NCBI GenBank assembly: GCA_965222605.1
Contig: OZ244960.1
Location: 448,001-512,000, forward strand
Length of the DNA stretch: 64,000 nt
DNA from: Candidatus Latescibacterota bacterium
Lineage (GTDB): Bacteria > Latescibacterota > UBA2968
Reading direction: 5' to 3'
Position 1 is the first letter of the stretch. Each line of letters starts with the position of its first letter. Position numbers and translations under genes: made by a program. Positions 1 to 64,000 of this stretch are shown here, in pieces. The notes under the pieces were generated by a model. That model saw nothing but the letters and a program-made list of their open reading frames with translations, was not told the DNA's origin and did no database searches.

Positions 1-1
1 T

Positions 2-439
2 AATTATTATTACCAGAGAGACTCCTGGCTACCAGGAAAAGAAGAATCAAAGGGATTCCTCCAGAACGGCAAGCGGCACGGCCATTGGGCTGGGTCTCAC
101 CCGTATGGAAATTGGGAAGGTTCTTATATGAACGGCCGTCGGCATGGTCACTGGTTCTTTCATTATGGGGAACCATATTATCCGCACGAAGAGGAAGGTC
201 CTTATGTGAACGGAAAAAGGCACGGACAATGGATCGAGCGTCAGCGGGACGGGCGAGAAGGAGGCGGCTCTTATGTGGATGGCAAGAAACACGGACAATG
301 GGTGGAACCTTTCGGTAACGGACAATCGGAAGGCTCTTATGTGGATGGCAAGAAACACGGACAATGGATCGTACGTTATTCGGACGGGACCACGAGAACA
401 AGAACCTATGTAAACGGCCATTTTCAGGGAGAACAGTGA
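2..439 (+). CDS. MORN-like (YxxGKxHGxW) repeat protein, 5'-truncated by the window edge
   Basis: The frame of ORF 128..439 is open back to position 2 (NYYYQRDSWLPGKEESKGFLQNGKRHGHW...). It has repeated EGxYVxGKxHGxW units. Confidence 0.85.
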   Translation, partial: NYYYQRDSWLPGKEESKGFLQNGKRHGHWAGSHPYGNWEGSYMNGRRHGHWFFHYGEPYYPHEEEGPYVNGKRHGQWIERQRDGREGGGSYVDGKKHGQWVEPFGNGQSEGSYVDGKKHGQWIVRYSDGTTRTRTYVNGHFQGEQ

Positions 440-574
440 TAGGGCGCGATGATTGAGCAGATGACCAAAACGACTGGATTACTAATCTTGTGCTGCGCGT
501 GGCGGCTCAAACCATAGCCTGCCCCTGCCAGCATGCCCTTTTAGGACGGATTGATTGATACAAGGAGAGACACC

Positions 575-2149
575 ATGAGAGTAGTATTCAGGAGTTTTTT
601 CATTGTAGTTTTGTTGGGATTTTTCGCGGCGGCATCTGCCCAACTGCCGCTAAAGATTATGGCAGATAAACATCTGATTCATGCAGAACAGTTATATGCC
701 GCAAAAGACTATACGGGTGCCTTCAATGTGATGGAACAGATCATAGCGCTGCAAAAAGAGCACAATCTCACATTATCAGACGATTTTCACTTCAAGTATG
801 CACAGGTGGCCTTGTCAGTAGATTCCACCCGAATTGCGCTTGAGTCGGTGAACAAGTATCTATCGGCAACAGGGAAAGAGGGACAGTTCTACAAGGAGGC
901 ACTGGCGTTGTTGCTCAAGGCAGAAGGGCATGAGGTCCTGTCTGAGGAGGATTTCTACAATGAGGTCATCAAAACTGAGGGAACATGTGAGGGATTGCCG
1001 GTAGGTTCGAGTTGTTGGATGGAGTTGACCAACCATCCTGAATGCTACTTCTGGAACGACGACCTCAAAGAAGACGAGACCGCGATATGGGCAGGCAAGT
1101 GTTCAGGTCACTTGCCCGATGGTAAAGGGACACTCACACAGGATTATATTTGGCGTTGGGCCGGAGCCCCAGACGAACCGATAAAAAACAGTGTAAAAAA
1201 TACAGGGTCCTTCCAGAAAGGCAAGAAGCACGGCCAATGGGTCGCATCTTACTCGGACGGAAGCGAGGAAGGCTCCTATGTGAAGGGCAAGAAACACGGA
1301 CAATGGGTCACGTTTGAACGATCTGACGGCGACGAGTATTTCTCAAGAATTTCCTATGTAAACGGCAAGAGACACGGTTACTGGGTGCGGAGTCACGGGT
1401 ACGTAAAATCCGACGATTTGAGTGTAGTTGAAGGGCTTGATTTAGACGGCGAGGAACTCGACGCTTGGGGAGGCTATATGCGCCCAGACTGGTCCGTAGA
1501 GGTGGAAAGCCCTGATGAGAACGGCAACGGCCACCTAATCTATCGTAACTCGGACGGGGCCGTATGGGGAGGTGCTTATGTGAACGGCAAGAGACACGGA
1601 CAATGGATCGAGAGGACTGTTTGGCACCTCGACCAGGACAAGGACACGGTGGGAGAAGGTTCCTATGTGAACGGCAAGGCGCACGGACACTGGGTCTATC
1701 GTTACCCGGACGGGGTTGTATCTGAAGTCCCCTGTGTGAACGGCAAGTGGCACGGACACTGGGTCGGACGTGACTCGAGCGGGACTGTAGTCTCAAAAGG
1801 CTCTTATGTAGACGGCCAGAGGCACGGACACTGGGTCGCCAGGATCACTGATAATATTGACAAGCGTTTTGATGATATTGAGAAGCGTTTTCTAGGAGAG
1901 GGCTCTTATGTCGAGCGTTTTGTAGGAGAAGGCTCTTATGTGGAAAGTCTGTGGCCAGAGAAACACGGCCAATGGGTCTATCGCCATCCGAACGGAGACA
2001 TATTAAAAGTTGAATATAAATACGGATATAGACGATCCCCATTTTTATGGTATGATTATGATGAGGAGAAATGCTGGTCCTTCTACTGGTCCGACGACGT
2101 ACAAGAAATAAAAAAGAAAAAGGTAAATAAAAAAAGATGTCTCGAATAG
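575..2149 (+). CDS. Secreted protein: signal peptide, conserved helical (TPR-like) N-module, Cys-rich linker, MORN-like repeats
   Basis: RBS AGGAGA precedes ATG 575. Signal peptide ends ASA|QLP. About 9 YVxGKxHGxW repeats follow. Confidence 0.85.
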   Translation: MRVVFRSFFIVVLLGFFAAASAQLPLKIMADKHLIHAEQLYAAKDYTGAFNVMEQIIALQKEHNLTLSDDFHFKYAQVALSVDSTRIALESVNKYLSATGKEGQFYKEALALLLKAEGHEVLSEEDFYNEVIKTEGTCEGLPVGSSCWMELTNHPECYFWNDDLKEDETAIWAGKCSGHLPDGKGTLTQDYIWRWAGAPDEPIKNSVKNTGSFQKGKKHGQWVASYSDGSEEGSYVKGKKHGQWVTFERSDGDEYFSRISYVNGKRHGYWVRSHGYVKSDDLSVVEGLDLDGEELDAWGGYMRPDWSVEVESPDENGNGHLIYRNSDGAVWGGAYVNGKRHGQWIERTVWHLDQDKDTVGEGSYVNGKAHGHWVYRYPDGVVSEVPCVNGKWHGHWVGRDSSGTVVSKGSYVDGQRHGHWVARITDNIDKRFDDIEKRFLGEGSYVERFVGEGSYVESLWPEKHGQWVYRHPNGDILKVEYKYGYRRSPFLWYDYDEEKCWSFYWSDDVQEIKKKKVNKKRCLE

Positions 2150-2159
2150 TAATGGTGAA

Positions 2160-2600
2160 CGAATCAGGTGTATTTATGCAACCAGCCAGAGAGCACCAAT
2201 GATGTGATTTGAAATAGATCAACAGTGCTGTGGTGCCTGGTGTTCACCAGGTTTGCCGCGGCCGATCCATAGAAAAGACCTGGAGCGATTGATGCAGGCG
2301 ATTCGGAGGTCAAAGCCGCGAGAACGCCTGCTCGCCGAAACCGAACTTCGGAAGGTAGATACTCGGAAAGTAAGGCGGCCGGACCAAGATCCGTGCGTTG
2401 AAGCTTTGGGACAGGGAATGCGAAAAGACGGTCGCTGGCGAACCGTTTCGCACTCGTGAGAAAGGCATGTTGAAGTTCTCAATGGTGGATGTCCAGCAGG
2501 GCTATGGCCTGATTGCCAAGACTCCGCCGAATGAGAATCACGAAAACAAGATTGTCTTCAATGGGCTAAACGATATTAAAATATCCGAAACTGAGGCGGG
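2160..2600 (+). pseudogene. Degenerate remnant, possibly the start of a ComEC/MBL-fold hydrolase; second copy at 11600-11902
   Basis: Frameshifted fragments include MLKFSMVDVQQGYGLIAKTP, resembling the hhhDVGQGD first motif. The sequence is nearly duplicated downstream of gene 10640..11599. Confidence 0.4.
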
Positions 2601-3052
2601 TCTGGAAAAGCCCTTATGTGGACGGCGATAAGCACGGGCAATGGGTCGTTCGTGAACTGGCCGTAACCACCTGGACAGAGACCCATGAACGGCCGTAGGC
2701 TGTGGACGGATTAGCCTTTGCAGAAGCGTTTGTGGACAAGGAAAGCCGTCCATGCTCTGGATCAAGCGTTGCTGCGCCCATGTTTCAGCATGTTCTTAGA
2801 ATACCCACTCAAGCCCAGGAGGATCGAGAATGAAGAGATAGGAGATAGGAACTGAGAACCCCGGAGAGCGGATGAAAAGCTCGATGAACGTACTCAGGAT
2901 ATGGAAGAGGCTGGGCAGTTCAACGAACACGAACAGCCTCCCGAAGGATTTGATCGTATTACCCAGATATTTGGCGACGCTGATACAGTGCGGTATTGGC
3001 TAACCGTGCCAAACGACGCGATCGATGTAGCGGAACCGTTTGCCCTTCTTAA

Positions 3053-4759
3053 CCCGAAAAATTCATAAAAAAGGTAGTTTCCCTATTCAAGCCATTGTAT
3101 TATATTAGGTTACACTCATAACCATTGAACAATGAACTTGGGAGAAACTACCGTGAACACACAAGATAATCATTGCAAGGTTCCTTTGGCAAGCATTTTC
3201 GGCAAACGTCTCAACCTCGCCTTTGATGGGGGCATCCTCACCAGCGATAGCGGAGCCTTATTGCTTCGAGAAGTGGAGGCCAAAACGGGTATTTTATCAC
3301 GTTTGAGTCGCGCGATTAAAGACCATCGGCATCAAAGTTATGTGGCGCATAGCACGGCAGAGTTGATCAAACAGCGCGTGTTTCAAATTGCCTGTGGGTA
3401 TGAAGATGCCAATGATTGCAATGCCTTACGCAGCGATCCCGGCTTCAAGGTTGCCTGTGATCGCTTGCCCATAAGTGGTGAGAACTTGGCCAGTCAACCC
3501 ACGATGAGTCGGTTTGAGAATCAGATGAGCAGAAGCGATTTGTATCGCGTTGCTCGTGCCTTTGTCGATTGTTTTATTGCTTCGTATAAAAAGCCGCCTT
3601 CGTCGATCATCTTAGATATTGATGATACGCAGGATAGGGTTTATGGGACGCAGCAGTTGTCCTTATTCAATGGGTATTTGGGTGCCTACTGCTACCAGCC
3701 TTTGCATATTTATGAAGGGCAATCGGGCAAGCTAATCACGACGATTTTACGTCCGGGTGTGCGTCCTGATGGCAAACAGATTGTCACCATTCTCAAGCGG
3801 TTAGTCGCTTATATTCGTCAGGCTTGGCCAAAGGTGGCACTCTTTTTGCGAGGCGATGCCCACTTCTCAAGTCCAGAAGTCCAGGACTTTTGTGCGACAA
3901 AGGACCTCTTTTTTATCCTCGGACAAAGTGCCAATACCCGACTCTTAGCCCTTTCAAAGCCCCTGATGGATCAGACCAAAAGCCTTTATGCACAAACCGG
4001 CAAGCCCGTGCGACTTTTTACCTCATTTTATTACCAAGCCCAGACTTGGGCCTGTGCCAGACGCATCTTATGCAAAGCTGAAATCACCACCCGAGGCCAA
4101 AACACACGCTTTGTCGTGACCAACCTTGAAAGTTCAAGGGCCTCCTTTATCTACCAAAATGTCTATTGTGCTCGCGGACAGATGGAAAACTTCATTAAAA
4201 ATCACAAAACCTTTCTCCACTCAGACCGCACATCCTGTCACGCTTTTGGAGCCAATCAGTTCCGCCTCTTCCTCCATTCGGCTGCCTATGTCTTGTTGCA
4301 CACCTTAGCGCACATCGGATTACAAGGCACAACGTGGATAAACGCACAGGTCAATACCCTCCAAAATCGCTTCCTTAAAGTCGCCGGACGCGTCTGTGAG
4401 TTGAAAACAAAGATCACCTTCCATCTGCCTATGTCATTTCCATTGCCACACCTTTTTGATAAAATCCTGTGCAATCTGGCAAAGGCGGTGCCATAACCCA
4501 TCAACGGGGCAGGAATAGGGGTCTGTCCCATCACTTGCTGACTTTACAAATACACGGACTTATCCACAGACAGGACTGGCAAGGGACCGGTCTGTACTTT
4601 TGACACTGGCAGAGCCAGTCAGGGGACGATTTGGGCTGCTTGAACTCTATGAAGACGCCTATGACGGCAGACAAGATAGAAGGCACCCTAATTTTGATGC
4701 TTGGAACCGATGCCGCCTGACAAACAACCCCAACGATTACAGTTCATGAATTAGTCGGG
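3053..4759 (+). mobile_element. IS1380-family insertion sequence (1707 bp)
   Basis: Terminal inverted repeats CCCGAAAAATTCAT and ATGAATTAGTCGGG match 12/14. TTAA target duplication at 3049-3052 and 4760-4763. Single transposase ORF. Confidence 0.92.
3132..4496 (+). CDS. IS1380-family DDE transposase
   Basis: Motifs FDGGxLTSDSG, GYEDANDC, LASQPTMSRFEN, LDIDDT, LRGDAHF, YCARGQMENFIK. Confidence 0.93.
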   Translation: MNLGETTVNTQDNHCKVPLASIFGKRLNLAFDGGILTSDSGALLLREVEAKTGILSRLSRAIKDHRHQSYVAHSTAELIKQRVFQIACGYEDANDCNALRSDPGFKVACDRLPISGENLASQPTMSRFENQMSRSDLYRVARAFVDCFIASYKKPPSSIILDIDDTQDRVYGTQQLSLFNGYLGAYCYQPLHIYEGQSGKLITTILRPGVRPDGKQIVTILKRLVAYIRQAWPKVALFLRGDAHFSSPEVQDFCATKDLFFILGQSANTRLLALSKPLMDQTKSLYAQTGKPVRLFTSFYYQAQTWACARRILCKAEITTRGQNTRFVVTNLESSRASFIYQNVYCARGQMENFIKNHKTFLHSDRTSCHAFGANQFRLFLHSAAYVLLHTLAHIGLQGTTWINAQVNTLQNRFLKVAGRVCELKTKITFHLPMSFPLPHLFDKILCNLAKAVP

Positions 4760-5041
4760 TTAAAAAAGGAGATGTCGACCGCGTTGCGGCTGCCGCTAAA
4801 GGGTATCTCCAGGGTGACTTTGCAGGATAACCGGCTACTTCTACTTTAACCGAAGCTGGTCTGGTGATCGCAAGCAGATCTTCATTTATCGCAAGCAGAT
4901 CTTTCACAATGTCCATACAGATGCCCTGTAAGGTAGCGGAAAATGATCAACTACTGAAGTCCAATCTGCTCATCTCGTTTTGTCTAACCACAGAATCGCG
5001 GCTTCAAAACGAGTTTACACCCTTAAATAGAAGGATATGTT

Positions 5042-6007
5042 ATGACCACTCAAAATACACCCGTCTGGTCTTCTCGCACTTTTGAAACGCTTGATCAATG
5101 TCTTACTTTTGTTCAGCAGAAACATCAGCAGAAATCTATTCAAGGCCTTGTAAAGGATATGGCTACGGGCGAAGAGTCTGAAGGCCCAATACCGTCTTAT
5201 CTCTTTCGTGGTGAAGTTGGTTGGTTCTGCGAATGTTTGTCACGTATGGAAAGAGTCCGTCGCGGGCATTTCTGCGGTGTTACCGAGGCAGAACTAAAAC
5301 CTATCGAAAAAGACACGGATAACTATTTTAAGAAGCAACTTGCCAAATATAAGATCGACATTTTCCCCAAAGGATTGATGCAACATTATGGATTTCCCAC
5401 AGACCTGATTGATGCAAGCGATTCAATTCATACTGCGGCTTTCTTCGCTCGCCTAGAAGCAGGAGATGTCGCCAAGGGTGCGTTTGCAGTATTCGATATG
5501 AAGAAGCTTGTTCAGAGCAGCCCAGTTTTTGATCTTCGTGGGCATCCGATGGCAGTTCGGCCAAGGCGTCAAAAAGCATATGCGATCTATCATCGCCAAC
5601 ATTCAGATTTGAAGGATAAGAAAGCAATGTCGGATATGGGAATAACCTGGTATACCTTCCGGACAGACCCTTGCGAAAATTCGCGTGTCAAGAATGGTGA
5701 ATCTTTGCTTTCAGTATCAGACGATGAAACTGCCGGGTTATTGCGATTGAGCCTAGATGATAGCATTGAGAAGCAGCAGAAAGTGACACACCTAGTCGCG
5801 GAGTACTTGGCTAATCGGATCGCACACTGCCCTCTGGTTGCACAAGTAAAAACTTGGCAGCAACCAGGTCAACCCGGAGAAATAGAGCTAATAACACCAA
5901 AAAAGGCAGGGATATCGATCAACAATCAATCAGAAATTAACAAGTCTATCAAACTTTGGTCACGCAAACATCCGAACTGCGTGGATAGAGCCATAGACTT
6001 TCTGTAA
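5042..6007 (+). CDS. FRG domain-containing protein
   Basis: Motifs YLFRGE and LMQHYGFPTDLID...AAFFA. Confidence 0.8.
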   Translation: MTTQNTPVWSSRTFETLDQCLTFVQQKHQQKSIQGLVKDMATGEESEGPIPSYLFRGEVGWFCECLSRMERVRRGHFCGVTEAELKPIEKDTDNYFKKQLAKYKIDIFPKGLMQHYGFPTDLIDASDSIHTAAFFARLEAGDVAKGAFAVFDMKKLVQSSPVFDLRGHPMAVRPRRQKAYAIYHRQHSDLKDKKAMSDMGITWYTFRTDPCENSRVKNGESLLSVSDDETAGLLRLSLDDSIEKQQKVTHLVAEYLANRIAHCPLVAQVKTWQQPGQPGEIELITPKKAGISINNQSEINKSIKLWSRKHPNCVDRAIDFL

Positions 6008-6214
6008 AAAGCAAAAACTCAGTGATTGCACAATGGGTTGGGTAAGCTATCTTTCATTTCCTTGATTGTTCTTGGACTGGCGTCTTCCGAGACTATCTAC
6101 TTTTGGAATTGCCCGTTCAGGAACTGGCACCCCATTCCTGTCTGCGTGTACGCACAAGCAGATCAGCAAAGACTTTTCGAGCTGTTCTGGAGAACGCGGC
6201 GCGACATTCGGCTT

Positions 6215-6552
6215 ATCGTGCGGTCAGTGGTTCGGGCATATTGGCAAATCGGTTATCTAATTGTGGAACATGAACAGGCCGGTCAGGTGCGTGCTGAATA
6301 CGGGAGGGCGGTATTGCGCGGCCTTTCTGATCTCCTCACACAAGAATTTGGTCGGGGATATTCCATCCAGGCCCTACGCAACATGCGACAATTTTACCGA
6401 ACCTTTTCAAAACGCTCCGCACTGCGGAGCGAATCTCTCCAAAGTCAAAGGCGACAATCCCACTATCGGCCTTATTCTTTGTTCCAAAAAGAATGAAGCA
6501 ATTGCTCGATATTCCGTGCTCAGTGACAACAAACAACTATTCGCCTCGAAGA
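6215..6552 (+). pseudogene. DUF1016/YhcG (PDDEXK) remnant with internal deletion and frameshift
   Basis: The N-terminal piece YWQIGYLIVEHEQAGQVRAEYG...FGRGYS...LRNMRQFY joins, in another frame, the extreme C-terminal piece GDNPTIGLILCSKKNEAIARYSV...QLFASK. Confidence 0.75.
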
Positions 6553-6810
6553 CAATACAAAAGCCCGTTGATCATTACCGATCGACAGGCTTTCTTTTAG
6601 TTTTCCAAGATACCGGCACACCGCATACAAGATATTGTAGAATGCGTTGGCCGAAGAAATACAATATATAGACGCGCCACACCTACGTCGATTTCTCTAC
6701 GCCTGTGAAATTGCCGCTGCGCGAATGATATGCAAAATCGGGCTTGATAAATTCGATTCTCAATGTACCTTCATTGTCTCTACTATCCCACGAATACTGA
6801 GGACACTTTA

Positions 6811-7398
6811 ATGGCTGGCAAACAGAATCATGGAGAACGCTGGGACGCGGATGCAATGATCAGGAACGCGAAGGCGTTGCAGCGTGTGGTGATGGAATTG
6901 GAAAAGAACAAGCCCAAACCTTCCCCATCGGACGGGTGGGGCAAATGGGATAGAGGTACAGAGGACCAATTACTCTTCATGGGCAGGTTTTTGGCGGTTC
7001 CCAATCTATTGTCGCTCGCGACAGAGATCGCGCTGAAGGCCTGGCAGTGTCGAGAACGACAAAAGGCTCCTGAACGTACTCATGACTTGCTGAAATTGTT
7101 CCAGAGCCTGGAACAGGACACGCAAGAGATGCTGGAAGCAAGGATGCGGAAACTGAGCCCAGACTCGGTGCGGGCAGACGCACTGAGGATGCAAAACTTG
7201 AGCCCGCTCGAACAAGAAATGTTGGGAGCAAAGATGCATCCTCTTCGTGATGTTCTGCGTTCGCACAGTGACGTGAACATCCGCTGGCGGTACATCCACG
7301 AGGAATCTCGTGGTGCTCAGTTTGAGACAGGTGAAATGGACCTGGCACTAACGGTGATAATTGACGCCTACGAAAAAAGGTGGCGTGTTTTACCCTAA
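6811..7398 (+). CDS. HEPN-like domain protein
   Basis: Pattern ATEIALKA...THDLLKLFQSL...WRYIHE. RBS GAGGA precedes ATG 6811. Confidence 0.6.
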   Translation: MAGKQNHGERWDADAMIRNAKALQRVVMELEKNKPKPSPSDGWGKWDRGTEDQLLFMGRFLAVPNLLSLATEIALKAWQCRERQKAPERTHDLLKLFQSLEQDTQEMLEARMRKLSPDSVRADALRMQNLSPLEQEMLGAKMHPLRDVLRSHSDVNIRWRYIHEESRGAQFETGEMDLALTVIIDAYEKRWRVLP

Positions 7399-7473
7399 CG
7401 CCTGGACGTGTGCGTTTTTGCCACGCCGTACCTGGGCATTGGCGTAACGTCAATTAATGATAGGAGACAAATC

Positions 7474-10149
7474 ATGCAAAGAATGATCAGAAGTATTTTC
7501 ATCCTATGTTTACTGGGCTTCTTCACAGTTGCGTCTGCCCAACTGCCGCCAGAGATCAGGGCGGATGCCTATCTATTGCAAGCGGAACAGGCTATTCGCA
7601 ATGGAGACCTCCACCGAGCACAAGTCGCAATACAAAATATCCTTCGCCTTCAGAAAGAGCACGAACTGGATCTGCAGAATGAGTTTCATTTCAGATACGC
7701 GAAAGCGGCGGACGCCGTAGATTTGTCCGACCAAGTAATCGAATCTGTCTTGAAATATCTGGTGGCATCAGGACGCGAAGGCCAGCACTATGTCGAAGCC
7801 CTGACGTTGATGAATAAGGTACAGGATAGGTCTTCAGAGGGTGTTGTCGCGTCCCAAATATCGCCGAACATCATAGCGGACGCCTACCTTCTGCAAGCGG
7901 AGCAGAGCATTCGCGATGGGGACCTTGATCACGCTCGGATCGTGATACAAAATATTCGCACCCTTCAGGAGCAGCACGAGTTGGTTCTGCCGGATGAGTT
8001 TCATTTCAGATACGCGAAAGCGGCGGACGCCGTAGATTTGTCCGATCAGGCACTCGAATCCGTTGTGAAGTATCTAACGGTATCAGGGCGCGAAGGACAA
8101 CACTATCTTGAAGCTCTGGAGTTGATGAACAAGATGCAGATGGCGGTGAGTTGCAAGGGGTGGGATACGGAAGAATATTTCAAGATAGCGACACTAGAGC
8201 AGGTGACCGCCTGTCTTGACACAGGGATTGACCTGAAGGCGCAGAATGATGCGGGTGCTACGCCCTTACATCAAGCGGCGAAAAATACCGAGAATCCAGA
8301 CATCCTCAAGGTCCTGCTCAATGCTGGTGCCGATCCCAATGCGCGGGAAGAAGATAACTGGACGCCCCTGCATCTGGCGGCCGGGTACAATGAGAATCCG
8401 TCCGCTATTAAGGCACTGATCGATGCTGGTGCCGACAAGGAGGCACAGGACGAAGATAAACGGACGCCTCTGCATGTAGCGGCTGCGAACAACGAGAATC
8501 TGGACATCGTCAAGGTCTTGATTGAGGCTGAAGCCGATCCCAAAGCCCGGGATCATAATAAAAGGACGCTCCTACATTATGCGACTCTGAATAAGAATCC
8601 GTCTGTTGTAGAGTTTCTGCTCAAGGCGGGTGCTGACCCTAAGGCGCAGGACGAAGATAAACGGACACCCCTGCATCTGGCAGCCCAGTACAACGAGAAT
8701 CAGGCCGTTGTCGAGTTCCTGCTCAATGCCGGAGCCGACAAGGAAGCAAGGGACAATGGTAAACGGACACCCCTGCATTATGCGGCTCTGCAGAACAAGA
8801 ATCCGTCCGTTGTAGCGTATCTGATCAAAGTGGGTGCTGACCCTAAGATGCAGAGCGGAGATAAACAGACACCCCTGCATATGGCAGCCAGGAACAACAA
8901 TCCAGACGTCATCAAATTACTGCTCGATGTTGGGGCAGATCTGAAGGCGACGGATAAAAATAAATGGACGCCTCTGCATTATGCGGCAGCGTACAACGAG
9001 AATCCAGATGTCGTCAAGATCTTGATTGAATTAGGAGCCGACCTGAAGAAACGGACTGATGAAAACTTCAGGCCCTTGCATTATGCGGCAGCGTACAACA
9101 AGAATCCGGATGTCGTCAAAACCTTACTCAATGCCGGAGCGGACCTGAAGGCGACGGATAAAACCTTCATGGCTAGGGATATCTACTTTATGTGGACACC
9201 CCTGCATATGGCAGCCAGAACCAACAAGAATCCGAATGTCCTCAAGGTCCTGCTTGATGCCGGAGCCGACCCGAATAGGCAGTCCCTACATGGCACGCCC
9301 TTACATCTGGCGGCGGTAAACGCTGGCAATCCAGATATTCTCAAGATCCTGCTTGATGCTGGGGCTGACTTGAAGAATAGAGCAAAGGGATTTATGGATG
9401 GCGAAACGCCTCTGCATAATGCGGCCGGGTACAACAATCCAGACGTCATCAAATTTCTGCTCAATGTTGGGGCCGACCTGAAGGCGACGGATAAAAACAA
9501 ATGGACGCCCTTGCATTATGCTGCTGCGAACAACGAGAATCCGGATGTCATCAAAACCCTAATCAGTGCCGGAGCCGACCTGAATGTGCAAAATAAGAAG
9601 GGATTTACGCCTCTGGACCTGGCGTTGGAGGACAACGAGAATCCGGACGTTGTCAGGGTTCTGCGCGCTGCCGGAGGCAGTCAGACAAAAATGGCGGGAA
9701 AATCACAGGAAGGAGACGGTTTCGGTAAGGCAGCCGCCGCACTTTTAGGCGGTGCGGCGATTATGTATGCTGGCAAAGACGCTGCAGATCAGGAGGCAGT
9801 CACAGAAGCCGCACGCCAGTTCATGGAAGGTGTGTTAACGGATCAAACTGGTGGGAGTGGGAATACCAACTCGGCTGCGACACCTTCGCAAACCCAGGGT
9901 GGACAAGCGCAAGATCCGATGCAACAGGCACTTCAAAATATCGAGAATGTGTGCGGGGAAAAGTACCAGGGTGATTTTGCGGATAATGACCACTCTCGAT
10001 TTTACTGCATGGCCGCTTTCAATGACTACTGCGCGCTCAAGAGAGCGCAAAGTAGCGATGCCATAAGTAAATTGCGTGCGAGCCTGCAACAGAACTGTGC
10101 GGTTTTGAAAAAAGATGGTTTAGATAGCCGGTGTCCGTACTGCAAATAA
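7474..10149 (+). CDS. Secreted ankyrin-repeat protein with two copies of the conserved N-module and a Cys-rich C-terminal domain
   Basis: Signal peptide ends ASA|QLPPEI. The module AD.YLLQAEQ...EFHFRYAKAA...GREGQHY.EAL is duplicated. About 13 TPLHxAA...LLxAGAD repeats. Confidence 0.92.
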   Translation: MQRMIRSIFILCLLGFFTVASAQLPPEIRADAYLLQAEQAIRNGDLHRAQVAIQNILRLQKEHELDLQNEFHFRYAKAADAVDLSDQVIESVLKYLVASGREGQHYVEALTLMNKVQDRSSEGVVASQISPNIIADAYLLQAEQSIRDGDLDHARIVIQNIRTLQEQHELVLPDEFHFRYAKAADAVDLSDQALESVVKYLTVSGREGQHYLEALELMNKMQMAVSCKGWDTEEYFKIATLEQVTACLDTGIDLKAQNDAGATPLHQAAKNTENPDILKVLLNAGADPNAREEDNWTPLHLAAGYNENPSAIKALIDAGADKEAQDEDKRTPLHVAAANNENLDIVKVLIEAEADPKARDHNKRTLLHYATLNKNPSVVEFLLKAGADPKAQDEDKRTPLHLAAQYNENQAVVEFLLNAGADKEARDNGKRTPLHYAALQNKNPSVVAYLIKVGADPKMQSGDKQTPLHMAARNNNPDVIKLLLDVGADLKATDKNKWTPLHYAAAYNENPDVVKILIELGADLKKRTDENFRPLHYAAAYNKNPDVVKTLLNAGADLKATDKTFMARDIYFMWTPLHMAARTNKNPNVLKVLLDAGADPNRQSLHGTPLHLAAVNAGNPDILKILLDAGADLKNRAKGFMDGETPLHNAAGYNNPDVIKFLLNVGADLKATDKNKWTPLHYAAANNENPDVIKTLISAGADLNVQNKKGFTPLDLALEDNENPDVVRVLRAAGGSQTKMAGKSQEGDGFGKAAAALLGGAAIMYAGKDAADQEAVTEAARQFMEGVLTDQTGGSGNTNSAATPSQTQGGQAQDPMQQALQNIENVCGEKYQGDFADNDHSRFYCMAAFNDYCALKRAQSSDAISKLRASLQQNCAVLKKDGLDSRCPYCK

Positions 10150-10213
10150 CAGAATCACCAACGAAAGGAAGGCACGTTATGTGGGAATCAGATTTTACAG
10201 GGAGGCGAAACCA

Positions 10214-10612
10214 ATGTGGCCTATAATAGTAAAAATCGGCAAGGGTATCTTTAAGACTTTGGCCTTTTTGCTCCGTAATGTAATGGCAATAGTAGCCCTC
10301 ATTATAGCTGGGCTGGCCTATATCAACCAGACTGTAGCTAATAACACACAAAAAATTATAGAAGTTAATCAGGGCATCTCGGCGAAGGTTGAGAGTCTGG
10401 ATGCGACTACCCTGAAGTTGTTGGCACAACAGGATTCTATAAAGAAAATTTTGTTGTCCCAACAAGGCGGGATAGGCAGCCTAAAATTCCAAATTGACTC
10501 GTTAGATGAGTGTATAGACAGGTACTTTCACTCTGTAAACAAGACCTTAAATACACGCTTTTCATATATTGACGGTCGGCTACATGATATAAAAGAAGGC
10601 GCACCGCGATAG
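10214..10612 (+). CDS. Hypothetical membrane-anchored coiled-coil protein
   Basis: RBS GGAGG precedes ATG 10214. One hydrophobic helix followed by a heptad-like region. Confidence 0.55.
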   Translation: MWPIIVKIGKGIFKTLAFLLRNVMAIVALIIAGLAYINQTVANNTQKIIEVNQGISAKVESLDATTLKLLAQQDSIKKILLSQQGGIGSLKFQIDSLDECIDRYFHSVNKTLNTRFSYIDGRLHDIKEGAPR

Positions 10613-10639
10613 CAGGGGTAGCTAATGACAGGAGACATC

Positions 10640-11599
10640 ATGCGACAAATGCTTATTGCCTTTTTCATTCCGGCCTTATTGGGATTCTTCGCGGTTGCAT
10701 CTGCCCAACTACCGCCAGAGATCATGGTGGACAAACATTTGCTTCAGGCAGAACAGTTACTTGAGAAAAAAGACTATGCGGAAGCCTTCAAAGTGATGGA
10801 AAAGGTTATCGCGCTACAAAAAGAGCATAATCTCACATTGCCGGTCGAATTTCATTTCAAGTATGCACAGGTGGCTTTGGCAGCAGATTCTACCCGGATC
10901 GCGCTTGAGTCGGTGACAAGGTATCTATCGGCAACAGGGAGAGGGGGAGAGTTTTACAAGGAAGCACTGGCGTTGTTGATCGAGGCTGAAGGAATACCGA
11001 TCAGTACCGAGGAAACGTGTACTGGAAAGCCTTTAGGTTCGAGTTGCTGGATGGCATTGGCTGACCGTCCTGAATGCTATGTCTGGAACCCTTATCTTCA
11101 AGAGGACGAGACTGTAACCTGGTCTGGCAGGTGTTCGGGTAATGTGGCCCAGGGGGAAGGGACAATCACATGGGAGAATTGGGGGACAAGCCAGTACAAT
11201 CCGAACACGAAAGAATACGAGCCGATAAAATCAGCGTCAACATCTACGGGAGTCCTTCAGAAAGGCATAATGCACGGCAAATGGGTCGAACGTGACGAGA
11301 GAAGGACAGCGGAAGGCCCCTATGTGGATGGCAAGCGGCACGGGCATTGGGCCACACGTTACGCGAATGGAGGTGGAGAGGAAGGCCCCTATGTGAACGG
11401 CAAGAAGCATGGGCTTTGGGTTGATCATCACGCTTCCGGGTACAAAGATAAAGGTGAATATATAGACGGCAAAAGAGAAGGCAGGTGGTTAGTATTGGGT
11501 TTTGACATGTCCGATAATTTGACCTGCTGGTCCATAGTATATCGTGAAGGTGGAGAGGTAGGAAGAAATGAGTTAGATCGGGGAGCGTGTCAGTGGTGA
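10640..11599 (+). CDS. Secreted protein with conserved N-module and MORN-like repeats (paralog of 575..2149)
   Basis: Same leader, ASA|QLPPEI, CxGxPxGSSCWMxL...PECY.WN linker and EGPYVxGKxHG repeats. Confidence 0.87.
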   Translation: MRQMLIAFFIPALLGFFAVASAQLPPEIMVDKHLLQAEQLLEKKDYAEAFKVMEKVIALQKEHNLTLPVEFHFKYAQVALAADSTRIALESVTRYLSATGRGGEFYKEALALLIEAEGIPISTEETCTGKPLGSSCWMALADRPECYVWNPYLQEDETVTWSGRCSGNVAQGEGTITWENWGTSQYNPNTKEYEPIKSASTSTGVLQKGIMHGKWVERDERRTAEGPYVDGKRHGHWATRYANGGGEEGPYVNGKKHGLWVDHHASGYKDKGEYIDGKREGRWLVLGFDMSDNLTCWSIVYREGGEVGRNELDRGACQW

Positions 11600-11902
11600 G
11601 CAAATCAGGCGTATTTATGTAATCAGAATGAGAGCGCGGTACCTGGTGTTCACCCGGGTTGCCGCGGCGGATCCATAGGAAAGACCGGGAGCGGTTGATG
11701 CAGGCGATTCGGAAGTCAAAGCTTCGGCAATGCCTGCTCTTTACCTCACTCGCCGAAACCGAACTTCGGAAAGTAATGCGTCCAGCCGGAGTCCGTGTGC
11801 TAAAGTTTGGGACAGCGAATGCGAAGAGACGGTCGCTGGCGAACAGATTCGCACTCGTGAGAAAGATATGTTGAAGTTCTCAATGGTGGACTCCAGCAGG
11901 GC
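11600..11902 (+). repeat. Second diverged copy of the ~300 bp segment at ~2160-2503
   Basis: Shared blocks AATCAGG.GTATTTATG, CCTGGTGTTCACC.GG.TTGCCGCGG, CTCGCCGAAACCGAACTTCGGAA and ATGTTGAAGTTCTCAATGGTGGA. Confidence 0.85.
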
Positions 11903-11909
11903 AACGGTC

Positions 11910-11948
11910 AGAGGCATACTTTAGCTTTGACGGGTGAAGTATGCCTCT
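11910..11948. repeat. REP-like palindrome (12-bp perfect stem)
   Basis: AGAGGCATACTT ... AAGTATGCCTCT, with a GTAG foot on the minus strand. Confidence 0.55.
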
Positions 11949-12035
11949 ACTGTTAATGCGGAAAATAAGCATATAACGTAATACCCCATAATTCAAGACA
12001 AAAATGCAAGGAACAGTAAGACATCGGAGGTTCCA

Positions 12036-14390
12036 ATGGCAGTCAATCACAGTGAATCGTATGTATGTCCTCCCAAGTGTAAGTCATTCAAGATTCCAAA
12101 GGACATCCTGAATGAAGAACTTGAAGTCATACGCAAGAGGCGGGAAGCTGTTCGTTGCGAGTCCTCGGATGAGACGCAGGCTGAAGCCAAGTCTGATGAA
12201 CAAAAAGCCGAAGAACCGAAACTCAAAAAAAATCTCGTTGGTCTGGCACTTTCCGGGGGAGGAATCCGGTCAGCGACTTTCTCACTGGGGGTTATGCAAA
12301 GACTCGCCAAAGAGGGTTGCCTCAAACATGTAGATTATCTCTCGACGGTTTCCGGAGGCGGATACATCGGAGGTGCTTTGACATGGCTCCTCAGTAACAA
12401 AGTTAGAAAACTAAGGAAAGACGAAGATCCCTGGAACACCAGTGCAAATTTCCCGTACGGCGTTAAAGATCCGAGAGAAGAACGACGACGCAAGAACGAG
12501 TCCAATATTCTCAAACATCTGCGATTACACGGCAAATACCTCATATCCGGCAACGGGATCACGACAACATCGCTAATCGCCGTGATTCTCCGGGGCATTC
12601 TTCTCAACCTTTTGGTGTGGCTACCGCTGGTGGTCTTGCTTATGGTCACGCTCATACGTGCATCACGCGTCAGTTGGGATAGTATATGCAATGTCCTTAA
12701 GGAGTTTTGCCAAGCATGCTGGGATGATATATGTAATACCACCAAGGAATTATTTAGTTGGGATGATATATGTAATACCGTCAAGGAGTTTTGCCAAACA
12801 TACAATAAGGATGAACTTGATTTACTGATTTATCTCGCTGTCCTACTGGGGTTCTTGTTCCTACTTGTCAGCATTCTTTATTCTCTGTTCACTCGGAAAT
12901 TCCTGCTTAAAATTCTCAAAGACCCATATCTGTGCCGACGAAATTTTGAAAAGTGGATCCGGTGGGTACTGTGGATAGGTCTGGGGCTACTCATAGTGGG
13001 ATCCCTTCCGGCGGTGGCGGGATGGTTGAAAAACCCCAACGCAAATGGAATCGGCGGCATTGCGTCACTCTTTCTCGGCATCGTTAGCGGTTTATGGTCT
13101 TTTTATCGGTCGGGTCACAACGGAAAGGGAAAGATCTCCCTCAATATTCTCGCGCCGCTTGCGTCCATCCTGTTTCTCTATGGACTGGCGTTGGTGTCGT
13201 ATGAGCTTGCCGTATTGTACTTTAAGACTGACATCGCTGGAAAGTGGATGTTATGGGGATGTGTAGCCTTGTCGTTTTTGACGGGCTGGTATGTGAATCT
13301 CAATTATATCTCGATCCACCGCTACTATCGGGACCGTCTCATGGAAGCTTTCATGCCCTGCCCTAATACGGACGGAAAACCCGCTGCCGCAATAAAGGCC
13401 GACAAGGCGGAACTGAGTGACATGTGGAATAAGCACGCGCCTTATCATCTGGTGAATACCAATGTGATTCTGGTTAATTCGGACGATTCCAGACGGCGGG
13501 TGAGGGGTGGCGATGCCTTTCTTCTTTCGCCAAAGTATTGCGGTAGCACAGCGACGGGTTGGAGAAAAACCGCCTGTTATATGCAGAAAGACCCCCTCAC
13601 TCTGGCAACAGCAGTAGCCATATCTGGAGCTGCCGCCAATCCGAACACAGGTGCCGAGGGATCAAGCCCTACACGAAAACCTTTGTTGTCCCTGCTGATG
13701 GCCTTGCTGAACGTACGCCTCGGTTATTGGGTCCCACATCCCAACCCTGACAAATCCAGGTCCCAAAAGGTCGGGAATCACTTTCGCGCCGCCTACCACG
13801 AACTGAGTCCGCGCGGCTATAAAGAACACCAGAAGTTGCTCCAAATTAGTGACGGCGGTCATTTCGAAAACCTTGGTGTATATGAGTTGGTGCGCCGCAA
13901 AGTAAAGCTAATCATCTGTTGCGACGGCAGTGCTGACCCCGCGTTTAGTTTTTCAGATTTGCAAGTTCTGGTGCGCCGGATCGACACTGACTTCGGGGCA
14001 AAAATCAAATTTGACAAAAACAACTATCTGGAACGCATCATTCCCCGCGATCCAGACCCCCAAAAGGTCATTGACCGAGATCCGAACACCGACGCTTATC
14101 CCGTCGGTATCAAGTTTGCGGAACGAGGCTATATCAAAGGCAAAATTATCTACCCGGATGGGACCAAGGGTACGCTGATCCTGCTCAAAACAACAATGAT
14201 TAAGGGCCTTGGCATACGGCTCAAAGGCTACAAAGGCGCAAACCCTGATTTTCCCGACCAGAGCATTACCGATCAGTTTTTCGATGAAGAACAGTTTGAA
14301 GCATACCGTGAACTGGGTTACGAGATTGCCAGGAGAATGATAAACGACCCGAGGATAGGCCTCCGGACACTGCTGGATGATTGCAGATGA
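12036..14390 (+). CDS. Multi-pass membrane patatin/cPLA2-like phospholipase
   Basis: Motifs GLALSGGGIRSA, YLSTVSGG and SDGGHFENLG, with a central block of 6-7 TM helices. Confidence 0.88.
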   Translation: MAVNHSESYVCPPKCKSFKIPKDILNEELEVIRKRREAVRCESSDETQAEAKSDEQKAEEPKLKKNLVGLALSGGGIRSATFSLGVMQRLAKEGCLKHVDYLSTVSGGGYIGGALTWLLSNKVRKLRKDEDPWNTSANFPYGVKDPREERRRKNESNILKHLRLHGKYLISGNGITTTSLIAVILRGILLNLLVWLPLVVLLMVTLIRASRVSWDSICNVLKEFCQACWDDICNTTKELFSWDDICNTVKEFCQTYNKDELDLLIYLAVLLGFLFLLVSILYSLFTRKFLLKILKDPYLCRRNFEKWIRWVLWIGLGLLIVGSLPAVAGWLKNPNANGIGGIASLFLGIVSGLWSFYRSGHNGKGKISLNILAPLASILFLYGLALVSYELAVLYFKTDIAGKWMLWGCVALSFLTGWYVNLNYISIHRYYRDRLMEAFMPCPNTDGKPAAAIKADKAELSDMWNKHAPYHLVNTNVILVNSDDSRRRVRGGDAFLLSPKYCGSTATGWRKTACYMQKDPLTLATAVAISGAAANPNTGAEGSSPTRKPLLSLLMALLNVRLGYWVPHPNPDKSRSQKVGNHFRAAYHELSPRGYKEHQKLLQISDGGHFENLGVYELVRRKVKLIICCDGSADPAFSFSDLQVLVRRIDTDFGAKIKFDKNNYLERIIPRDPDPQKVIDRDPNTDAYPVGIKFAERGYIKGKIIYPDGTKGTLILLKTTMIKGLGIRLKGYKGANPDFPDQSITDQFFDEEQFEAYRELGYEIARRMINDPRIGLRTLLDDCR

Positions 14391-14541
14391 TTAAAACACG
14401 CGCTCATTTTGTTCGCAATCGGTTTCCCGTTGGAGTTACCCTGTTTTGGTGGAGTATTTAAGGCTTGGGTTCAAGCCTGTGGCCAATGCAGTTTGCCTTT
14501 TCATCACAGGATAGACCTCTCCTGTGCAGACTCTGCAAATC

Positions 14542-14935
14542 CTAATCCGCCTTTAATCCGCGTCCATCTGCGTTCATCTGCGGATAGCTTTTCTCCACCA
14601 CTGGCAACATCACCTTAAACGTCGTGCCCTCCCCCTGTTCGCTCTCGACAGTGATCTGTCCATCGTGATTGCGAACAATAGCATAAATAATCGACAATCC
14701 CAAACCCGTGCCTTGGTCGGCATCTTTTGTCGTAAAAAAAGGCTCAAAAAGACGTTGCCGGGTCGCCTCATCCATCCCAACCCCATTATCCTCTACCTCG
14801 ATAACAACCGCATCGTTCTCAGCACGCGTTCGGATCTGGATCCGCTTATCATAGCCCCCTCCATCTCAGCGCGCTCATCTACTGTGTCCCGAGCATTTGA
14901 CAGCAAATTGAGAACAACCTGCTCGAGCGGGGATG
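14542..14935 (-). pseudogene. Histidine kinase HATPase_c remnant, frameshifted and 5'-truncated
   Basis: LEQVVLNLLSNARD (N box) is followed by a frameshift in a G-run near 14855, then EVEDNGVGM...FEPFFTTK...GTGLGLSI...GTTF. Confidence 0.8.
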
Positions 14936-15090
14936 CGGATACCCCTATACCTTTGGGAGCGCGTCAGAAAGATCCAGCGCGAGATCAATCCCGTGTTTGG
15001 AACAGGTCAAATATGCTTGCTTATCGCGCCGGAAAATATATTTTGGGCGCGATAGGTGTGTCTTTTCAACAACGGAAAGAAAGGTGCATT

Positions 15091-17361
15091 ATGAAGCGTT
15101 TGTGTATCCTGCTTGTGGTCATTGCAATTTGTTTATGGCTGCCTCTGGCGCACACCTCACAATCCAGACCGCTCCCCGACTTTGACGGGAATGGCGCTGT
15201 GGATTTTCCAGACTTCTTGCTTTTTGTCGGCAAATTTGGCTCAAAACAAGGTGATGAGAGGTATGAAGACCGATTCGATCTGGATGGCAATGGCGCGATT
15301 GACTTTTCAGATTTTCTGAGCTTCGTCAACGACTTCGGTAAAGCGTCTCTTGAGGGTGGTGATGAGAATGATGTGAATATACCCGATGCCAACCTGCGTG
15401 CAGTGATTGCAGACAGTCTTGGCAAGGCGCGCGATGAGGCCATCACACGGGTAGAGATGGCAACCCTGACGCACCTTGAGGCCCAGGATGCGAATATCAG
15501 CGATTTGACCGGGTTGCAGTTTGCTACCAATCTGACATACCTGTGGCTTACTGGCAACCCAATAAGCGACCTTTCCGCGTTATGTGATCTGACTAAACTG
15601 AGAGAGCTGATTCTTTTTGGAAACGCAATAACAGATATATCCACGCTGGCCAACCTTCAAAATGTGGGACACCTGAATCTTGGTGGCAATAACATCTCGG
15701 ATATATCCGCCCTGGCGAACCTGACCAACTTGAGTTGGCTGTCGGTTGGCGACAATGCAATAACAGATCTCTCTGCGCTGGCAAACCTGACAAATTTGGA
15801 TTGGTTGGATATTAGCGGCATGAGCATCTCGGATATATCCGCCCTATCTAACCTGACAAATTTAAGGGAACTGAATCTTGACTACACCGGCATCACAGAC
15901 CTCTCTGCGCTATCTAATTTGACAAATCTGACCAGGTTGGGACTTACCACCAACGCAATAACAGATATATCCGCCCTGGCGAACCTGATTAATCTGGAAT
16001 CTCTGGATCTTGGCAGCAATAGCATCTCGGATATCTCTGCGCTTTCTAACTTGACAAATCTGACATACCTGAATCTCAGCGATAACACAATTTCGGATAT
16101 TTCCCCCCTTGTGGCAAATACGGGCATAGGCGGTGAAGACAGGGTTTTTGTGGCAAACAACCCGTTAAGTGCCGAATCGCTCACCACACACCTGCCAGCC
16201 CTTTACAGCAGATTTGACAAAAGTGCGTATCGTGGGCCATGTGTTCCAATCCTTCCAAAAAATCTTTCCGTAGATGCGGGGAGTTCTCACACTTTACAAT
16301 CCAATTACCTGTACGTTGATCACGAGGGAATAAGGCCGGAAGGCCAACGCGGAGGTTTTGCTGCCGTGGCGTATGCCGATTTTAATGAAGACGGTCACAT
16401 CGATATCTTTTATGCACCGAGTGATGGTTGGCAGCACAATACATTTCCCGCGGAGTTGTATCTCAACGATGGCGCAGGGTGTTTCTCCCTTGACGCCAAT
16501 TTCTTTAATGGGAATCCACCGCGTCGGTTAGCACCGCGAAAGGCCCTCCCGGGGGATTTCAACGGAGATGGCCGAATGGACGTTTTTGTGTTGTGCCATG
16601 GCTATGACCAACCACCATTTCCTGGAGAGGCGTCGTATGTGATTCTTTCATCGGCAAACGGATACGTGCTTGGCAGCGGGTTGGACACCTTTATTGGATT
16701 TCAACACGGCGGCGCATCAGGCGATATTGATGCCGATGGGGATATCGATGTATTCGTCACCCACTTAAACTCCAACCAGGCACCGTTTTTTCTCATCAAT
16801 GATGGCAGTGGCTCATTTACAATGGATACAGATCGGACCGAAGGCCTCGCCCATAAGGCGCTATTTACGGCTGAGTTGGTTGATGTTGATGGCGACGACT
16901 TTCTGGACCTGTTGGTTGGAGGTCACGAGTACAACCCCGAAGGAGGGATTTTCCCAACTCAGATCCTGTGGGGTGATAGCACCGGTGTATTCAGCACAAC
17001 CAAAGCGACGAGTCTGCCAGGTGTCGTCGGTCACGGTGTTGTTCCCGACATTGATGTAAGCGACACAGATGGGGATGGTGACAAAGATATCGTGATCAAT
17101 CGAACAGGAAGTGGCGATGAAAACCACCGTTTTTATCAAGGATACTACCTCCAGCTGGTTGAGCAGGTCGGCGTGCGCCGCTTCGAGGATAAGACGGCAC
17201 AGTTACTTTTCAAAAACGAAGACATCAATGCCGATTGGATCACCTGGATCCGCATGTGCGATTGCAATAGCGACGGGCATGTGGATATCGTGGCTGATGA
17301 TGATATCGGTAGAATCTTCATCTGGGAGAATGACGGAACCGGCGCATTTCGGCCGCGATAA
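15091..17361 (+). CDS. Secreted protein: dockerin-like double EF-hand, internalin-like LRRs, FG-GAP/VCBS repeats
   Basis: Signal peptide from ATG 15091. Two DFDGNGAVDFxDF motifs, IPDANLRAVI cap, ~10 ISDISALxNLTNL repeats, and DFNxDGxxD repeats. Confidence 0.88.
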   Translation: MKRLCILLVVIAICLWLPLAHTSQSRPLPDFDGNGAVDFPDFLLFVGKFGSKQGDERYEDRFDLDGNGAIDFSDFLSFVNDFGKASLEGGDENDVNIPDANLRAVIADSLGKARDEAITRVEMATLTHLEAQDANISDLTGLQFATNLTYLWLTGNPISDLSALCDLTKLRELILFGNAITDISTLANLQNVGHLNLGGNNISDISALANLTNLSWLSVGDNAITDLSALANLTNLDWLDISGMSISDISALSNLTNLRELNLDYTGITDLSALSNLTNLTRLGLTTNAITDISALANLINLESLDLGSNSISDISALSNLTNLTYLNLSDNTISDISPLVANTGIGGEDRVFVANNPLSAESLTTHLPALYSRFDKSAYRGPCVPILPKNLSVDAGSSHTLQSNYLYVDHEGIRPEGQRGGFAAVAYADFNEDGHIDIFYAPSDGWQHNTFPAELYLNDGAGCFSLDANFFNGNPPRRLAPRKALPGDFNGDGRMDVFVLCHGYDQPPFPGEASYVILSSANGYVLGSGLDTFIGFQHGGASGDIDADGDIDVFVTHLNSNQAPFFLINDGSGSFTMDTDRTEGLAHKALFTAELVDVDGDDFLDLLVGGHEYNPEGGIFPTQILWGDSTGVFSTTKATSLPGVVGHGVVPDIDVSDTDGDGDKDIVINRTGSGDENHRFYQGYYLQLVEQVGVRRFEDKTAQLLFKNEDINADWITWIRMCDCNSDGHVDIVADDDIGRIFIWENDGTGAFRPR

Positions 17362-17425
17362 GCACAGAAGCCAATTCACCGCTTGATATTTTATTAGAGA
17401 ACGACGGTATCGCAGGCCGTTTTGT

Positions 17426-17962
17426 TTAGCTATCAAGTCTTGATAGCGCGACCTGCGCATAGCAGGCACTTTGTCCTGGATATTGCTCCTCGATCATTTG
17501 CCAAAATTTCCTTCTTTGTCTCTCCTTACTTTGAAGCTGGAGTAACGGCTGTAACCGATAGACAGATAGGGAATCCAGTTTTGGGTCTGAGTCATCCAGA
17601 TTGAGAATAAAATCTTTGATTTTCTCATCCAGTTTGAGCAACTGTAGAATCAAGCGGGTTTTCGTTCTCGAAATTCCCACCTGTTTTGCAAGTGCGGTTT
17701 GAGATTGAACATAGCCCTTTTCAAGCAGTTCGTGATAGTACAGGGCTTTTTTGAGATAGTTGGGTTGGTGCAGTTTTTGGATAAGTAATTGTTTTTTCTT
17801 TTTATGCCCGATTGCGATAATAGGTTTATTATTCCTGCGGATGTGATGGATGGGGAAGTGGTCCCATACGGTAAAAAGTTCAGTGAGTGGATCAGTTGGG
17901 CTACCAAAAAAATAAGGGAACCGATATTTTCGGTTCCCTTTTATTCTATCTCTCATCTCCAT
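17426..17962 (-). CDS. HTH-containing protein of the ParB-C-like type seen in mobile elements
   Basis: LLEKGYVQSQTALAKQVGISRTKTRLILQLLKL. Start overlaps the upstream stop (TGATG). Confidence 0.55.
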   Translation of the reverse strand: MEMRDRIKGNRKYRFPYFFGSPTDPLTELFTVWDHFPIHHIRRNNKPIIAIGHKKKKQLLIQKLHQPNYLKKALYYHELLEKGYVQSQTALAKQVGISRTKTRLILQLLKLDEKIKDFILNLDDSDPKLDSLSVYRLQPLLQLQSKERQRRKFWQMIEEQYPGQSACYAQVALSRLDS

Positions 17963-18339
17963 CAGGCATCGAGCAAGGATCGAAACGCAGCTTTGAAATT
18001 GTGTGGTGCTCTCCGCCAGAGTTGAATTCCCTCAATAATATCATCGGTTTCTGATTTGAATATCGGTTGCAACGCTTTCCTCAGTTCCGCGACCTGTATT
18101 ATTTCCTGACCGGTTTTTTGATCCGTCAACAAATCTTCGACACTTCTGCCCAACACATCTGCAATTTTTGCCAACACGGGAATTGACCCGCGCTGCTTGC
18201 CCTTTCGAATATCGCTGAAATAGGGCGCACTAATCCCAACCATTTTGGCAATTTCCTGGCCCTGTAAACCCGATTCGCGTTGCCAGCGCCGAATTTTCTC
18301 ACCTGCTATTTCTTTATTGTACAGCTCTCGCCCTGTCAT
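17962..18339 (-). CDS. XRE-family HTH transcriptional regulator
   Basis: KIRRWQRESGLQGQEIAKMVGISAPYFSDIRKGKQRGS...IADVLG. RBS AAGGAG, with ATGA overlap with the methyltransferase stop. Confidence 0.85.
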   Translation of the reverse strand: MTGRELYNKEIAGEKIRRWQRESGLQGQEIAKMVGISAPYFSDIRKGKQRGSIPVLAKIADVLGRSVEDLLTDQKTGQEIIQVAELRKALQPIFKSETDDIIEGIQLWRRAPHNFKAAFRSLLDA

Positions 18340-19109
18340 GCATACACTCCTTTTTTCAAGTGAGAATGTTTCACCACCTCGACCAACCACGCAATGTCGT
18401 TCAGGTCGTGAAACGCTATATCCTCGGCTCCAATACCACACGCACCGAGATTGGACGCGATACTGTCTTGCGTCCACCTTGCAGACCAAAAGCCTTCGGC
18501 AGTCGCCACAAATCGCGACCCCAAAGGCGTCACAACGCGCTGTTCTGTATGCTCGTAGAAATCGACCTGTGCGGCTTCTGTTTCCGGCACATCCTTGTAC
18601 ATGGTGAGAAATGTGGAACCGCCGACTTTCAGAGCGCGATAGAAACGAGAGATCGTCCGGATAAACCGCGGATTGCGGTCGAGATAGGCGTCGCTGTACA
18701 GGCTGAGATCATCGGATTTATCCCTGATGTTGCCCGGGGTAAAATACAGACAGAAGACGAGGTCGTAAAACGCTTCCTCAACCACTGCCTCGGCGGCGTC
18801 GCCTATAAATATCTGTGCGTTGTCAATGCGTTCTTTCTCCCACAGCGCGCGTGCGTCTTCAGCCATTGCGGGCGATATTTCAAAGCCGTGATACAAAAGA
18901 CAGTGTGGTGCGAATAGCACGGCGTGATAGCCATTGCCACACCCGATATCCGCAATTTTGTATGGGCCATGCCGAAGTCGCTCGCTGAGTATCTCGTCTT
19001 GTACCTGCCGCGCCTCTCTAATCGGCTCGGGGCAATAGGACGACTCAAGCGCGCGCTTGACAGCTTCATTTTCAGATTCCAGCGATATATTGCTCACCAT
19101 TCCCCTCAC
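18336..19109 (-). CDS. Class I SAM-dependent methyltransferase
   Basis: Motifs IADIGCGNG, GFEISPAM, GDA and FYDLV. Exact start uncertain. Confidence 0.85.
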   Translation of the reverse strand: MRGMVSNISLESENEAVKRALESSYCPEPIREARQVQDEILSERLRHGPYKIADIGCGNGYHAVLFAPHCLLYHGFEISPAMAEDARALWEKERIDNAQIFIGDAAEAVVEEAFYDLVFCLYFTPGNIRDKSDDLSLYSDAYLDRNPRFIRTISRFYRALKVGGSTFLTMYKDVPETEAAQVDFYEHTEQRVVTPLGSRFVATAEGFWSARWTQDSIASNLGACGIGAEDIAFHDLNDIAWLVEVVKHSHLKKGVYA

Positions 19110-19112
19110 AGT

Positions 19113-19451
19113 CTAACCCGGTCTTAAATACTCACTCAACTTTCTCAATAGATGTTTGTGACGCTCTTCTGAAATGGAACCGATAGAGCCAAGCACGCCA
19201 TGACGCGGTAATACAGCGAGAAAGCTGAGTCGAATTAGGGATTTTGATTTCAGACCACTTGACTTGAAATCCACATCAGTTGGAGAAATAATTTCATCAA
19301 AATTTTCGACATACTGGTGTAGCTGCGTGCTTACACCGCAAACGAGCAGATCGTGATAGCGCGGCATTTCCCTCAGGAAAATTGCAGGTCTGTCCTTTAG
19401 TTCTCCATTAGCCTGAGGTACTGGTGTAAGAATGACGTCACCTTCCTTCAT
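19113..19451 (-). CDS. PemK/MazF-family toxin
   Basis: GDVILTPVPQANGELKDRPAI...VCGVST...SGLKSKSLIR...IGSIS. Confidence 0.85.
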   Translation of the reverse strand: MKEGDVILTPVPQANGELKDRPAIFLREMPRYHDLLVCGVSTQLHQYVENFDEIISPTDVDFKSSGLKSKSLIRLSFLAVLPRHGVLGSIGSISEERHKHLLRKLSEYLRPG

Positions 19452-19680
19452 AATTAGAATTTACCTCTTTGAGCAAGTCTGATGAATACTCAGGTTCGTT
19501 TTCTCCATAAGCGTCTTGTAGTCTTTGACTTGATAAATGCAGCCAGGATTCATGCTCATTGTCAGATTCTTGTCCTGGGAGAATCATAACAATCAGTTTC
19601 GCATTTGGTTTCAGGTCAAATGGCTCATCCAAGCAAATTTGCTCACCATCAAAATGGGCAGGCACTGCTATCATTGGCAT
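19438..19680 (-). CDS. Putative antitoxin of the PemK toxin
   Basis: Small acidic ORF overlapping the toxin start. AHFDGEQICLDEP...AYGENEPEYS. RBS AGGAGG. Confidence 0.65.
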   Translation of the reverse strand: MPMIAVPAHFDGEQICLDEPFDLKPNAKLIVMILPGQESDNEHESWLHLSSQRLQDAYGENEPEYSSDLLKEVNSNYEGR

Positions 19681-19981
19681 AATCATTTCCTCCTTAACTT
19701 TGATTTTTGCTTAGGGAATTAAATTATTCATACAGAAATCTGCTATGCAGGTCAAGTTGTAAATAACGACTATTCTATATTCCAAAACCCATACTGTATC
19801 AATTTTACAACACCTGTGCGAAAAAAACACACATACTGCCTTCTTTTTGACAAAATACGACATAATACAAAATACTATAAAATACAGGCACTTATATCAT
19901 TTCTTATTCAAAAATAATTTACGGCACGAATTTTGCATATACGATTACCCAGCCGGGGTCACACATTTTCAGGAGGTTACC

Positions 19982-20896
19982 ATGTCATATATTCGACTGT
20001 TTTTGCTCGCCGCTCTCGTCTGCTTGCCCGTCACTGCATCATCTACACCGAACTTTGAACCCACACCCCAAAAAGCCAAAACTCAATTGTCGGGTTCAAT
20101 AACCAATGGTGTCATTGACATCAACTCCAAGGGAAAAATAAAAATCCACATCCCCGAGGGCACCCTTTCACTCCCGACCGACTCGCTCTCTACAGTGTCC
20201 AAAGGCCCATCCGGCCCCTATGCCCCTTGCATCCTCGGTAGCCCTGGGCAATCAGTTCTTGGCAATCCAGTCAGATTATCTCCCGTATATACACCGCTTC
20301 CAGACCCGATGAAAATGCTCAATCACATCGGAATTTTCTTTTCAACAGCCAGTGGCGGATTTGGATCTCGCATCAATTACGACCACAAAATATCCCCACA
20401 CACACGCTTTATGGCCAGCCCGGAATTTCTCACTTACGGCCTGTCCAGAGCCAGGGCTATTCTGGGAGACCTTATGCCCCTGGGCACAACGCGAATCACC
20501 CTGATCACCATACCCATCGGCCTCCAACGCCACTTTGCGCCCACATCGCGTATCAATCCCCATATTGGATTTGGTTTTGGCCCCATCATCCGGCTGGACC
20601 ACCGCTCACACCGACTGGGGTACTACGGGAATAATTTGGGTTTAGACAGAATAGTTCGCAATAGACAGAACAGCCTCAATCTTACGGTCCCTCTTTCCAT
20701 CGATGATTTCCCAAGTGCCTCCTTGACCCTGGGCGGCCATCTCGCTTCTGGCCTGAATATCCATTTCGGTGCGAAAAAAAATCTCGCCCTCACCATTGAA
20801 GGCCGCTACACCCTGGCTCGATTCGCCGACGCGCTCGGCTCACCCGGCGATTTCAGTGGGCTATCACTTGCTATAGGATTTGGAAAAGCGTTTTAA
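19982..20896 (+). CDS. Putative outer-membrane beta-barrel protein
   Basis: Signal peptide, alternating beta-strand pattern (INPHIGFGFG, LTIEGRY) and C-terminal Phe. RBS AGGAGG. Confidence 0.65.
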   Translation: MSYIRLFLLAALVCLPVTASSTPNFEPTPQKAKTQLSGSITNGVIDINSKGKIKIHIPEGTLSLPTDSLSTVSKGPSGPYAPCILGSPGQSVLGNPVRLSPVYTPLPDPMKMLNHIGIFFSTASGGFGSRINYDHKISPHTRFMASPEFLTYGLSRARAILGDLMPLGTTRITLITIPIGLQRHFAPTSRINPHIGFGFGPIIRLDHRSHRLGYYGNNLGLDRIVRNRQNSLNLTVPLSIDDFPSASLTLGGHLASGLNIHFGAKKNLALTIEGRYTLARFADALGSPGDFSGLSLAIGFGKAF

Positions 20897-20915
20897 AAAA
20901 TCACCATATAAAATC

Positions 20916-20956
20916 AAAAAAGGGACGCATCGAGTAAATGATGGGTCCCTTTTTTT
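20916..20956. terminator. Rho-independent terminator
   Basis: AAAAAAGGGAC-loop-GTCCCTTTTTTT. Confidence 0.75.
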
Positions 20957-20997
20957 GTACGCACCATTGATTTTAACATATATCTACAATTCCCCTC

Positions 20998-21052
20998 TTG
21001 ACAGTACCCTATATTTAGGGCTATAATTTGAACAACATACAATATCGTGTTG
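20998..21052 (+). promoter_or_regulatory. Sigma70 promoter of nrdR with two tandem NrdR boxes
   Basis: TTGACA(20998)-18 nt-TATAAT(21022). Boxes ACCCTATATTTAGGGC (21006-21021) and ATACAATATCGTGTTG (21037-21052) start 31 bp apart. Confidence 0.8.
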
Positions 21053-21077
21053 ATTTATAGGAAAGGAGCTCTATCTT

Positions 21078-21530
21078 ATGAAATGCCCTTATTGTGGCGT
21101 AATCGAAGACAAAGTCGTTGACTCCAGATCGAGCAAAGAAGGCACAGCCATCCGACGCCGTCGAGAATGCCTGGGGTGTGAACGTCGATTTACGACCTAC
21201 GAATACATCGAAGACACTCCCCTCACCGTTATCAAATCCGATGGCCGGCGCGAAACCTTTGACAAAAACAAACTCATAGGCAAAATCCGGCTCTCCTGCA
21301 CCAAACGTCCGATCTCAACAACTCAGATCGAGGAAATTGCCGACCGAATCGAAGACCAACTCGTAAGCAGAGGCGAACGCGAAATAGAGGCCAAACAGCA
21401 CATTGGCGAACTTGTCATGACAGAACTCAAACGCCTCGACGATGTTGCCTACGTGCGCTTTGCCTCTGTGTACCGTCAATTTAAAGACCTCAGCGACTTT
21501 GAAAAAGAACTGCGGCAACTTGAAAGGTGA
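21078..21530 (+). CDS. nrdR: Transcriptional repressor NrdR
   Basis: MKCPYCG...VVDSR...[18 protein letters not shown], an ATP-cone domain, and [10 protein letters not shown]. Confidence 0.98.
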
Positions 21531-21631
21531 GACGTAATATATCTCACACAAAGACACGAGCGGGGTACAACTGCGATAGCAGTTCAAGATACAAGACGTA
21601 AAAGAGTCTGTACTCACCTTTTACGTCTCAC
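21527..21631. repeat. Intergenic palindromic (REP/MITE-like) element
   Basis: 11-bp inverted repeat GTGAGACGTAA/TTACGTCTCAC. It encloses the motif GAGCGGnnTACAACTGCGAnAGCAGTTCA, also present at 36384. Confidence 0.6.
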
Positions 21632-21634
21632 TTC

Positions 21635-22222
21635 TCACCTTCCTAAAAACTTCGCTTTCCCCTCATGACAAGTCTGACACGTTGCGGGCTTGCCCGTTTG
21701 AATATCCAATAAGCGATCTGTAAACCGCTCCATCATCATACGTGCAACAACCTTCTTGGGCGTGGGCGTGACGGGATCGAGACGGCCATCGCGCCTTCTC
21801 ACATGGCAATAGTCGCATGCCTTCACACCCAATGCTTTCTGCATATCTTTCATCATCGCCACAATTTCTCCGCGCGACATGCCCGCCAACCGCGAAGGTT
21901 TGGCTGCACTTGTATCGCGCACCACAAACCGCGCCGCGCCCGTGTGGCAAAAAGCACAATCGATCGATTTCCCCGCTATTGTAACCAGACCATCCACAAA
22001 ATGATGCTTCATATAAAGCGCGGTTTTCTTAAACGGAGATGGTGCTTTGTAATCGCGCTCACCTGCCTCAGTCTCAGATGGATGGCAATATTTGCATTTT
22101 ACCCCCAGAGCTTTAGAAATCGCTTCCATACCCTCTTTGCTCGTGTCCAAAATGTGGTGATCGTCCGCGTGTATATCGGCCCAAAGCAAGATAACCGCAC
22201 AGCAGAAAACAAAGCGTTTCAC
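21635..22222 (-). CDS. Periplasmic tetraheme c-type cytochrome (PufC-like, internally duplicated)
   Basis: Signal peptide, CKYCH, CAFCH, CDYCH and CQTCH. Two MxxxxKALGVK-CxxCH halves. Confidence 0.85.
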   Translation of the reverse strand: MKRFVFCCAVILLWADIHADDHHILDTSKEGMEAISKALGVKCKYCHPSETEAGERDYKAPSPFKKTALYMKHHFVDGLVTIAGKSIDCAFCHTGAARFVVRDTSAAKPSRLAGMSRGEIVAMMKDMQKALGVKACDYCHVRRRDGRLDPVTPTPKKVVARMMMERFTDRLLDIQTGKPATCQTCHEGKAKFLGR

Positions 22223-23577
22223 AAAGCCCCTCTCACGACTCGACCATCCACCCCACCAGGACTTTCCAGCCCCAACAAAGCCATCATCGTAGGCAAAATA
22301 TCCATCACCGTCGCGTCATCAGATACCAAACCAGGCGCATTGGTAAACCACAGCGCATCATCGAAGGTATGCGTGCCATTCACCGGACTGGATTCAAACA
22401 AAACGCGCTTTTCAAAACCGCCCTTTAAATCGTATCCCTGCGCAGGTACTGCCATAAGATCGGGTGCCGCATCGAGGTCTTCACCAGAAAACACCTCTTC
22501 GCGCATCAACACGCGATCAATGACTGGTGTCCCACCATCGGGATCTCGAATTTCCATCAGCGCATCTGCCACATCTCGCCGGACCTGCTCGTATTCAGCA
22601 CCTGCCTGCACGCAGCCCTCGCGCTCTCTGCCCTTTAGATTCACGTAAAATCGCCCAGGCAACAATGAATAACACCGCGTTCGGGGATCCAGGTCTCTCA
22701 ACTGCTTTGGTTCAGGCGATGCAAAAGACAACAACCCCATCTGTTGCAGCCAAAAATTCAAATGTACCTCGCGCTCTAAAGTGCAAAAACCGTGATCCGA
22801 CACAATCATGAGTAGCGTATCGCTGTATAACCGCGAAACCAGTTCCCCAATAATCTCATCTACGCGCGCGTAAAACCGGTTAAACCACGCAGTGTACGCC
22901 ACATCTCCTCGCGCCACATCGCCCCAGAGAAAGTGGTGTAGCCGGTCGGTATCCATAAAATGCGCCACAAATAAATCCCATGATTCCTGGGCATAATACT
23001 TGAACATAGCCTCTGCACGTCGGTTGAGTGCCCAGAAGATCTCGTCGAGAAATTTCTGGCGGTTTTTCCGCGCCTGCCAGGCGTCAATATCGATCAAATA
23101 CCCCATAGATTCCAGTTCAGACGCGATCGAAGGCGGATAGGTCGCCCGTTTCAAATCGGGTGCTAAAAATCCCGAAATCAAGATGCCATTGACTTTGCGA
23201 GGGGGAAAAGTAGTTGGCACACCCATAGAAAAAACCCGCTGCCCCATATTGCTAAACAGATCAACCCACGTCTTGCCCCGCAACGTTCTCGAAGAGGGGA
23301 TAAACATCTCATAAGTTTGGGGCACGCGGTCAATAAACCCAAAAATCCCGTGCTTGCCCGGGTTGCAACCCGTCGCAATCGATGCCCATGCAGTTGACGA
23401 TACCGTAGGGATCACAGACGTCATAGACATCAGTGATCCCTGGACGATCAACTGCTGAAAATTGGGCATAACCCCCTCGGCAATCAGATGTTGCAACAGG
23501 CTATGTGGCATGCCATCCAGGCCGAGAACAACGACTCGACTAAATTTTGTCTTGTTTCGTCGAAAAAAATTAAACAT
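22219..23577 (-). CDS. Type I phosphodiesterase/nucleotide pyrophosphatase (alkaline phosphatase superfamily)
   Basis: Motifs VVLGLDG, TAWASIATGCNPGKHGIFGF, DRLHH, IVSDHGF and GTH. Confidence 0.9.
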   Translation of the reverse strand: MFNFFRRNKTKFSRVVVLGLDGMPHSLLQHLIAEGVMPNFQQLIVQGSLMSMTSVIPTVSSTAWASIATGCNPGKHGIFGFIDRVPQTYEMFIPSSRTLRGKTWVDLFSNMGQRVFSMGVPTTFPPRKVNGILISGFLAPDLKRATYPPSIASELESMGYLIDIDAWQARKNRQKFLDEIFWALNRRAEAMFKYYAQESWDLFVAHFMDTDRLHHFLWGDVARGDVAYTAWFNRFYARVDEIIGELVSRLYSDTLLMIVSDHGFCTLEREVHLNFWLQQMGLLSFASPEPKQLRDLDPRTRCYSLLPGRFYVNLKGREREGCVQAGAEYEQVRRDVADALMEIRDPDGGTPVIDRVLMREEVFSGEDLDAAPDLMAVPAQGYDLKGGFEKRVLFESSPVNGTHTFDDALWFTNAPGLVSDDATVMDILPTMMALLGLESPGGVDGRVVRGAL

Positions 23578-23590
23578 CTATCCATCCTAA

Positions 23591-23636
23591 AATAAAACAG
23601 GGCTTTTAACCCCTTGTATATAGAAGCTAAAAGCCC
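23591..23636 (-). terminator. Terminator after the tRNA pair
   Basis: Minus strand GGGCTTTTAG...TTAAAAGCCC followed by TGTTTTATTTT. Confidence 0.6.
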
Positions 23637-23653
23637 AAGACATTATAAAACTG

Positions 23654-23731
23654 TGGGGTGAGTGAGGGGATTTGAACCCCCGACCTCCTGGGCCACAACC
23701 AGGCGCTCTAACCGACTGAGCTACACCCACC
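23654..23731 (-). tRNA. tRNA-His(GTG)
   Basis: G-1, acceptor stem GTGGGTG/CACTCAC, anticodon arm CCTGG-TTGTGGC-CCAGG, TTCAAAT loop, encoded CCA. Confidence 0.95.
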
Positions 23732-23746
23732 ACACGAAACGCTAAA

Positions 23747-23820
23747 CACTCCCGGCAGGGCTCGAACCTGCGACCTACTGCTTAGAAGGCAGTTGCTCTA
23801 TCCAGCTGAGCTACGGGAGC
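23747..23820 (-). tRNA. tRNA-Arg(TCT)
   Basis: GCTCCCG-TAGCTCAGCTGGATAGAGC, ACTGC-CTTCTAA-GCAGT, GGTTCGAGCCC. CCA not encoded. Confidence 0.95.
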
Positions 23821-24133
23821 AAAAGACCTGCCCTTGAGGATTTTATCAAGGGTCGAACAGATATCAAATACATCCTATTTGAGAGCAAAATTATCATATT
23901 GATCAAAAAGTGTCAAGCAAAAGTAGCGTCTCTCTTCCCGGACCTTGCCCAATCTGCGACCGCAAATCCTTTGCCGATCCTTCACAGGGCCTCAGACCCG
24001 CGCAATAAGTGGCGGATTTTTACACCGCATCTTTGATTCAAATTCAAGTTTTTTTTCAACTTGACAACCATTCTTTCCCTGATGATATTTCCTTTAATAT
24101 CCGAGTATTCACTCCAAAAGTACGGGGCCGCGC

Positions 24134-24763
24134 ATGCCCAGAAAACGACTCACACAAGCCGAACGGCGCACCCAAATTACCGAAGTGGCAATGACACTCT
24201 TCGCCACCAAAGGATTTACCGGTACCACCACGCGCGCCATTGCCCGTGCAGCAGACGTTTCGGAAGCCATTATCTTCAGGCACTTTGCGACCAAAGAAGA
24301 CCTCTACAATGCCATTATCACCTACACGGTTGAAAAACGTTCAGAACAGTGGGATCAAGACACTACCCCTCCGCCAGACCCGCGCAATATCGAACACCTC
24401 TTGCGCGATTTTGCCCAGACATTTGTCACTCGCAATCGCAAAGATTCAACGTTCATACGCCTGATGATGTACAGCGCACTCGAAGATCACAAGTTCCGAG
24501 AAAAATTTTTCGCAATTTACAGCAATCCCCACATGCGATCCATTCGCCAGGCCATTCAGACCGGTGTCGATCAGGGACAGTTTTGTGAGGTCGATCCGAT
24601 TACATCGCTTCGCTCTTTCTTCTATGCACTCCTGCAATACTGCATCAGCCGTTTTGTTGCGAGAAGTGGAACCGATACGCCAGAACGCGATGACGCCATG
24701 ATTGAAAATCTCGTGACAATTTTTGTGCGCGGACTGCGAATAAACGACAATCATAAAAGCTAA
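24134..24763 (+). CDS. TetR/AcrR family regulator
   Basis: LFATKGFTGTTTRAIARAADVSEAIIFRHFATKEDLY. Confidence 0.93.
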   Translation: MPRKRLTQAERRTQITEVAMTLFATKGFTGTTTRAIARAADVSEAIIFRHFATKEDLYNAIITYTVEKRSEQWDQDTTPPPDPRNIEHLLRDFAQTFVTRNRKDSTFIRLMMYSALEDHKFREKFFAIYSNPHMRSIRQAIQTGVDQGQFCEVDPITSLRSFFYALLQYCISRFVARSGTDTPERDDAMIENLVTIFVRGLRINDNHKS

Positions 24764-24770
24764 TCCTCTC

Positions 24771-26126
24771 ATGATTGATTTACGTTTTCTCGAAGAAGGC
24801 AAAGCGATCCGGGATCCTATTTGGGGCTATATCCACATACCGCCCGATTTTTTATCTCTCGTTGATGCCGAAGAATTTCAACGCCTTCGCGATATATCGC
24901 AACTCGGGCACGTTTTGCTCGTGTATCCCGGTGCCCGCCACTCGCGTTTTGAACACGCTTTGGGTGTGTTTCACATTGCGGGCCATTTCCTCAAACAATT
25001 ACTCAAAACCCAGCCTCCTCCAGATATCGATATCGATGACGTCCGCGTGCTTCTCGCGGCGAGTCTGTTGCACGACATCGGCCATTATCCCTTTTCGCAT
25101 CTGCTCGAAGAAATGCAGATGTTTTTTATTGACCATGAAACGCGGGGGCGCTACATCATTGAAGATCCGAGTACAGAAGTTCACACCGCGCTTCTCAAAG
25201 TGGGCATCGATCCCCAGCGCGTTGCAAATGTTATCGATTACCAGCAGCGCACTATCCCCGACCGCGATACGCGCCTTGCCCATATTCTCAGTGGCACGCT
25301 CGACCCCGACAAAATCGACTATCTTCTGCGCGACGCGCGCTACTGCGGTGTCCCATTTGGCGAGAGCGTGAACAGAGATCGCCTCCTATCCTCAATTACA
25401 TACCATCACGCAACGCAATGCCCGGCCATTACTTACAAAGGCGTATCTGCGACTGAAGCACTCATCTTTACCAGTTATCTGATGTATCGCAATGTCTATT
25501 GGCACCACGCAGTTCGCTCAGCCAATGCCATGTTCAAGCGCGGGATCCAGGACCTTTTGTCGCATCCCAACTGTTCGCTGACAGAAAACGACTTTGACCG
25601 CGCCACCGAATCTGACCTGCTTCATCGCCTCGAAAAAGAACACACCGAACTCGGGATTTCCTACCGAACCAGCCTGATTGGTCGTCTCAAAAGACGCAAA
25701 CTCTTCAAAGTTGCCCGCATATTCTTTCCCCATGAATACGCGAAAAACCTCATAGATTTATTTCGCCGCCTCTATGATGCGCCCGACCAGCGACGAGAAC
25801 TCGAAATGGCCTTTTGCACCCATCTTTCCTCAAAGCTCAATCTCAACCTTTGCGGCAATGAAATACTTCTCGACATTCTCCAATTTGACAAGAGTCCCGA
25901 AGTAAATCTCAAAGTCTTTTTTGACGCCCATATCCCCGTAGAAAAACCAGAACCCCTGAGCTTTGACGACCCGGAAGTCTCTTTGCTCAAAAATTATCTG
26001 CTCGACAACTTTGAAGCACAGGCCAAAGTGGTGCGTATTTTCTGCGATGATATTCCCAATTTGCGCCAGGCCGTGCGCGACGAAGCCTTCGCCTTCCTGA
26101 AAAACTGGGGAATAGTCAGAGCTTGA
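24771..26126 (+). CDS. HD-domain phosphohydrolase (SAMHD1/dNTPase-like)
   Basis: Motifs IRDPIWG, FQRLRDISQLG, HSRFEHALG, LLHDIGHYPFSH, DKIDYLLRD and VYWH. Confidence 0.9.
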   Translation: MIDLRFLEEGKAIRDPIWGYIHIPPDFLSLVDAEEFQRLRDISQLGHVLLVYPGARHSRFEHALGVFHIAGHFLKQLLKTQPPPDIDIDDVRVLLAASLLHDIGHYPFSHLLEEMQMFFIDHETRGRYIIEDPSTEVHTALLKVGIDPQRVANVIDYQQRTIPDRDTRLAHILSGTLDPDKIDYLLRDARYCGVPFGESVNRDRLLSSITYHHATQCPAITYKGVSATEALIFTSYLMYRNVYWHHAVRSANAMFKRGIQDLLSHPNCSLTENDFDRATESDLLHRLEKEHTELGISYRTSLIGRLKRRKLFKVARIFFPHEYAKNLIDLFRRLYDAPDQRRELEMAFCTHLSSKLNLNLCGNEILLDILQFDKSPEVNLKVFFDAHIPVEKPEPLSFDDPEVSLLKNYLLDNFEAQAKVVRIFCDDIPNLRQAVRDEAFAFLKNWGIVRA

Positions 26127-26203
26127 TAAAATGGCCGAAAAGTTTTATATTGCTCACTTCTAAACGCAGACAAGTCATTCTCATCTTTATCTGGATGTAT
26201 TGT

Positions 26204-27130
26204 ATGAAAAAATATCTGACTTTAATGTTTATCTCCCACAATGAAGGTTATATCAAAGAGTACCATCTCTCAAAACCGAAATTTATCGGTGTTATAAGTA
26301 CATTATGCCTGCTTCTATTGCTCTCACTCGGCTATGTTGCCACAATGGGAAAGCGGGAAAGACTCGCCGAACTCAAGGCGGAAAACGCTGCACTTCAACG
26401 TGAATTTGCCTTAATTCAAGAAGAACTGGAAAACATGCGCCACAACATGGATCAGCTGCAGGAAAAAGATCGCATCATGCGCGCATGGGTTGACCTGTCA
26501 GAACCGAGTGACGAAGTGCGTCAAATAGGTGTGGGGGGCGGCGAAGCCATACCACCAGAATGGGAAAACGCCGTTTCAGACCGCGTCTCAGGCCTTCTGG
26601 CCGGTAACCGCATCAATATGGATCAACTCTTGCGAGAGGCACACTTTCTGCAAGCCAGTTTTGATACGATTTTGACAGTACTCGGCAAAGACATCCAAAT
26701 GCGTCAGCACATACCTTCAATTACCCCCGTGCGGATGGACAATCCGAGAATATCATCGGGTTTTGGCATCCGTCGCGATCCATTCACCGGACGCAGACAA
26801 TTTCACTATGGCATCGATTATCCCGGTCGCAGGGGCACGCCCATTATCGCTGCAGCCGATGGGAAAATAGATAAAATTGATTATAACAATCGTTTGGGAT
26901 GGTATGTGAGGATCAACCACGGCTATGGCCTGCAAACTCTGTATGGACACCTGAACAGAAAGCCACATGTCAAGCTCGGAACTCGCATCAAACGCGGTGA
27001 AAAAATCGGCGAGATGGGCAGAACAGGACGCTCAACAGCCCCTCATCTCCACTACTCAGTCATCAAAAATGGCAAGTCCGAAAATCCCAAACATTACATC
27101 TTCGATCAAAAAACGCGCTCTTTGTTTTAA
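26204..27130 (+). CDS. M23 family peptidase with N-terminal anchor and coiled coil
   Basis: Motifs ISSGFGIRRDPF, HYGID, TLYGHL and GRSTAPHLHY. Confidence 0.92.
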   Translation: MKKYLTLMFISHNEGYIKEYHLSKPKFIGVISTLCLLLLLSLGYVATMGKRERLAELKAENAALQREFALIQEELENMRHNMDQLQEKDRIMRAWVDLSEPSDEVRQIGVGGGEAIPPEWENAVSDRVSGLLAGNRINMDQLLREAHFLQASFDTILTVLGKDIQMRQHIPSITPVRMDNPRISSGFGIRRDPFTGRRQFHYGIDYPGRRGTPIIAAADGKIDKIDYNNRLGWYVRINHGYGLQTLYGHLNRKPHVKLGTRIKRGEKIGEMGRTGRSTAPHLHYSVIKNGKSENPKHYIFDQKTRSLF

Positions 27131-27148
27131 CGAGTCAGAGGACAAATT

Positions 27149-28447
27149 ATGGGTTCCGTTTACAGTTCGCTATTTGTCGCAACGGTCTGGGCAGGTCATC
27201 CCGTCGGATTTGATCTATTGACCCACGGCGATGTGCAGTTTATCGCGTTTTACAATGCCGAACGCAAAATGACCGTTGGAATGCGAAAGCTAAATGAAGA
27301 AACATGGACATTTGCACACCCCGAAGGTATATGGCTGGAAAATCGGGGCCGACTGTCTTCGGAGATCGGATGGGACAGTCACAATTCACTGACCATGGCC
27401 ATCGACGACGATGGCCATATTCATTTGTGCGGCAATATGCATGTGGATCCCTTGATTTATTTTCGCACAACGCGGCCACTCGATGTCACGAGTTTTGAAC
27501 GCATAGACTTTATGGTCGGCAAAAATGAGGATCGCTGTACCTACCCCGTGTTTATGCGCGGCCCAAATAATGAATTGATTTTTCGATATCGAGACGGCAG
27601 TAGTGGCAATGGGGTCGATTTTTACAATGTGTACGATGTCCAGACAAAAACATGGCATCGTATGCACGATACGCCATTATTAGATGGTTTGGACCGCATG
27701 AATGCCTACGCGCGCATGCCCGAAAAAGGGCCGGATGGGAATTATCACATGGTCTGGATCTGGCGCGATACACCCGATTGTGCGACCAATCACAGTATTT
27801 CTTATGCCTACAGTCCAGACATCATATCCTGGAAAACAGGTAGTGGCGACGCTCTGACTTTGCCAATTACAATAGAAAGCGGTGCCACCGTCGATCCCGT
27901 GCCCCCAGGAGGGGGATTGATCAATATGACGCAATCCCTGGGCTTTGACGACCAGAAGCGCGCCGTGATCAGCTATCACAAACACGACGAAAATGGATAT
28001 ACACAAGCCTATTGTGCGCGTTTGGAAAGCGGCGAGTGGGTATTTTACAAGGTGAGTGATTGGACTTATCGGTGGGAGTTTGGGGGCGGAGGCTCTATCG
28101 GCGCAGAAATCCGATTGGGCAGTGTCAAAGCAGAGGCCGATGGGCATCTCAGCCTGAGTTACTGGCATATAAAAGAAGGCCAGGGAATCTGGAAATTGCA
28201 TCCCCAAACCCTGCAAGTGATCGGGACATACCCACCACCCGATAACGAGATACCCGATGAATTGGAGCAAGTGACATCTGATTATCCGGGCATGACCGTC
28301 AATCTGCGCGGTGCTCGCGGCAAGGGAACAAGGCGGGATGAACAATACATCTTGCGCTGGGAAACACTGGATCGCAACCGCGACAGACCCAGAGAAAAAA
28401 TTCCACCGCCAAGCGAATTGCGACTCTATATCCTTCGTAAACAATAA
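27149..28447 (+). CDS. BNR-repeat (BNR_4-like) beta-propeller protein, possibly glycan-active
   Basis: Motifs WDSHN, GNMH, TYPVF, YRDGSSGNG, WRDTPDCATNH and YAYSPD. Confidence 0.75.
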   Translation: MGSVYSSLFVATVWAGHPVGFDLLTHGDVQFIAFYNAERKMTVGMRKLNEETWTFAHPEGIWLENRGRLSSEIGWDSHNSLTMAIDDDGHIHLCGNMHVDPLIYFRTTRPLDVTSFERIDFMVGKNEDRCTYPVFMRGPNNELIFRYRDGSSGNGVDFYNVYDVQTKTWHRMHDTPLLDGLDRMNAYARMPEKGPDGNYHMVWIWRDTPDCATNHSISYAYSPDIISWKTGSGDALTLPITIESGATVDPVPPGGGLINMTQSLGFDDQKRAVISYHKHDENGYTQAYCARLESGEWVFYKVSDWTYRWEFGGGGSIGAEIRLGSVKAEADGHLSLSYWHIKEGQGIWKLHPQTLQVIGTYPPPDNEIPDELEQVTSDYPGMTVNLRGARGKGTRRDEQYILRWETLDRNRDRPREKIPPPSELRLYILRKQ

Positions 28448-28528
28448 AAAAAAGCCCCCGTTGAATATATCACCGGGGGGCTTTAATTGTCGCCCGCTAT
28501 TGCACAACAGCAATGGCGGGATTTTTTT
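28446..28528 (+). terminator. Two tandem terminator-like hairpins
   Basis: AAAGCCCCCG...CGGGGGGCTTT and CCCGCTATTGC...GCAATGGCGGG-ATTTTTTT. Confidence 0.65.
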
Positions 28529-28610
28529 GTTTGGAGATGGGATTTCATAACTTATTATTCTCTGTGAGTATATTGTTCCGCAATCGTGTTCGCATAAAAA
28601 AGGAGACGAC

Positions 28611-29579
28611 ATGAGTTCTGATACATTTCGCGGGGTCTTTACCATTCCGTCAACGCCGTTTAAACAAAATGGAGATGTCGATTGGGGCGATCTCAAGCGC
28701 GTGATTGATTTTTGTATCACCTGCGGCGCGCACGGAATTGTCTGGCCCGTAAATGCCAGTAGTTTTCCCGTATTGACCGACCAGGAACGCATGCACGGTA
28801 TGCAGATGGTCGTAGAACACACCGCCGGGCGCGTTCCAGTAATTCTCGGCGTTCAGGGGGCGAGTAGTAATCACGCGGTGATGTTCGCGCGTCACGCGCA
28901 GGTATTGGAAGCCGATGCCGTCATTGCAATGGCCCCTTATATAGAGCCAATCGAGGACGAAGATGCGATGGTGCGCTATTACCAGGCGATAGACCGCGAA
29001 GTGGATATGCCAATTTTTATACAAAATCACACGCGGGGCAGCGAGTTGTCAATCGATACAGTGGTGCGATTGATCAACGAAGTAGAACACATAGAATACG
29101 TCAAAGAAGAGGTCTTCCCCCCAACACACATGATTACGGGCTTAATCGAACAGGCCGGGCCAAAATTGAAGGGCGTATTTGGCGGAGCCAGTGGCCGCTA
29201 TTTATTGCTCGAACATCCGCGCGGTGTGGCGGGGCAAATGCCCGGCTGTCACATAACAGATATTGTGGTGCGCCTGTGGAATGCCCTGGAGGCTGGAGAT
29301 CTGAAAGAGGCAAAACGGGTATATGGCATCATGGCTCCCCTATTTGCGCTCGAGACATTAAAAGGCACAAATTATCCCGAAATACTGCGCCGACGCCAGG
29401 TAATCAAAAGCTCGCACAGCCGTTTGACAACCCGCTTTCCAACTCAAGATGCGTACGATCACGAGGCTCTCGACGATATTTTGCGGGACCTGGAACCGCT
29501 ATTTACCTGGAACGAAAAGCCACTGCTATACGGCCCACCTGAATGGCTTAAACACAAGATCAATGATCGGACGGGTTAA
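28611..29579 (+). CDS. Dihydrodipicolinate synthase (DapA)-like class I aldolase
   Basis: Motifs STPF...VD, LTDQER, GRVPVILGV and Schiff-base Lys in YVKEE. Confidence 0.85.
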   Translation: MSSDTFRGVFTIPSTPFKQNGDVDWGDLKRVIDFCITCGAHGIVWPVNASSFPVLTDQERMHGMQMVVEHTAGRVPVILGVQGASSNHAVMFARHAQVLEADAVIAMAPYIEPIEDEDAMVRYYQAIDREVDMPIFIQNHTRGSELSIDTVVRLINEVEHIEYVKEEVFPPTHMITGLIEQAGPKLKGVFGGASGRYLLLEHPRGVAGQMPGCHITDIVVRLWNALEAGDLKEAKRVYGIMAPLFALETLKGTNYPEILRRRQVIKSSHSRLTTRFPTQDAYDHEALDDILRDLEPLFTWNEKPLLYGPPEWLKHKINDRTG

Positions 29580-29631
29580 ACCGGCCTTTGTAAATAATCG
29601 CTCAATCTCCAATTTGTGACACGGAAATTTC

Positions 29632-32001
29632 ATGCACCTGAAATCATTGTCTCAATTGACAGTTTATTTTTTTATCCTTTGGGGATCCATCTCATCCAGC
29701 ATTGCCCAGGAAGTCTCGTTAGTGTCTCAGGACACGACGGCTGCTGGCCGCTGGAGCCTTCTAACCGGCACCGCTTTTTTGAACGCCGGTGAACAGCCCT
29801 ACATAGACCGAGAAGGCAGCATGTGGTGGGGATACCAGGGCGATGTCTTTGTGCTGAAGCAGAGTCAATTGTCAAAGATAACCGTGGGATGGCGTGTGAG
29901 CGTGATATCGCAAGATTCAACAGGTGCCATGTGGTTTTTTGGACATCACAGCGATTCGCTCATTGTATCGCGTTACGACGGTACTATACGGGAGATAACG
30001 AGAACGCAAGTAAAGTGGAATTTGATTGTAAGTCCCCCGGCAGTTGTAGATGGCAAAGGGCGATTTTGGATGCGTGCCGAGCCTTTGTATAGACGCAGGT
30101 CAAGAGGCAGCTACGGCATCTTCGAGTATTCCAATGGCCGCTGGTTTCACCACACAACTGAAGCAGGACTCAGGAATGATCGTATTTACGACCTGGCCGT
30201 TGATCAAAAAGGCTATCCCTGGGCCGCGACTTACAGAAGTGTGAGCCAATACCGAGACGGGCAATGGCACAATTTTGATCATACAGACGGTTTAAGCAAT
30301 CAGAAAGTGTATCGAATTGCAGTGGGGAAAAATGGCGACATCTGGTGTACGCATGGCAATCGCAGTGATATTTCCGTTTATGATGGTGATAAATGGCGCG
30401 TGATCAATACGGATTCCGGTATGCCCTTTGGGAAAGTGCGGGCAGCACTTTGTGCGCGAGATGGCACCTTCTGGTTTGGTGTACACTATGATGATATTAC
30501 AGATCCTGAACAAAGCGGTCTGGTTCGCTTTGACGGGCAATCGTGGCTTGTGTTGACAGAAAAGGACGGATTACCGGGCAATCACGTTCTGGAAATTTTT
30601 GAACTGCTGGACGGAAAGCTATTGTTGCAGATTCCAGATCAATCACTTGTAGTATTTGAACCGGATACAACGCAATGGGCGCGTGTTTCGGGATATGTTG
30701 AAAATCGGGATGGAACCGCTATAGATTCTGTTGCTGTGTCTCTCACAACACCCAAAGGGCATGTAAAAGCGAGTACGGTAACCAATGCGCAGGGTTTTTA
30801 CGAAATGAGGGTCTTGCCCGGCGAATACAGGATTCAAGTGCCAGATGCCTGGGGTGGAGAACGCGACATAGTCGTAGCCCCTGGAGAGACTGTCAGTGGC
30901 GTGGATATTCGTCCCTTTTGGTTTGCCGATTTGGAAACGCGCAATGTCGTTTTCGGACTTGTTTTTTTGTTTTTTATAGTTATGGTGCTCGTTGGCCTGC
31001 TCTATATCGCCATCCGCACAATTGCCGTACAACCGCTCAAAGTGCCCGAACTGAGTGAAGAACACAATCCTCTCCGTCTTCGTTTTCACGGAAATGGGAG
31101 TAGCTTGTTTGGCATTTTTGTGATCAATGTGTTGCTTACACTCCTCACGCTCGGGGTGTATTATTTTTGGGGCAAGGCAAAAATCCGGCGTTATATGCAC
31201 AGCCAAACAGAATTGCACAACAGCCGATTCTCAAACCACACCACTGGCGGCGAACTCTGCATTGGCTGGATTAAAGCCATTATTTTAATCGTCACAATCG
31301 TATTGATTTCGGAAATACCTTCGTTTTTCTGGGAAGATATGACGCATGAGTGGATCACCACACTCGCGTTTTACGGGCTTCTGCTTTTTGTATTTTTGCC
31401 ACTGGCCATTGTGGGGTCCTTGCGTTTCAGGCTCAGCCGAACTTCCTATCGGGGCATTCGTTTCTCCTTCAGGGGCAATGGCAAAATATTTTTTAAAATC
31501 TATTATACCGGACTGTTAAAAACAATATTCACCCTGGGGCTATACTATCCCTATTTTGAAACGGAGATTCGCCAATTCCTGACTAATGGCGTGCGTTTTG
31601 GCACGGGGCGTTTTGAATTTGCTGGCACGGGGCGCGCCCTATTCTGGTATTTTGTGTTAAATTTGTTACTCACGCCTTTTACACTGGGTCTGTGCTGGTA
31701 TTGGTACTCAGCACTTAAGACGCGCTACTATTGGTCTTGCACGACATTCGAAGGCATTTCATTTCACTCAACCGTTGTTGGTAGTCGCCTTCTTTTCCTA
31801 AAAATCGAAAATTTTATTTTGCTCGCCATTTCTCTGGGGCTGGCATGGCCTTGGGTTGCGGTTCGCAACAACAGATTTTTGTGCGACTATCTCGTTTTGT
31901 CCGACCAACCCAATTTTTCCAGTATTGCCCAGGACTTTTCAGATGCCGGAGCAACGGGCGAAGGATTGAGCGATTATCTGGATTTCGAATTTGAGTTTTA
32001 G
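29632..32001 (+). CDS. Fusion of Reg_prop-type beta-propeller, carboxypeptidase-regulatory-like domain and DUF898/YjgN membrane domain
   Basis: Signal peptide and GLxNxxV...DxxGxxW repeats. TNAQGFYEMRVLPGEY domain. FHGNGSSLFGIFVINVLLTLLTLGVYYFWGKAK and repeated FxFxGxG units. Confidence 0.85.
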   Translation: MHLKSLSQLTVYFFILWGSISSSIAQEVSLVSQDTTAAGRWSLLTGTAFLNAGEQPYIDREGSMWWGYQGDVFVLKQSQLSKITVGWRVSVISQDSTGAMWFFGHHSDSLIVSRYDGTIREITRTQVKWNLIVSPPAVVDGKGRFWMRAEPLYRRRSRGSYGIFEYSNGRWFHHTTEAGLRNDRIYDLAVDQKGYPWAATYRSVSQYRDGQWHNFDHTDGLSNQKVYRIAVGKNGDIWCTHGNRSDISVYDGDKWRVINTDSGMPFGKVRAALCARDGTFWFGVHYDDITDPEQSGLVRFDGQSWLVLTEKDGLPGNHVLEIFELLDGKLLLQIPDQSLVVFEPDTTQWARVSGYVENRDGTAIDSVAVSLTTPKGHVKASTVTNAQGFYEMRVLPGEYRIQVPDAWGGERDIVVAPGETVSGVDIRPFWFADLETRNVVFGLVFLFFIVMVLVGLLYIAIRTIAVQPLKVPELSEEHNPLRLRFHGNGSSLFGIFVINVLLTLLTLGVYYFWGKAKIRRYMHSQTELHNSRFSNHTTGGELCIGWIKAIILIVTIVLISEIPSFFWEDMTHEWITTLAFYGLLLFVFLPLAIVGSLRFRLSRTSYRGIRFSFRGNGKIFFKIYYTGLLKTIFTLGLYYPYFETEIRQFLTNGVRFGTGRFEFAGTGRALFWYFVLNLLLTPFTLGLCWYWYSALKTRYYWSCTTFEGISFHSTVVGSRLLFLKIENFILLAISLGLAWPWVAVRNNRFLCDYLVLSDQPNFSSIAQDFSDAGATGEGLSDYLDFEFEF

Positions 32002-32005
32002 AGCT

Positions 32006-33139
32006 ATGGCACGGGATACACTCATGTGGCACGCGCACTTTTACGATGGGCAAACAGCACAGCCCCATACCGTCCAGTTAGAAGTTTTGGCGAATGGCCT
32101 CGAGGTGATATTTTCAGATCGCCCATCTGAAATTTGGGCTTACGGAAATTTTCGTCAGACCGAGGGATTTCACAGCGGAGAATTGGTCCGGTTTGAAAAG
32201 AGCGATACCTTTGGGCAAGCACTGGTAATAGACGATGTGCAAATTCTGGAGGTCATTCGAGAACGCGATCCCGCTTCGGGCTTTCACAATCCCAGGCTTC
32301 GTCGGTATCGAGTTCCTCTTGTTGGTTTTTCTCTCGTTTCTATTGTGTTTATCGTGTGGCTGCTCTACGGCTATATTTTGCCCGTGTTCATCGATGGCAT
32401 CGCACACATTGCGCCCGTTGCATGGGAAGAATCACTTGGCCGATCCGTTGTCGCATATATCGCACCCAATGAAGACCGCTGCCAGGATGCAATTTATACT
32501 GAGGTTTTTGATGAAATCGTCGGCCGTTTGACCGCGCCGGCAAACCTGCCCTATACATTTCGCATTTACGTCGTCAATGACGCCCACGTAAATGCCTACG
32601 CGCTTCCCGGCGGCTATATGGCCATTACAACCGGCTTTCTAAAGCGCGTAAAATCCGCCGAGCAAATCGCCGGTGTAATCGCACACGAGATGCAACATGT
32701 CGTGCAAAGACACGGCACCCGGGCTGTCTTGCAAGAAATGTCCACGCGCACGCTTATTGCAGCCATCTCCGGCGGTGGTGAAGGTTTGGACTACGTGCTT
32801 GACGGGGCGGCCCTGGTGGGTGCCCTGCGTTTTTCGAGAACCCACGAGTCTTCTGCTGATATCGAGGGCATGAAAATGATTCTGGATGCAAAGATCGATC
32901 CAAAAGGAATGGTCGAAGCATTTGAAATCCTTCTCAAAATAACAGGAGATATGCCAGATGGTCTGATCTATGCCTCCACCCACCCCTTGACAAAAAATCG
33001 CATTCGTTCACTATCGCCCTATTTAGATTCCCTGAAAGTCGATCCCATTCCAATCGTCTCCGATTCAACCTGGGTGCGTTTCGCGCAAGCAATTCGCGCA
33101 GGCCAGTGTCTGCGAGTGGGTGGACAGGAGGGCGAGTGA
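32006..33139 (+). CDS. M48 family metallopeptidase, the usual partner of DUF898
   Basis: Motifs FYDGQTA, NAYALPGG, AHEMQHV, FSRTHESSAD and STHP. Confidence 0.9.
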   Translation: MARDTLMWHAHFYDGQTAQPHTVQLEVLANGLEVIFSDRPSEIWAYGNFRQTEGFHSGELVRFEKSDTFGQALVIDDVQILEVIRERDPASGFHNPRLRRYRVPLVGFSLVSIVFIVWLLYGYILPVFIDGIAHIAPVAWEESLGRSVVAYIAPNEDRCQDAIYTEVFDEIVGRLTAPANLPYTFRIYVVNDAHVNAYALPGGYMAITTGFLKRVKSAEQIAGVIAHEMQHVVQRHGTRAVLQEMSTRTLIAAISGGGEGLDYVLDGAALVGALRFSRTHESSADIEGMKMILDAKIDPKGMVEAFEILLKITGDMPDGLIYASTHPLTKNRIRSLSPYLDSLKVDPIPIVSDSTWVRFAQAIRAGQCLRVGGQEGE

Positions 33140-33174
33140 TCGGCGCAGCATAACATAGCGAAAAGGAGTAAAAA

Positions 33175-34539
33175 ATGTCGACCCCCCGTCCGAATATCCT
33201 CTGGCTTTTTCTCGAAGATATGAACCCGTGGATGAGTTGTTACGGCGACCATACCATACAAACACCCAATATAGACGCGCTCGCCGCTTCGGGCGTAAAA
33301 TTTGATCGAGCATATCAAACCTCGGGCGTATGCTCGCCTTCTCGCTCAGCGACCATTACGGGAATGTATCAAACGACTATTGGCGCGCACAACCACAACA
33401 GTTCATACCCCCTTTTACCCGAAGGGATAAAGACAATACCCGAGTATTTTCGAGACGCCGGATATTACACATTTAACGAGGGCAAAACGCATTACAATTT
33501 TGTCTTTGAGTTAGATGTTTTATTTAATCACCATGGGAGCATGGATTTCAAAGGGGCAAAAAATGGCAGCGACTGGTCCGGCTGTCCACAGGGCCAACCG
33601 TTCTTTGGACAAATTCAGCTTCGGGGGGGGAAAAGCATTGGATTGCTCAAAGGATCGGGCATCGATCCCGCCTCGGTACCCGTGCCATCGTTCTATCCCG
33701 ATCACGAAATCATTCGCAGAGAAATTGCCCTGCACTACGATTGTATCTCGCACACAGACCGACAGGTGGGATGGATTTTGGAGCGATTAGAAGAAGATGG
33801 ATTGCGCGAAAATACGATCATTTTTTTATTCAGCGATCACGGGATGCGATTGCCGCGGCACAAGCAATTTATTTACGAAGGTGGCCACAAAGTCCCATTG
33901 ATCATTTCATGGCAGGGCAATACAAATGTCGTAAACCCCGGAAGCGTGCGCTCCGATCTCGTCAGTGGCATTGACATCGGCCCGACCTCCCTCGCGCTCG
34001 CCGGCCTCGATGTACCCGATTACATGGAAGGCCAAAATGTATTTGGCGAGCATACTGACTTACCCCATGTCAGCACAGGCTTCGTCGAACGCGACTACGT
34101 GATTGCCGCAAAAGACCGCTGTGATTTCACAATAGATCGCATGCGCACGGTGCGTACCCAGCGGTATCGCTATGTGCGGAACTTTATGGCAGATCGCCCT
34201 TTTATGCAGGCGCAGTACCGCGATGGATCGGATTATATGGAACTGATGCGAACCATGCACGCCAGGGGCGAACTGACGCCAGAGCAGGCATTTTTCTGGG
34301 CAGAGGAACGCATCGCAGAAGAATTTTACGATTGTGACGCCGACCCCGATGAAGTGAACAACCTCGTAGATGACCCAGACCATGCAGAAGCTTTGCAACA
34401 CCACCGCGATATTCTGACACAATGGATTGCACAGACCGGTGACAAAGGTCAATACCCCGAACCCGAAATCGGCTTGCGATGGGTGCTAAAGAAGTGGGGA
34501 GATAAATGTGTAAATCCGGAATACGATGCGATAAGATAG
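33175..34539 (+). CDS. Sulfatase
   Basis: Motifs RPNIL, CSPSRSATITG, GKTH and SDHG. Confidence 0.93.
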   Translation: MSTPRPNILWLFLEDMNPWMSCYGDHTIQTPNIDALAASGVKFDRAYQTSGVCSPSRSATITGMYQTTIGAHNHNSSYPLLPEGIKTIPEYFRDAGYYTFNEGKTHYNFVFELDVLFNHHGSMDFKGAKNGSDWSGCPQGQPFFGQIQLRGGKSIGLLKGSGIDPASVPVPSFYPDHEIIRREIALHYDCISHTDRQVGWILERLEEDGLRENTIIFLFSDHGMRLPRHKQFIYEGGHKVPLIISWQGNTNVVNPGSVRSDLVSGIDIGPTSLALAGLDVPDYMEGQNVFGEHTDLPHVSTGFVERDYVIAAKDRCDFTIDRMRTVRTQRYRYVRNFMADRPFMQAQYRDGSDYMELMRTMHARGELTPEQAFFWAEERIAEEFYDCDADPDEVNNLVDDPDHAEALQHHRDILTQWIAQTGDKGQYPEPEIGLRWVLKKWGDKCVNPEYDAIR

Positions 34540-34547
34540 GAGATAAA

Positions 34548-36248
34548 ATGACCAGACCAAATATTCTCGTGATCTTGACCGACGATCAGGGTTGGGGCGA
34601 TTTGAGTGTACACGGCAACACAAATCTCAACACGCCAAATGTGGATTCCCTCGCACGGGACGGCGCACTATTCGACCGATTTTACGTCTGCCCGGTATGC
34701 GCGCCCACGCGGGCAGAGTTTTTGACGGGACGCTATCATCTGCGCGGCGGTGTCCACGGCGTGAGCACCGGTGCCGAGCGATTAAACCTCGATGAGACCA
34801 CCATTGCCGATGTGTTCAAAGCCGCCGGATACGCCACGGGGGCTTATGGCAAGTGGCACAATGGTACGCAACATCCCTATCATCCGAATGCACGAGGATT
34901 TGACGAATTTTTTGGGTTCTGTTCCGGACACTGGGGACAATATTTCGATGCCGAACTCGAGCACAATGGCGAACTCACGCGCGGAAAGGGGTATTTACCC
35001 GATGAGTGTACAGATCGCGCGATGGATTTTATGGCGGCAAATGTCGAATGCAATCAACCGTTCTTCTGTTATCTCCCCTACAATATCCCACACACCCCAT
35101 TTCAGGTGCCCGACCGATTTTACGATCCATTCCGCGATAAACCGATTGAGATGCGAGCGACCAATCCCCATCAAGAAGACATAGACCGCACGCGAGCGGC
35201 GCTGGCTCTATGTGAAAATATCGATTGGAACGTGGGGCGATTGCTGGACAAACTCGACGAATTGGGCATCGCGGAAGATACCATTGTGTTTTATTTTGGA
35301 GATAATGGACCCAATGGTGCGCGCTGGAATGGCGGGATGAAAGGCACAAAAGGATCAGCAGATGAAGGCGGCGTGCGCGTGGCGGGCTTGATGCGCTGGA
35401 AGGGGCATATTCAAGCGGGTACAGTCATTGAAGAAATCGCCGGAGCGATTGATTTATTGCCCACATTTGCCGACCTTGTAGATATCGACCTAATAGTTGA
35501 AAAACCGCTGGATGGCCGCAGTCTCAAACCCCTGCTATTGGGCGAAGATGTCGAATGGCCCGACCGCGTCATCTTATCACACCGGGGAGCGCAATTGAGC
35601 ACGCGCAATCAGCGATTCCGATTGGACATAGAGGGCAAGTTGTACGATATGGTCGCCGATGGCGGACAGACAACAGATGTGTCGCAAAAATATCCCCATG
35701 TCCACGCAAAATTGTCAGATGCAGCAGCGAAATTTCACGCCGAAGTCTTGCCCGTCAACGACGACCGTCCCTTTGCCACGGGCTACTGGAAAATGACCCG
35801 CTTGCCCGCGCGAGACGGGGTGCATCACGGCACAGTCCAACGCAGTGCCGGCGCGCCCAATTGTTCTTACTTCACGCACTGGACACAAGTGGGTGATCGG
35901 ATGACCTGGGATATCGAAGTCGGCACAACTGGCGACTATGAAGCAGCGGTATATTATACATGCCCGGAAGAAGACGTGGGATCAACCGTAGAGTTGGCAT
36001 TTCACCCCGCGCACGGTCAGACAGCCAAAGTGCAAGGACAGGTGACCGACGCACACGACCCACCACAAATCGGTGCAGCAGATGATCGCTATCCGCGCAG
36101 AGGCGAGTCCTATGTAAAGGATTTCGAGCCATTGACATTGGGAACAATCCATCTAAACGCGGGTAGGGGAACATTGACCTTGCGCGCCCTTGACATATCC
36201 CATTCACAGGTGATGGACGTGCGGCGCGTGATGCTGATCCGCAGATGA
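34548..36248 (+). CDS. Arylsulfatase with C-terminal beta-sandwich
   Basis: Motifs RPNILVILTDDQGWGD, CAPTRAEFLTG, GKWH and DNG. Confidence 0.93.
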   Translation: MTRPNILVILTDDQGWGDLSVHGNTNLNTPNVDSLARDGALFDRFYVCPVCAPTRAEFLTGRYHLRGGVHGVSTGAERLNLDETTIADVFKAAGYATGAYGKWHNGTQHPYHPNARGFDEFFGFCSGHWGQYFDAELEHNGELTRGKGYLPDECTDRAMDFMAANVECNQPFFCYLPYNIPHTPFQVPDRFYDPFRDKPIEMRATNPHQEDIDRTRAALALCENIDWNVGRLLDKLDELGIAEDTIVFYFGDNGPNGARWNGGMKGTKGSADEGGVRVAGLMRWKGHIQAGTVIEEIAGAIDLLPTFADLVDIDLIVEKPLDGRSLKPLLLGEDVEWPDRVILSHRGAQLSTRNQRFRLDIEGKLYDMVADGGQTTDVSQKYPHVHAKLSDAAAKFHAEVLPVNDDRPFATGYWKMTRLPARDGVHHGTVQRSAGAPNCSYFTHWTQVGDRMTWDIEVGTTGDYEAAVYYTCPEEDVGSTVELAFHPAHGQTAKVQGQVTDAHDPPQIGAADDRYPRRGESYVKDFEPLTLGTIHLNAGRGTLTLRALDISHSQVMDVRRVMLIRR

Positions 36249-36420
36249 ACGCAGATGGGCGCAGATGAAAGGCAAAACCCAAAGAATCCGCAGAATGAAG
36301 GCGAGTGAGCGGTGTACAACTGGTCGCTGTCCAGACCAGTTCATTTGAGCGTTTTTCGCAGATAGACGCAGATGAAGGCGAGTGAGCGGTTTACAACTGC
36401 GACAGCAGTTCATTTGAGCA
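36237..36420. repeat. Cluster of CGCAGAT-type and hairpin repeats
   Basis: ATCCGCAGATGAACGCAGATGG.CGC.GAT, with an inverted copy at 14556-14585. Two direct copies of ATGAAGGCGAGTGAGCGGTnTACAACTG...CAGTTCATTTGAGC. Confidence 0.75.
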
Positions 36421-36442
36421 AGACGCCAGGTTGTAGCTAACT

Positions 36443-36484
36443 AAAAAATTTCACTTGACAGAGTGGAATTTTTTTCTTTATGTT
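36443..36484 (+). promoter_or_regulatory. Putative promoter of the type I RM locus with an operator-like palindrome
   Basis: TTGACA(36455)-18 nt-TATGTT. An inverted repeat AAAAAATTTCACT/AGTGGAATTTTTT brackets the -35. Confidence 0.55.
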
Positions 36485-36550
36485 GCAGGAAAGGCTTTTC
36501 TGTAATATAATTTCTCTCGCAAATGGCAACTCTTATATTTACCAGTAATT

Positions 36551-37132
36551 ATGAAATACAAACTCAAAGACATCGCCCTTGTTCAAATGGGCCTCTCCTT
36601 CCGTTCCCGTATTGAGCCGGACACGGATGGGAATGTGGCAGTCATTCAGATGCGTGATCTAACCGAAGATAAATTGAATTATGGCAATCTAATGACCATT
36701 AATATAAACGACATCAATGAACGTCATCTGGTTAAATACAAAGATATGATTTTTCGCTCTCGAGGCAAAACCACTACGGCGACAATCATTGATAAGGAAC
36801 CCGGACGGACGGTTGTCTCGGCCCCGCTATTCTTGATCCGAGTCACAAGCAAAAATGTACTTTCGGATTATCTTTGTTGGTGTATCAACCAATCCTCATC
36901 TCAAGCATTTTTACACAGCAGGGCGACCGGAACGATAATGACCATGATAGGCAAATCGGCTCTCGATGCTTTGGAAATCCCTCTCCCCAATCTGGAAATA
37001 CAGGAGCAAATCGTCACCCTCGCCGATTTGTTAAATAAGGAACAAAGGCTGATGAAAGATTTGGCAGAGCAAAAGGAAAAACTGGTCAAAGCAATTCAGA
37101 TGCAACTGGTAACTGAATCAGAAAAACCTTAA
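36551..37132 (+). CDS. Half-size HsdS-like protein (one TRD plus conserved helix)
   Basis: KLKDIA...DMIFRSRG...LEIPLPNLEIQEQIV. Confidence 0.8.
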   Translation: MKYKLKDIALVQMGLSFRSRIEPDTDGNVAVIQMRDLTEDKLNYGNLMTININDINERHLVKYKDMIFRSRGKTTTATIIDKEPGRTVVSAPLFLIRVTSKNVLSDYLCWCINQSSSQAFLHSRATGTIMTMIGKSALDALEIPLPNLEIQEQIVTLADLLNKEQRLMKDLAEQKEKLVKAIQMQLVTESEKP

Positions 37133-37161
37133 ATCACTCCCATAGAATAGGAGTTATTGAC

Positions 37162-37467
37162 ATGACTATTGGAATAGGAGGTTACAGCTTTGAAGGTCCT
37201 CTTGATGATACATCCGATCTTAGAAGCGAATCCGGAGTGTATGCCATTTTAGGGCGGCGCACGATACATCACCTCTGGACGCCTGTTGATATAGGTGCAT
37301 CGGAGGATGTGAAAAAGCGCGTAGAAAATCATGATCGAAAAAGTTGCTGGAAATCGGTAGGTTACCCCTATCAGAGTTACGCGGCTTATTACTGTAATTC
37401 AGATGACCGTACTATTATTGAGACAGAACTGCGGAATCTATATGATCCACCCTGTGGTGATCGTTAA
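37162..37467 (+). CDS. Small GIY-YIG-like nuclease-fold protein
   Basis: SGVYAIL...DIGASEDVKKRVENH...IETEL...PPC matches the GIY/YIG/R/E layout. Confidence 0.55.
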   Translation: MTIGIGGYSFEGPLDDTSDLRSESGVYAILGRRTIHHLWTPVDIGASEDVKKRVENHDRKSCWKSVGYPYQSYAAYYCNSDDRTIIETELRNLYDPPCGDR

Positions 37468-37484
37468 TAATGGAGTAACAAAAT

Positions 37485-38999
37485 ATGAATAATCAAATCC
37501 AACAAAAAGACATCAACAACGCTGCCTGGGCTGCCTGCGATACCTTTCGCGGTGTGATGGACGCAGCCGGATACAAAGATTACATCCTCGTAATGCTGTT
37601 TCTGAAATACATTTCCGATGTCTGGAAAGACCACTATGAGGAATACAAAAAAAGATACGGCGACAACGATGAACGCATCCGACGCAGGCTGGGGAATGAG
37701 CGTTTTGTATTGCCAGATGGCAGTAGCTTTTACAGCCTTTATGAGCAACGCTCGGCTGCCAATATCGGCGAACTCATCAACATCGCGCTGGAAGCGATTG
37801 AAACGGAAAACAAACAGAAACTGGAAGGTGTTTTCCGAAATATAGATTTCAACAGCGAGACAAATCTCGGCAGAACCAGAGACCGCAACCGCCGCCTGAA
37901 AACACTGCTGGAAGATTTCAACAAACCCGAATTAAATATGAGTCCCAGACGGGTTTCAGAGGATGTGATTGGCAACACCTACATCTACCTGATTGAACGT
38001 TTTGCATCTGACGCGGGGAAAAAAGCCGGTGAGTTCTACACGCCACATAAGGTATCCGAACTGGTGGCAAAACTGTGCGCTCCCAAACCCGGCGCCCGTA
38101 TCTGTGACCCCGCCTGTGGGTCTGCGGGTCTTCTTATTGAAGCCGCTCGCGTAGTGGGTGACAAAAACCACGCCCTTTACGGAATGGAAGTGAACGGTAG
38201 CACCTGGGCGTTGGCGCGTATGAATATGTTTCTGAACGGGGCCGATGCAGCCCGCATCGAATGGTGCAACACACTCACTGCCCCGGCGCTGGTGGAAGCT
38301 GACCGGCTGATGAAATTTGACAATGTGGTCGCCAATCCCCCGTTTTCGCTTAATAAGTGGGGCGCGGAAGATGCCGAGGCAGATATATACAACCGCTTCT
38401 GGCGCAGTTTGCCTCCCAAATCCAAGGGCGACTATGCGTTTATCAGCCACATGGTGGAAACGGCTTTGGAAAAACAGGGACGGGTTGCAGTTGTGGTCCC
38501 GCACGGCGTTTTGTTTCGGGGCGGCGCAGAAGGACGCATTCGCCAGCACCTCATTGAAGAAAACTTGCTCGACGCCGTCATTGGCTTGCCGGGCAATCTA
38601 TTCCCCACGACCTCAATACCAGTCGCCATTTTGGTCTTTGACCGCTCGCGTGAACAAGGGGGAGCAAATGAGAACTGCAAAGATGTTTTGTTTATCGATG
38701 CAAGCCGCGAATATCAGGCAGGCAAAAATCAAAACACATTGCTGGACGAGCACATCGAGAAAATCACCACCGCTTATAAAAAACGCCAGGATATGGACAA
38801 ATACGCCCACCTCGCCACCTTTGAAGAAATAGAGGAAAACGACTTCAACTTAAACATTCCTCGCTATGTAGATACCTTTGAAGAAGAGGAGGAGATTGAT
38901 ATTGATGCAGTACAGCTTGAGATAGAGCGATTGGAAGAGGAGTTGAGCGTGGTGCGGGGAGAGATGGGAAGATTAATGGAGGGAGTAAAACGAGCATGA
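37485..38999 (+). CDS. hsdM: Type I RM N6-adenine methyltransferase subunit M
   Basis: Motifs GEFYTP, DPACGSAG, ANPPF, PHGVLFRG and NLNIPRYV. Confidence 0.97.
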   Translation: MNNQIQQKDINNAAWAACDTFRGVMDAAGYKDYILVMLFLKYISDVWKDHYEEYKKRYGDNDERIRRRLGNERFVLPDGSSFYSLYEQRSAANIGELINIALEAIETENKQKLEGVFRNIDFNSETNLGRTRDRNRRLKTLLEDFNKPELNMSPRRVSEDVIGNTYIYLIERFASDAGKKAGEFYTPHKVSELVAKLCAPKPGARICDPACGSAGLLIEAARVVGDKNHALYGMEVNGSTWALARMNMFLNGADAARIEWCNTLTAPALVEADRLMKFDNVVANPPFSLNKWGAEDAEADIYNRFWRSLPPKSKGDYAFISHMVETALEKQGRVAVVVPHGVLFRGGAEGRIRQHLIEENLLDAVIGLPGNLFPTTSIPVAILVFDRSREQGGANENCKDVLFIDASREYQAGKNQNTLLDEHIEKITTAYKKRQDMDKYAHLATFEEIEENDFNLNIPRYVDTFEEEEEIDIDAVQLEIERLEEELSVVRGEMGRLMEGVKRA

Positions 39000-40048
39000 G
39001 CAAGAAATCCTCAAAAGATCTGACGATCCGCAGCAGCACGGCGGAATTTCTGATCTTCACCCGTCAGTCTGGTGAGGGAGGAATTGAGGTTCGCTATGAG
39101 GATGAGACCATCTGGCTGACTCAGAAGTTGATGGCAGAGTTGTTTGAAGTTACCATCCCAACGATTAACGAACATCTGAAAAACATCTTTGCGTCTGGAG
39201 AACTGACTAAAAACGCAACTGTTCGGAATTTCCGAACAGTTCAAAGGGAAGGAAATCGCGACGTAGAACGAGGTCTGGATTTCTACAATCTGGACGCCAT
39301 CATCTCGGTCGGTTATCGGGTAAACTCCAGGCGCGCCACGCAATTCCGCCAATGGGCAACCCGGGTTTTGCGCGAATTTGCGATCAAAGGCTATGTGCTG
39401 GATAAGCAGCGGTTGGAGAATGGCGCATTTCTCGGCGAGGACTATTTTGAGCGGTTGCTGGAAGAAATCCGCGAAATTCGTCTGAGCGAGCGGCGGTTTT
39501 ACCAAAAGATGACCGACATTTACGCCACCAGCATGGATTATAACAGGGATGCGCCGACCACCCGCGAGTTTTTCGCCAGAGTGCAAAACAAGCTGCATTA
39601 CGCCATTCACGGCTATACCGCAGCGGAATTGATCCGACAGCGGGCCGATAGCGGTCAGCGGCACATGGGGCTTGCCACCTGGGAGAAAGCCCCAACCGGC
39701 AAAATCCTGAAGTCTGATGTGTCTGTCGCAAAGAACTACCTGTCGAAAGAAGAACTGGAATCTCTCGGGCGTATCGTCAACGCCTATATTGACCTTGCCG
39801 AAGACCGGGCACAGCGCAAGATACCCATGACAATGGAGGACTGGTCAAAACGGCTCGATATATTTTTTGAGGCTTTTGACCGGCAGATATTGAAAGACAG
39901 CGGACAAGTCAGTGCCGAGATTGCCAAAGCCCATGCCGAAAGCGAGTTTGAGAAATATCGGATTGTTCAGGATCGTTTGTTCGAATCTGATTTTGATAGA
40001 GAAACTAAAGAATTGGAACGACAACTGGGTCGGAAAGATGAGGGGTAA
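38996..40048 (+). CDS. rhuM: Virulence RhuM family protein
   Basis: Motifs TIWLTQKLMAELF, YNLDAIISVGYRVNS, IREIRLSERRFYQK and VAKNYL. Confidence 0.9.
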   Translation: MSKKSSKDLTIRSSTAEFLIFTRQSGEGGIEVRYEDETIWLTQKLMAELFEVTIPTINEHLKNIFASGELTKNATVRNFRTVQREGNRDVERGLDFYNLDAIISVGYRVNSRRATQFRQWATRVLREFAIKGYVLDKQRLENGAFLGEDYFERLLEEIREIRLSERRFYQKMTDIYATSMDYNRDAPTTREFFARVQNKLHYAIHGYTAAELIRQRADSGQRHMGLATWEKAPTGKILKSDVSVAKNYLSKEELESLGRIVNAYIDLAEDRAQRKIPMTMEDWSKRLDIFFEAFDRQILKDSGQVSAEIAKAHAESEFEKYRIVQDRLFESDFDRETKELERQLGRKDEG

Positions 40049-40075
40049 AAACGGAGTCCTGCTGTACAACCACAC

Positions 40076-40165
40076 GGTAAATTAGAAAAGGATTCAGTTA
40101 TTTCCATTTTGGAAACAACTGCCCAAGATGGCAAAATTTACCAGACTAAGTATTACAATCTCGAT
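40076..40165 (+). pseudogene. Fragment of a second RhuM-type gene
   Basis: GKLEKDSVISILETTAQDGKIYQTKYYNLD. Confidence 0.6.
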
Positions 40166-40171
40166 AAAGAC

Positions 40172-40393
40172 ATGAGCAAGAGACCTTCAGAAAATTCTAC
40201 TGAGATTGTTAGCGAGACCGACACTTCAGATGATCGTGCGAACGGGCTTGTGCAGTTGGTCCAGTCATGGATGGATGAGGGCGATACTGGCGAACAGCGG
40301 GAAACGCTCGAGTACCTCATTCACGCTTTGGATGAAGACCGGCTATCCAGCCGTAAGCTCTTTCCAAAGAAAATGAAAGGAAAGAGTTGGTAG
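40172..40393 (+). CDS. Small acidic hypothetical protein, resembling antitoxins found upstream of PIN toxins; orphan here
   Basis: LVQSWMDEGDTGEQRETLEYLIHALDEDRLSSRKLF. Confidence 0.5.
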   Translation: MSKRPSENSTEIVSETDTSDDRANGLVQLVQSWMDEGDTGEQRETLEYLIHALDEDRLSSRKLFPKKMKGKSW

Positions 40394-40440
40394 CGTGCCT
40401 CCTACACATCCGATTGGCTGGAATACAAGGAATCTCAACA

Positions 40441-40773
40441 ATGAGAAAAATGAGAAGGTACCGCGATTTCTTGATTGAAGAACTTGCTGATGCTAAAATT
40501 GAGGAGACCCTCTCCTACCTGCAAGTCTCACTGGAAGAATACCAAAAAGACGGGTATGGCGATGTCCTGTATCTTGCTTATGAGACGGCGATTAAAGCGC
40601 AAGGCGGTGCGCGAGAATTTGCCCGAAAGACGCATAGCAATCCTCAAGACGTGGCGCAGGCGATGTCAAACAAGGACGAGACGCTGATTGCGAACATCAT
40701 CGCCCAACTGCCCGCGACGCAATGCGAGACCTCTGAAATAGAGACCGAGAAATTGCAGACGGTCAAGACCTGA
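40441..40773 (+). CDS. Addiction-module antidote (HigA-like antitoxin), copy 1
   Basis: YRDFLIEEL...YLQVSLEEY...KAQGG. Preceded by a vestigial toxin tail (WLEYKESQQ*) with ATGA overlap. Confidence 0.75.
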   Translation: MRKMRRYRDFLIEELADAKIEETLSYLQVSLEEYQKDGYGDVLYLAYETAIKAQGGAREFARKTHSNPQDVAQAMSNKDETLIANIIAQLPATQCETSEIETEKLQTVKT

Positions 40774-40809
40774 AATTGCGCCATGAGCCAAGCAGAGGGC
40801 AGATAGAGG

Positions 40810-41145
40810 ATGCTTGCTACGCAACCGAGAAAACTGCAAATTTACCAGCATTCAAATGGGCGAGAGCCTTTCACCGAATGGTTTGAGTCACGCGATCAAA
40901 AGACGCGAAGTCGGATCCGAACACGCCTTGGTCGTCTTGAAAGCGGCTATTTTATCGATTGCAAATCTATCGGCGAAGGTATTTTTGAAAGCCGTTTCCA
41001 TTTCGGAGCAGGCTATCGCATATATTTTGGTATAGTCGGCAACACCATCGTCCTGTTGCTCTGCGGCGGCGATAAGTCTTCGCAAACGCGAGACATTGGA
41101 CGCGCAAAAACCTATTGGCAAAATTACAAGGAGACCCAACGATGA
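40810..41145 (+). CDS. RelE/ParE-superfamily addiction-module killer toxin (HigB/Gp49-like), copy 1
   Basis: PFTEWF...RIRTRL.RL..G...D.KSIGEGIFE.RFHFGAGYRIYF...LLLCGGDKSSQ.RDI..A. Confidence 0.9.
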   Translation: MLATQPRKLQIYQHSNGREPFTEWFESRDQKTRSRIRTRLGRLESGYFIDCKSIGEGIFESRFHFGAGYRIYFGIVGNTIVLLLCGGDKSSQTRDIGRAKTYWQNYKETQR

Positions 41146-41468
41146 GAAAAATGAGAAATTATCGCGACTACTTAATCGAAGGGCTTTCTGACTTTGAGGA
41201 GGCCATCTCCTATCTTCAAACGGAATTGGAAGAATACCAAAAAGACGGGAATAGTGCCGCGCTTTATTACGGATTCAGTGCGGCTGTTGAAGGACAAGGC
41301 GGTACGCGAGAATTTGCCCGAAAGACGCATAGCAATCCTCAAGATGTGGCGAATGCCATGTCAAACAAGGACGAGACGCTGATTGCGAACATCATCGCCC
41401 AACTGCCCGCGACGCAATGCGAGACCTCTGAAATAGAGATCGAGAAATTGCGAGTGGTCAAGACCTGA
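41142..41468 (+). CDS. Addiction-module antidote, copy 2
   Basis: ATGA overlap with toxin 1. C-terminal half nearly identical to copy 1. Confidence 0.78.
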   Translation: MRKMRNYRDYLIEGLSDFEEAISYLQTELEEYQKDGNSAALYYGFSAAVEGQGGTREFARKTHSNPQDVANAMSNKDETLIANIIAQLPATQCETSEIEIEKLRVVKT

Positions 41469-41504
41469 AATTGCGCCATGAGCCAGGCAGAGGGCGGATA
41501 GAGG

Positions 41505-41840
41505 ATGCTTGCTACGCAACCGAGGAAACTGCAAATTTACCAGCATCCAAATGGGCGAGTGCCTTTCACTGAATGGTTGGAATCACGCGATCAAAAAACG
41601 CAGGACCGGATTCAAGAACGCCTTACCCGTCTTGCGGGCGGCAATTTTGGCGACTGGAAATCTGTCGGCGAAGGTATTTTTGAAAGCCGTTTCCATTTCG
41701 GAGCAGGCTATCGCATCTATTTTGGCATAGTCGGCAACACCATCGTCCTGCTGCTCTGCGGCGGCGATAAGTCTTCGCAAATGAGAGACATTGAACGCGC
41801 AAAAACCTATTGGCAAAATTACAAGGAAACCCAGCGATGA
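41505..41840 (+). CDS. RelE/ParE-superfamily killer toxin, copy 2
   Basis: 95/111 aa identical to copy 1. Repeat period 695 bp. Confidence 0.9.
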   Translation: MLATQPRKLQIYQHPNGRVPFTEWLESRDQKTQDRIQERLTRLAGGNFGDWKSVGEGIFESRFHFGAGYRIYFGIVGNTIVLLLCGGDKSSQMRDIERAKTYWQNYKETQR

Positions 41841-43306
41841 GACAGATGATAGATTTCAGCGACTACTTAATCGAAAAGTTTTCGGATATCGATAAAGCTC
41901 TCTCCTTCCTTAAAGTCGCATTGGAAGAGTACAAAAAAGATCCGGATGGTGCCGCGCTTTATTACGGATTCAGTGCAGCTGTTGAAGCACAAGGCGGTGT
42001 TCAAAAATTTGCACTGAAAACCCACAGTGCCCCACAAGCCGTATCGGATGCCTTGTTGAGCAAGAATGAGACGCAGATTGCTGAATTACTTAAAAAGCAG
42101 GTATTGGCAAAAAGAGGAGAGGACAAAGATATAGCGCAAAATGGGCCTTTGCCGAAGGGGTGGCGGGAAATAAAGTTGGGGGACTTGTGTTCTGATATTG
42201 CATATGGATATACTGCCACTGCAAGTAACGAACCTATCGGTCCCAAGTTTCTGAGAATTACAGATATTGTTTCAGACAGTATAAATTGGGAAAGCGTCCC
42301 ATATTGTGAAATAGAAGACAGCAAAAAACACAGGTACACATTAGAAACTGGAGATATAGTCATTGCAAGAACAGGGGCAACCACTGGATACAATCAGGTT
42401 GTAAGATCAAATGAGCATTCCGTATTTGCTTCATATCTTATTCGGTACAAATTAAGACAGGATATAGCATATCCATTTTTCATTGGTTGCGTTCTAAAAT
42501 CCACATATTGGAAACGTTTTGTAGAAAGAATCAAAGCCCGTTCTGCACAGCCAGGAGCCAATGCAAAAGATTTTGCAAGTTTCAAGATTCTCTTACCTAC
42601 ATTTTCCGAACAAAAAGCCATTGCGTCTTTACTGGAAAAATGGGACATAGCCATTGAGAAAACCGAAGCACTGATAGAGGCGAAGGAGGAGAGGTTTAAG
42701 TGGTTAATTACCAAATTGATAGCACAAAGTTGCAAGCATTGGAATCATTATAAAGCCAGCGAACTTTTTAAAAACATATCTTGTAAAGGATATCCGGACG
42801 AAGAACTACTATCCGTCACACAAGATAGAGGAGTTATCCCACGCAACATGCTTGAAGGTAGAGTGATGTCCCCTACAAGTGGAACGGATAGTTACAAATT
42901 GGTAGAACCAGGTAACTTTGTTATCAGCCTACGCTCTTTTCAGGGCGGCTTAGAGTATTCAAAATATCGGGGAATCATCAGTCCAGCATACACGGTTTTG
43001 TTGCCTAAGAAAAAAATTAATGATGACTTTTACAGACATTTCTTTAAGACCTATATCTTCGTGGAAAAGTATTTGGCACTGGCAGTTGTCGGTATTCGCG
43101 ACGGTAAGCAGATTAATTTTGAAGCTTTTAAATCTATCAAACTGCCGCTTCCCTCATTGTCAGAACAACAACGCATTGCCAAAATCCTCAACACTGCTCA
43201 ACAAGAAATAAACCTACTCAAACAACTCGCTGACCAATACCGCACACAAAAACGCGGATTGATGCAGAAATTATTAACTGGACAGTGGAGAATGAGCAAT
43301 CAATAA
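41837..43306 (+). CDS. hsdS: Antitoxin(copy 3)-HsdS fusion: antidote domain plus full two-TRD type I specificity subunit
   Basis: The first ~85 aa are homologous to antidotes 1 and 2. They are followed by LPKGWREIKLGD...EQKAIA...EQQRIAKIL...KRGLMQKLLTG with no stop in between. Confidence 0.88.
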   Translation: MRQMIDFSDYLIEKFSDIDKALSFLKVALEEYKKDPDGAALYYGFSAAVEAQGGVQKFALKTHSAPQAVSDALLSKNETQIAELLKKQVLAKRGEDKDIAQNGPLPKGWREIKLGDLCSDIAYGYTATASNEPIGPKFLRITDIVSDSINWESVPYCEIEDSKKHRYTLETGDIVIARTGATTGYNQVVRSNEHSVFASYLIRYKLRQDIAYPFFIGCVLKSTYWKRFVERIKARSAQPGANAKDFASFKILLPTFSEQKAIASLLEKWDIAIEKTEALIEAKEERFKWLITKLIAQSCKHWNHYKASELFKNISCKGYPDEELLSVTQDRGVIPRNMLEGRVMSPTSGTDSYKLVEPGNFVISLRSFQGGLEYSKYRGIISPAYTVLLPKKKINDDFYRHFFKTYIFVEKYLALAVVGIRDGKQINFEAFKSIKLPLPSLSEQQRIAKILNTAQQEINLLKQLADQYRTQKRGLMQKLLTGQWRMSNQ

Positions 43307-43318
43307 AAGGGACATTGT

Positions 43319-43777
43319 ATGAAAACAATTTATGCAATTTATACACTTTTTTTTTATCACCTTTCTCTGATGGGTTTAGGATTATATGTTCGTTTTGGAT
43401 GGTATGATTATGCACTCTGGAAGTTCAATCCTATCTGGTTAGATGTTTCATTATTTGGACTTGCGGGAGGGAGTGTTTACTGCTTACGAGGTCTCTATTT
43501 TCATTATTGTGTTGAGAAAGATTGGGACAATGTTTGGTTCGTATGGCATTTGATCCGTCCATTTGTGAGTACTGTTTGCGGCGCAGTAAGTTTGGTATTT
43601 GTTAAGGCAGGTCTATTGCTGTTCGGAGGGGCCTCAGTCGAAATGCAAAATCACTATGGAGTTTATGCCCTTGCTTTTATAGCAGGATTGAATGTTGACA
43701 ATTTCGTAAAAAAAATAGAGCTAATTTTCAAAGAAACTGTAGGGATTGAACAAACTCGAACATCAGGAGAAAAATAA
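43319..43777 (+). CDS. Small multi-pass (3-4 TM) membrane protein
   Basis: Hydrophobic helices GLAGGSVYCLRG, WHLIRPFVS and ALAFIAGL. AT-rich. Confidence 0.75.
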   Translation: MKTIYAIYTLFFYHLSLMGLGLYVRFGWYDYALWKFNPIWLDVSLFGLAGGSVYCLRGLYFHYCVEKDWDNVWFVWHLIRPFVSTVCGAVSLVFVKAGLLLFGGASVEMQNHYGVYALAFIAGLNVDNFVKKIELIFKETVGIEQTRTSGEK

Positions 43778-43779
43778 GT

Positions 43780-44664
43780 ATGAGTATTATCAAATCTTTA
43801 TCTGTAGGGAATGGGGATATGTTCTATATCAAACACAATTCAGACAATTTTTCGATAATTGACTGTTGTATGGATGAAGATGATAGAGAAGATATTGTCA
43901 AAGAATTACGGAGAGAGGCCAACGGCAAAAACATCAGAAGATTCATCTCTACGCATCCTGATGATGACCACATTAGAGGGCTTCAATATCTCAATAAGGA
44001 ATGGCCGATATTGAATTTTTACTGCGTAAAGAATGAAACCACAAAGGAAGATGAGACAGATGATTTTGATGAGTACTGTGAATTGAGAGATTCTGATAAG
44101 GCCTTTTACTTAGAAAAAGGCTGTACGCGACGTTGGATGAATCAGTCTAATGAAGAGCGAGGTAGTGCAGGTATTAATATACTTTGGCCTGTCACCAGCA
44201 ATGAGGATTACAAAAACGCCCTTCAAGAGGCGGCACAAGGTAAGAGCCCTAACAACATATCACCGATAATAAAATATTCTCTAAACGATGGAGCCAACGT
44301 ATTGTGGATGGGCGACTTAGAAACTGACTTTATGGAAAAGATTGAAGATAACGTATCGCTTGAAGAAGTTGATATCCTCTTCGCCCCCCACCACGGAAGA
44401 GACAGTGGCAAAGTGCCCAAGTCCTGGTTAGATACATTAAATCCGAAAATTATTGTTATCGGCGAAGCCCCTTCTCAACATCTAAATTACTATCAAGGTT
44501 TTGACACTATAAAACAAAATTCTGCTGGAGATATGGTATTTAAATGCGTTACGAGCGCAGTACATATCTATGTTGAAAATGAATCTTATCAAGAAGATTT
44601 TTTGAACGATGAAAACAAAGGGGACGATTACGATCTGTATTATTTAGGTACTCTAAACTTGTAA
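43780..44664 (+). CDS. ComEC/Rec2-like metallo-beta-lactamase-fold hydrolase
   Basis: Motifs SVGNGD, IIDC, THPDDDH, NNIS, MGDLE and APHHG. Confidence 0.85.
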   Translation: MSIIKSLSVGNGDMFYIKHNSDNFSIIDCCMDEDDREDIVKELRREANGKNIRRFISTHPDDDHIRGLQYLNKEWPILNFYCVKNETTKEDETDDFDEYCELRDSDKAFYLEKGCTRRWMNQSNEERGSAGINILWPVTSNEDYKNALQEAAQGKSPNNISPIIKYSLNDGANVLWMGDLETDFMEKIEDNVSLEEVDILFAPHHGRDSGKVPKSWLDTLNPKIIVIGEAPSQHLNYYQGFDTIKQNSAGDMVFKCVTSAVHIYVENESYQEDFLNDENKGDDYDLYYLGTLNL

Positions 44665-44789
44665 GCACTTAAACACGCTTCGGGAGATCAATTTAACGGC
44701 CAGACACGTCACAATTTACATTTTACTCAATACAATGAGCAAAGAAACATTCATCTACGCCTCATCCCTGCTCTCATAGGAACAACGTA

Positions 44790-47700
44790 ATGCCTACCTT
44801 CCCTTTTAGCGAAAAACATCTTTCCCAGATACCCGCTCTGCAACAGCTAATTAACATGGGCTACCGGTATCTGTCCCCCGATAAGGCGATGGTAGAACGC
44901 GGTGGGCGCGCCTCCAATGTTCTGCTGGAAAACATCTTGCGCGATCAGCTCAAAAAAATAAATCGCATTCGCTACAAAGGCGATGTGTATCTGTTCAGCG
45001 AGGAGAATATTCAATCCGCCATTCAAAAAATGAAAAATGTCCAATACGATGGCTTGCAAAAAACAAACGAAGTGATCTACGACCTGATAACGCTTGGCAC
45101 ATCACTTGAACAAACAATTGAGAGCAATTCCAAAAGTTATACCCTGAACTACATCGACTGGAAAAATCCCGCGAACAATGTTTTTCACGCCACAGCGGAA
45201 TTTTCCGTTGAACGCGCCCGCAGCATGGAAACCGCAAGGCCTGACATTGTATTATTTGTGAACGGCATTCCCCTTGTCGTAATCGAGTGCAAAGGCTCCG
45301 ATGTAGATGTGGATCAAGCCATATCTCAAACAATCCGCAATCAGGGGGAGGAATACATCCCGCGCCTTTTCATTTACGCGCAGATATTGCTGGCTATGAA
45401 CAAAAATGAGGCGAAATACGCAACAGTGGGAACCTCAAAGGCATTTTGGAGCATTTGGGACGAATTAGAGGATTCTGAGGGCGATGTGAATGCCATCATC
45501 AATAAAACCCTTTCTGCAACAGACAAAGACGCCTTGTTCCGCGGCGACTTCGCCCTGGCGCAATCGCACTTTGCCGCGCTTGAAAGCACAGGCAACCGAC
45601 TGATCACGGAACAGGATAGATGTCTTTACAATTTGTGTCGTCCAGAGCGTCTGTTGGAACTCATTTACGGCTTTATCGTCTTTGACCTTGGCATTAAGAA
45701 AATTGCCCGATACCAGCAGTTCTTTCTCGTTCGTTCCGCAATAAATCGCATTAAACAAATAGACAATACAGGACGCCGCCAGGGCGGTATTGTCTGGCAC
45801 ACACAGGGTTCTGGAAAATCCATCACAATGGTTATGCTGGCTCGTACTCTGGCTCTGGATCCAGAACTGAATAACTTCCGAATGATTCTCGTTACAGACC
45901 GCAAAGACCTGGATAAACAACTGGGCAACACCTTCGCTGCTTGTGGTCTGGATATGGAGCGGGCTACAACCGGGCGAAATCTGGTCAAACACATCAAAAA
46001 CAGGGTAGGCATCATCACGACGCTGATCAATAAATTCGACAAAGCACTTTCTGCTGAAAAATACGTTGATGATTCAGCGGATATTGTCGTCCTCGTAGAT
46101 GAAAGCCATCGCACAAACTTCGGTTCTCTTGCAGCACGCATGAGGCAGATGTTGCCAAATGCCTGTTACATCGGCTTTACGGGCACGCCATTGCTCAAAA
46201 GAGAGAAGAACAGTTTTGCCAGATTCGGAGGTCTTATTGAACCGCATTATTCCGTGCGACAGGCGATAAAAGACAAGGCAGTGGTCCCCCTGCTGTACGA
46301 AGGACGGCATGTGGAGATAGAGCAAAACGAAAACGCGGTTGATTTGTGGTTTGAACGCCATACGGCAAACCTGACAGACCAACAAAAAGCCGACTTAAAA
46401 AGAAAATATTCCCGTGCAGATGCACTCAACCAGGCAGACCAGGTCGTCTATATGCGCGCGTTTGACATAAGCGAACACTACCGAGTAAACTGGCAGGACA
46501 CCCCATTTAAGGCGCAACTTGTAGCACCCAACAAGGCGACGGCCCTGAAGTATCGAGAATTTTTCAATGAGATAAATGATGTTTCATCGGAGGTCGTCAT
46601 TTCTCCCCCGGATACGCGAGAGGGGCATGAGGAGGTCGGTGAGGAGACAGATGTGGTCAACGCGTTCTGGAACAAAATGATGGCCCGTTATGGTTCTGAG
46701 GATCAATACAACAAGCAAATCATCGCGCAGTTCAAACACGCGGACGAACCGGAAATTTTGATTGTAGTAGATAAACTCATCACCGGATTTGACGCGCCTC
46801 GCAATACCATACTCTATCTGTGCCGCAAGTTGCGCGAACACACATTGCTCCAGGCTATTGCCCGGGTTAATCGCGTGCACGAAAATAAGGAATTTGGCTA
46901 TGTCGTTGATTATGCCAATGTATTGGGTGAACTGGACAAAGCACTAAACGAATACGACGCGCTTGCGGATTTTGACAGAGAGGACCTCGCAGATGTCCTG
47001 GTCTCCATCCAGGAAGAAATACAAAAATTGCCGCAACGTTACTCAGACCTCTGGGATATATTCAAAGAAATTAAAAATTCCCGCGATGAAGAACGCTACG
47101 AAGTCCTGCTATCCGATGACGCATTGCGGGAGGATTTTTATGAACGCCTCACGGAGTACGGCAAGACTCTCGCCATCGCGCTTTCATCTGAGCAGTTCAT
47201 TATGCAAACCGACGAGGCTCAACTCAAACGCTACAAAAGCGACCTCTCGCGTTTTGTGAAACTGAGAAAGGCGGTCAGACTGCGCTACGCCGAAGCCATT
47301 GATTACGGCGACTATGACTCCCGAATTACAAAGTTGCTAAACACGCATATTCAGGCAAACGAGGTCACCCAATTAAACACCCCCGTGAATATTTTTGATG
47401 ACAATACCTCTTTTATGGTCAGAGAGACGGGGGGCATTTATCGCACCCAAAACACGGCGGCAAGTGCCGACCAGATCGCGCATGCGACCAGGCGTAAGAT
47501 TACCGAAAACATGGATAAAGACCCCGCTTTTTATGAGAAATTCTCAAAACTCATTCAGGAGGCAATCGACGATTTCAGGCAGCAACGGATATTAGCCCTG
47601 GATTATCTGCAAAAGGTGAGCGATATTCGAGATAAGGTCGAAAACACACAACGCGACGATGTCCCCGATGAGATTCGCAATAACAGTGAAGCCTGTGCGT

Positions 47701-47984
47701 ATTTTGGCGCAATTAAACCTTGTTTGTCAAAAATTGATCTGGATGAAAGCCAGACCGATGACATTGCAATAAAAACAACGCTTGCCATTCAAACCGCGAT
47801 AGACAAAAATTGGAAGGTAGATTTTTGGAACGATAGCGACGCGCAAAATACCGTAAAAAACGAGATTGATGATTTCTTTTACGATGTGGTGGAAGACGTA
47901 TATGGCATTGATTTATCGTCGGAACAGATGGACGAAATAATCAGCCAAACCATGAGGATCGCCAAATTCTGGAGGCCCGCTTAA
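44790..47984 (+). CDS. hsdR: Type I RM restriction subunit R
   Basis: Motifs RPDIVLFVNGIPLVVIECK, WHTQGSGKS, DESHR, FTGTP, TGFDAP and QAIARVNR. Confidence 0.97.
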   Translation: MPTFPFSEKHLSQIPALQQLINMGYRYLSPDKAMVERGGRASNVLLENILRDQLKKINRIRYKGDVYLFSEENIQSAIQKMKNVQYDGLQKTNEVIYDLITLGTSLEQTIESNSKSYTLNYIDWKNPANNVFHATAEFSVERARSMETARPDIVLFVNGIPLVVIECKGSDVDVDQAISQTIRNQGEEYIPRLFIYAQILLAMNKNEAKYATVGTSKAFWSIWDELEDSEGDVNAIINKTLSATDKDALFRGDFALAQSHFAALESTGNRLITEQDRCLYNLCRPERLLELIYGFIVFDLGIKKIARYQQFFLVRSAINRIKQIDNTGRRQGGIVWHTQGSGKSITMVMLARTLALDPELNNFRMILVTDRKDLDKQLGNTFAACGLDMERATTGRNLVKHIKNRVGIITTLINKFDKALSAEKYVDDSADIVVLVDESHRTNFGSLAARMRQMLPNACYIGFTGTPLLKREKNSFARFGGLIEPHYSVRQAIKDKAVVPLLYEGRHVEIEQNENAVDLWFERHTANLTDQQKADLKRKYSRADALNQADQVVYMRAFDISEHYRVNWQDTPFKAQLVAPNKATALKYREFFNEINDVSSEVVISPPDTREGHEEVGEETDVVNAFWNKMMARYGSEDQYNKQIIAQFKHADEPEILIVVDKLITGFDAPRNTILYLCRKLREHTLLQAIARVNRVHENKEFGYVVDYANVLGELDKALNEYDALADFDREDLADVLVSIQEEIQKLPQRYSDLWDIFKEIKNSRDEERYEVLLSDDALREDFYERLTEYGKTLAIALSSEQFIMQTDEAQLKRYKSDLSRFVKLRKAVRLRYAEAIDYGDYDSRITKLLNTHIQANEVTQLNTPVNIFDDNTSFMVRETGGIYRTQNTAASADQIAHATRRKITENMDKDPAFYEKFSKLIQEAIDDFRQQRILALDYLQKVSDIRDKVENTQRDDVPDEIRNNSEACAYFGAIKPCLSKIDLDESQTDDIAIKTTLAIQTAIDKNWKVDFWNDSDAQNTVKNEIDDFFYDVVEDVYGIDLSSEQMDEIISQTMRIAKFWRPA

Positions 47985-48694
47985 TGTCGGAAACTCAGCA
48001 CGCCATCACATACGCGGGCAAATCCATTCCCTTTTATCTGAGTTATTCCAACAGGAAATCTATCGAAATTGCCGTTCATCCAGATGGCTTAGTGACTGTA
48101 AAAGCACCACTGGAAACAGATAAAAACCTCATCGAGCGTCGCGTTTACAAACGCGCGCGTTGGATAAGACGCCAGATTCGCTATTTTGCACAGTTTGACC
48201 CGCGAACTCCAGAGCGGCGGTTTGTCGGAGGTGAAAGCCACCTGTACCTGGGCAAAAAGTATCGGCTAAAGATAAGACAGGCAGAAACGGACAAAGTCTT
48301 GCTAAAGCATGGATTTTTTCACATCACAACGGTTAATAACGAGCCAGAACATATCGCTATATTGCTTGAAGAATGGTACCGAAGCAAGGCGAATATTTAT
48401 TTTTTGAAAGTGTTTGAAGAATGCTGGTGTCCCTTTCAGAAAAAAGGGGTGGATAAACCCACCCTTAAAATCCGCAATATGAAAACGCGCTGGGGCAGTT
48501 TGAGCAGAAAAGGCAGCCTGACATTGAATTTGGAACTCATAAAAGCACCCAGAGAATGTATTGAATACGTCGTTATCCACGAGCTATGCCACCTGTTTCA
48601 TCCCAATCACGGGGCAGAGTTTTATAACTTGCTTGAGCGCATGCTCCCCGATTGGATAAAACGAAAGCACAAATTGGAAATGTCACTGTCTTAG
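47984..48694 (+). CDS. YgjP/DUF45 (SprT-like) zinc metalloprotease
   Basis: Motifs MKTRWGS and YVVIHELCHL..PNH. Typical hsdR neighbour. Confidence 0.9.
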   Translation: MSETQHAITYAGKSIPFYLSYSNRKSIEIAVHPDGLVTVKAPLETDKNLIERRVYKRARWIRRQIRYFAQFDPRTPERRFVGGESHLYLGKKYRLKIRQAETDKVLLKHGFFHITTVNNEPEHIAILLEEWYRSKANIYFLKVFEECWCPFQKKGVDKPTLKIRNMKTRWGSLSRKGSLTLNLELIKAPRECIEYVVIHELCHLFHPNHGAEFYNLLERMLPDWIKRKHKLEMSLS

Positions 48695-48767
48695 AATCTG
48701 TTCCAGATTTCAATTCACGCACCAGATCACAACTTATCTAAAGCCACATCAAAAAGGACCCCCAACA

Positions 48768-49643
48768 ATGACCACCCCAAATTGGAATATCCTTCCCAAG
48801 GAAACCATCCAGGAATTCGACGAAAAGGGCTGTCTGATTGTGCGCCGGGCGCTCGATCAAAAAACGGTCGCACACCTGCTCGAAATATGCGACCACCTCA
48901 TTGACAGCGACGAAAAAACAAATCGACAAACGCGCGAAAATGGATATTACGATGGCTTTCGCAACTGCATCGCCTTAGACGATGCCTTTCTGCCACTCCT
49001 CACACAACCCAAAATATTCCCCATGGTCGTGCAATTCCTCGGCGCTTATCTTCACCTCACCACCTCACACCTGATTTACAAACACCCCGACCCGCCCGGC
49101 ACGCCTGCTTTTGCCCGAGCACCAAACTGGCATCGCGATTACGGCCGCCTCAACAGCGACCTCCAGCACGCAGCGCCCCGAGGCATGCTCAAATGCGCCT
49201 ATTACCTCTCCGATCTCACCGAACCCAATGCGGGCGCCACACTCGTCGTACCCGGAAGTAATCTCTTGCGAGAACCACTCGACATTCCCTCAAACGGCGA
49301 TCCAGAAGGCGCACTCGAACCGCGCCTCGAACCCGGGGACTGTCTCATCTTTGAAAACCGGACCTATCACGCTGGCGGAGTCAACCTATCCGGCCAGACC
49401 CGCAAAGTCATCATGTTCGGTTATGGCTACCGGTGGCTCGCCCCCATAGATTACCGCGTACAGCCCCAATCGCTATTGGACAAACTCGATCCATTGGGCC
49501 AGTACCTCCTTGGCGAAATACTGGTCAAAACAGAAGAATATCAAACCAGCGGCGGTGAAACCCCGCTCAAACCCTGGTGCGAACAAAACAACCTGCCCCT
49601 TGTCAGACCACCAGTATGGCAAGAGGATCTGGCTCTTGCTTGA
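48768..49643 (+). CDS. Phytanoyl-CoA dioxygenase (PhyH) family
   Basis: Motifs WHRD, GATLVVPGSN and PGDCLIF...YHAG..N.S...R. Confidence 0.9.
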   Translation: MTTPNWNILPKETIQEFDEKGCLIVRRALDQKTVAHLLEICDHLIDSDEKTNRQTRENGYYDGFRNCIALDDAFLPLLTQPKIFPMVVQFLGAYLHLTTSHLIYKHPDPPGTPAFARAPNWHRDYGRLNSDLQHAAPRGMLKCAYYLSDLTEPNAGATLVVPGSNLLREPLDIPSNGDPEGALEPRLEPGDCLIFENRTYHAGGVNLSGQTRKVIMFGYGYRWLAPIDYRVQPQSLLDKLDPLGQYLLGEILVKTEEYQTSGGETPLKPWCEQNNLPLVRPPVWQEDLALA

Positions 49644-49650
49644 TTACCAA

Positions 49651-50967
49651 TCACAACATGTGCAATTTTTGCGACAAATTTTCAACAGGTGTAAACACCC
49701 ACTGGTTTCCAACTTTTACCGCATTGAGCAATCCATGAGCCTGTAGATTCAGCAAATCTGTACGTGCGGTCTGATAAACCACATTGTGGCTATTTTGATG
49801 GCCATAGATCGTATATCGATGGCGAGGATGACGAAGTGCGTGACTCAAAAGTGCGCGTTGTCGATAATTGAACGCGGCAGAATTTTTTAGCACCTGATCA
49901 ATGTCTTCGAATAATCGCGTTTTGCGTTTGACATATTCATAAAATACACCCATAGTTTGCTCAATAACGCGCAATTGATACAAAATAAAATAAGTCAAAT
50001 CATTGTCATCCGTCTCAGTGTACAAAAAGGATCGGCTATATCTTACAGGAGCCTTGCGCAAAATTTGGGAAATAGACAAAAACTTAAACAGCCAGTAGTC
50101 ATTGCGTAGCATCGACCAGTAGAACAGTGCGCGTGCAGTGCGCCCATTGCCATCGACAAACGGGTGGTCATATCCCAGCCAGAAATGCAACATAATCGCT
50201 CGAAGCGCCGGATGAATAAACCAATCTGGCGTTTTGCCATTGGCAAAATCACACATCGCCTGCAGGCGCTCGGGCAGTTCTTCGGCAGGCGGCGGACGGT
50301 GCAAAACCTCACCAGTAATAAGATCGGCAACCTGAACAGATTCTTTTGCATACCGAAAACGACCAGTACCCGAAGGATCGTCTAGTGTATCTTCCGTCAC
50401 CATACGGTGCAGATGAAAAATCAGATCTTGAGTTAAAGGCTGATCTTTCAACTCGCCAATTGCATTCATGGTGAGATAATTATTCAAAATCATCTGCTCA
50501 CTGCGATTCTGTGGGGAGCGTCCAGTGCGGAGCATTTCTCTGGCGACCTGACGTGTGGTTGTGGCACCTTCGAGTTGGCTGGATGTAATGGCCTCTTCAA
50601 TCAGTGAATCCACAAAGTAGAGATTGGAGAACTCAGATGCAGTAGCATGTTCTAGCAGACCAGAAAAACCAAGCCTTCCCAAATCGATTTGATGCAAATA
50701 CTCGAGAATGGGATCTATAATCAAAAAACGAAAAGGGATTCCCGAGCAATCAACAAGTGGAATTTCTTTCCACAATTCCTTGCGGTGCAGCTTAAGGCCC
50801 AACCACCACTCGCGATGTGTCAGTCCCCTGGGGGGCGTTCGATATCGCAACTCATCCCAATGCAAGTAGTCAGACAGATCTACTTCCGAAATCAAATGCA
50901 GAAATCGTTCAGGTTGCAAATCGCGCACCAGATCATCAAAAGCCGGTGGTGTTTGAGGTCTTTTCAT
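49651..50967 (-). CDS. Fic family protein with C-terminal winged helix
   Basis: Motifs SSQLEG, HPFVDGNGRTAR and QTARTDL. Confidence 0.93.
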   Translation of the reverse strand: MKRPQTPPAFDDLVRDLQPERFLHLISEVDLSDYLHWDELRYRTPPRGLTHREWWLGLKLHRKELWKEIPLVDCSGIPFRFLIIDPILEYLHQIDLGRLGFSGLLEHATASEFSNLYFVDSLIEEAITSSQLEGATTTRQVAREMLRTGRSPQNRSEQMILNNYLTMNAIGELKDQPLTQDLIFHLHRMVTEDTLDDPSGTGRFRYAKESVQVADLITGEVLHRPPPAEELPERLQAMCDFANGKTPDWFIHPALRAIMLHFWLGYDHPFVDGNGRTARALFYWSMLRNDYWLFKFLSISQILRKAPVRYSRSFLYTETDDNDLTYFILYQLRVIEQTMGVFYEYVKRKTRLFEDIDQVLKNSAAFNYRQRALLSHALRHPRHRYTIYGHQNSHNVVYQTARTDLLNLQAHGLLNAVKVGNQWVFTPVENLSQKLHML

Positions 50968-51175
50968 AATCTCTGTCCATCCATATATTGAATGCTCATA
51001 CTAATTCTATACTAATATATGTAAAATTAGTATAGAAAACCACCCATACTTGTCCATCAAAATGTGGTTTTTTCATAATCGCTGTCCATCCATATTAAAT
51101 GTTCATACTAATTTCATACTAATATATATAAAATTAGTATAGAAAACCACCCATACTTGTCCATCAAAATATGGT
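50961..51175. repeat. ~109-bp tandem duplication of the fic start/promoter region with an operator-like palindrome
   Basis: Units 50961-51069 and 51070-51175. Inverted repeat TTCTATACTAAT-9-ATTAGTATAGAA. Confidence 0.85.
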
Positions 51176-51235
51176 ATGTTTGGCACAAAACGTCTTATAT
51201 TGCAATATCAAAAATCCAAATAGCTGGAGAGCCGT

Positions 51236-51502
51236 ATGGCTTACAAAACACAATCGCGGGACACAAATCCCAGAGTAGAACGCCTGCTGATCGAAGCGTA
51301 TCGGCGAATGACACCACACGAAAAAGCCGAGAAAATATCCCAACTCTCTCAGGCGTGTACAGACCTTGCAATTGCGGGCATTCGCAGTCGATATCCCGAA
51401 GCAGATGAGCGAGAAATTCGCCTTCGCCTCGGCGCGTTACGGCTACCCCGACGGACCATGATCAAAGCATTTGGCTGGGACCCTCATAAGGAGGGCTATT
51501 GA
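51236..51502 (+). CDS. Small hypothetical protein of a family usually upstream of nucleotidyltransferase toxins
   Basis: SRDT...YRRMTPHEK...GIRSRYPEA...L. Confidence 0.6.
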   Translation: MAYKTQSRDTNPRVERLLIEAYRRMTPHEKAEKISQLSQACTDLAIAGIRSRYPEADEREIRLRLGALRLPRRTMIKAFGWDPHKEGY

Positions 51503-52386
51503 TGGGATTACTCGAAGGAAAAGTAGCGATCATCACGGGCGGTGGGAGCGGCATTGGTCGCGCAACCGCTCGCCTCTTTGTTCGGGAAGGCGCGCAAGTC
51601 GTCATCGCAGACATCCAGGACGATAAGGGCCAGTCCGTAGCAGAAGAACTCGGCTCCAATGCCATCTTCCAGCACACCAATGTGAGACGGGAACCCGATA
51701 TCAAAGCGATGATTGGCCTCGCCGTCACACACTTTGGACGCCTGGATTGCCTCTTTAACAACGCCGGATACGGCGGTGTAGCGGGACCCATTGAAGAAAC
51801 ATCTATTCGGGGTTTTGACAAAACCGTAAGCGTTCTCCTGCGCGGCGTATTCATGGGCATCAAACACGCAGCCCCTGTAATGAAAAAGCAGGGATCGGGC
51901 AGCATCATCAGCACGGGATCTGTCGCGGGCCTTCGCACAGGCTATGGGCCACATGTGTACAGCGCGTGTAAGGCAGCCGTCATACACCTCACCCGCACAA
52001 CGGCAATGGAATTGGGACCTCACAACATACGCGTCAACTGTATATGCCCCGGTGGCATTGCCACCCCCATATTTGCCCCGGTACTGGACCTCGCGCCCGA
52101 AGAATCTGACAAAGCATATCAACTCATAACCGAAAAACTCGCTGGCGGACAGCCTATCTATCGCGCGGGACAACCCGAAGACATCGCACACGCCGCCCTC
52201 TATCTCGCCAGTGATCACGCCTCATTTGTCAACGGTCACGCCCTCGTCGTCGATGGCGGTCTCATCGGCGGCCAAAAATGGGACAGATCCTGGATCGCCC
52301 GAGAGGGGCTTACGTCTGATGAGGATATACGCGAAAAAGGAGGTAAGAAGGAGTCAACTACCACCGCCAGAGGCGGTGGCTTGTAG
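51502..52386 (+). CDS. SDR family oxidoreductase; last ~10 aa supplied by the IS end
   Basis: Motifs TGGGSGIG, NNAG, YSACK, RVNCICPG and VDGG. Confidence 0.93.
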   Translation: MGLLEGKVAIITGGGSGIGRATARLFVREGAQVVIADIQDDKGQSVAEELGSNAIFQHTNVRREPDIKAMIGLAVTHFGRLDCLFNNAGYGGVAGPIEETSIRGFDKTVSVLLRGVFMGIKHAAPVMKKQGSGSIISTGSVAGLRTGYGPHVYSACKAAVIHLTRTTAMELGPHNIRVNCICPGGIATPIFAPVLDLAPEESDKAYQLITEKLAGGQPIYRAGQPEDIAHAALYLASDHASFVNGHALVVDGGLIGGQKWDRSWIAREGLTSDEDIREKGGKKESTTTARGGGL

Positions 52387-52417
52387 CTGTCACGCATAGA
52401 AAGGGCGATTCGCTACA

Positions 52418-53509
52418 TTAGGCTTGTTGACACAAAGCCCTTGCTCGGATGTTCCGAGCAGCGTTGCGGTCAGCATGGTCTTTATGACCACACTGTTTGC
52501 AAAGAAAGGATGCCTGGCTATTCCTATTGCCTTTCTCACAATGTCCACACTCGGCACAAGTTTGGCTGGTGTATTTCGGATCTACAGGGATCACGGGAAT
52601 GCCAGCACGCCTGGCCTTGTATTCGATAAAGGTGCGAAGTTGGAAGAAAGACCAACCAGACATCTTTGCACGTTGAGGCTTGCGAAACCGGTTCTGGCTC
52701 TTGCGTATGCCTTCGAGGTCTTCAAGAGCAATCGCTTTGCCAGTGTCTTTAGCCTTCTCAACAATGCGCTTAGAGATGATATGGTTGGTATTCCTGCGAA
52801 ATCGGCTCTCCCTGCCGGAGATGGTAGAGAGTTTTCTGCGAACATTCTTGGGTCTCTTGCCCTGCTTGACCATATCGGACGCCTTCTGCTGGAACGACTT
52901 CTTCAGTTTGTGCATCTTTTGGCGGACATTTTCAACTGTGTCGCCGGAAAAAGTCTCGCCGTCGTCGGTGACAGCGATGTTCGTCACGCCGAGATCAACA
53001 CCGATAAAATCAGTGGCAGGTATTAGCGTGCCATCTGGAACATCGACAGAGACAAGCAAGAACCACTTGCCGTCTTTGCGCAACACAAGGTCTGCTTGTC
53101 CTTTGGCATAGCCGAACTGCTCACGCTGGTAATTACCCATAAGCATCGGCACAAGCACGCGCCCTTCAAGCGTGAGTAGAGATACCCGGTCTATGCCCTT
53201 GAAGCTATACAGGCGTTGATCGTAAGGCATAGCAGCATGGCGACGAAACGACGGTTGCACTTCTTTGTCGCGCTTATATGCCTCTACAACCTGAGCAATA
53301 CAGCGACACGCCATCTGGGACGAAAGGCTAAATCGCGCACGCAACTCGTAGTAATACAGCTTGTGTAACGCAATGCCGTTTGCCAGCTTGCGCTCATAAG
53401 CCTTCGGTGCAAGCCAATTGGCAGCTTCGTTGAACCGCTCAACAGTAGCTTTTAACTTCTGTGCTGTGTCCGTATCCGGTAGCAGTTGTATTTGTAGAGT
53501 AAGTATCAT
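52418..53509 (-). CDS. tnpB: RNA-guided endonuclease TnpB
   Basis: RuvC motifs GVDLG, ALEDL and ADRNAA. Zn finger TSQTCAECG...CKQCG. Confidence 0.95.
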   Translation of the reverse strand: MILTLQIQLLPDTDTAQKLKATVERFNEAANWLAPKAYERKLANGIALHKLYYYELRARFSLSSQMACRCIAQVVEAYKRDKEVQPSFRRHAAMPYDQRLYSFKGIDRVSLLTLEGRVLVPMLMGNYQREQFGYAKGQADLVLRKDGKWFLLVSVDVPDGTLIPATDFIGVDLGVTNIAVTDDGETFSGDTVENVRQKMHKLKKSFQQKASDMVKQGKRPKNVRRKLSTISGRESRFRRNTNHIISKRIVEKAKDTGKAIALEDLEGIRKSQNRFRKPQRAKMSGWSFFQLRTFIEYKARRAGIPVIPVDPKYTSQTCAECGHCEKGNRNSQASFLCKQCGHKDHADRNAARNIRARALCQQA

Positions 53510-53544
53510 ACTGATGAATATAATCAGTATGAAATGTTTGTCAA
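53507..53544 (-). promoter_or_regulatory. tnpB promoter overlapped by a 9-bp inverted repeat; probably a leaderless mRNA
   Basis: Minus strand TTGACA-16 nt-TATATT-7 nt-ATG. Palindrome CATACTGAT/ATCAGTATG. Confidence 0.55.
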
Positions 53545-53611
53545 CATCAACTTTTACGGCAAAGCCCATTTTCTCTGACCACGCCCAAAGGACGTGGTTT
53601 CTGGAGGAAAA

Positions 53612-54592
53612 ATGAACCGCATCTTAATCTCATTAATCCTCATGCTCTTCATCGCTTGTGGTAGTGAACAATCCGATCCAGAAAAAACAACCATTGCCGT
53701 CATACCCAAAGGCACAACCCACGAGTTCTGGAAATCGATCCACGCAGGCGCAGTCAAAGCACAACGCGAGTTAGACATAGAAATAATATGGAAAGGCCCG
53801 CTCAAAGAAGACGACCGCGAAGACCAGATCGCACTGATCGAAAACTTCATCTCTCGCGGCGTTTCGGGCATTGTGCTCGCACCCCTTGACGACACCGCCC
53901 TTCGCGTACCCGTCGCCAATGCCGTACGCAGCGGCATTCCAGTCGTCATTATCGACTCGGGCCTTCAAAGCGATGACTTTGTCTCCTTTGTCGCTACCGA
54001 CAATTATCGCGGAGGACGCCTCGCAGGTGCCGACATGGCCCAACGCCTGAACCAAAAGGGCAAAGTTATCATGCTGCGTTATCAGGAAGGCTCGGCCAGC
54101 ACAATGAAACGCGAACAGGGATTCCTCGACGCAATAGGCGAGCATTCAGACATCATAATCACCTCATCAAATCAACACGGGGGTGCCACTACTGAAAGCG
54201 CGTATCAAACCAGCGAAAACTTGCTCGCCCCTTTGAAGGATACAAACGGCAAACTCACCATCCAGGGCATCTTCTGCCCCAACGAATCCACCTCGTTTGG
54301 CATGCTGCGCGCCCTGCAAGACGCGGGCCTCGCCGGCAGTGTCATATTCATCGGCTTTGACAGCTCGAAAAAACTCGTCGAAGCCCTCGAAAACGACCAG
54401 ATCCACGGGCTTGTACTGCAAAACCCCTTTAGAATGGGCTACCTCGGCGTCAAAACCATGGTCGCGCATCTCAAAAATCAACCCGTTGAGAAGCGTATCG
54501 ACACCGGTGTTGCCCTCGTCACCAAAGACAACATGAACGATTCAGACATCAAAGATGTATTGACGCCTGATCTGGATAAATGGCTTAAGTAA
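53612..54592 (+). CDS. Sugar ABC transporter substrate-binding lipoprotein (RbsB-like)
   Basis: Lipobox FIAC. Motifs IPKGTTHEFW, IIDSG, VATDNY, GFD and QNPFRMGY. Confidence 0.92.
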   Translation: MNRILISLILMLFIACGSEQSDPEKTTIAVIPKGTTHEFWKSIHAGAVKAQRELDIEIIWKGPLKEDDREDQIALIENFISRGVSGIVLAPLDDTALRVPVANAVRSGIPVVIIDSGLQSDDFVSFVATDNYRGGRLAGADMAQRLNQKGKVIMLRYQEGSASTMKREQGFLDAIGEHSDIIITSSNQHGGATTESAYQTSENLLAPLKDTNGKLTIQGIFCPNESTSFGMLRALQDAGLAGSVIFIGFDSSKKLVEALENDQIHGLVLQNPFRMGYLGVKTMVAHLKNQPVEKRIDTGVALVTKDNMNDSDIKDVLTPDLDKWLK

Positions 54593-54603
54593 ATGGAGCA
54601 AAA

Positions 54604-56079
54604 ATGGTGAAGAGACTTTGCCAAATTGCAATAATTATCATCTCCATCCCTTCAGTCGCACTATCGCAGAACTTACCCAACCTGACTGCGCTGAGCGAAA
54701 CGATTAAGCCAGAGGTATCGTCAATTCGGTCGCTCAACTTTGTTCAGCCATTCACAATACGCTATCAGACAAATGCGGAAATCACCGCCTTCATAAACAG
54801 CGAGTTCGATCAGTCTGTACCGCTAATAATTCGCCAAAACTACGATCTGTTTATCCGTGCCATCGGGTTACATCACGGGGGCATGCCCTTCGACTTCGAT
54901 GCCATGAAAAGGACCTTGCAGGAACAGGTTGGGGCCTATTACGATTCCGCAACCCGTTCTGTCAACTTCCCCATAGGACCAATTTCCATACAAAGTCTCC
55001 AGAGAATCATAGCCCATGAACTTATGCATGTGCTACAGGATCAGCACTTTGGACTCGACAACTTGCTCAACAGCGCAACGAATAGCGATGAATTATTAGC
55101 ACATCAAGCTCTCGCCGAAGGGGAGGCGACGCTGGTGCAATTCCTCTGGTTTTTCGACCGCACTGGACAAGCGATGTCAGATGCTCAACTACAGCTATTC
55201 ATAAACAATATTGTCAACACTGCCGGCAATGAGACGGACGAAATTCCCGATTTTCTATTTGAACAACAAATTGGAATCTACCTTCGCGGAATGGCCTTTG
55301 TATTTGCCCTGAAAAAACGCGGGGGTTGGGCAACAGTAAATCGCGCGTACACCAATCTGCCGATGTCGATGGAACACATTCTCCATCCAGACAAATATTT
55401 CGCGGGAGAATCCCTCGAGGAGATCGCACTTCCAGATTTGACAAATGAACCCTTCGCAGGAGACTGGGAATTACTGGATAAGGATACATTGGGCGAATTA
55501 GGTCTCAGAATTATCTTCAATACCTTTGATGTCAATACCGCATCACACTCAGCGGCCGCAGGCTGGCATGGCGACCAGTATGCCGTCTTCAAACACCGCC
55601 AGGATAACACACCCGCTCTCGTCCTGTTCACGACCTGGGATACGGAACGGGATGCGACAGAGTTCAAGACCGCCTACGAAGACGTACTCGCAATTAAACA
55701 CCGTGGATCTATAGACTTCAGGATTGAGCAGCGAGGGACAGATGTGTTAATTGCTGAATCGTCTCGAGATCTCGATCTGTTATTTGCGTACCTGAAAAAA
55801 GTTCGATTCACCCCCACAGTCGCGCTCGGAGTCTTCGATTTTGACGGCGACTTCGTGATCGGCTTCACAGACTTTCTCCTGTTCGCCGCACACTTTGGCA
55901 AGAGCAGTTCAGACCCGGATTTTGACCCGCGGTTCGACATCGATGCAGATGGTATGGTTGGTTTCTCGGACTTCCTCGCATTCGCGTCTGCTTTTGGGAA
56001 ACAAATTACGCGCAACTCAAAACCCGCTGTCGTGATTGATCCGCACATTATCCACCGCACATTGGGATTTGTCCGATAA
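54604..56079 (+). CDS. Secreted zincin-like protein (HELMH) with C-terminal dockerin-like double EF-hand
   Basis: Motifs GAYYD, AHELMHVLQDQHF, EGEA, EHILHP and AAAGWHGD. Ends DFDGDFVIGFTDF...DIDADGMVGFSDF. Confidence 0.75.
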   Translation: MVKRLCQIAIIIISIPSVALSQNLPNLTALSETIKPEVSSIRSLNFVQPFTIRYQTNAEITAFINSEFDQSVPLIIRQNYDLFIRAIGLHHGGMPFDFDAMKRTLQEQVGAYYDSATRSVNFPIGPISIQSLQRIIAHELMHVLQDQHFGLDNLLNSATNSDELLAHQALAEGEATLVQFLWFFDRTGQAMSDAQLQLFINNIVNTAGNETDEIPDFLFEQQIGIYLRGMAFVFALKKRGGWATVNRAYTNLPMSMEHILHPDKYFAGESLEEIALPDLTNEPFAGDWELLDKDTLGELGLRIIFNTFDVNTASHSAAAGWHGDQYAVFKHRQDNTPALVLFTTWDTERDATEFKTAYEDVLAIKHRGSIDFRIEQRGTDVLIAESSRDLDLLFAYLKKVRFTPTVALGVFDFDGDFVIGFTDFLLFAAHFGKSSSDPDFDPRFDIDADGMVGFSDFLAFASAFGKQITRNSKPAVVIDPHIIHRTLGFVR

Positions 56080-56109
56080 AGCGGCCAAGCCCCGCGCACA
56101 ACGTCCTCT

Positions 56110-57599
56110 ATGTCTTCTGTTTCCAAACATCCGCGCTTTGCCATGCGCGGCATCCGCAAAACCTTTGGCGCGACCATCGCGCTCGACAACGTCGATTTTG
56201 CCGTTTCAGCCAGCGAAATCCACGCCCTCATCGGTGAAAATGGCGCGGGCAAAAGCACCCTGATGAAAGTGCTATCGGGAGCTTTGCAACCCGATGATGG
56301 AGAAATGACTATTGACGGATCGCCCTTTGCACCAGTCAATCCTCTCCAGGCGCGACAGCAGGGCGTAGCCATGATCTATCAAGAACTCTCCCTCGCGCCC
56401 CATCTAACCGTTGCGGAAAACGTCCTCCTCGGAATGGAAATCACGCGACGCGGGCTATTGCAAAAATCAGACATGCACGCCCTTGTTCAAAACGCGCTAA
56501 CAGAACTCGACCATGCCGATATCGATCCCACGCGCGCGTGAGCACCCTCACCATTGCCGAAAGACAAATCGTAGAAATCGCACGCGCACTATCTGTTCAA
56601 TGCCGCGTCCTCGTCCTCGACGAACCCACCAGCAGCCTCACGCGCGCAGATGCCCACCGCTTGTTTCGCGTGATGCAACGCCTGAAAGCGCGTAATTTGG
56701 CAATCGTCTATATCTCGCACTTCCTTGAAGAAATCAAAGAAATCGCCGATCAATTCACAGTTTTGCGAGATGGGAAAAGCGCTGGTAGCGGCCTGGTCGC
56801 TCGCACCCCCATACCCGACATCGTTCATCTCATGGTCGGCAGGCAAATCGACGACTTTTTTCCTCGCTCTAATCGCACGCCGGGCGAACCACTCCTCGAC
56901 CTCACAAACGGCGACCCTCTCCCTCACAGCGCGTCCCTCATCTTGCATCGGGGAGAAGTATTTGGCATTGGTGGACTCATCGGCGCGGGTCGCACGGAAC
57001 TGTTACGCGCCCTCTTTGGCCTTGCGCCCATCCGCAAAGGCAATATCACCTTCGCGCACAACACTGTCCCCGCAACACCTGCGCAGCGTCTCGCTCAGGG
57101 AATGGGATTGCTCAGCGAAGATCGCAAAGACGAAGGTCTCGCCCAATCCATGAGTCTCGCCGATAACCTCACCCTATCGCGCTTGCCCAGAGGGATCATC
57201 TTTCCAAAAAAACTGCACGCCATTGCTCGCCAGTGGATATCTCGACTCAACATTCGCACATCGGGACCTGCACAATCCATTGCAGACCTCTCCGGCGGCA
57301 ACCAGCAAAAAGTCGCGCTCGCCCGCCTTCTCCACCACGACGTAGATTGCCTGCTTTTGGACGAACCCACGCGCGGCATTGACATTGCCAGCAAAGCCGA
57401 CATCTACCACCTGATTGACCAACTCGCAACACAGGGCAAAGCCATTCTCCTCGTAAGCAGTTACCTGCCCGAACTCCTCGGGATATGCGACCGCATCGCC
57501 GTCATGTATCGCGGTCGCCTCGGCCCTGCGCGTCCCGTTGACAAGTGCAGCAAACACAGCCTCATGCTCGAAGCAACCGGGCAGGAGGTTACTGCGTGA
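56110..57599 (+). pseudogene. Sugar ABC ATP-binding protein (RbsA-like), split by a frameshift at ~56530-56540
   Basis: ORF 56110..56541 holds Walker A GENGAGKST. ORF 56538..57599 continues the same first domain (signature region, LDEPT) and the second domain (LSGGNQQK). Confidence 0.8.
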
Positions 57600-58537
57600 A
57601 CCATCTATCGCGCTTTGCTCCCTTGCTCGGCCTATTCGCAGTTTACGGCCTATTTGCCATACTCGGTCCCGACAGCTTTAGCAGCGGGCGCAACCTCGAA
57701 ACCATCGCGCGTCAAACAGCGATTGTCGGCACAGCAGCACTCGGCATGACCCTCGTCATCATCGCCGGGGGCATCGACCTCTCCGTCGGCTCCATCATAG
57801 CCCTGACCACCGTCGCCATCGCCGCATCGCTCCAGGCTGGCCTATCTCCCCTGTTCGCTGCACTCATCGGCATCCTCACAGGTGCGCTGTGCGGCTTTGT
57901 CAACGGCCTGATCATCACCCGTTTTCGCGTCGTGCCTTTTATTGTCACACTCGGCACGCTCTTACTCGTTCGCGGTATTGCCAAAGGACTGGCTGGCGAA
58001 CAGAAAATCGACGCCCCCCTCACCTATCTCATCGACCTGCTCGCAGCTCTCCCGCGCGGCGCGTGGTGGATATGCCCGCCCGGCGTGTGGCTCCTCCTTA
58101 TCCTCGCCCTGCTCACCGGCGGATTTCTCGCCTATACCCGCCCGGGCAAACACATCGTCGCCATCGGATCCAACGAAAACACGGCTCGCCTGTGTGGTAT
58201 CCGCGTCGAAGCCACCAAATTACTCGTCTATACCCTCGCAGGAACATCCGCAGGCATTGCCGGGCTCCTCCAATTTTCGCGCCTCACCGTGGGCGATCCC
58301 ACGGTCGCTGTTGGCCTCGAACTCGACGTCATCGCAGCCGTTGTCATCGGCGGGGGCAGCCTATCGGGCGGCGAAGGCTCAGTACTCGGCAGCGTGGTCG
58401 GGGCACTGATCATGACCGTCATCCGCTCTGGCTGTTCACAAATGGGCTTGCCAAATTGGGTACAAGAAATCGTCACCGGCATTATTATAGTCATCGCCGT
58501 AGCAGTCGATAGATTGAGACATCGGGAAAGATATTAA
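57596..58537 (+). CDS. Sugar ABC transporter permease (RbsC-like)
   Basis: Motifs GGIDLSVG, PFIVTLG and ELDVIAAVVIGG. GTG start after AGGAGG. Confidence 0.92.
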   Translation: MNHLSRFAPLLGLFAVYGLFAILGPDSFSSGRNLETIARQTAIVGTAALGMTLVIIAGGIDLSVGSIIALTTVAIAASLQAGLSPLFAALIGILTGALCGFVNGLIITRFRVVPFIVTLGTLLLVRGIAKGLAGEQKIDAPLTYLIDLLAALPRGAWWICPPGVWLLLILALLTGGFLAYTRPGKHIVAIGSNENTARLCGIRVEATKLLVYTLAGTSAGIAGLLQFSRLTVGDPTVAVGLELDVIAAVVIGGGSLSGGEGSVLGSVVGALIMTVIRSGCSQMGLPNWVQEIVTGIIIVIAVAVDRLRHRERY

Positions 58538-58668
58538 ATACCCACCACATCTCTGTTTTTTGCAACTTATTTGTTATACCTGAGTTAGAAAAAAACATAT
58601 CTTACATCTGCACGTTGCAGACCCGAGCCAACAACATGGCTCATTCACCCATTCTAAGGAGTAACCCC

Positions 58669-59103
58669 ATGCAAACTCGACGTAGCCTCTCCCTCATCGC
58701 CCTTGCCTTTTTGCTGACCACAGCCCCCGCCTTTGCAGGCACAGTCGAAGTGGAAGGCGAAGGCACGCCCGCTCTGTACGTGGTCAAAGTACACGCGGAC
58801 TGGTGCAGTTCCTGCAAGGCACTGGTGCCCATTCTCGACGAAGTCCGAGAAACCATGTCTGCCGAGCCTGTTCTCTTTCTCACATTGGACGTAACCGACG
58901 CAGACCGCACCGGCCAGGCTCGTCTGCTGGCTGCAGCCCTCGGCATAGAGCAACACCTCAAAGCCAACAACAAGACCGGGCTGGTCCTGATCATTAACCC
59001 CGCCGACAAGGCTCTGCTGGAAACACTGACTAAGGAAAACTCCGCCGATGAAATGGTCGGCAAAATCGAGGAACATGTTGCAACTGCGGAAATGGGCGAA
59101 TAA
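58669..59103 (+). CDS. Secreted thioredoxin-like protein
   Basis: Signal peptide ending AFA. HADWCSSC. Confidence 0.8.
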   Translation: MQTRRSLSLIALAFLLTTAPAFAGTVEVEGEGTPALYVVKVHADWCSSCKALVPILDEVRETMSAEPVLFLTLDVTDADRTGQARLLAAALGIEQHLKANNKTGLVLIINPADKALLETLTKENSADEMVGKIEEHVATAEMGE

Positions 59104-59121
59104 ACCCGTAAATTGAGTTGT

Positions 59122-59157
59122 GGTGCATCGCCTTCCACAAACTCTGGGCGATGCACC
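59122..59157. repeat. Intergenic hairpin (REP-like or terminator)
   Basis: GGTGCATCGCC ... GGCGATGCACC. Confidence 0.5.
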
Positions 59158-59202
59158 TGAAAAATCAACTATATCAAAACTGCTAATTATCGGAATCAAA
59201 AC

Positions 59203-60480
59203 ATGAACAAAGACACCGCATTTCAAATGGGTGCCTCAAATCTGCGCTTTGGCGTGGGAACAACGCGCGAAATCGGCATGGACCTCTCAGACATGGGCCT
59301 CAAGCGCGTCCTCGTCATCACCGACCCCAACCTCGTCGATCTGCCTCCCGTTCAAACCGCGCGAGAAGCCCTCGAATCCGAAGGCATAGAATACGATTTG
59401 TTCGACCGCGTGCGCGTGGAGCCTACAGATGTCTCTTTCAAAGACGCCATCGCAGTCGCCACCGAAGGCGTTTACGAAGGCTATGTCGCCATTGGGGGCG
59501 GTTCATCTATCGACACGGCAAAAGCAGCCAATCTATTTGCGACCTATCCCGACGACTTCTTCGCCTATATCAACGCGCCCATCGGCCAGGGCAAACCCGT
59601 CCCCGGCCCTGTCAAACCCCTTTTTGCCATTCCCACCACAGCCGGCACGGGAAGCGAAACCACGGGCGTAGCCATTATGGACCTCTCCGACCGCCACGTC
59701 AAAACCGGCATTGCACACCGCTATCTCAAACCCGACCTCGCCATTGTCGATCCCGAAAATACGCGCACCATGCCGCCTTCCATCGCGGCTGCAACCGGCC
59801 TCGATGTCCTTTGCCACGCCCTCGAATCCTTCACCGCCATCCCCTATACCGAACGCCCCAGACCCAACCGCCCGATCGAACGTCCTGCCTATCAGGGCGC
59901 CAATCCCATTTCCGACATGTGGGCACTCAAAGCCATTGAAATGACCACGCAATACTTGCCCCGCGCGGTTCGCAACCCCGACGACGACGAAGCCCGCGCG
60001 CAAATGATCCTCGCCGCATCACTCGCAGGCATAGGCTTTGGCAATGCCGGCGTTCACCTCTGCCACGGCATGTCGTATCCAGTCTCAGGTATGGTGCGCG
60101 ACTTCAAACCCAAAGACATGACCACGGACCACGCCATCATCCCACACGGCATGTCTGTCGTCCTCAACGCCCCTCCCGTCTTTCGCTTCACAGGACCCGC
60201 ACGCCCAGACCGCCATCTTCGAGCTGCACAACTCATGGGTGCAGACATCTCCAACTCATCTCCCGACAAAGCGGGCCACATCCTCGCCGATCAAATCGTG
60301 GCCATGATGAAACTGCTCGAAGTGCCCAATGGCCTGTCAGCAATCGGATTCACCGAAAGCGACATCCCCGCACTCGTCGAAGGCACCCTCCCACAACACC
60401 GCGTCACCAAACTCTCACCGCGTCCCGCAGAAGCCGAAGACCTAAAAGCCCTGTTCAAAGATGCAATGGTCGCATGGTAG
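59203..60480 (+). CDS. Hydroxyacid-oxoacid transhydrogenase (Fe-ADH family)
   Basis: Motifs GGGSSIDTAKA, YINAPIGQG, PTTAGTGSE, RPAYQGANPISD and GVHLCHGMSYPV. Confidence 0.9.
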   Translation: MNKDTAFQMGASNLRFGVGTTREIGMDLSDMGLKRVLVITDPNLVDLPPVQTAREALESEGIEYDLFDRVRVEPTDVSFKDAIAVATEGVYEGYVAIGGGSSIDTAKAANLFATYPDDFFAYINAPIGQGKPVPGPVKPLFAIPTTAGTGSETTGVAIMDLSDRHVKTGIAHRYLKPDLAIVDPENTRTMPPSIAAATGLDVLCHALESFTAIPYTERPRPNRPIERPAYQGANPISDMWALKAIEMTTQYLPRAVRNPDDDEARAQMILAASLAGIGFGNAGVHLCHGMSYPVSGMVRDFKPKDMTTDHAIIPHGMSVVLNAPPVFRFTGPARPDRHLRAAQLMGADISNSSPDKAGHILADQIVAMMKLLEVPNGLSAIGFTESDIPALVEGTLPQHRVTKLSPRPAEAEDLKALFKDAMVAW

Positions 60481-60603
60481 GTCAAATGCGTAGAGCCTCA
60501 ATATCCATTTGCCATTTTTCATATCAGAATGTATGATGTGAGCATATAACTGCATCTTTTGCTCGGGCTTCGAGAACGTTGCTCACAATAGGGAGGATTT
60601 TTT

Positions 60604-62487
60604 GTGGACGCTAAACTAATCTGGCTTTTTGCTTTTGTAGGGATCTACTGGGCTTACTGCCTCTTTTGGGGTGTCAGAGGTGCCATCTCCTCACGCACAT
60701 CGACCGACTACTTCGTGGCCGGACGCACCATTGGCTTATGGGTATTTGTCCTTGCGGCCACTGCCACCAGCTTTTCCGGCTGGACCTTTGTAGGACATCC
60801 CGGCAAAATCCTCATCGATGGCTTGCCCTATGCGTTCGCCTCCTTTTACGCCCTCACAATTCCCTTTACTGGCGTGCTCTTTTTGCGCCGCCAATGGGTC
60901 GTCGGTCGGGCCTTTGAACACATTACCCCCGGCGAAATGTACTCCACCTACTACGGCGGCAATGGCATGCGCCTGCTCACGGTTCTCGTCGCCTTCCTCT
61001 TCTCAGTCCCTTATCTCGGCGTACAACTCCGCGCCTCTGGCGACCTCTTCCACGTCCTTACCGACGGCATGATCAGCATTGAAGTGGGTATGTTTGCCCT
61101 CTCTACCATAGTTATGATCTACGTCGCCTCCGGCGGTCTTCGCTCCGTTGCCTATGTTGACTGCGCCCAATGCGTCTTGCTCGCACTCGGCATTGTCATC
61201 CTCGGTGGCATCGCCATCAGCTTTGCAGGAGGCTGGGGCGGGTTTACCGATGGCCTTGCAGCCTATGTCAAACAAGACCTCGCATCGGGCCAAAAACTCA
61301 CCCCCGCCGGCCACTCAAACATCGTGGCTATGCCGGGAACTATCCAGGCCGTATCTTCAGGGGCTGAAGCACAGGGCAGTGTGTGGACCGGCATGATGTG
61401 CCTCACCTACATGTTCGCGCTCATGGGTATCCAATCCTCACCCGCCTTTTCCATGTGGTGCTTTTCCAATAAAACCAGCGAACCCTTCCGCTGGCAGCAA
61501 GTGGTGGCATCCTCTATTATCATAGGCATCATCCTTTTCACCTTCACCATCTTTCAGGGCCTTGGGGGCAATATCCTCATTGCAAACGGCATCTTTGAAT
61601 CCGCCAATGACAAAAACCTCGTCCCCCAACTCATCAACCTGCTCACCGACTCAGCGCCATGGCTCGTTGGCCTGCTCGCGGTTTGTGCCCTCGCCGCAAT
61701 GCAATCCACAGGCGCTGCCTACATGTCCACCTTCTCCGGCATGGTCACCCGCGACCTCTACAAACAATATGTCTCTCCCGACGCATCGGACAGCGTGCAA
61801 AAACTCTGTGGCCGCATCTTCGTCATCGTCGTCACTGTGGTTGCGCTATTCGTCGCCGCGCAATTCACTGGCGCCATCGTCATGCTCGGCGGCCTGGCCG
61901 TTGCCTATGGCTTCCAGATGTACCCGGCTCTCATGGGCGTGTGCTACTTTCCCTGGCTCACCCGCAAAGGCGTGGTCTGGGGCCTTATTGCCGGCCTTAT
62001 TGCCGTCACCCTGACCGATCGCACAGTGGCCTTATTCGGGCTTCCCTGGGGCGCATTTCCCCTCACCATCCACAGCGCGGGCTGGGGTATCTTTGCCAAC
62101 TTGATCATTGCCCTGCTCGTCTCAAAATTTGCCTCAGAAAACAACGGAGAACGCGAAAGCCGAAAAAAACACCACGCTTTCATCCAGGCCGTCTCTGGCC
62201 TCACCGACGACCAAAAAAAATGGGTGACACCGGCGTGGATCCTCACCGTCTTGTGGTTCCTCGTTGGATTCGGGCCTTTTGCCACCGTTGGCAACACTCT
62301 CTTTTCCGATCCCAATACCCCGGCAACCTGGGCACCCTTTGGTTTGCCCTCGCTGTGGGTCTGGCAATTCCTCATGCTGCTTTTCGGCATTTTCGTCATG
62401 TGGATGCTCGCCTTCAAAGTCGGCCTCTCCAAACCCATTCCCATCGAAGATGTGACCTCGCAACGCAAAGCGTTTTTTGCAGAATAA
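60604..62487 (+). CDS. Sodium:solute symporter family protein
   Basis: Motifs DYFVAGR, ATSFSGWTF, GGLRSVAYVD and AAMQST. About 14 TM helices. Confidence 0.92.
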   Translation: MDAKLIWLFAFVGIYWAYCLFWGVRGAISSRTSTDYFVAGRTIGLWVFVLAATATSFSGWTFVGHPGKILIDGLPYAFASFYALTIPFTGVLFLRRQWVVGRAFEHITPGEMYSTYYGGNGMRLLTVLVAFLFSVPYLGVQLRASGDLFHVLTDGMISIEVGMFALSTIVMIYVASGGLRSVAYVDCAQCVLLALGIVILGGIAISFAGGWGGFTDGLAAYVKQDLASGQKLTPAGHSNIVAMPGTIQAVSSGAEAQGSVWTGMMCLTYMFALMGIQSSPAFSMWCFSNKTSEPFRWQQVVASSIIIGIILFTFTIFQGLGGNILIANGIFESANDKNLVPQLINLLTDSAPWLVGLLAVCALAAMQSTGAAYMSTFSGMVTRDLYKQYVSPDASDSVQKLCGRIFVIVVTVVALFVAAQFTGAIVMLGGLAVAYGFQMYPALMGVCYFPWLTRKGVVWGLIAGLIAVTLTDRTVALFGLPWGAFPLTIHSAGWGIFANLIIALLVSKFASENNGERESRKKHHAFIQAVSGLTDDQKKWVTPAWILTVLWFLVGFGPFATVGNTLFSDPNTPATWAPFGLPSLWVWQFLMLLFGIFVMWMLAFKVGLSKPIPIEDVTSQRKAFFAE

Positions 62488-62517
62488 AAAAGTCCGGTGT
62501 AAAATCCACCGGACTTA
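62486..62517. terminator. Terminator between convergent genes
   Basis: AAAAAAGTCCGGTG...CACCGGACTT. Confidence 0.65.
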
Positions 62518-62564
62518 ACTCGTTGGTCTTAAAAAAAGACGACCAGACAATCGCAACTGGCAAT

Positions 62565-62960
62565 CTATTCACTAACTTTATTTTTTACAAGAGACATAAT
62601 TTTTTCAGCGACCTTCAGAGCAGAATGGGCGTCTTCACGAGATGGATCCACAAAATCTCCCGGATAGCGCACATCAACACTATAAGCCGAGAGCTCTGCA
62701 CACGCTTCCCGAAAGCATGCCAGTTTCGCCAGTAAATCAATTGACATATCCAACAACGCAATCACATCATGGGTGTAGGGAAATACAATGCCATTCGCTG
62801 TCAACAGTGCTTTTAGAGACTTTTCAACTGCCTGCTGGGCATGAAAACACGGCGTGTCGGTTGGACCATCTTCTAATGCCAGGGTTTGCCGCGCCGTGAT
62901 CACATCGTTTTCAGCTTTTTTAAGCCACTGGCGTGCAAACTCGGTCTGGGGATCGTTCAT
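62565..62960 (-). CDS. HEPN domain protein (MNT-HEPN pair)
   Basis: Motifs WLKKAEND, CFHAQQAVEKSLKA, THD and RYP. Confidence 0.9.
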   Translation of the reverse strand: MNDPQTEFARQWLKKAENDVITARQTLALEDGPTDTPCFHAQQAVEKSLKALLTANGIVFPYTHDVIALLDMSIDLLAKLACFREACAELSAYSVDVRYPGDFVDPSREDAHSALKVAEKIMSLVKNKVSE

Positions 62961-63294
62961 ACAGTATTTTTCCCGTTGCCATTACATGTGTCACAATGTG
63001 ATTGACCACTCCTGAACAGCTTTCGACTTCCTGCGGTGTGTAAACCAGAATATCCAGAGGACAAGGAGCCGGTGAAAACAACAGACGAATTTTTGCGGAT
63101 CGTTTATGACGGGGCAGATTCGACTCGACAATCACAAATAAATCCAAATCGCTATCTGTGGCAGGCGTTCCCGTGACATAGGATCCAAATAAAATAACTT
63201 GCAATGGATTGACATGATCCACGATTTTTTGCACAATCTGATCGATGATTGCTTCAGAAATGATAGTGTCTGTTGTATCTAAAAAATGTGCCAT
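62920..63294 (-). CDS. Minimal nucleotidyltransferase (MNT)
   Basis: Motifs ILFGS...DSDLDL and DILVYTP. Confidence 0.88.
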   Translation of the reverse strand: MAHFLDTTDTIISEAIIDQIVQKIVDHVNPLQVILFGSYVTGTPATDSDLDLFVIVESNLPRHKRSAKIRLLFSPAPCPLDILVYTPQEVESCSGVVNHIVTHVMATGKILYERSPDRVCTPVA

Positions 63295-63447
63295 CAGGCC
63301 GTCCCTTATTCCACAAATGAGCATGATCTTTCGAGCAATATAGCCCGAATCCAAAGGGGTGTCAACAAACGCAATCTCGGAAGGACACTCAGAATGAAGG
63401 TACCACGACAAAAACCCAGGCCATTTTATATCGCCACTGCAAACGCC

Positions 63448-64000
63448 TCACGCCCAAAAATCATCATCGAACCACACCCCAAAGCCCGGTCCCCCACCCG
63501 GCGCGATTTTGCCATCCATCACTTGCGGCTGATCGCGCACCCACCCCATCCACGGGCGTCCACTTTCAGCCAGCGGATCGGGATCGAGTGCGACAATCGC
63601 GTGCAGCGCCCACACCTCTCCCCCGCGATGTGGACACACCTCGACATCGTAATCCTTCGCCAACCCGTAAATTTTCACTAACTCTGTCAACCCACCGCAC
63701 CAGCACACATCGGGTTGATAAATAGCATGTAATCCCCGCCGCATCAGTGCCTCAAATCCACGCGCCGTATATTCGTGCTCGCCACTCGCAATGGGAATAG
63801 GACTCTCGCGCATCAACCGCTCATAGCCCTCAAAATCCTCTGGCAAAAGCGGCTCTTCCAACCACGCCAAATTGAACTTGGCCAACCTCTCAGCAGCGCG
63901 CAACGTGCCCTCCAAATCCCACCCCATTGACGCATCGCACATCAACTGAATATCGGCACCCACAACTGCTCGCACATCCGCAAAAAAATCGGCTATCGCA
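63448..64000 (-). CDS. Mandelate racemase/enolase superfamily dehydratase, 5' end outside the window
   Basis: Motifs LMCD, WLEEPL, IASGEHE, QPD, PH and PGFG. Confidence 0.88.
   Translation of the reverse strand, partial: AIADFFADVRAVVGADIQLMCDASMGWDLEGTLRAAERLAKFNLAWLEEPLLPEDFEGYERLMRESPIPIASGEHEYTARGFEALMRRGLHAIYQPDVCWCGGLTELVKIYGLAKDYDVEVCPHRGGEVWALHAIVALDPDPLAESGRPWMGWVRDQPQVMDGKIAPGGGPGFGVWFDDDFWA

What the first reader, a model, noticed from the sequence alone, without database searches (positions are those of the whole stretch)
41505..43306. Antitoxin fused in frame to HsdS, directly behind its RelE/HigB-like toxin: a candidate toxin guard on a type I RM complex
Seen: the ORF starting at 41837 overlaps toxin 2 (ATGA) and begins with ~85 aa homologous to the two free antidotes upstream. 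A linker then leads into a complete two-TRD HsdS with no stop. Established: PrrC is a toxin held latent by the type I enzyme EcoprrI and released when phage Stp inhibits it. Inference: the cognate antitoxin of toxin 2 is part of the MTase/REase complex. Loss, degradation or phage inhibition of HsdS could then free a translation-blocking toxin, giving abortive infection or addiction to the RM specificity gene. I do not know of a described antitoxin-HsdS fusion. Caveat: an SD-like GGAGAGGA (42116-42123) lies 7 nt before an in-frame ATA (42131), so the fusion could be recent or accidental, or unfused HsdS could also be made.
Basis: partly seen in the sequence, partly recalled or inferred. Interest (0 to 1): 0.85.

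Follow-up and report, generated by a model that had tools for sequence, protein, structure and literature searches.

The report
Antitoxin fused to restriction specificity subunit
In a group of Latescibacterota bacteria the DNA-recognition subunit of a type I restriction enzyme carries, as a conserved N-terminal add-on, the antidote of the small toxin gene next to it; I found no published description, and it could tie a cell poison to the fate of the restriction enzyme.

Summary
ORF 41837-43306 (489 aa) starts in an ATGA overlap with toxin 2. It reads through an antidote domain of about 88 aa and a short linker into a complete two-TRD HsdS. The same architecture occurs in 31 protein clusters with shuffled TRDs, and in 4 of 168 Latescibacterota species genomes. 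Contigs from three DNA studies cross the junction without indels.

Unfused relatives show the likely origin. Antidote and hsdS were translationally coupled (GTGA overlap), and the fusion removed the antidote's tail and stop. The domain is under purifying selection (dN/dS 0.09-0.30). Its N-half matches the free antidote of a 94%-identical toxin. A complex model supports binding of toxin 2 through residues 1-47 (score 0.84, best control 0.02).

However, the toxin is deleted in the other 3 fused genomes with context. HsdS with the same TRDs also exists unfused.

Best reading: HsdS doubles as toxin 2's antitoxin, tying neutralisation to hsdS expression. A PrrC/Ronin-like guard is possible but untested. 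It is a new variant of a known kind.

The parts
36551..37132 (+). Half-size HsdS (one TRD, 193 aa) upstream of hsdM
   Evidence: Pfam Methylase_S E 3e-10. PADLOC Specificity_I E 3e-25. 67-92% identical across related loci.
37485..38999 (+). hsdM (504 aa)
   Evidence: Pfam N6_Mtase E 2e-101 and HsdM_N E 4e-28.
38996..40048 (+). RhuM-family gene embedded in the operon
   Evidence: Pfam Virulence_RhuM E 2e-110. PADLOC PDC-S05 E 4e-158.
40109..40393 (+). orf94. Its C-terminal ~55 aa is a portable tail that is fused to the HsdM C-terminus in other loci.
   Evidence: tblastn. HsdM-tail proteins.
40410..40440 (+). Remnant of a toxin 3' end in front of antidote 0
   Evidence: Direct repeat family D3. 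DNA alignment A6.
40441..40773 (+). Free antidote 0 (110 aa), an orphan
   Evidence: Alignments A1 and A4.
40810..41145 (+). Toxin 1 (RelE/ParE family, TIGR02683)
   Evidence: NCBIfam 107.8 bits, cut-off 62.85.
41142..41468 (+). Free antidote 1 (108 aa); ATGA overlap with toxin 1
41505..41840 (+). Toxin 2 (RelE/ParE family, TIGR02683), intact
   Evidence: NCBIfam 113.3 bits. All family-invariant residues are kept. dN/dS 0.08-0.33 against 8 relatives.
41837..41977 (+). Fusion residues 1-47: toxin-binding N-half of the antidote domain
   Evidence: All confident interface residues of chain 1 lie in 1-47. This half is near-identical to the N-half of the free antidote L026:1441-1758, whose toxin is 94% identical to toxin 2.
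41978..42100 (+). Fusion residues 48-88: C-terminal (putative helix-turn-helix) half of the antidote domain
   Evidence: Nearly invariant in 18 fused proteins. Collinear with a PF21716 member (hhalign E 7e-4). Helices at 55-61, 66-75 and 78-95 in a model with pLDDT 82.
42101..42151 (+). Fusion residues 89-105: linker, probably the former hsdS leader, holding the SD-like GGAGAGGA
   Evidence: pLDDT below 50 from residue 96. Comparison with unfused hsdS starts.
42152..43306 (+). Fusion residues 106-489: complete HsdS (TRD1, central conserved region, TRD2, C-terminal conserved region)
   Evidence: PADLOC Specificity_I covers residues 105-486, E 4e-69. Pfam PF01420 matches in two stretches. Alignment A2.
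43319..43777 (+). 152-aa ORF with hydrophobic stretches, no family hit
43780..44664 (+). Metallo-beta-lactamase-fold protein (candidate defence gene PDC-M48B)
   Evidence: PADLOC E 9e-151. Pfam Lactamase_B E 3e-6.
44790..47984 (+). hsdR (1064 aa)
   Evidence: Pfam HSDR_N, SWI2_SNF2, T1R_D3-like and ResIII.
47984..48694 (+). YgjP-like metallopeptidase gene closing the locus
   Evidence: Pfam YgjP-like E 6e-58.

Best explanation
This is a genuine, selected gene fusion. A HigA-like antidote of the HI1420 kind (residues 1-88) is joined by a short linker (about 89-105) to a complete type I specificity subunit.

Origin (inferred). The stretch between hsdM and hsdS of a Latescibacterota type I R-M operon is a hotspot filled with toxin-antidote cassettes. 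There the last antidote gene and hsdS were translationally coupled. A deletion removed the antidote's tail and stop and the hsdS start.

Mechanism (inferred). The N-half (residues 1-47) binds and neutralises toxin 2, which is encoded immediately upstream and translated in an ATGA overlap. HsdS is therefore itself toxin 2's antitoxin. This ties neutralisation of a RelE/ParE-type translation poison to continued synthesis and stability of HsdS. The expected consequences are addiction to the hsdS end of the operon, and growth arrest if host translation or HsdS is shut down.

The toxin is a dispensable, often lost passenger, and the R-M function does not need the domain.

What is shown: the architecture, its conservation, the selection on it, and its likely origin. 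What is inferred: binding (model only), neutralisation, and the physiological consequence.
For: - Architecture. The ORF and the overlap are as described. All 31 proteins found at E<=1e-3 among 378 candidates of 268-856 aa carry PF01420 behind the same N-domain, at 70-99% identity.
- TRD exchange. In an alignment of the window protein with 17 of these 31, columns 48-105 are nearly invariant, while TRD1 and TRD2 fall into several unrelated types. The fused backbone has therefore persisted through TRD exchange.
- Phyletic spread. The antidote family is found in 21 of 168 phylum genomes. It lies in an open frame of about 500 aa in 4 of them (G000, G073, G083, G143), in two families.
- Origin. In the unfused loci L005, L007, L008 and L004 the antidote stop overlaps or abuts the GTG start of hsdS. 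The corresponding codon in the fused loci is GTA or GTC.
- Selection. dN/dS for residues 48-105 is 0.085-0.30 in all six pairs of the 4 fused genes. This is like the HsdS conserved regions (0.07-0.25). Toxin 2 has dN/dS 0.08-0.33.
- Cognate pairing. The fusion's N-half matches that of the free antidote L026:1441-1758, whose toxin is 94% identical to toxin 2. 9 of the 16 differences between toxins 1 and 2 lie in the 28 predicted interface residues (one-sided Fisher p 0.004).
- Complex model. Median score 0.84, best of 3 controls 0.02. That mark was reached by 58 of 80 solved complexes and 2 of 110 mismatched pairs. The runs share at least 86% of contacts, and the partner's pLDDT is at least 85.
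- Co-occurrence. Of 15 fused sequences whose contig length was listed, 7 share that length with a member of the toxin-2 cluster (at least 90% identity). These include contigs of 13,514, 20,933 and 123,182 bp. An eighth pair is P0166 with P0009 at 691,201 bp.
Against: - In the three other fused genomes with readable context (L001, L002, L003) the toxin gene is deleted and only about 10-18 of its last codons remain.
- Their genomes hold no close toxin elsewhere. The best is 68% identical to toxin 2, in G083, and has its own antidote; G073 and G143 have only copies 47-49% identical. The domain is therefore kept without a cognate toxin.
- HsdS with the same TRDs occurs unfused: P0173 in the window protein's own 90% cluster, and 5 of 10 members of the P0002 cluster.
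- The free antidotes 0 and 1 might also neutralise toxin 2.
- The N-domain itself hits no Pfam or NCBIfam model at E<=0.01.
- The complex pass may reflect likeness to solved toxin-antitoxin complexes, and my own alignments were used.
- 8 of the 15 fused sequences show no contig-length match to a toxin. That is not proof of absence, because only the longest contig per toxin sequence and 15 of 18 cluster members were listed.
- One co-occurring toxin (P0165) is frameshifted.
Confidence: 0.6

Rival explanations
1. Guard or decoy of the PrrC/Ronin kind. Toxin 2 is held latent on the assembled methylase/restriction complex through the HsdS-borne antidote. It is released when a phage anti-restriction protein (Ocr/ArdA type) or proteolysis hits the complex, which gives abortive infection.
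For: - All the evidence for binding applies.
- The toxin lies inside a type I locus with intact hsdM and hsdR.
- Precedents exist. PrrC is embedded in EcoprrI and activated by T4 Stp (passages of PMC12707154). RonA is lethal alone, is suppressed by HsdMS and is triggered by ArdA/Ocr (passages of bioRxiv 10.1101/2023.04.06.535777).
- A second possible case occurs in the same R-M family: an HsdM C-terminal tail directly followed by a PIN-domain gene.
Against: - No trigger, no release step and no dependence on complex assembly was or could be tested.
- The toxin is lost in 3 of the 4 fused genomes with context.
- In the model the toxin contacts only residues 1-47, far from the HsdS body. Nothing suggests that the state of the R-M complex is sensed.
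- A stably tethered antidote could equally silence the toxin for good.
Confidence: 0.15
2. Regulatory add-on. The conserved C-terminal half of the domain (a putative helix-turn-helix) makes HsdS a DNA-binding autoregulator of the operon or of the cassette array. This would resemble controller proteins, or methyltransferases with an N-terminal helix-turn-helix. Toxin binding would be secondary or a relic.
For: - Residues 48-105 are the most conserved part of the domain: nearly invariant in 18 fused proteins, with dN/dS 0.085-0.30 also between the toxin-less loci.
- The domain is kept where no cognate toxin is left.
- The family is linked by profile to PF21716 members that also hit HTH_3.
- Separate regulators of type I defence islands exist: RptR (passages of PMC12255303).
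Against: - No operator was found. The intergenic gaps are 15-36 nt, and promoter-like sites are no more frequent than in shuffles (12 found, 14.0 expected).
- A helix-turn-helix fold was not confirmed by fold search.
- The N-half is also under constraint (dN/dS 0.12-0.43), and it follows the toxin type.
Confidence: 0.15
3. Near-neutral by-product. A deletion fused two coupled genes. The leader domain is kept only because it now supplies the ribosome-binding site and start codon for hsdS.
For: - The ancestral hsdS start is gone in all 4 fused loci.
- Unfused HsdS with the same TRDs evidently works elsewhere.
- Toxins decay frequently in these arrays.
Against: - Amino-acid conservation is as strong as in the HsdS conserved regions, with dS up to 0.55.
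- There are 31 clusters with many TRD combinations.
- No frameshifted or truncated N-domain appears among the 18 aligned proteins, except P0031, which starts at residue 48.
Confidence: 0.07
4. Not really fused at the protein level. An unfused HsdS is made from an internal start near the SD-like GGAGAGGA, or the junction is an assembly error.
For: The SD-like GGAGAGGA lies 7 nt before the in-frame ATA. A similar purine-rich stretch is present in L001 and L002.
Against: - No ATG, GTG or TTG lies 5-10 nt after it. The ATG at 42141 is out of frame, and the in-frame TTG at 42149 is 26 nt away.
- The motif is degraded in L003.
- Contigs from three DNA studies and one RNA-library contig cross the junction without gaps.
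Confidence: 0.03

Closest known systems
PrrC anticodon nuclease in the EcoprrI type IC locus
   Same: A translation-blocking toxin is encoded inside a type I R-M locus and is thought to be kept silent by the R-M proteins (passages of PMC12707154).
   Different: PrrC has no separate antitoxin domain, and the R-M complex itself masks it. Here a bona fide type II antidote domain is covalently part of HsdS, and the toxin belongs to the RelE/ParE family (TIGR02683), not to PrrC. No trigger is known.
Ronin (RonA with HsdM-HsdS, decoy immunity)
   Same: HsdMS suppresses a small lethal protein encoded beside it, and anti-restriction proteins release it (passages of bioRxiv 10.1101/2023.04.06.535777).
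   Different: Ronin lacks hsdR, RonA is a 61-aa membrane protein, and no antitoxin-like domain on HsdS is described. Here hsdR is intact, the toxin is soluble and RelE/ParE-like, and the binding module is a recognisable antidote domain.
Toxin-antitoxin pairs embedded in type I R-M operons, e.g. DarTG2 in the EPEC RptR-RMS-DarTG-M48 island
   Same: A TA module sits inside a type I operon, at a site described as a recombination hotspot, and a metallopeptidase gene closes the island (passages of PMC12255303). The window has a YgjP-like peptidase after hsdR.
   Different: There the toxin and the antitoxin are separate proteins between hsdS and hsdR. Here the array lies between hsdM and hsdS, and the last antidote is fused to HsdS.
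HI1419/HI1420-type addiction modules (TIGR02683 toxin with TIGR02684/PF21716 antidote)
   Same: Toxin-first gene order, a start/stop overlap, a toxin above the TIGR02683 cut-off, and an antidote linked by profile to PF21716 members.
   Different: The antidotes of this locus are a divergent branch that misses the Pfam and NCBIfam models. One copy has lost its tail and carries a 384-aa HsdS instead.
DNA methyltransferases with an N-terminal helix-turn-helix autoregulatory region (SsoII-type). Recalled, not looked up here.
   Same: A small DNA-binding domain at the N-terminus of an R-M protein.
   Different: Those domains are not antitoxins and have no toxin partner. DNA binding by the present domain is untested.

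Membership tests
Type I R-M specificity subunit (HsdS) | Two target-recognition domains of the Methylase_S type, separated and followed by conserved helical regions | tested here: met
   Pfam PF01420 in two stretches. A full-length PADLOC Specificity_I match covers residues 105-486, E 4e-69. Central and C-terminal conserved regions are present in A2.
Type I R-M specificity subunit (HsdS) | Encoded with hsdM and hsdR | tested here: met
   hsdM is 37485-38999 and hsdR is 44790-47984, each with a full domain set. The locus is syntenic in L001-L009.
Type I R-M specificity subunit (HsdS) | Directs sequence-specific m6A methylation and restriction | not testable with these tools
   No methylome or enzyme assay is available.
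HI1420-type antidote (Pfam PF21716 dnstrm_HI1420 / TIGR02684) | Scores above the family model's cut-off | tested here: not met
   No Pfam or NCBIfam hit at E<=0.01 for the free antidotes or for the fusion's N-domain.
HI1420-type antidote (Pfam PF21716 dnstrm_HI1420 / TIGR02684) | Remote homology to family members | tested here: met
   A profile of 20 antidotes of this kind finds 739 proteins at E<=1e-3. Of 15 free hits of 95-112 aa that I scanned, 12 hit PF21716 at E<=0.01 and 10 scored above its 27-bit cut-off. hhalign to the PF21716 member L005:9066-9380 is collinear over 83 columns, E 7e-4, probability 26%.
HI1420-type antidote (Pfam PF21716 dnstrm_HI1420 / TIGR02684) | Encoded directly downstream of a TIGR02683 toxin | tested here: met
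   ATGA overlaps at 41142 and 41837. Toxins score 108 and 113 bits against TIGR02683.
HI1420-type antidote (Pfam PF21716 dnstrm_HI1420 / TIGR02684) | Helix-turn-helix fold in the C-terminal half | tested here: inconclusive
   The model is all-helical with pLDDT 82. Foldseek against PDB gave no match at E<=0.001. VIA-align wide gave a best Z of 6.6, to generic helical bundles.
Type II toxin-antitoxin system | The antitoxin binds its toxin | tested here: inconclusive
   Prediction only. Score 0.84 against a best control of 0.02; the mark was reached by 58 of 80 solved and 2 of 110 mismatched pairs; contacts agree at 86% or more; partner pLDDT is 85 or more. It may reflect likeness to solved complexes.
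Type II toxin-antitoxin system | The toxin is toxic and is rescued by the antitoxin; the antitoxin is more labile than the toxin | not testable with these tools
   Needs expression and stability assays.
PrrC/EcoprrI-type R-M guard | The toxin is homologous to PrrC (ABC-type ATPase plus anticodon nuclease) | tested here: not met
   Toxin 2 is 111 aa. It hits only TIGR02683 and, weakly, Pfam Gp49 (E 6e-4).
PrrC/EcoprrI-type R-M guard | The toxin is silent while the R-M complex is intact and is activated by an anti-restriction factor | not testable with these tools
Ronin decoy system | hsdM and hsdS without hsdR, plus a small membrane toxin RonA | tested here: not met
   An intact 1064-aa hsdR lies in the locus. 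Toxin 2 is a RelE/ParE-family protein.

The most novel reading that the evidence does not exclude
In this Latescibacterota type I R-M family the methylase core is itself the antitoxin. HsdS carries a HigA-like antidote for a RelE/ParE toxin. In sister loci HsdM carries a C-terminal tail that neutralises the PIN-domain toxin encoded right behind it. Toxins would then ride on the R-M complex and be freed when phage anti-restriction proteins, proteolysis or loss of the operon remove the complex. That would be a covalent, modular version of the PrrC/Ronin guard principle, with exchangeable toxin plus N-half cassettes.
Probability: 0.15. Interest if true: 0.85.

Novelty: new variant of a known kind. 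Interest (0 to 1): 0.62.

Why it matters
Toxin-antitoxin modules inside type I R-M operons are known, and so are toxins silenced by R-M proteins (PrrC, Ronin). In those cases, how the toxin is physically coupled to the R-M machinery is hard to see from sequence. Here the coupling is written into one polypeptide: a recognisable antidote domain on HsdS, with its toxin translated in overlap.

This gives a simple test system. Express toxin 2 with or without the fusion and HsdM, then add Ocr/ArdA or phage. The result would show whether R-M complexes can serve as scaffolds for abortive-infection toxins.

The family also shows how cassette hotspots in defence operons create new domain architectures. 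A toxin and the matching antidote N-half are exchanged together, much as TRDs are.

If the domain only regulates expression or is a relic, the finding is still a clean example of gene fusion through lost translational coupling.

Tried and rejected
- AlphaFold2 of the full 489-aa fusion, with 18 sequences, gave pLDDT 52. It was too poor to place the N-domain relative to the HsdS body.
- Fold searches with the N-domain model (pLDDT 82) gave no specific match: no Foldseek PDB hit at E<=0.001, and a best VIA-align wide Z of 6.6 to generic helical bundles. The fold is therefore neither confirmed as a helix-turn-helix nor shown to be new.
- A sequence profile of the antidotes against PDB chains gave only chance matches to designed TPR proteins (E 0.2-0.7).
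- PADLOC has no model for the toxin or the free antidote.
- Promoter-like and terminator-like sites in 36000-45000 are no more frequent than in shuffles (12 against 14.0; 10 against 10.1). No operator was identified.
- The metagenome scan gave only 3 loci from 410 pattern matches, all of the unfused kind.
- The protein atlas gave no usable hit for orf94.
- Earlier findings of this scan: nothing to show.
- PMC6211672 holds both 'HsdS' and 'HigA', but only in separate gene tables.
- Internal start at the SD-like motif: rejected for lack of a canonical start codon and of conservation in L003.
- RNA evidence is weak. One 192-nt contig of an RNA library (X15) crosses 42016-42180 with 13 substitutions and no gaps, then runs into a different TRD. 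It comes from another strain, and the library may hold DNA.
Contig-length matching is an indirect substitute.
Full report
THE OBSERVATION

The plus strand between 36.5 and 48.7 kb carries one type I R-M locus. In order it holds:
- a half-size hsdS (36551-37132);
- hsdM (37485-38999);
- a RhuM-family gene (38996-40048);
- orf94 (40109-40393);
- a free antidote (40441-40773);
- toxin 1 (40810-41145);
- antidote 1 (41142-41468);
- toxin 2 (41505-41840);
- a 489-aa ORF (41837-43306);
- a small ORF;
- a metallo-beta-lactamase-fold gene (PADLOC PDC-M48B);
- hsdR (44790-47984);
- a YgjP-like peptidase gene.

The 489-aa ORF starts in an ATGA overlap with toxin 2. Its first 88 residues align without gaps to the free antidotes, at 50% and 42% identity. 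Residues 105-486 match a full-length type I specificity model. Both toxins score above the TIGR02683 cut-off. The toxin-antidote units form a 695-bp tandem repeat.

NOT AN ARTEFACT, NOT AN ACCIDENT

Contigs from public runs of three DNA studies cross the junction (42060-42150) without any insertion or deletion. One RNA-library contig from another strain does so too.

I searched the first 100 residues against proteins of 268-856 aa. This gave 31 hits at E<=1e-3 among 378 candidates. All carry Methylase_S, and all are 70-99% identical in the N-domain.

In an alignment of the window protein with 17 of these 31, residues 48-105 and the two HsdS conserved regions are nearly invariant. TRD1 and TRD2 fall into several unrelated types in different combinations. 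The fused backbone has therefore been kept while specificities were exchanged.

Among 168 species-level genomes of the phylum, 21 have the antidote family at E<=1e-10. Four have it in an open frame of about 500 aa: the window's genome, two of the same genus, and one of another family. The named records are all Candidatus Latescibacterota assemblies except one 'uncultured bacterium'.

HOW THE FUSION AROSE

Related loci share hsdM, hsdR and the peptidase gene. hsdM is 86-97% identical and hsdR 76-96%. Between hsdM and hsdS they carry a changing set of cassettes: RelE/ParE-type toxins with their antidotes, orphan antidotes behind toxin remnants, RhuM, BrnT, a PIN protein, a DnaJ-domain protein and a PD-(D/E)XK protein.

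In L005, L007, L008 and L004 the last antidote and hsdS are separate genes. The antidote's stop overlaps or abuts the GTG start of hsdS (GTGA, or TAG followed by GTG two bases later). The two genes were therefore translationally coupled.

In the four fused genes the antidote's tail of roughly 20-30 residues and its stop are missing. The codon at the position of that GTG is GTA or GTC. The stretch that follows contains the SD-like GGAGAGGA and then rejoins the HsdS N-terminus at the conserved motif before TRD1.

In the window's own genus, unfused hsdS genes start with ATG six codons before that motif, with a G-rich ribosome-binding site 9-10 nt upstream.
- no ATG, GTG or TTG lies at a usable distance;
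- the only nearby ATG (42141) is out of frame;
- the purine run is degraded in L003.

The exact breakpoints cannot be fixed. They lie between about residues 86 and 99.

WHAT THE DOMAIN IS

The antidotes of this locus miss the Pfam and NCBIfam models. A profile of 20 of them, searched over 1.84 billion representatives, finds 739 proteins at E<=1e-3.

I scanned 15 free hits of 95-112 aa. Twelve hit PF21716 (dnstrm_HI1420) at E<=0.01, and ten score above its cut-off. PF21716 is the known partner family of TIGR02683 toxins. A profile-to-sequence comparison with a PF21716 member from L005 is collinear (E 7e-4).

A model of the domain alone (pLDDT 82) has six helices and a disordered end from residue 96. 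Fold searches were not specific.

The N-half is a module in its own right:
- elsewhere in the same genome it is joined to a TPR-like C-terminus behind another toxin (L021);
- one representative joins the N-half to DUF4268;
- another representative (P0285) joins a PF21716 antidote domain to DUF4238.

Among the best 150 hits only two are fused HsdS representatives, both of this family.

DOES IT STILL SERVE TOXIN 2?

Toxin 2 is intact. It keeps all residues that are invariant in 14 relatives, and its dN/dS is 0.08-0.33.

The antidote domains are mosaics with a switch point near residue 48. The window fusion's N-half is almost the same as that of a free antidote in G081 (L026:1441-1758), whose toxin is 94% identical to toxin 2. 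The N-half of the L001 fusion equals that of another free antidote (L036:1501-1818). A toxin and the matching N-half thus appear to travel together and to be swapped in front of a constant C-terminal half.

Toxins 1 and 2 differ at 16 positions. Nine of these lie among the 28 residues that the complex model places at the interface (p 0.004). No such enrichment is seen on the antidote side (12 of 39, p 0.42).

The complex model of residues 1-110 with toxin 2 scores 0.84, against 0.02 for the best of three controls. That mark was reached by 58 of 80 solved complexes and 2 of 110 mismatched pairs. The runs agree in at least 86% of contacts, and the partner's pLDDT is at least 85. All confident contacts of the fusion lie in residues 1-47. 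This supports binding but does not show it, and it may owe something to solved toxin-antitoxin complexes.

IS THE TOXIN ALWAYS THERE?

No. In the three other fused genomes the toxin gene is deleted. In L001 and L003 the 3' end of an upstream antidote is joined to the last 45 bases or so of a toxin. In L002 (and in front of the window's antidote 0) the end of orf94 is joined to the last 30 bases or so. That makes two junction types, so at least two deletion events.

These genomes hold no close toxin elsewhere. G083 has one that is 68% identical, with its own antidote. G073 and G143 have only copies 47-49% identical.

Protein-level data nevertheless show that the window's arrangement recurs. Of 15 fused sequences whose contig length was listed, 7 share it with a member of the toxin-2 cluster. 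Three of these contigs are 13.5, 20.9 and 123 kb long, and an eighth pair shares 691,201 bp. One of those toxins is frameshifted (P0165). The remaining 8 give no match, which is not evidence of absence, because only the longest contig per toxin sequence and 15 of 18 cluster members were listed.

IS THE DOMAIN NEEDED FOR R-M?

Evidently not. The window protein's own 90% cluster contains an unfused 397-aa member, and 5 of 10 members of the P0002 cluster are unfused (387-398 aa). All start six residues before the conserved motif and carry the same TRDs.

The domain is nonetheless constrained. dN/dS for residues 48-105 is 0.085-0.30 in all six pairs, including pairs of toxin-less genes with dS 0.19-0.55. 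The values for the N-half are 0.12-0.43, and for the HsdS conserved regions 0.07-0.25. The N-half figures compare recombinant alleles and should be read loosely.

MOST LIKELY MECHANISM

HsdS doubles as the antitoxin of toxin 2. The two are made from overlapping reading frames, and the N-half captures the toxin. Neutralisation therefore depends on continued production and stability of HsdS. This would stabilise the hsdS end of a recombination-prone operon, and it would arrest growth when translation is shut off.

The architecture, its spread, the selection on it and its likely origin are shown. Binding is predicted only. Neutralisation and the physiological effect are inferred. I put this at 0.6.

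The frequent loss of the toxin shows at least that the fusion does not depend on it.

A regulatory role of the conserved C-terminal half (0.15) would explain why the domain is kept without a toxin, but it lacks any identified operator. A neutral leader (0.07) fits poorly with the amino-acid conservation. An artefact or an internal start (0.03) is contradicted.

COMPARISON AND NOVELTY

TA modules embedded in type I operons are described, for example DarTG2 between hsdS and hsdR with a closing M48 peptidase. So are toxins silenced by R-M proteins.

Five full-text searches found no antitoxin-HsdS fusion:
- HsdS, antitoxin, fusion;
- type I R-M, TA, hsdM, hsdS, abortive infection;
- HsdS, HigA;
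- specificity subunit, antitoxin, fused, type I restriction, N-terminal domain;
- Ocr, HsdS, abortive infection, decoy, anti-restriction.

I read only search listings and passages, not whole papers. I rate the finding a new variant of a known kind.

A PARALLEL WORTH FOLLOWING

The C-terminal 55 residues or so of orf94 are fused to the C-terminus of HsdM (554 aa) in L005, L007 and L008. There they are followed, with overlapping stop and start, by a PIN-domain gene (Pfam E 6e-6). A free orf94 followed by a PIN gene occurs in L030.

The tail is found on 8 HsdM clusters, one of them with 254 members, and on 6 clusters of unrelated proteins of 325-360 aa. This could be a second antitoxin carried by an R-M subunit. 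Alternatively the tail may only mark the junctions at which cassettes are exchanged, because fragments of it flank cassettes in L005 and L011. Binding was not tested.

Noticed in passing
window 40109-40393; L007:7334-9444; L008:7108-9218; L005:5018-7125; L030:2286-2887: The C-terminal ~55 aa of orf94 is a portable tail. It is fused to the HsdM C-terminus (554-aa HsdM) in three loci and is directly followed by a PIN-domain gene. A free orf94 plus a PIN gene occurs in L030. The tail also ends 6 clusters of non-HsdM proteins of 325-360 aa. It may be a second antitoxin on an R-M subunit; binding was not tested.
   Followed up: partly
window 36551-37132: A half-size HsdS (one TRD) upstream of hsdM is conserved at 67-92% identity across related loci, whereas the downstream full-length HsdS varies. 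Its role beside the full HsdS is unclear.
   Followed up: no
window 43319-44664 and 38996-40048: Other candidate defence genes are embedded in the operon: a metallo-beta-lactamase-fold protein matching PADLOC PDC-M48B (E 9e-151), preceded by a 152-aa hydrophobic ORF without hits, and a RhuM protein matching PDC-S05.
   Followed up: no
L021:1166-2007 (own genome, C1 about 5.746 Mb): A second toxin of the same family (about 66% identical to toxin 2) is followed by an antidote whose N-half is joined to a TPR-like C-terminus instead of the usual half. Representatives P0285 (PF21716 plus DUF4238) and P0279 (N-half plus DUF4268) show further fusions.
   Followed up: partly
window 40586-40885 versus 41281-41580: The 3' half of the antidote genes, the spacer and the toxin 5' end are 93% identical between repeat units, while the interface-coding parts are 54-72% identical. 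This looks like gene conversion with protected specificity regions.
   Followed up: partly
L001:10214-10304; L003:10283-10373; L002:9934-10024; window 40374-40464: Toxin genes were deleted at two kinds of junction: antidote tail joined to the toxin 3' end, and orf94 end joined to the toxin 3' end. The last 30-45 bases before the next start codon are always kept. This stretch probably holds the ribosome-binding site of the following gene.
   Followed up: partly
L002:11468-15697; L006:11161-15066: A 1,409-aa (L002) or 1,301-aa (L006) ORF directly after hsdS, between hsdS and hsdR. The L002 protein has no Pfam hit at E<=0.01; the L006 protein was not scanned.
   Followed up: no
window 42016-42180 (run X15): A 192-nt contig from an RNA library labelled sponge metagenome crosses the antidote-HsdS junction of a related strain and continues into a different TRD1. 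It is a weak hint of transcription, because the library may contain DNA.
   Followed up: no
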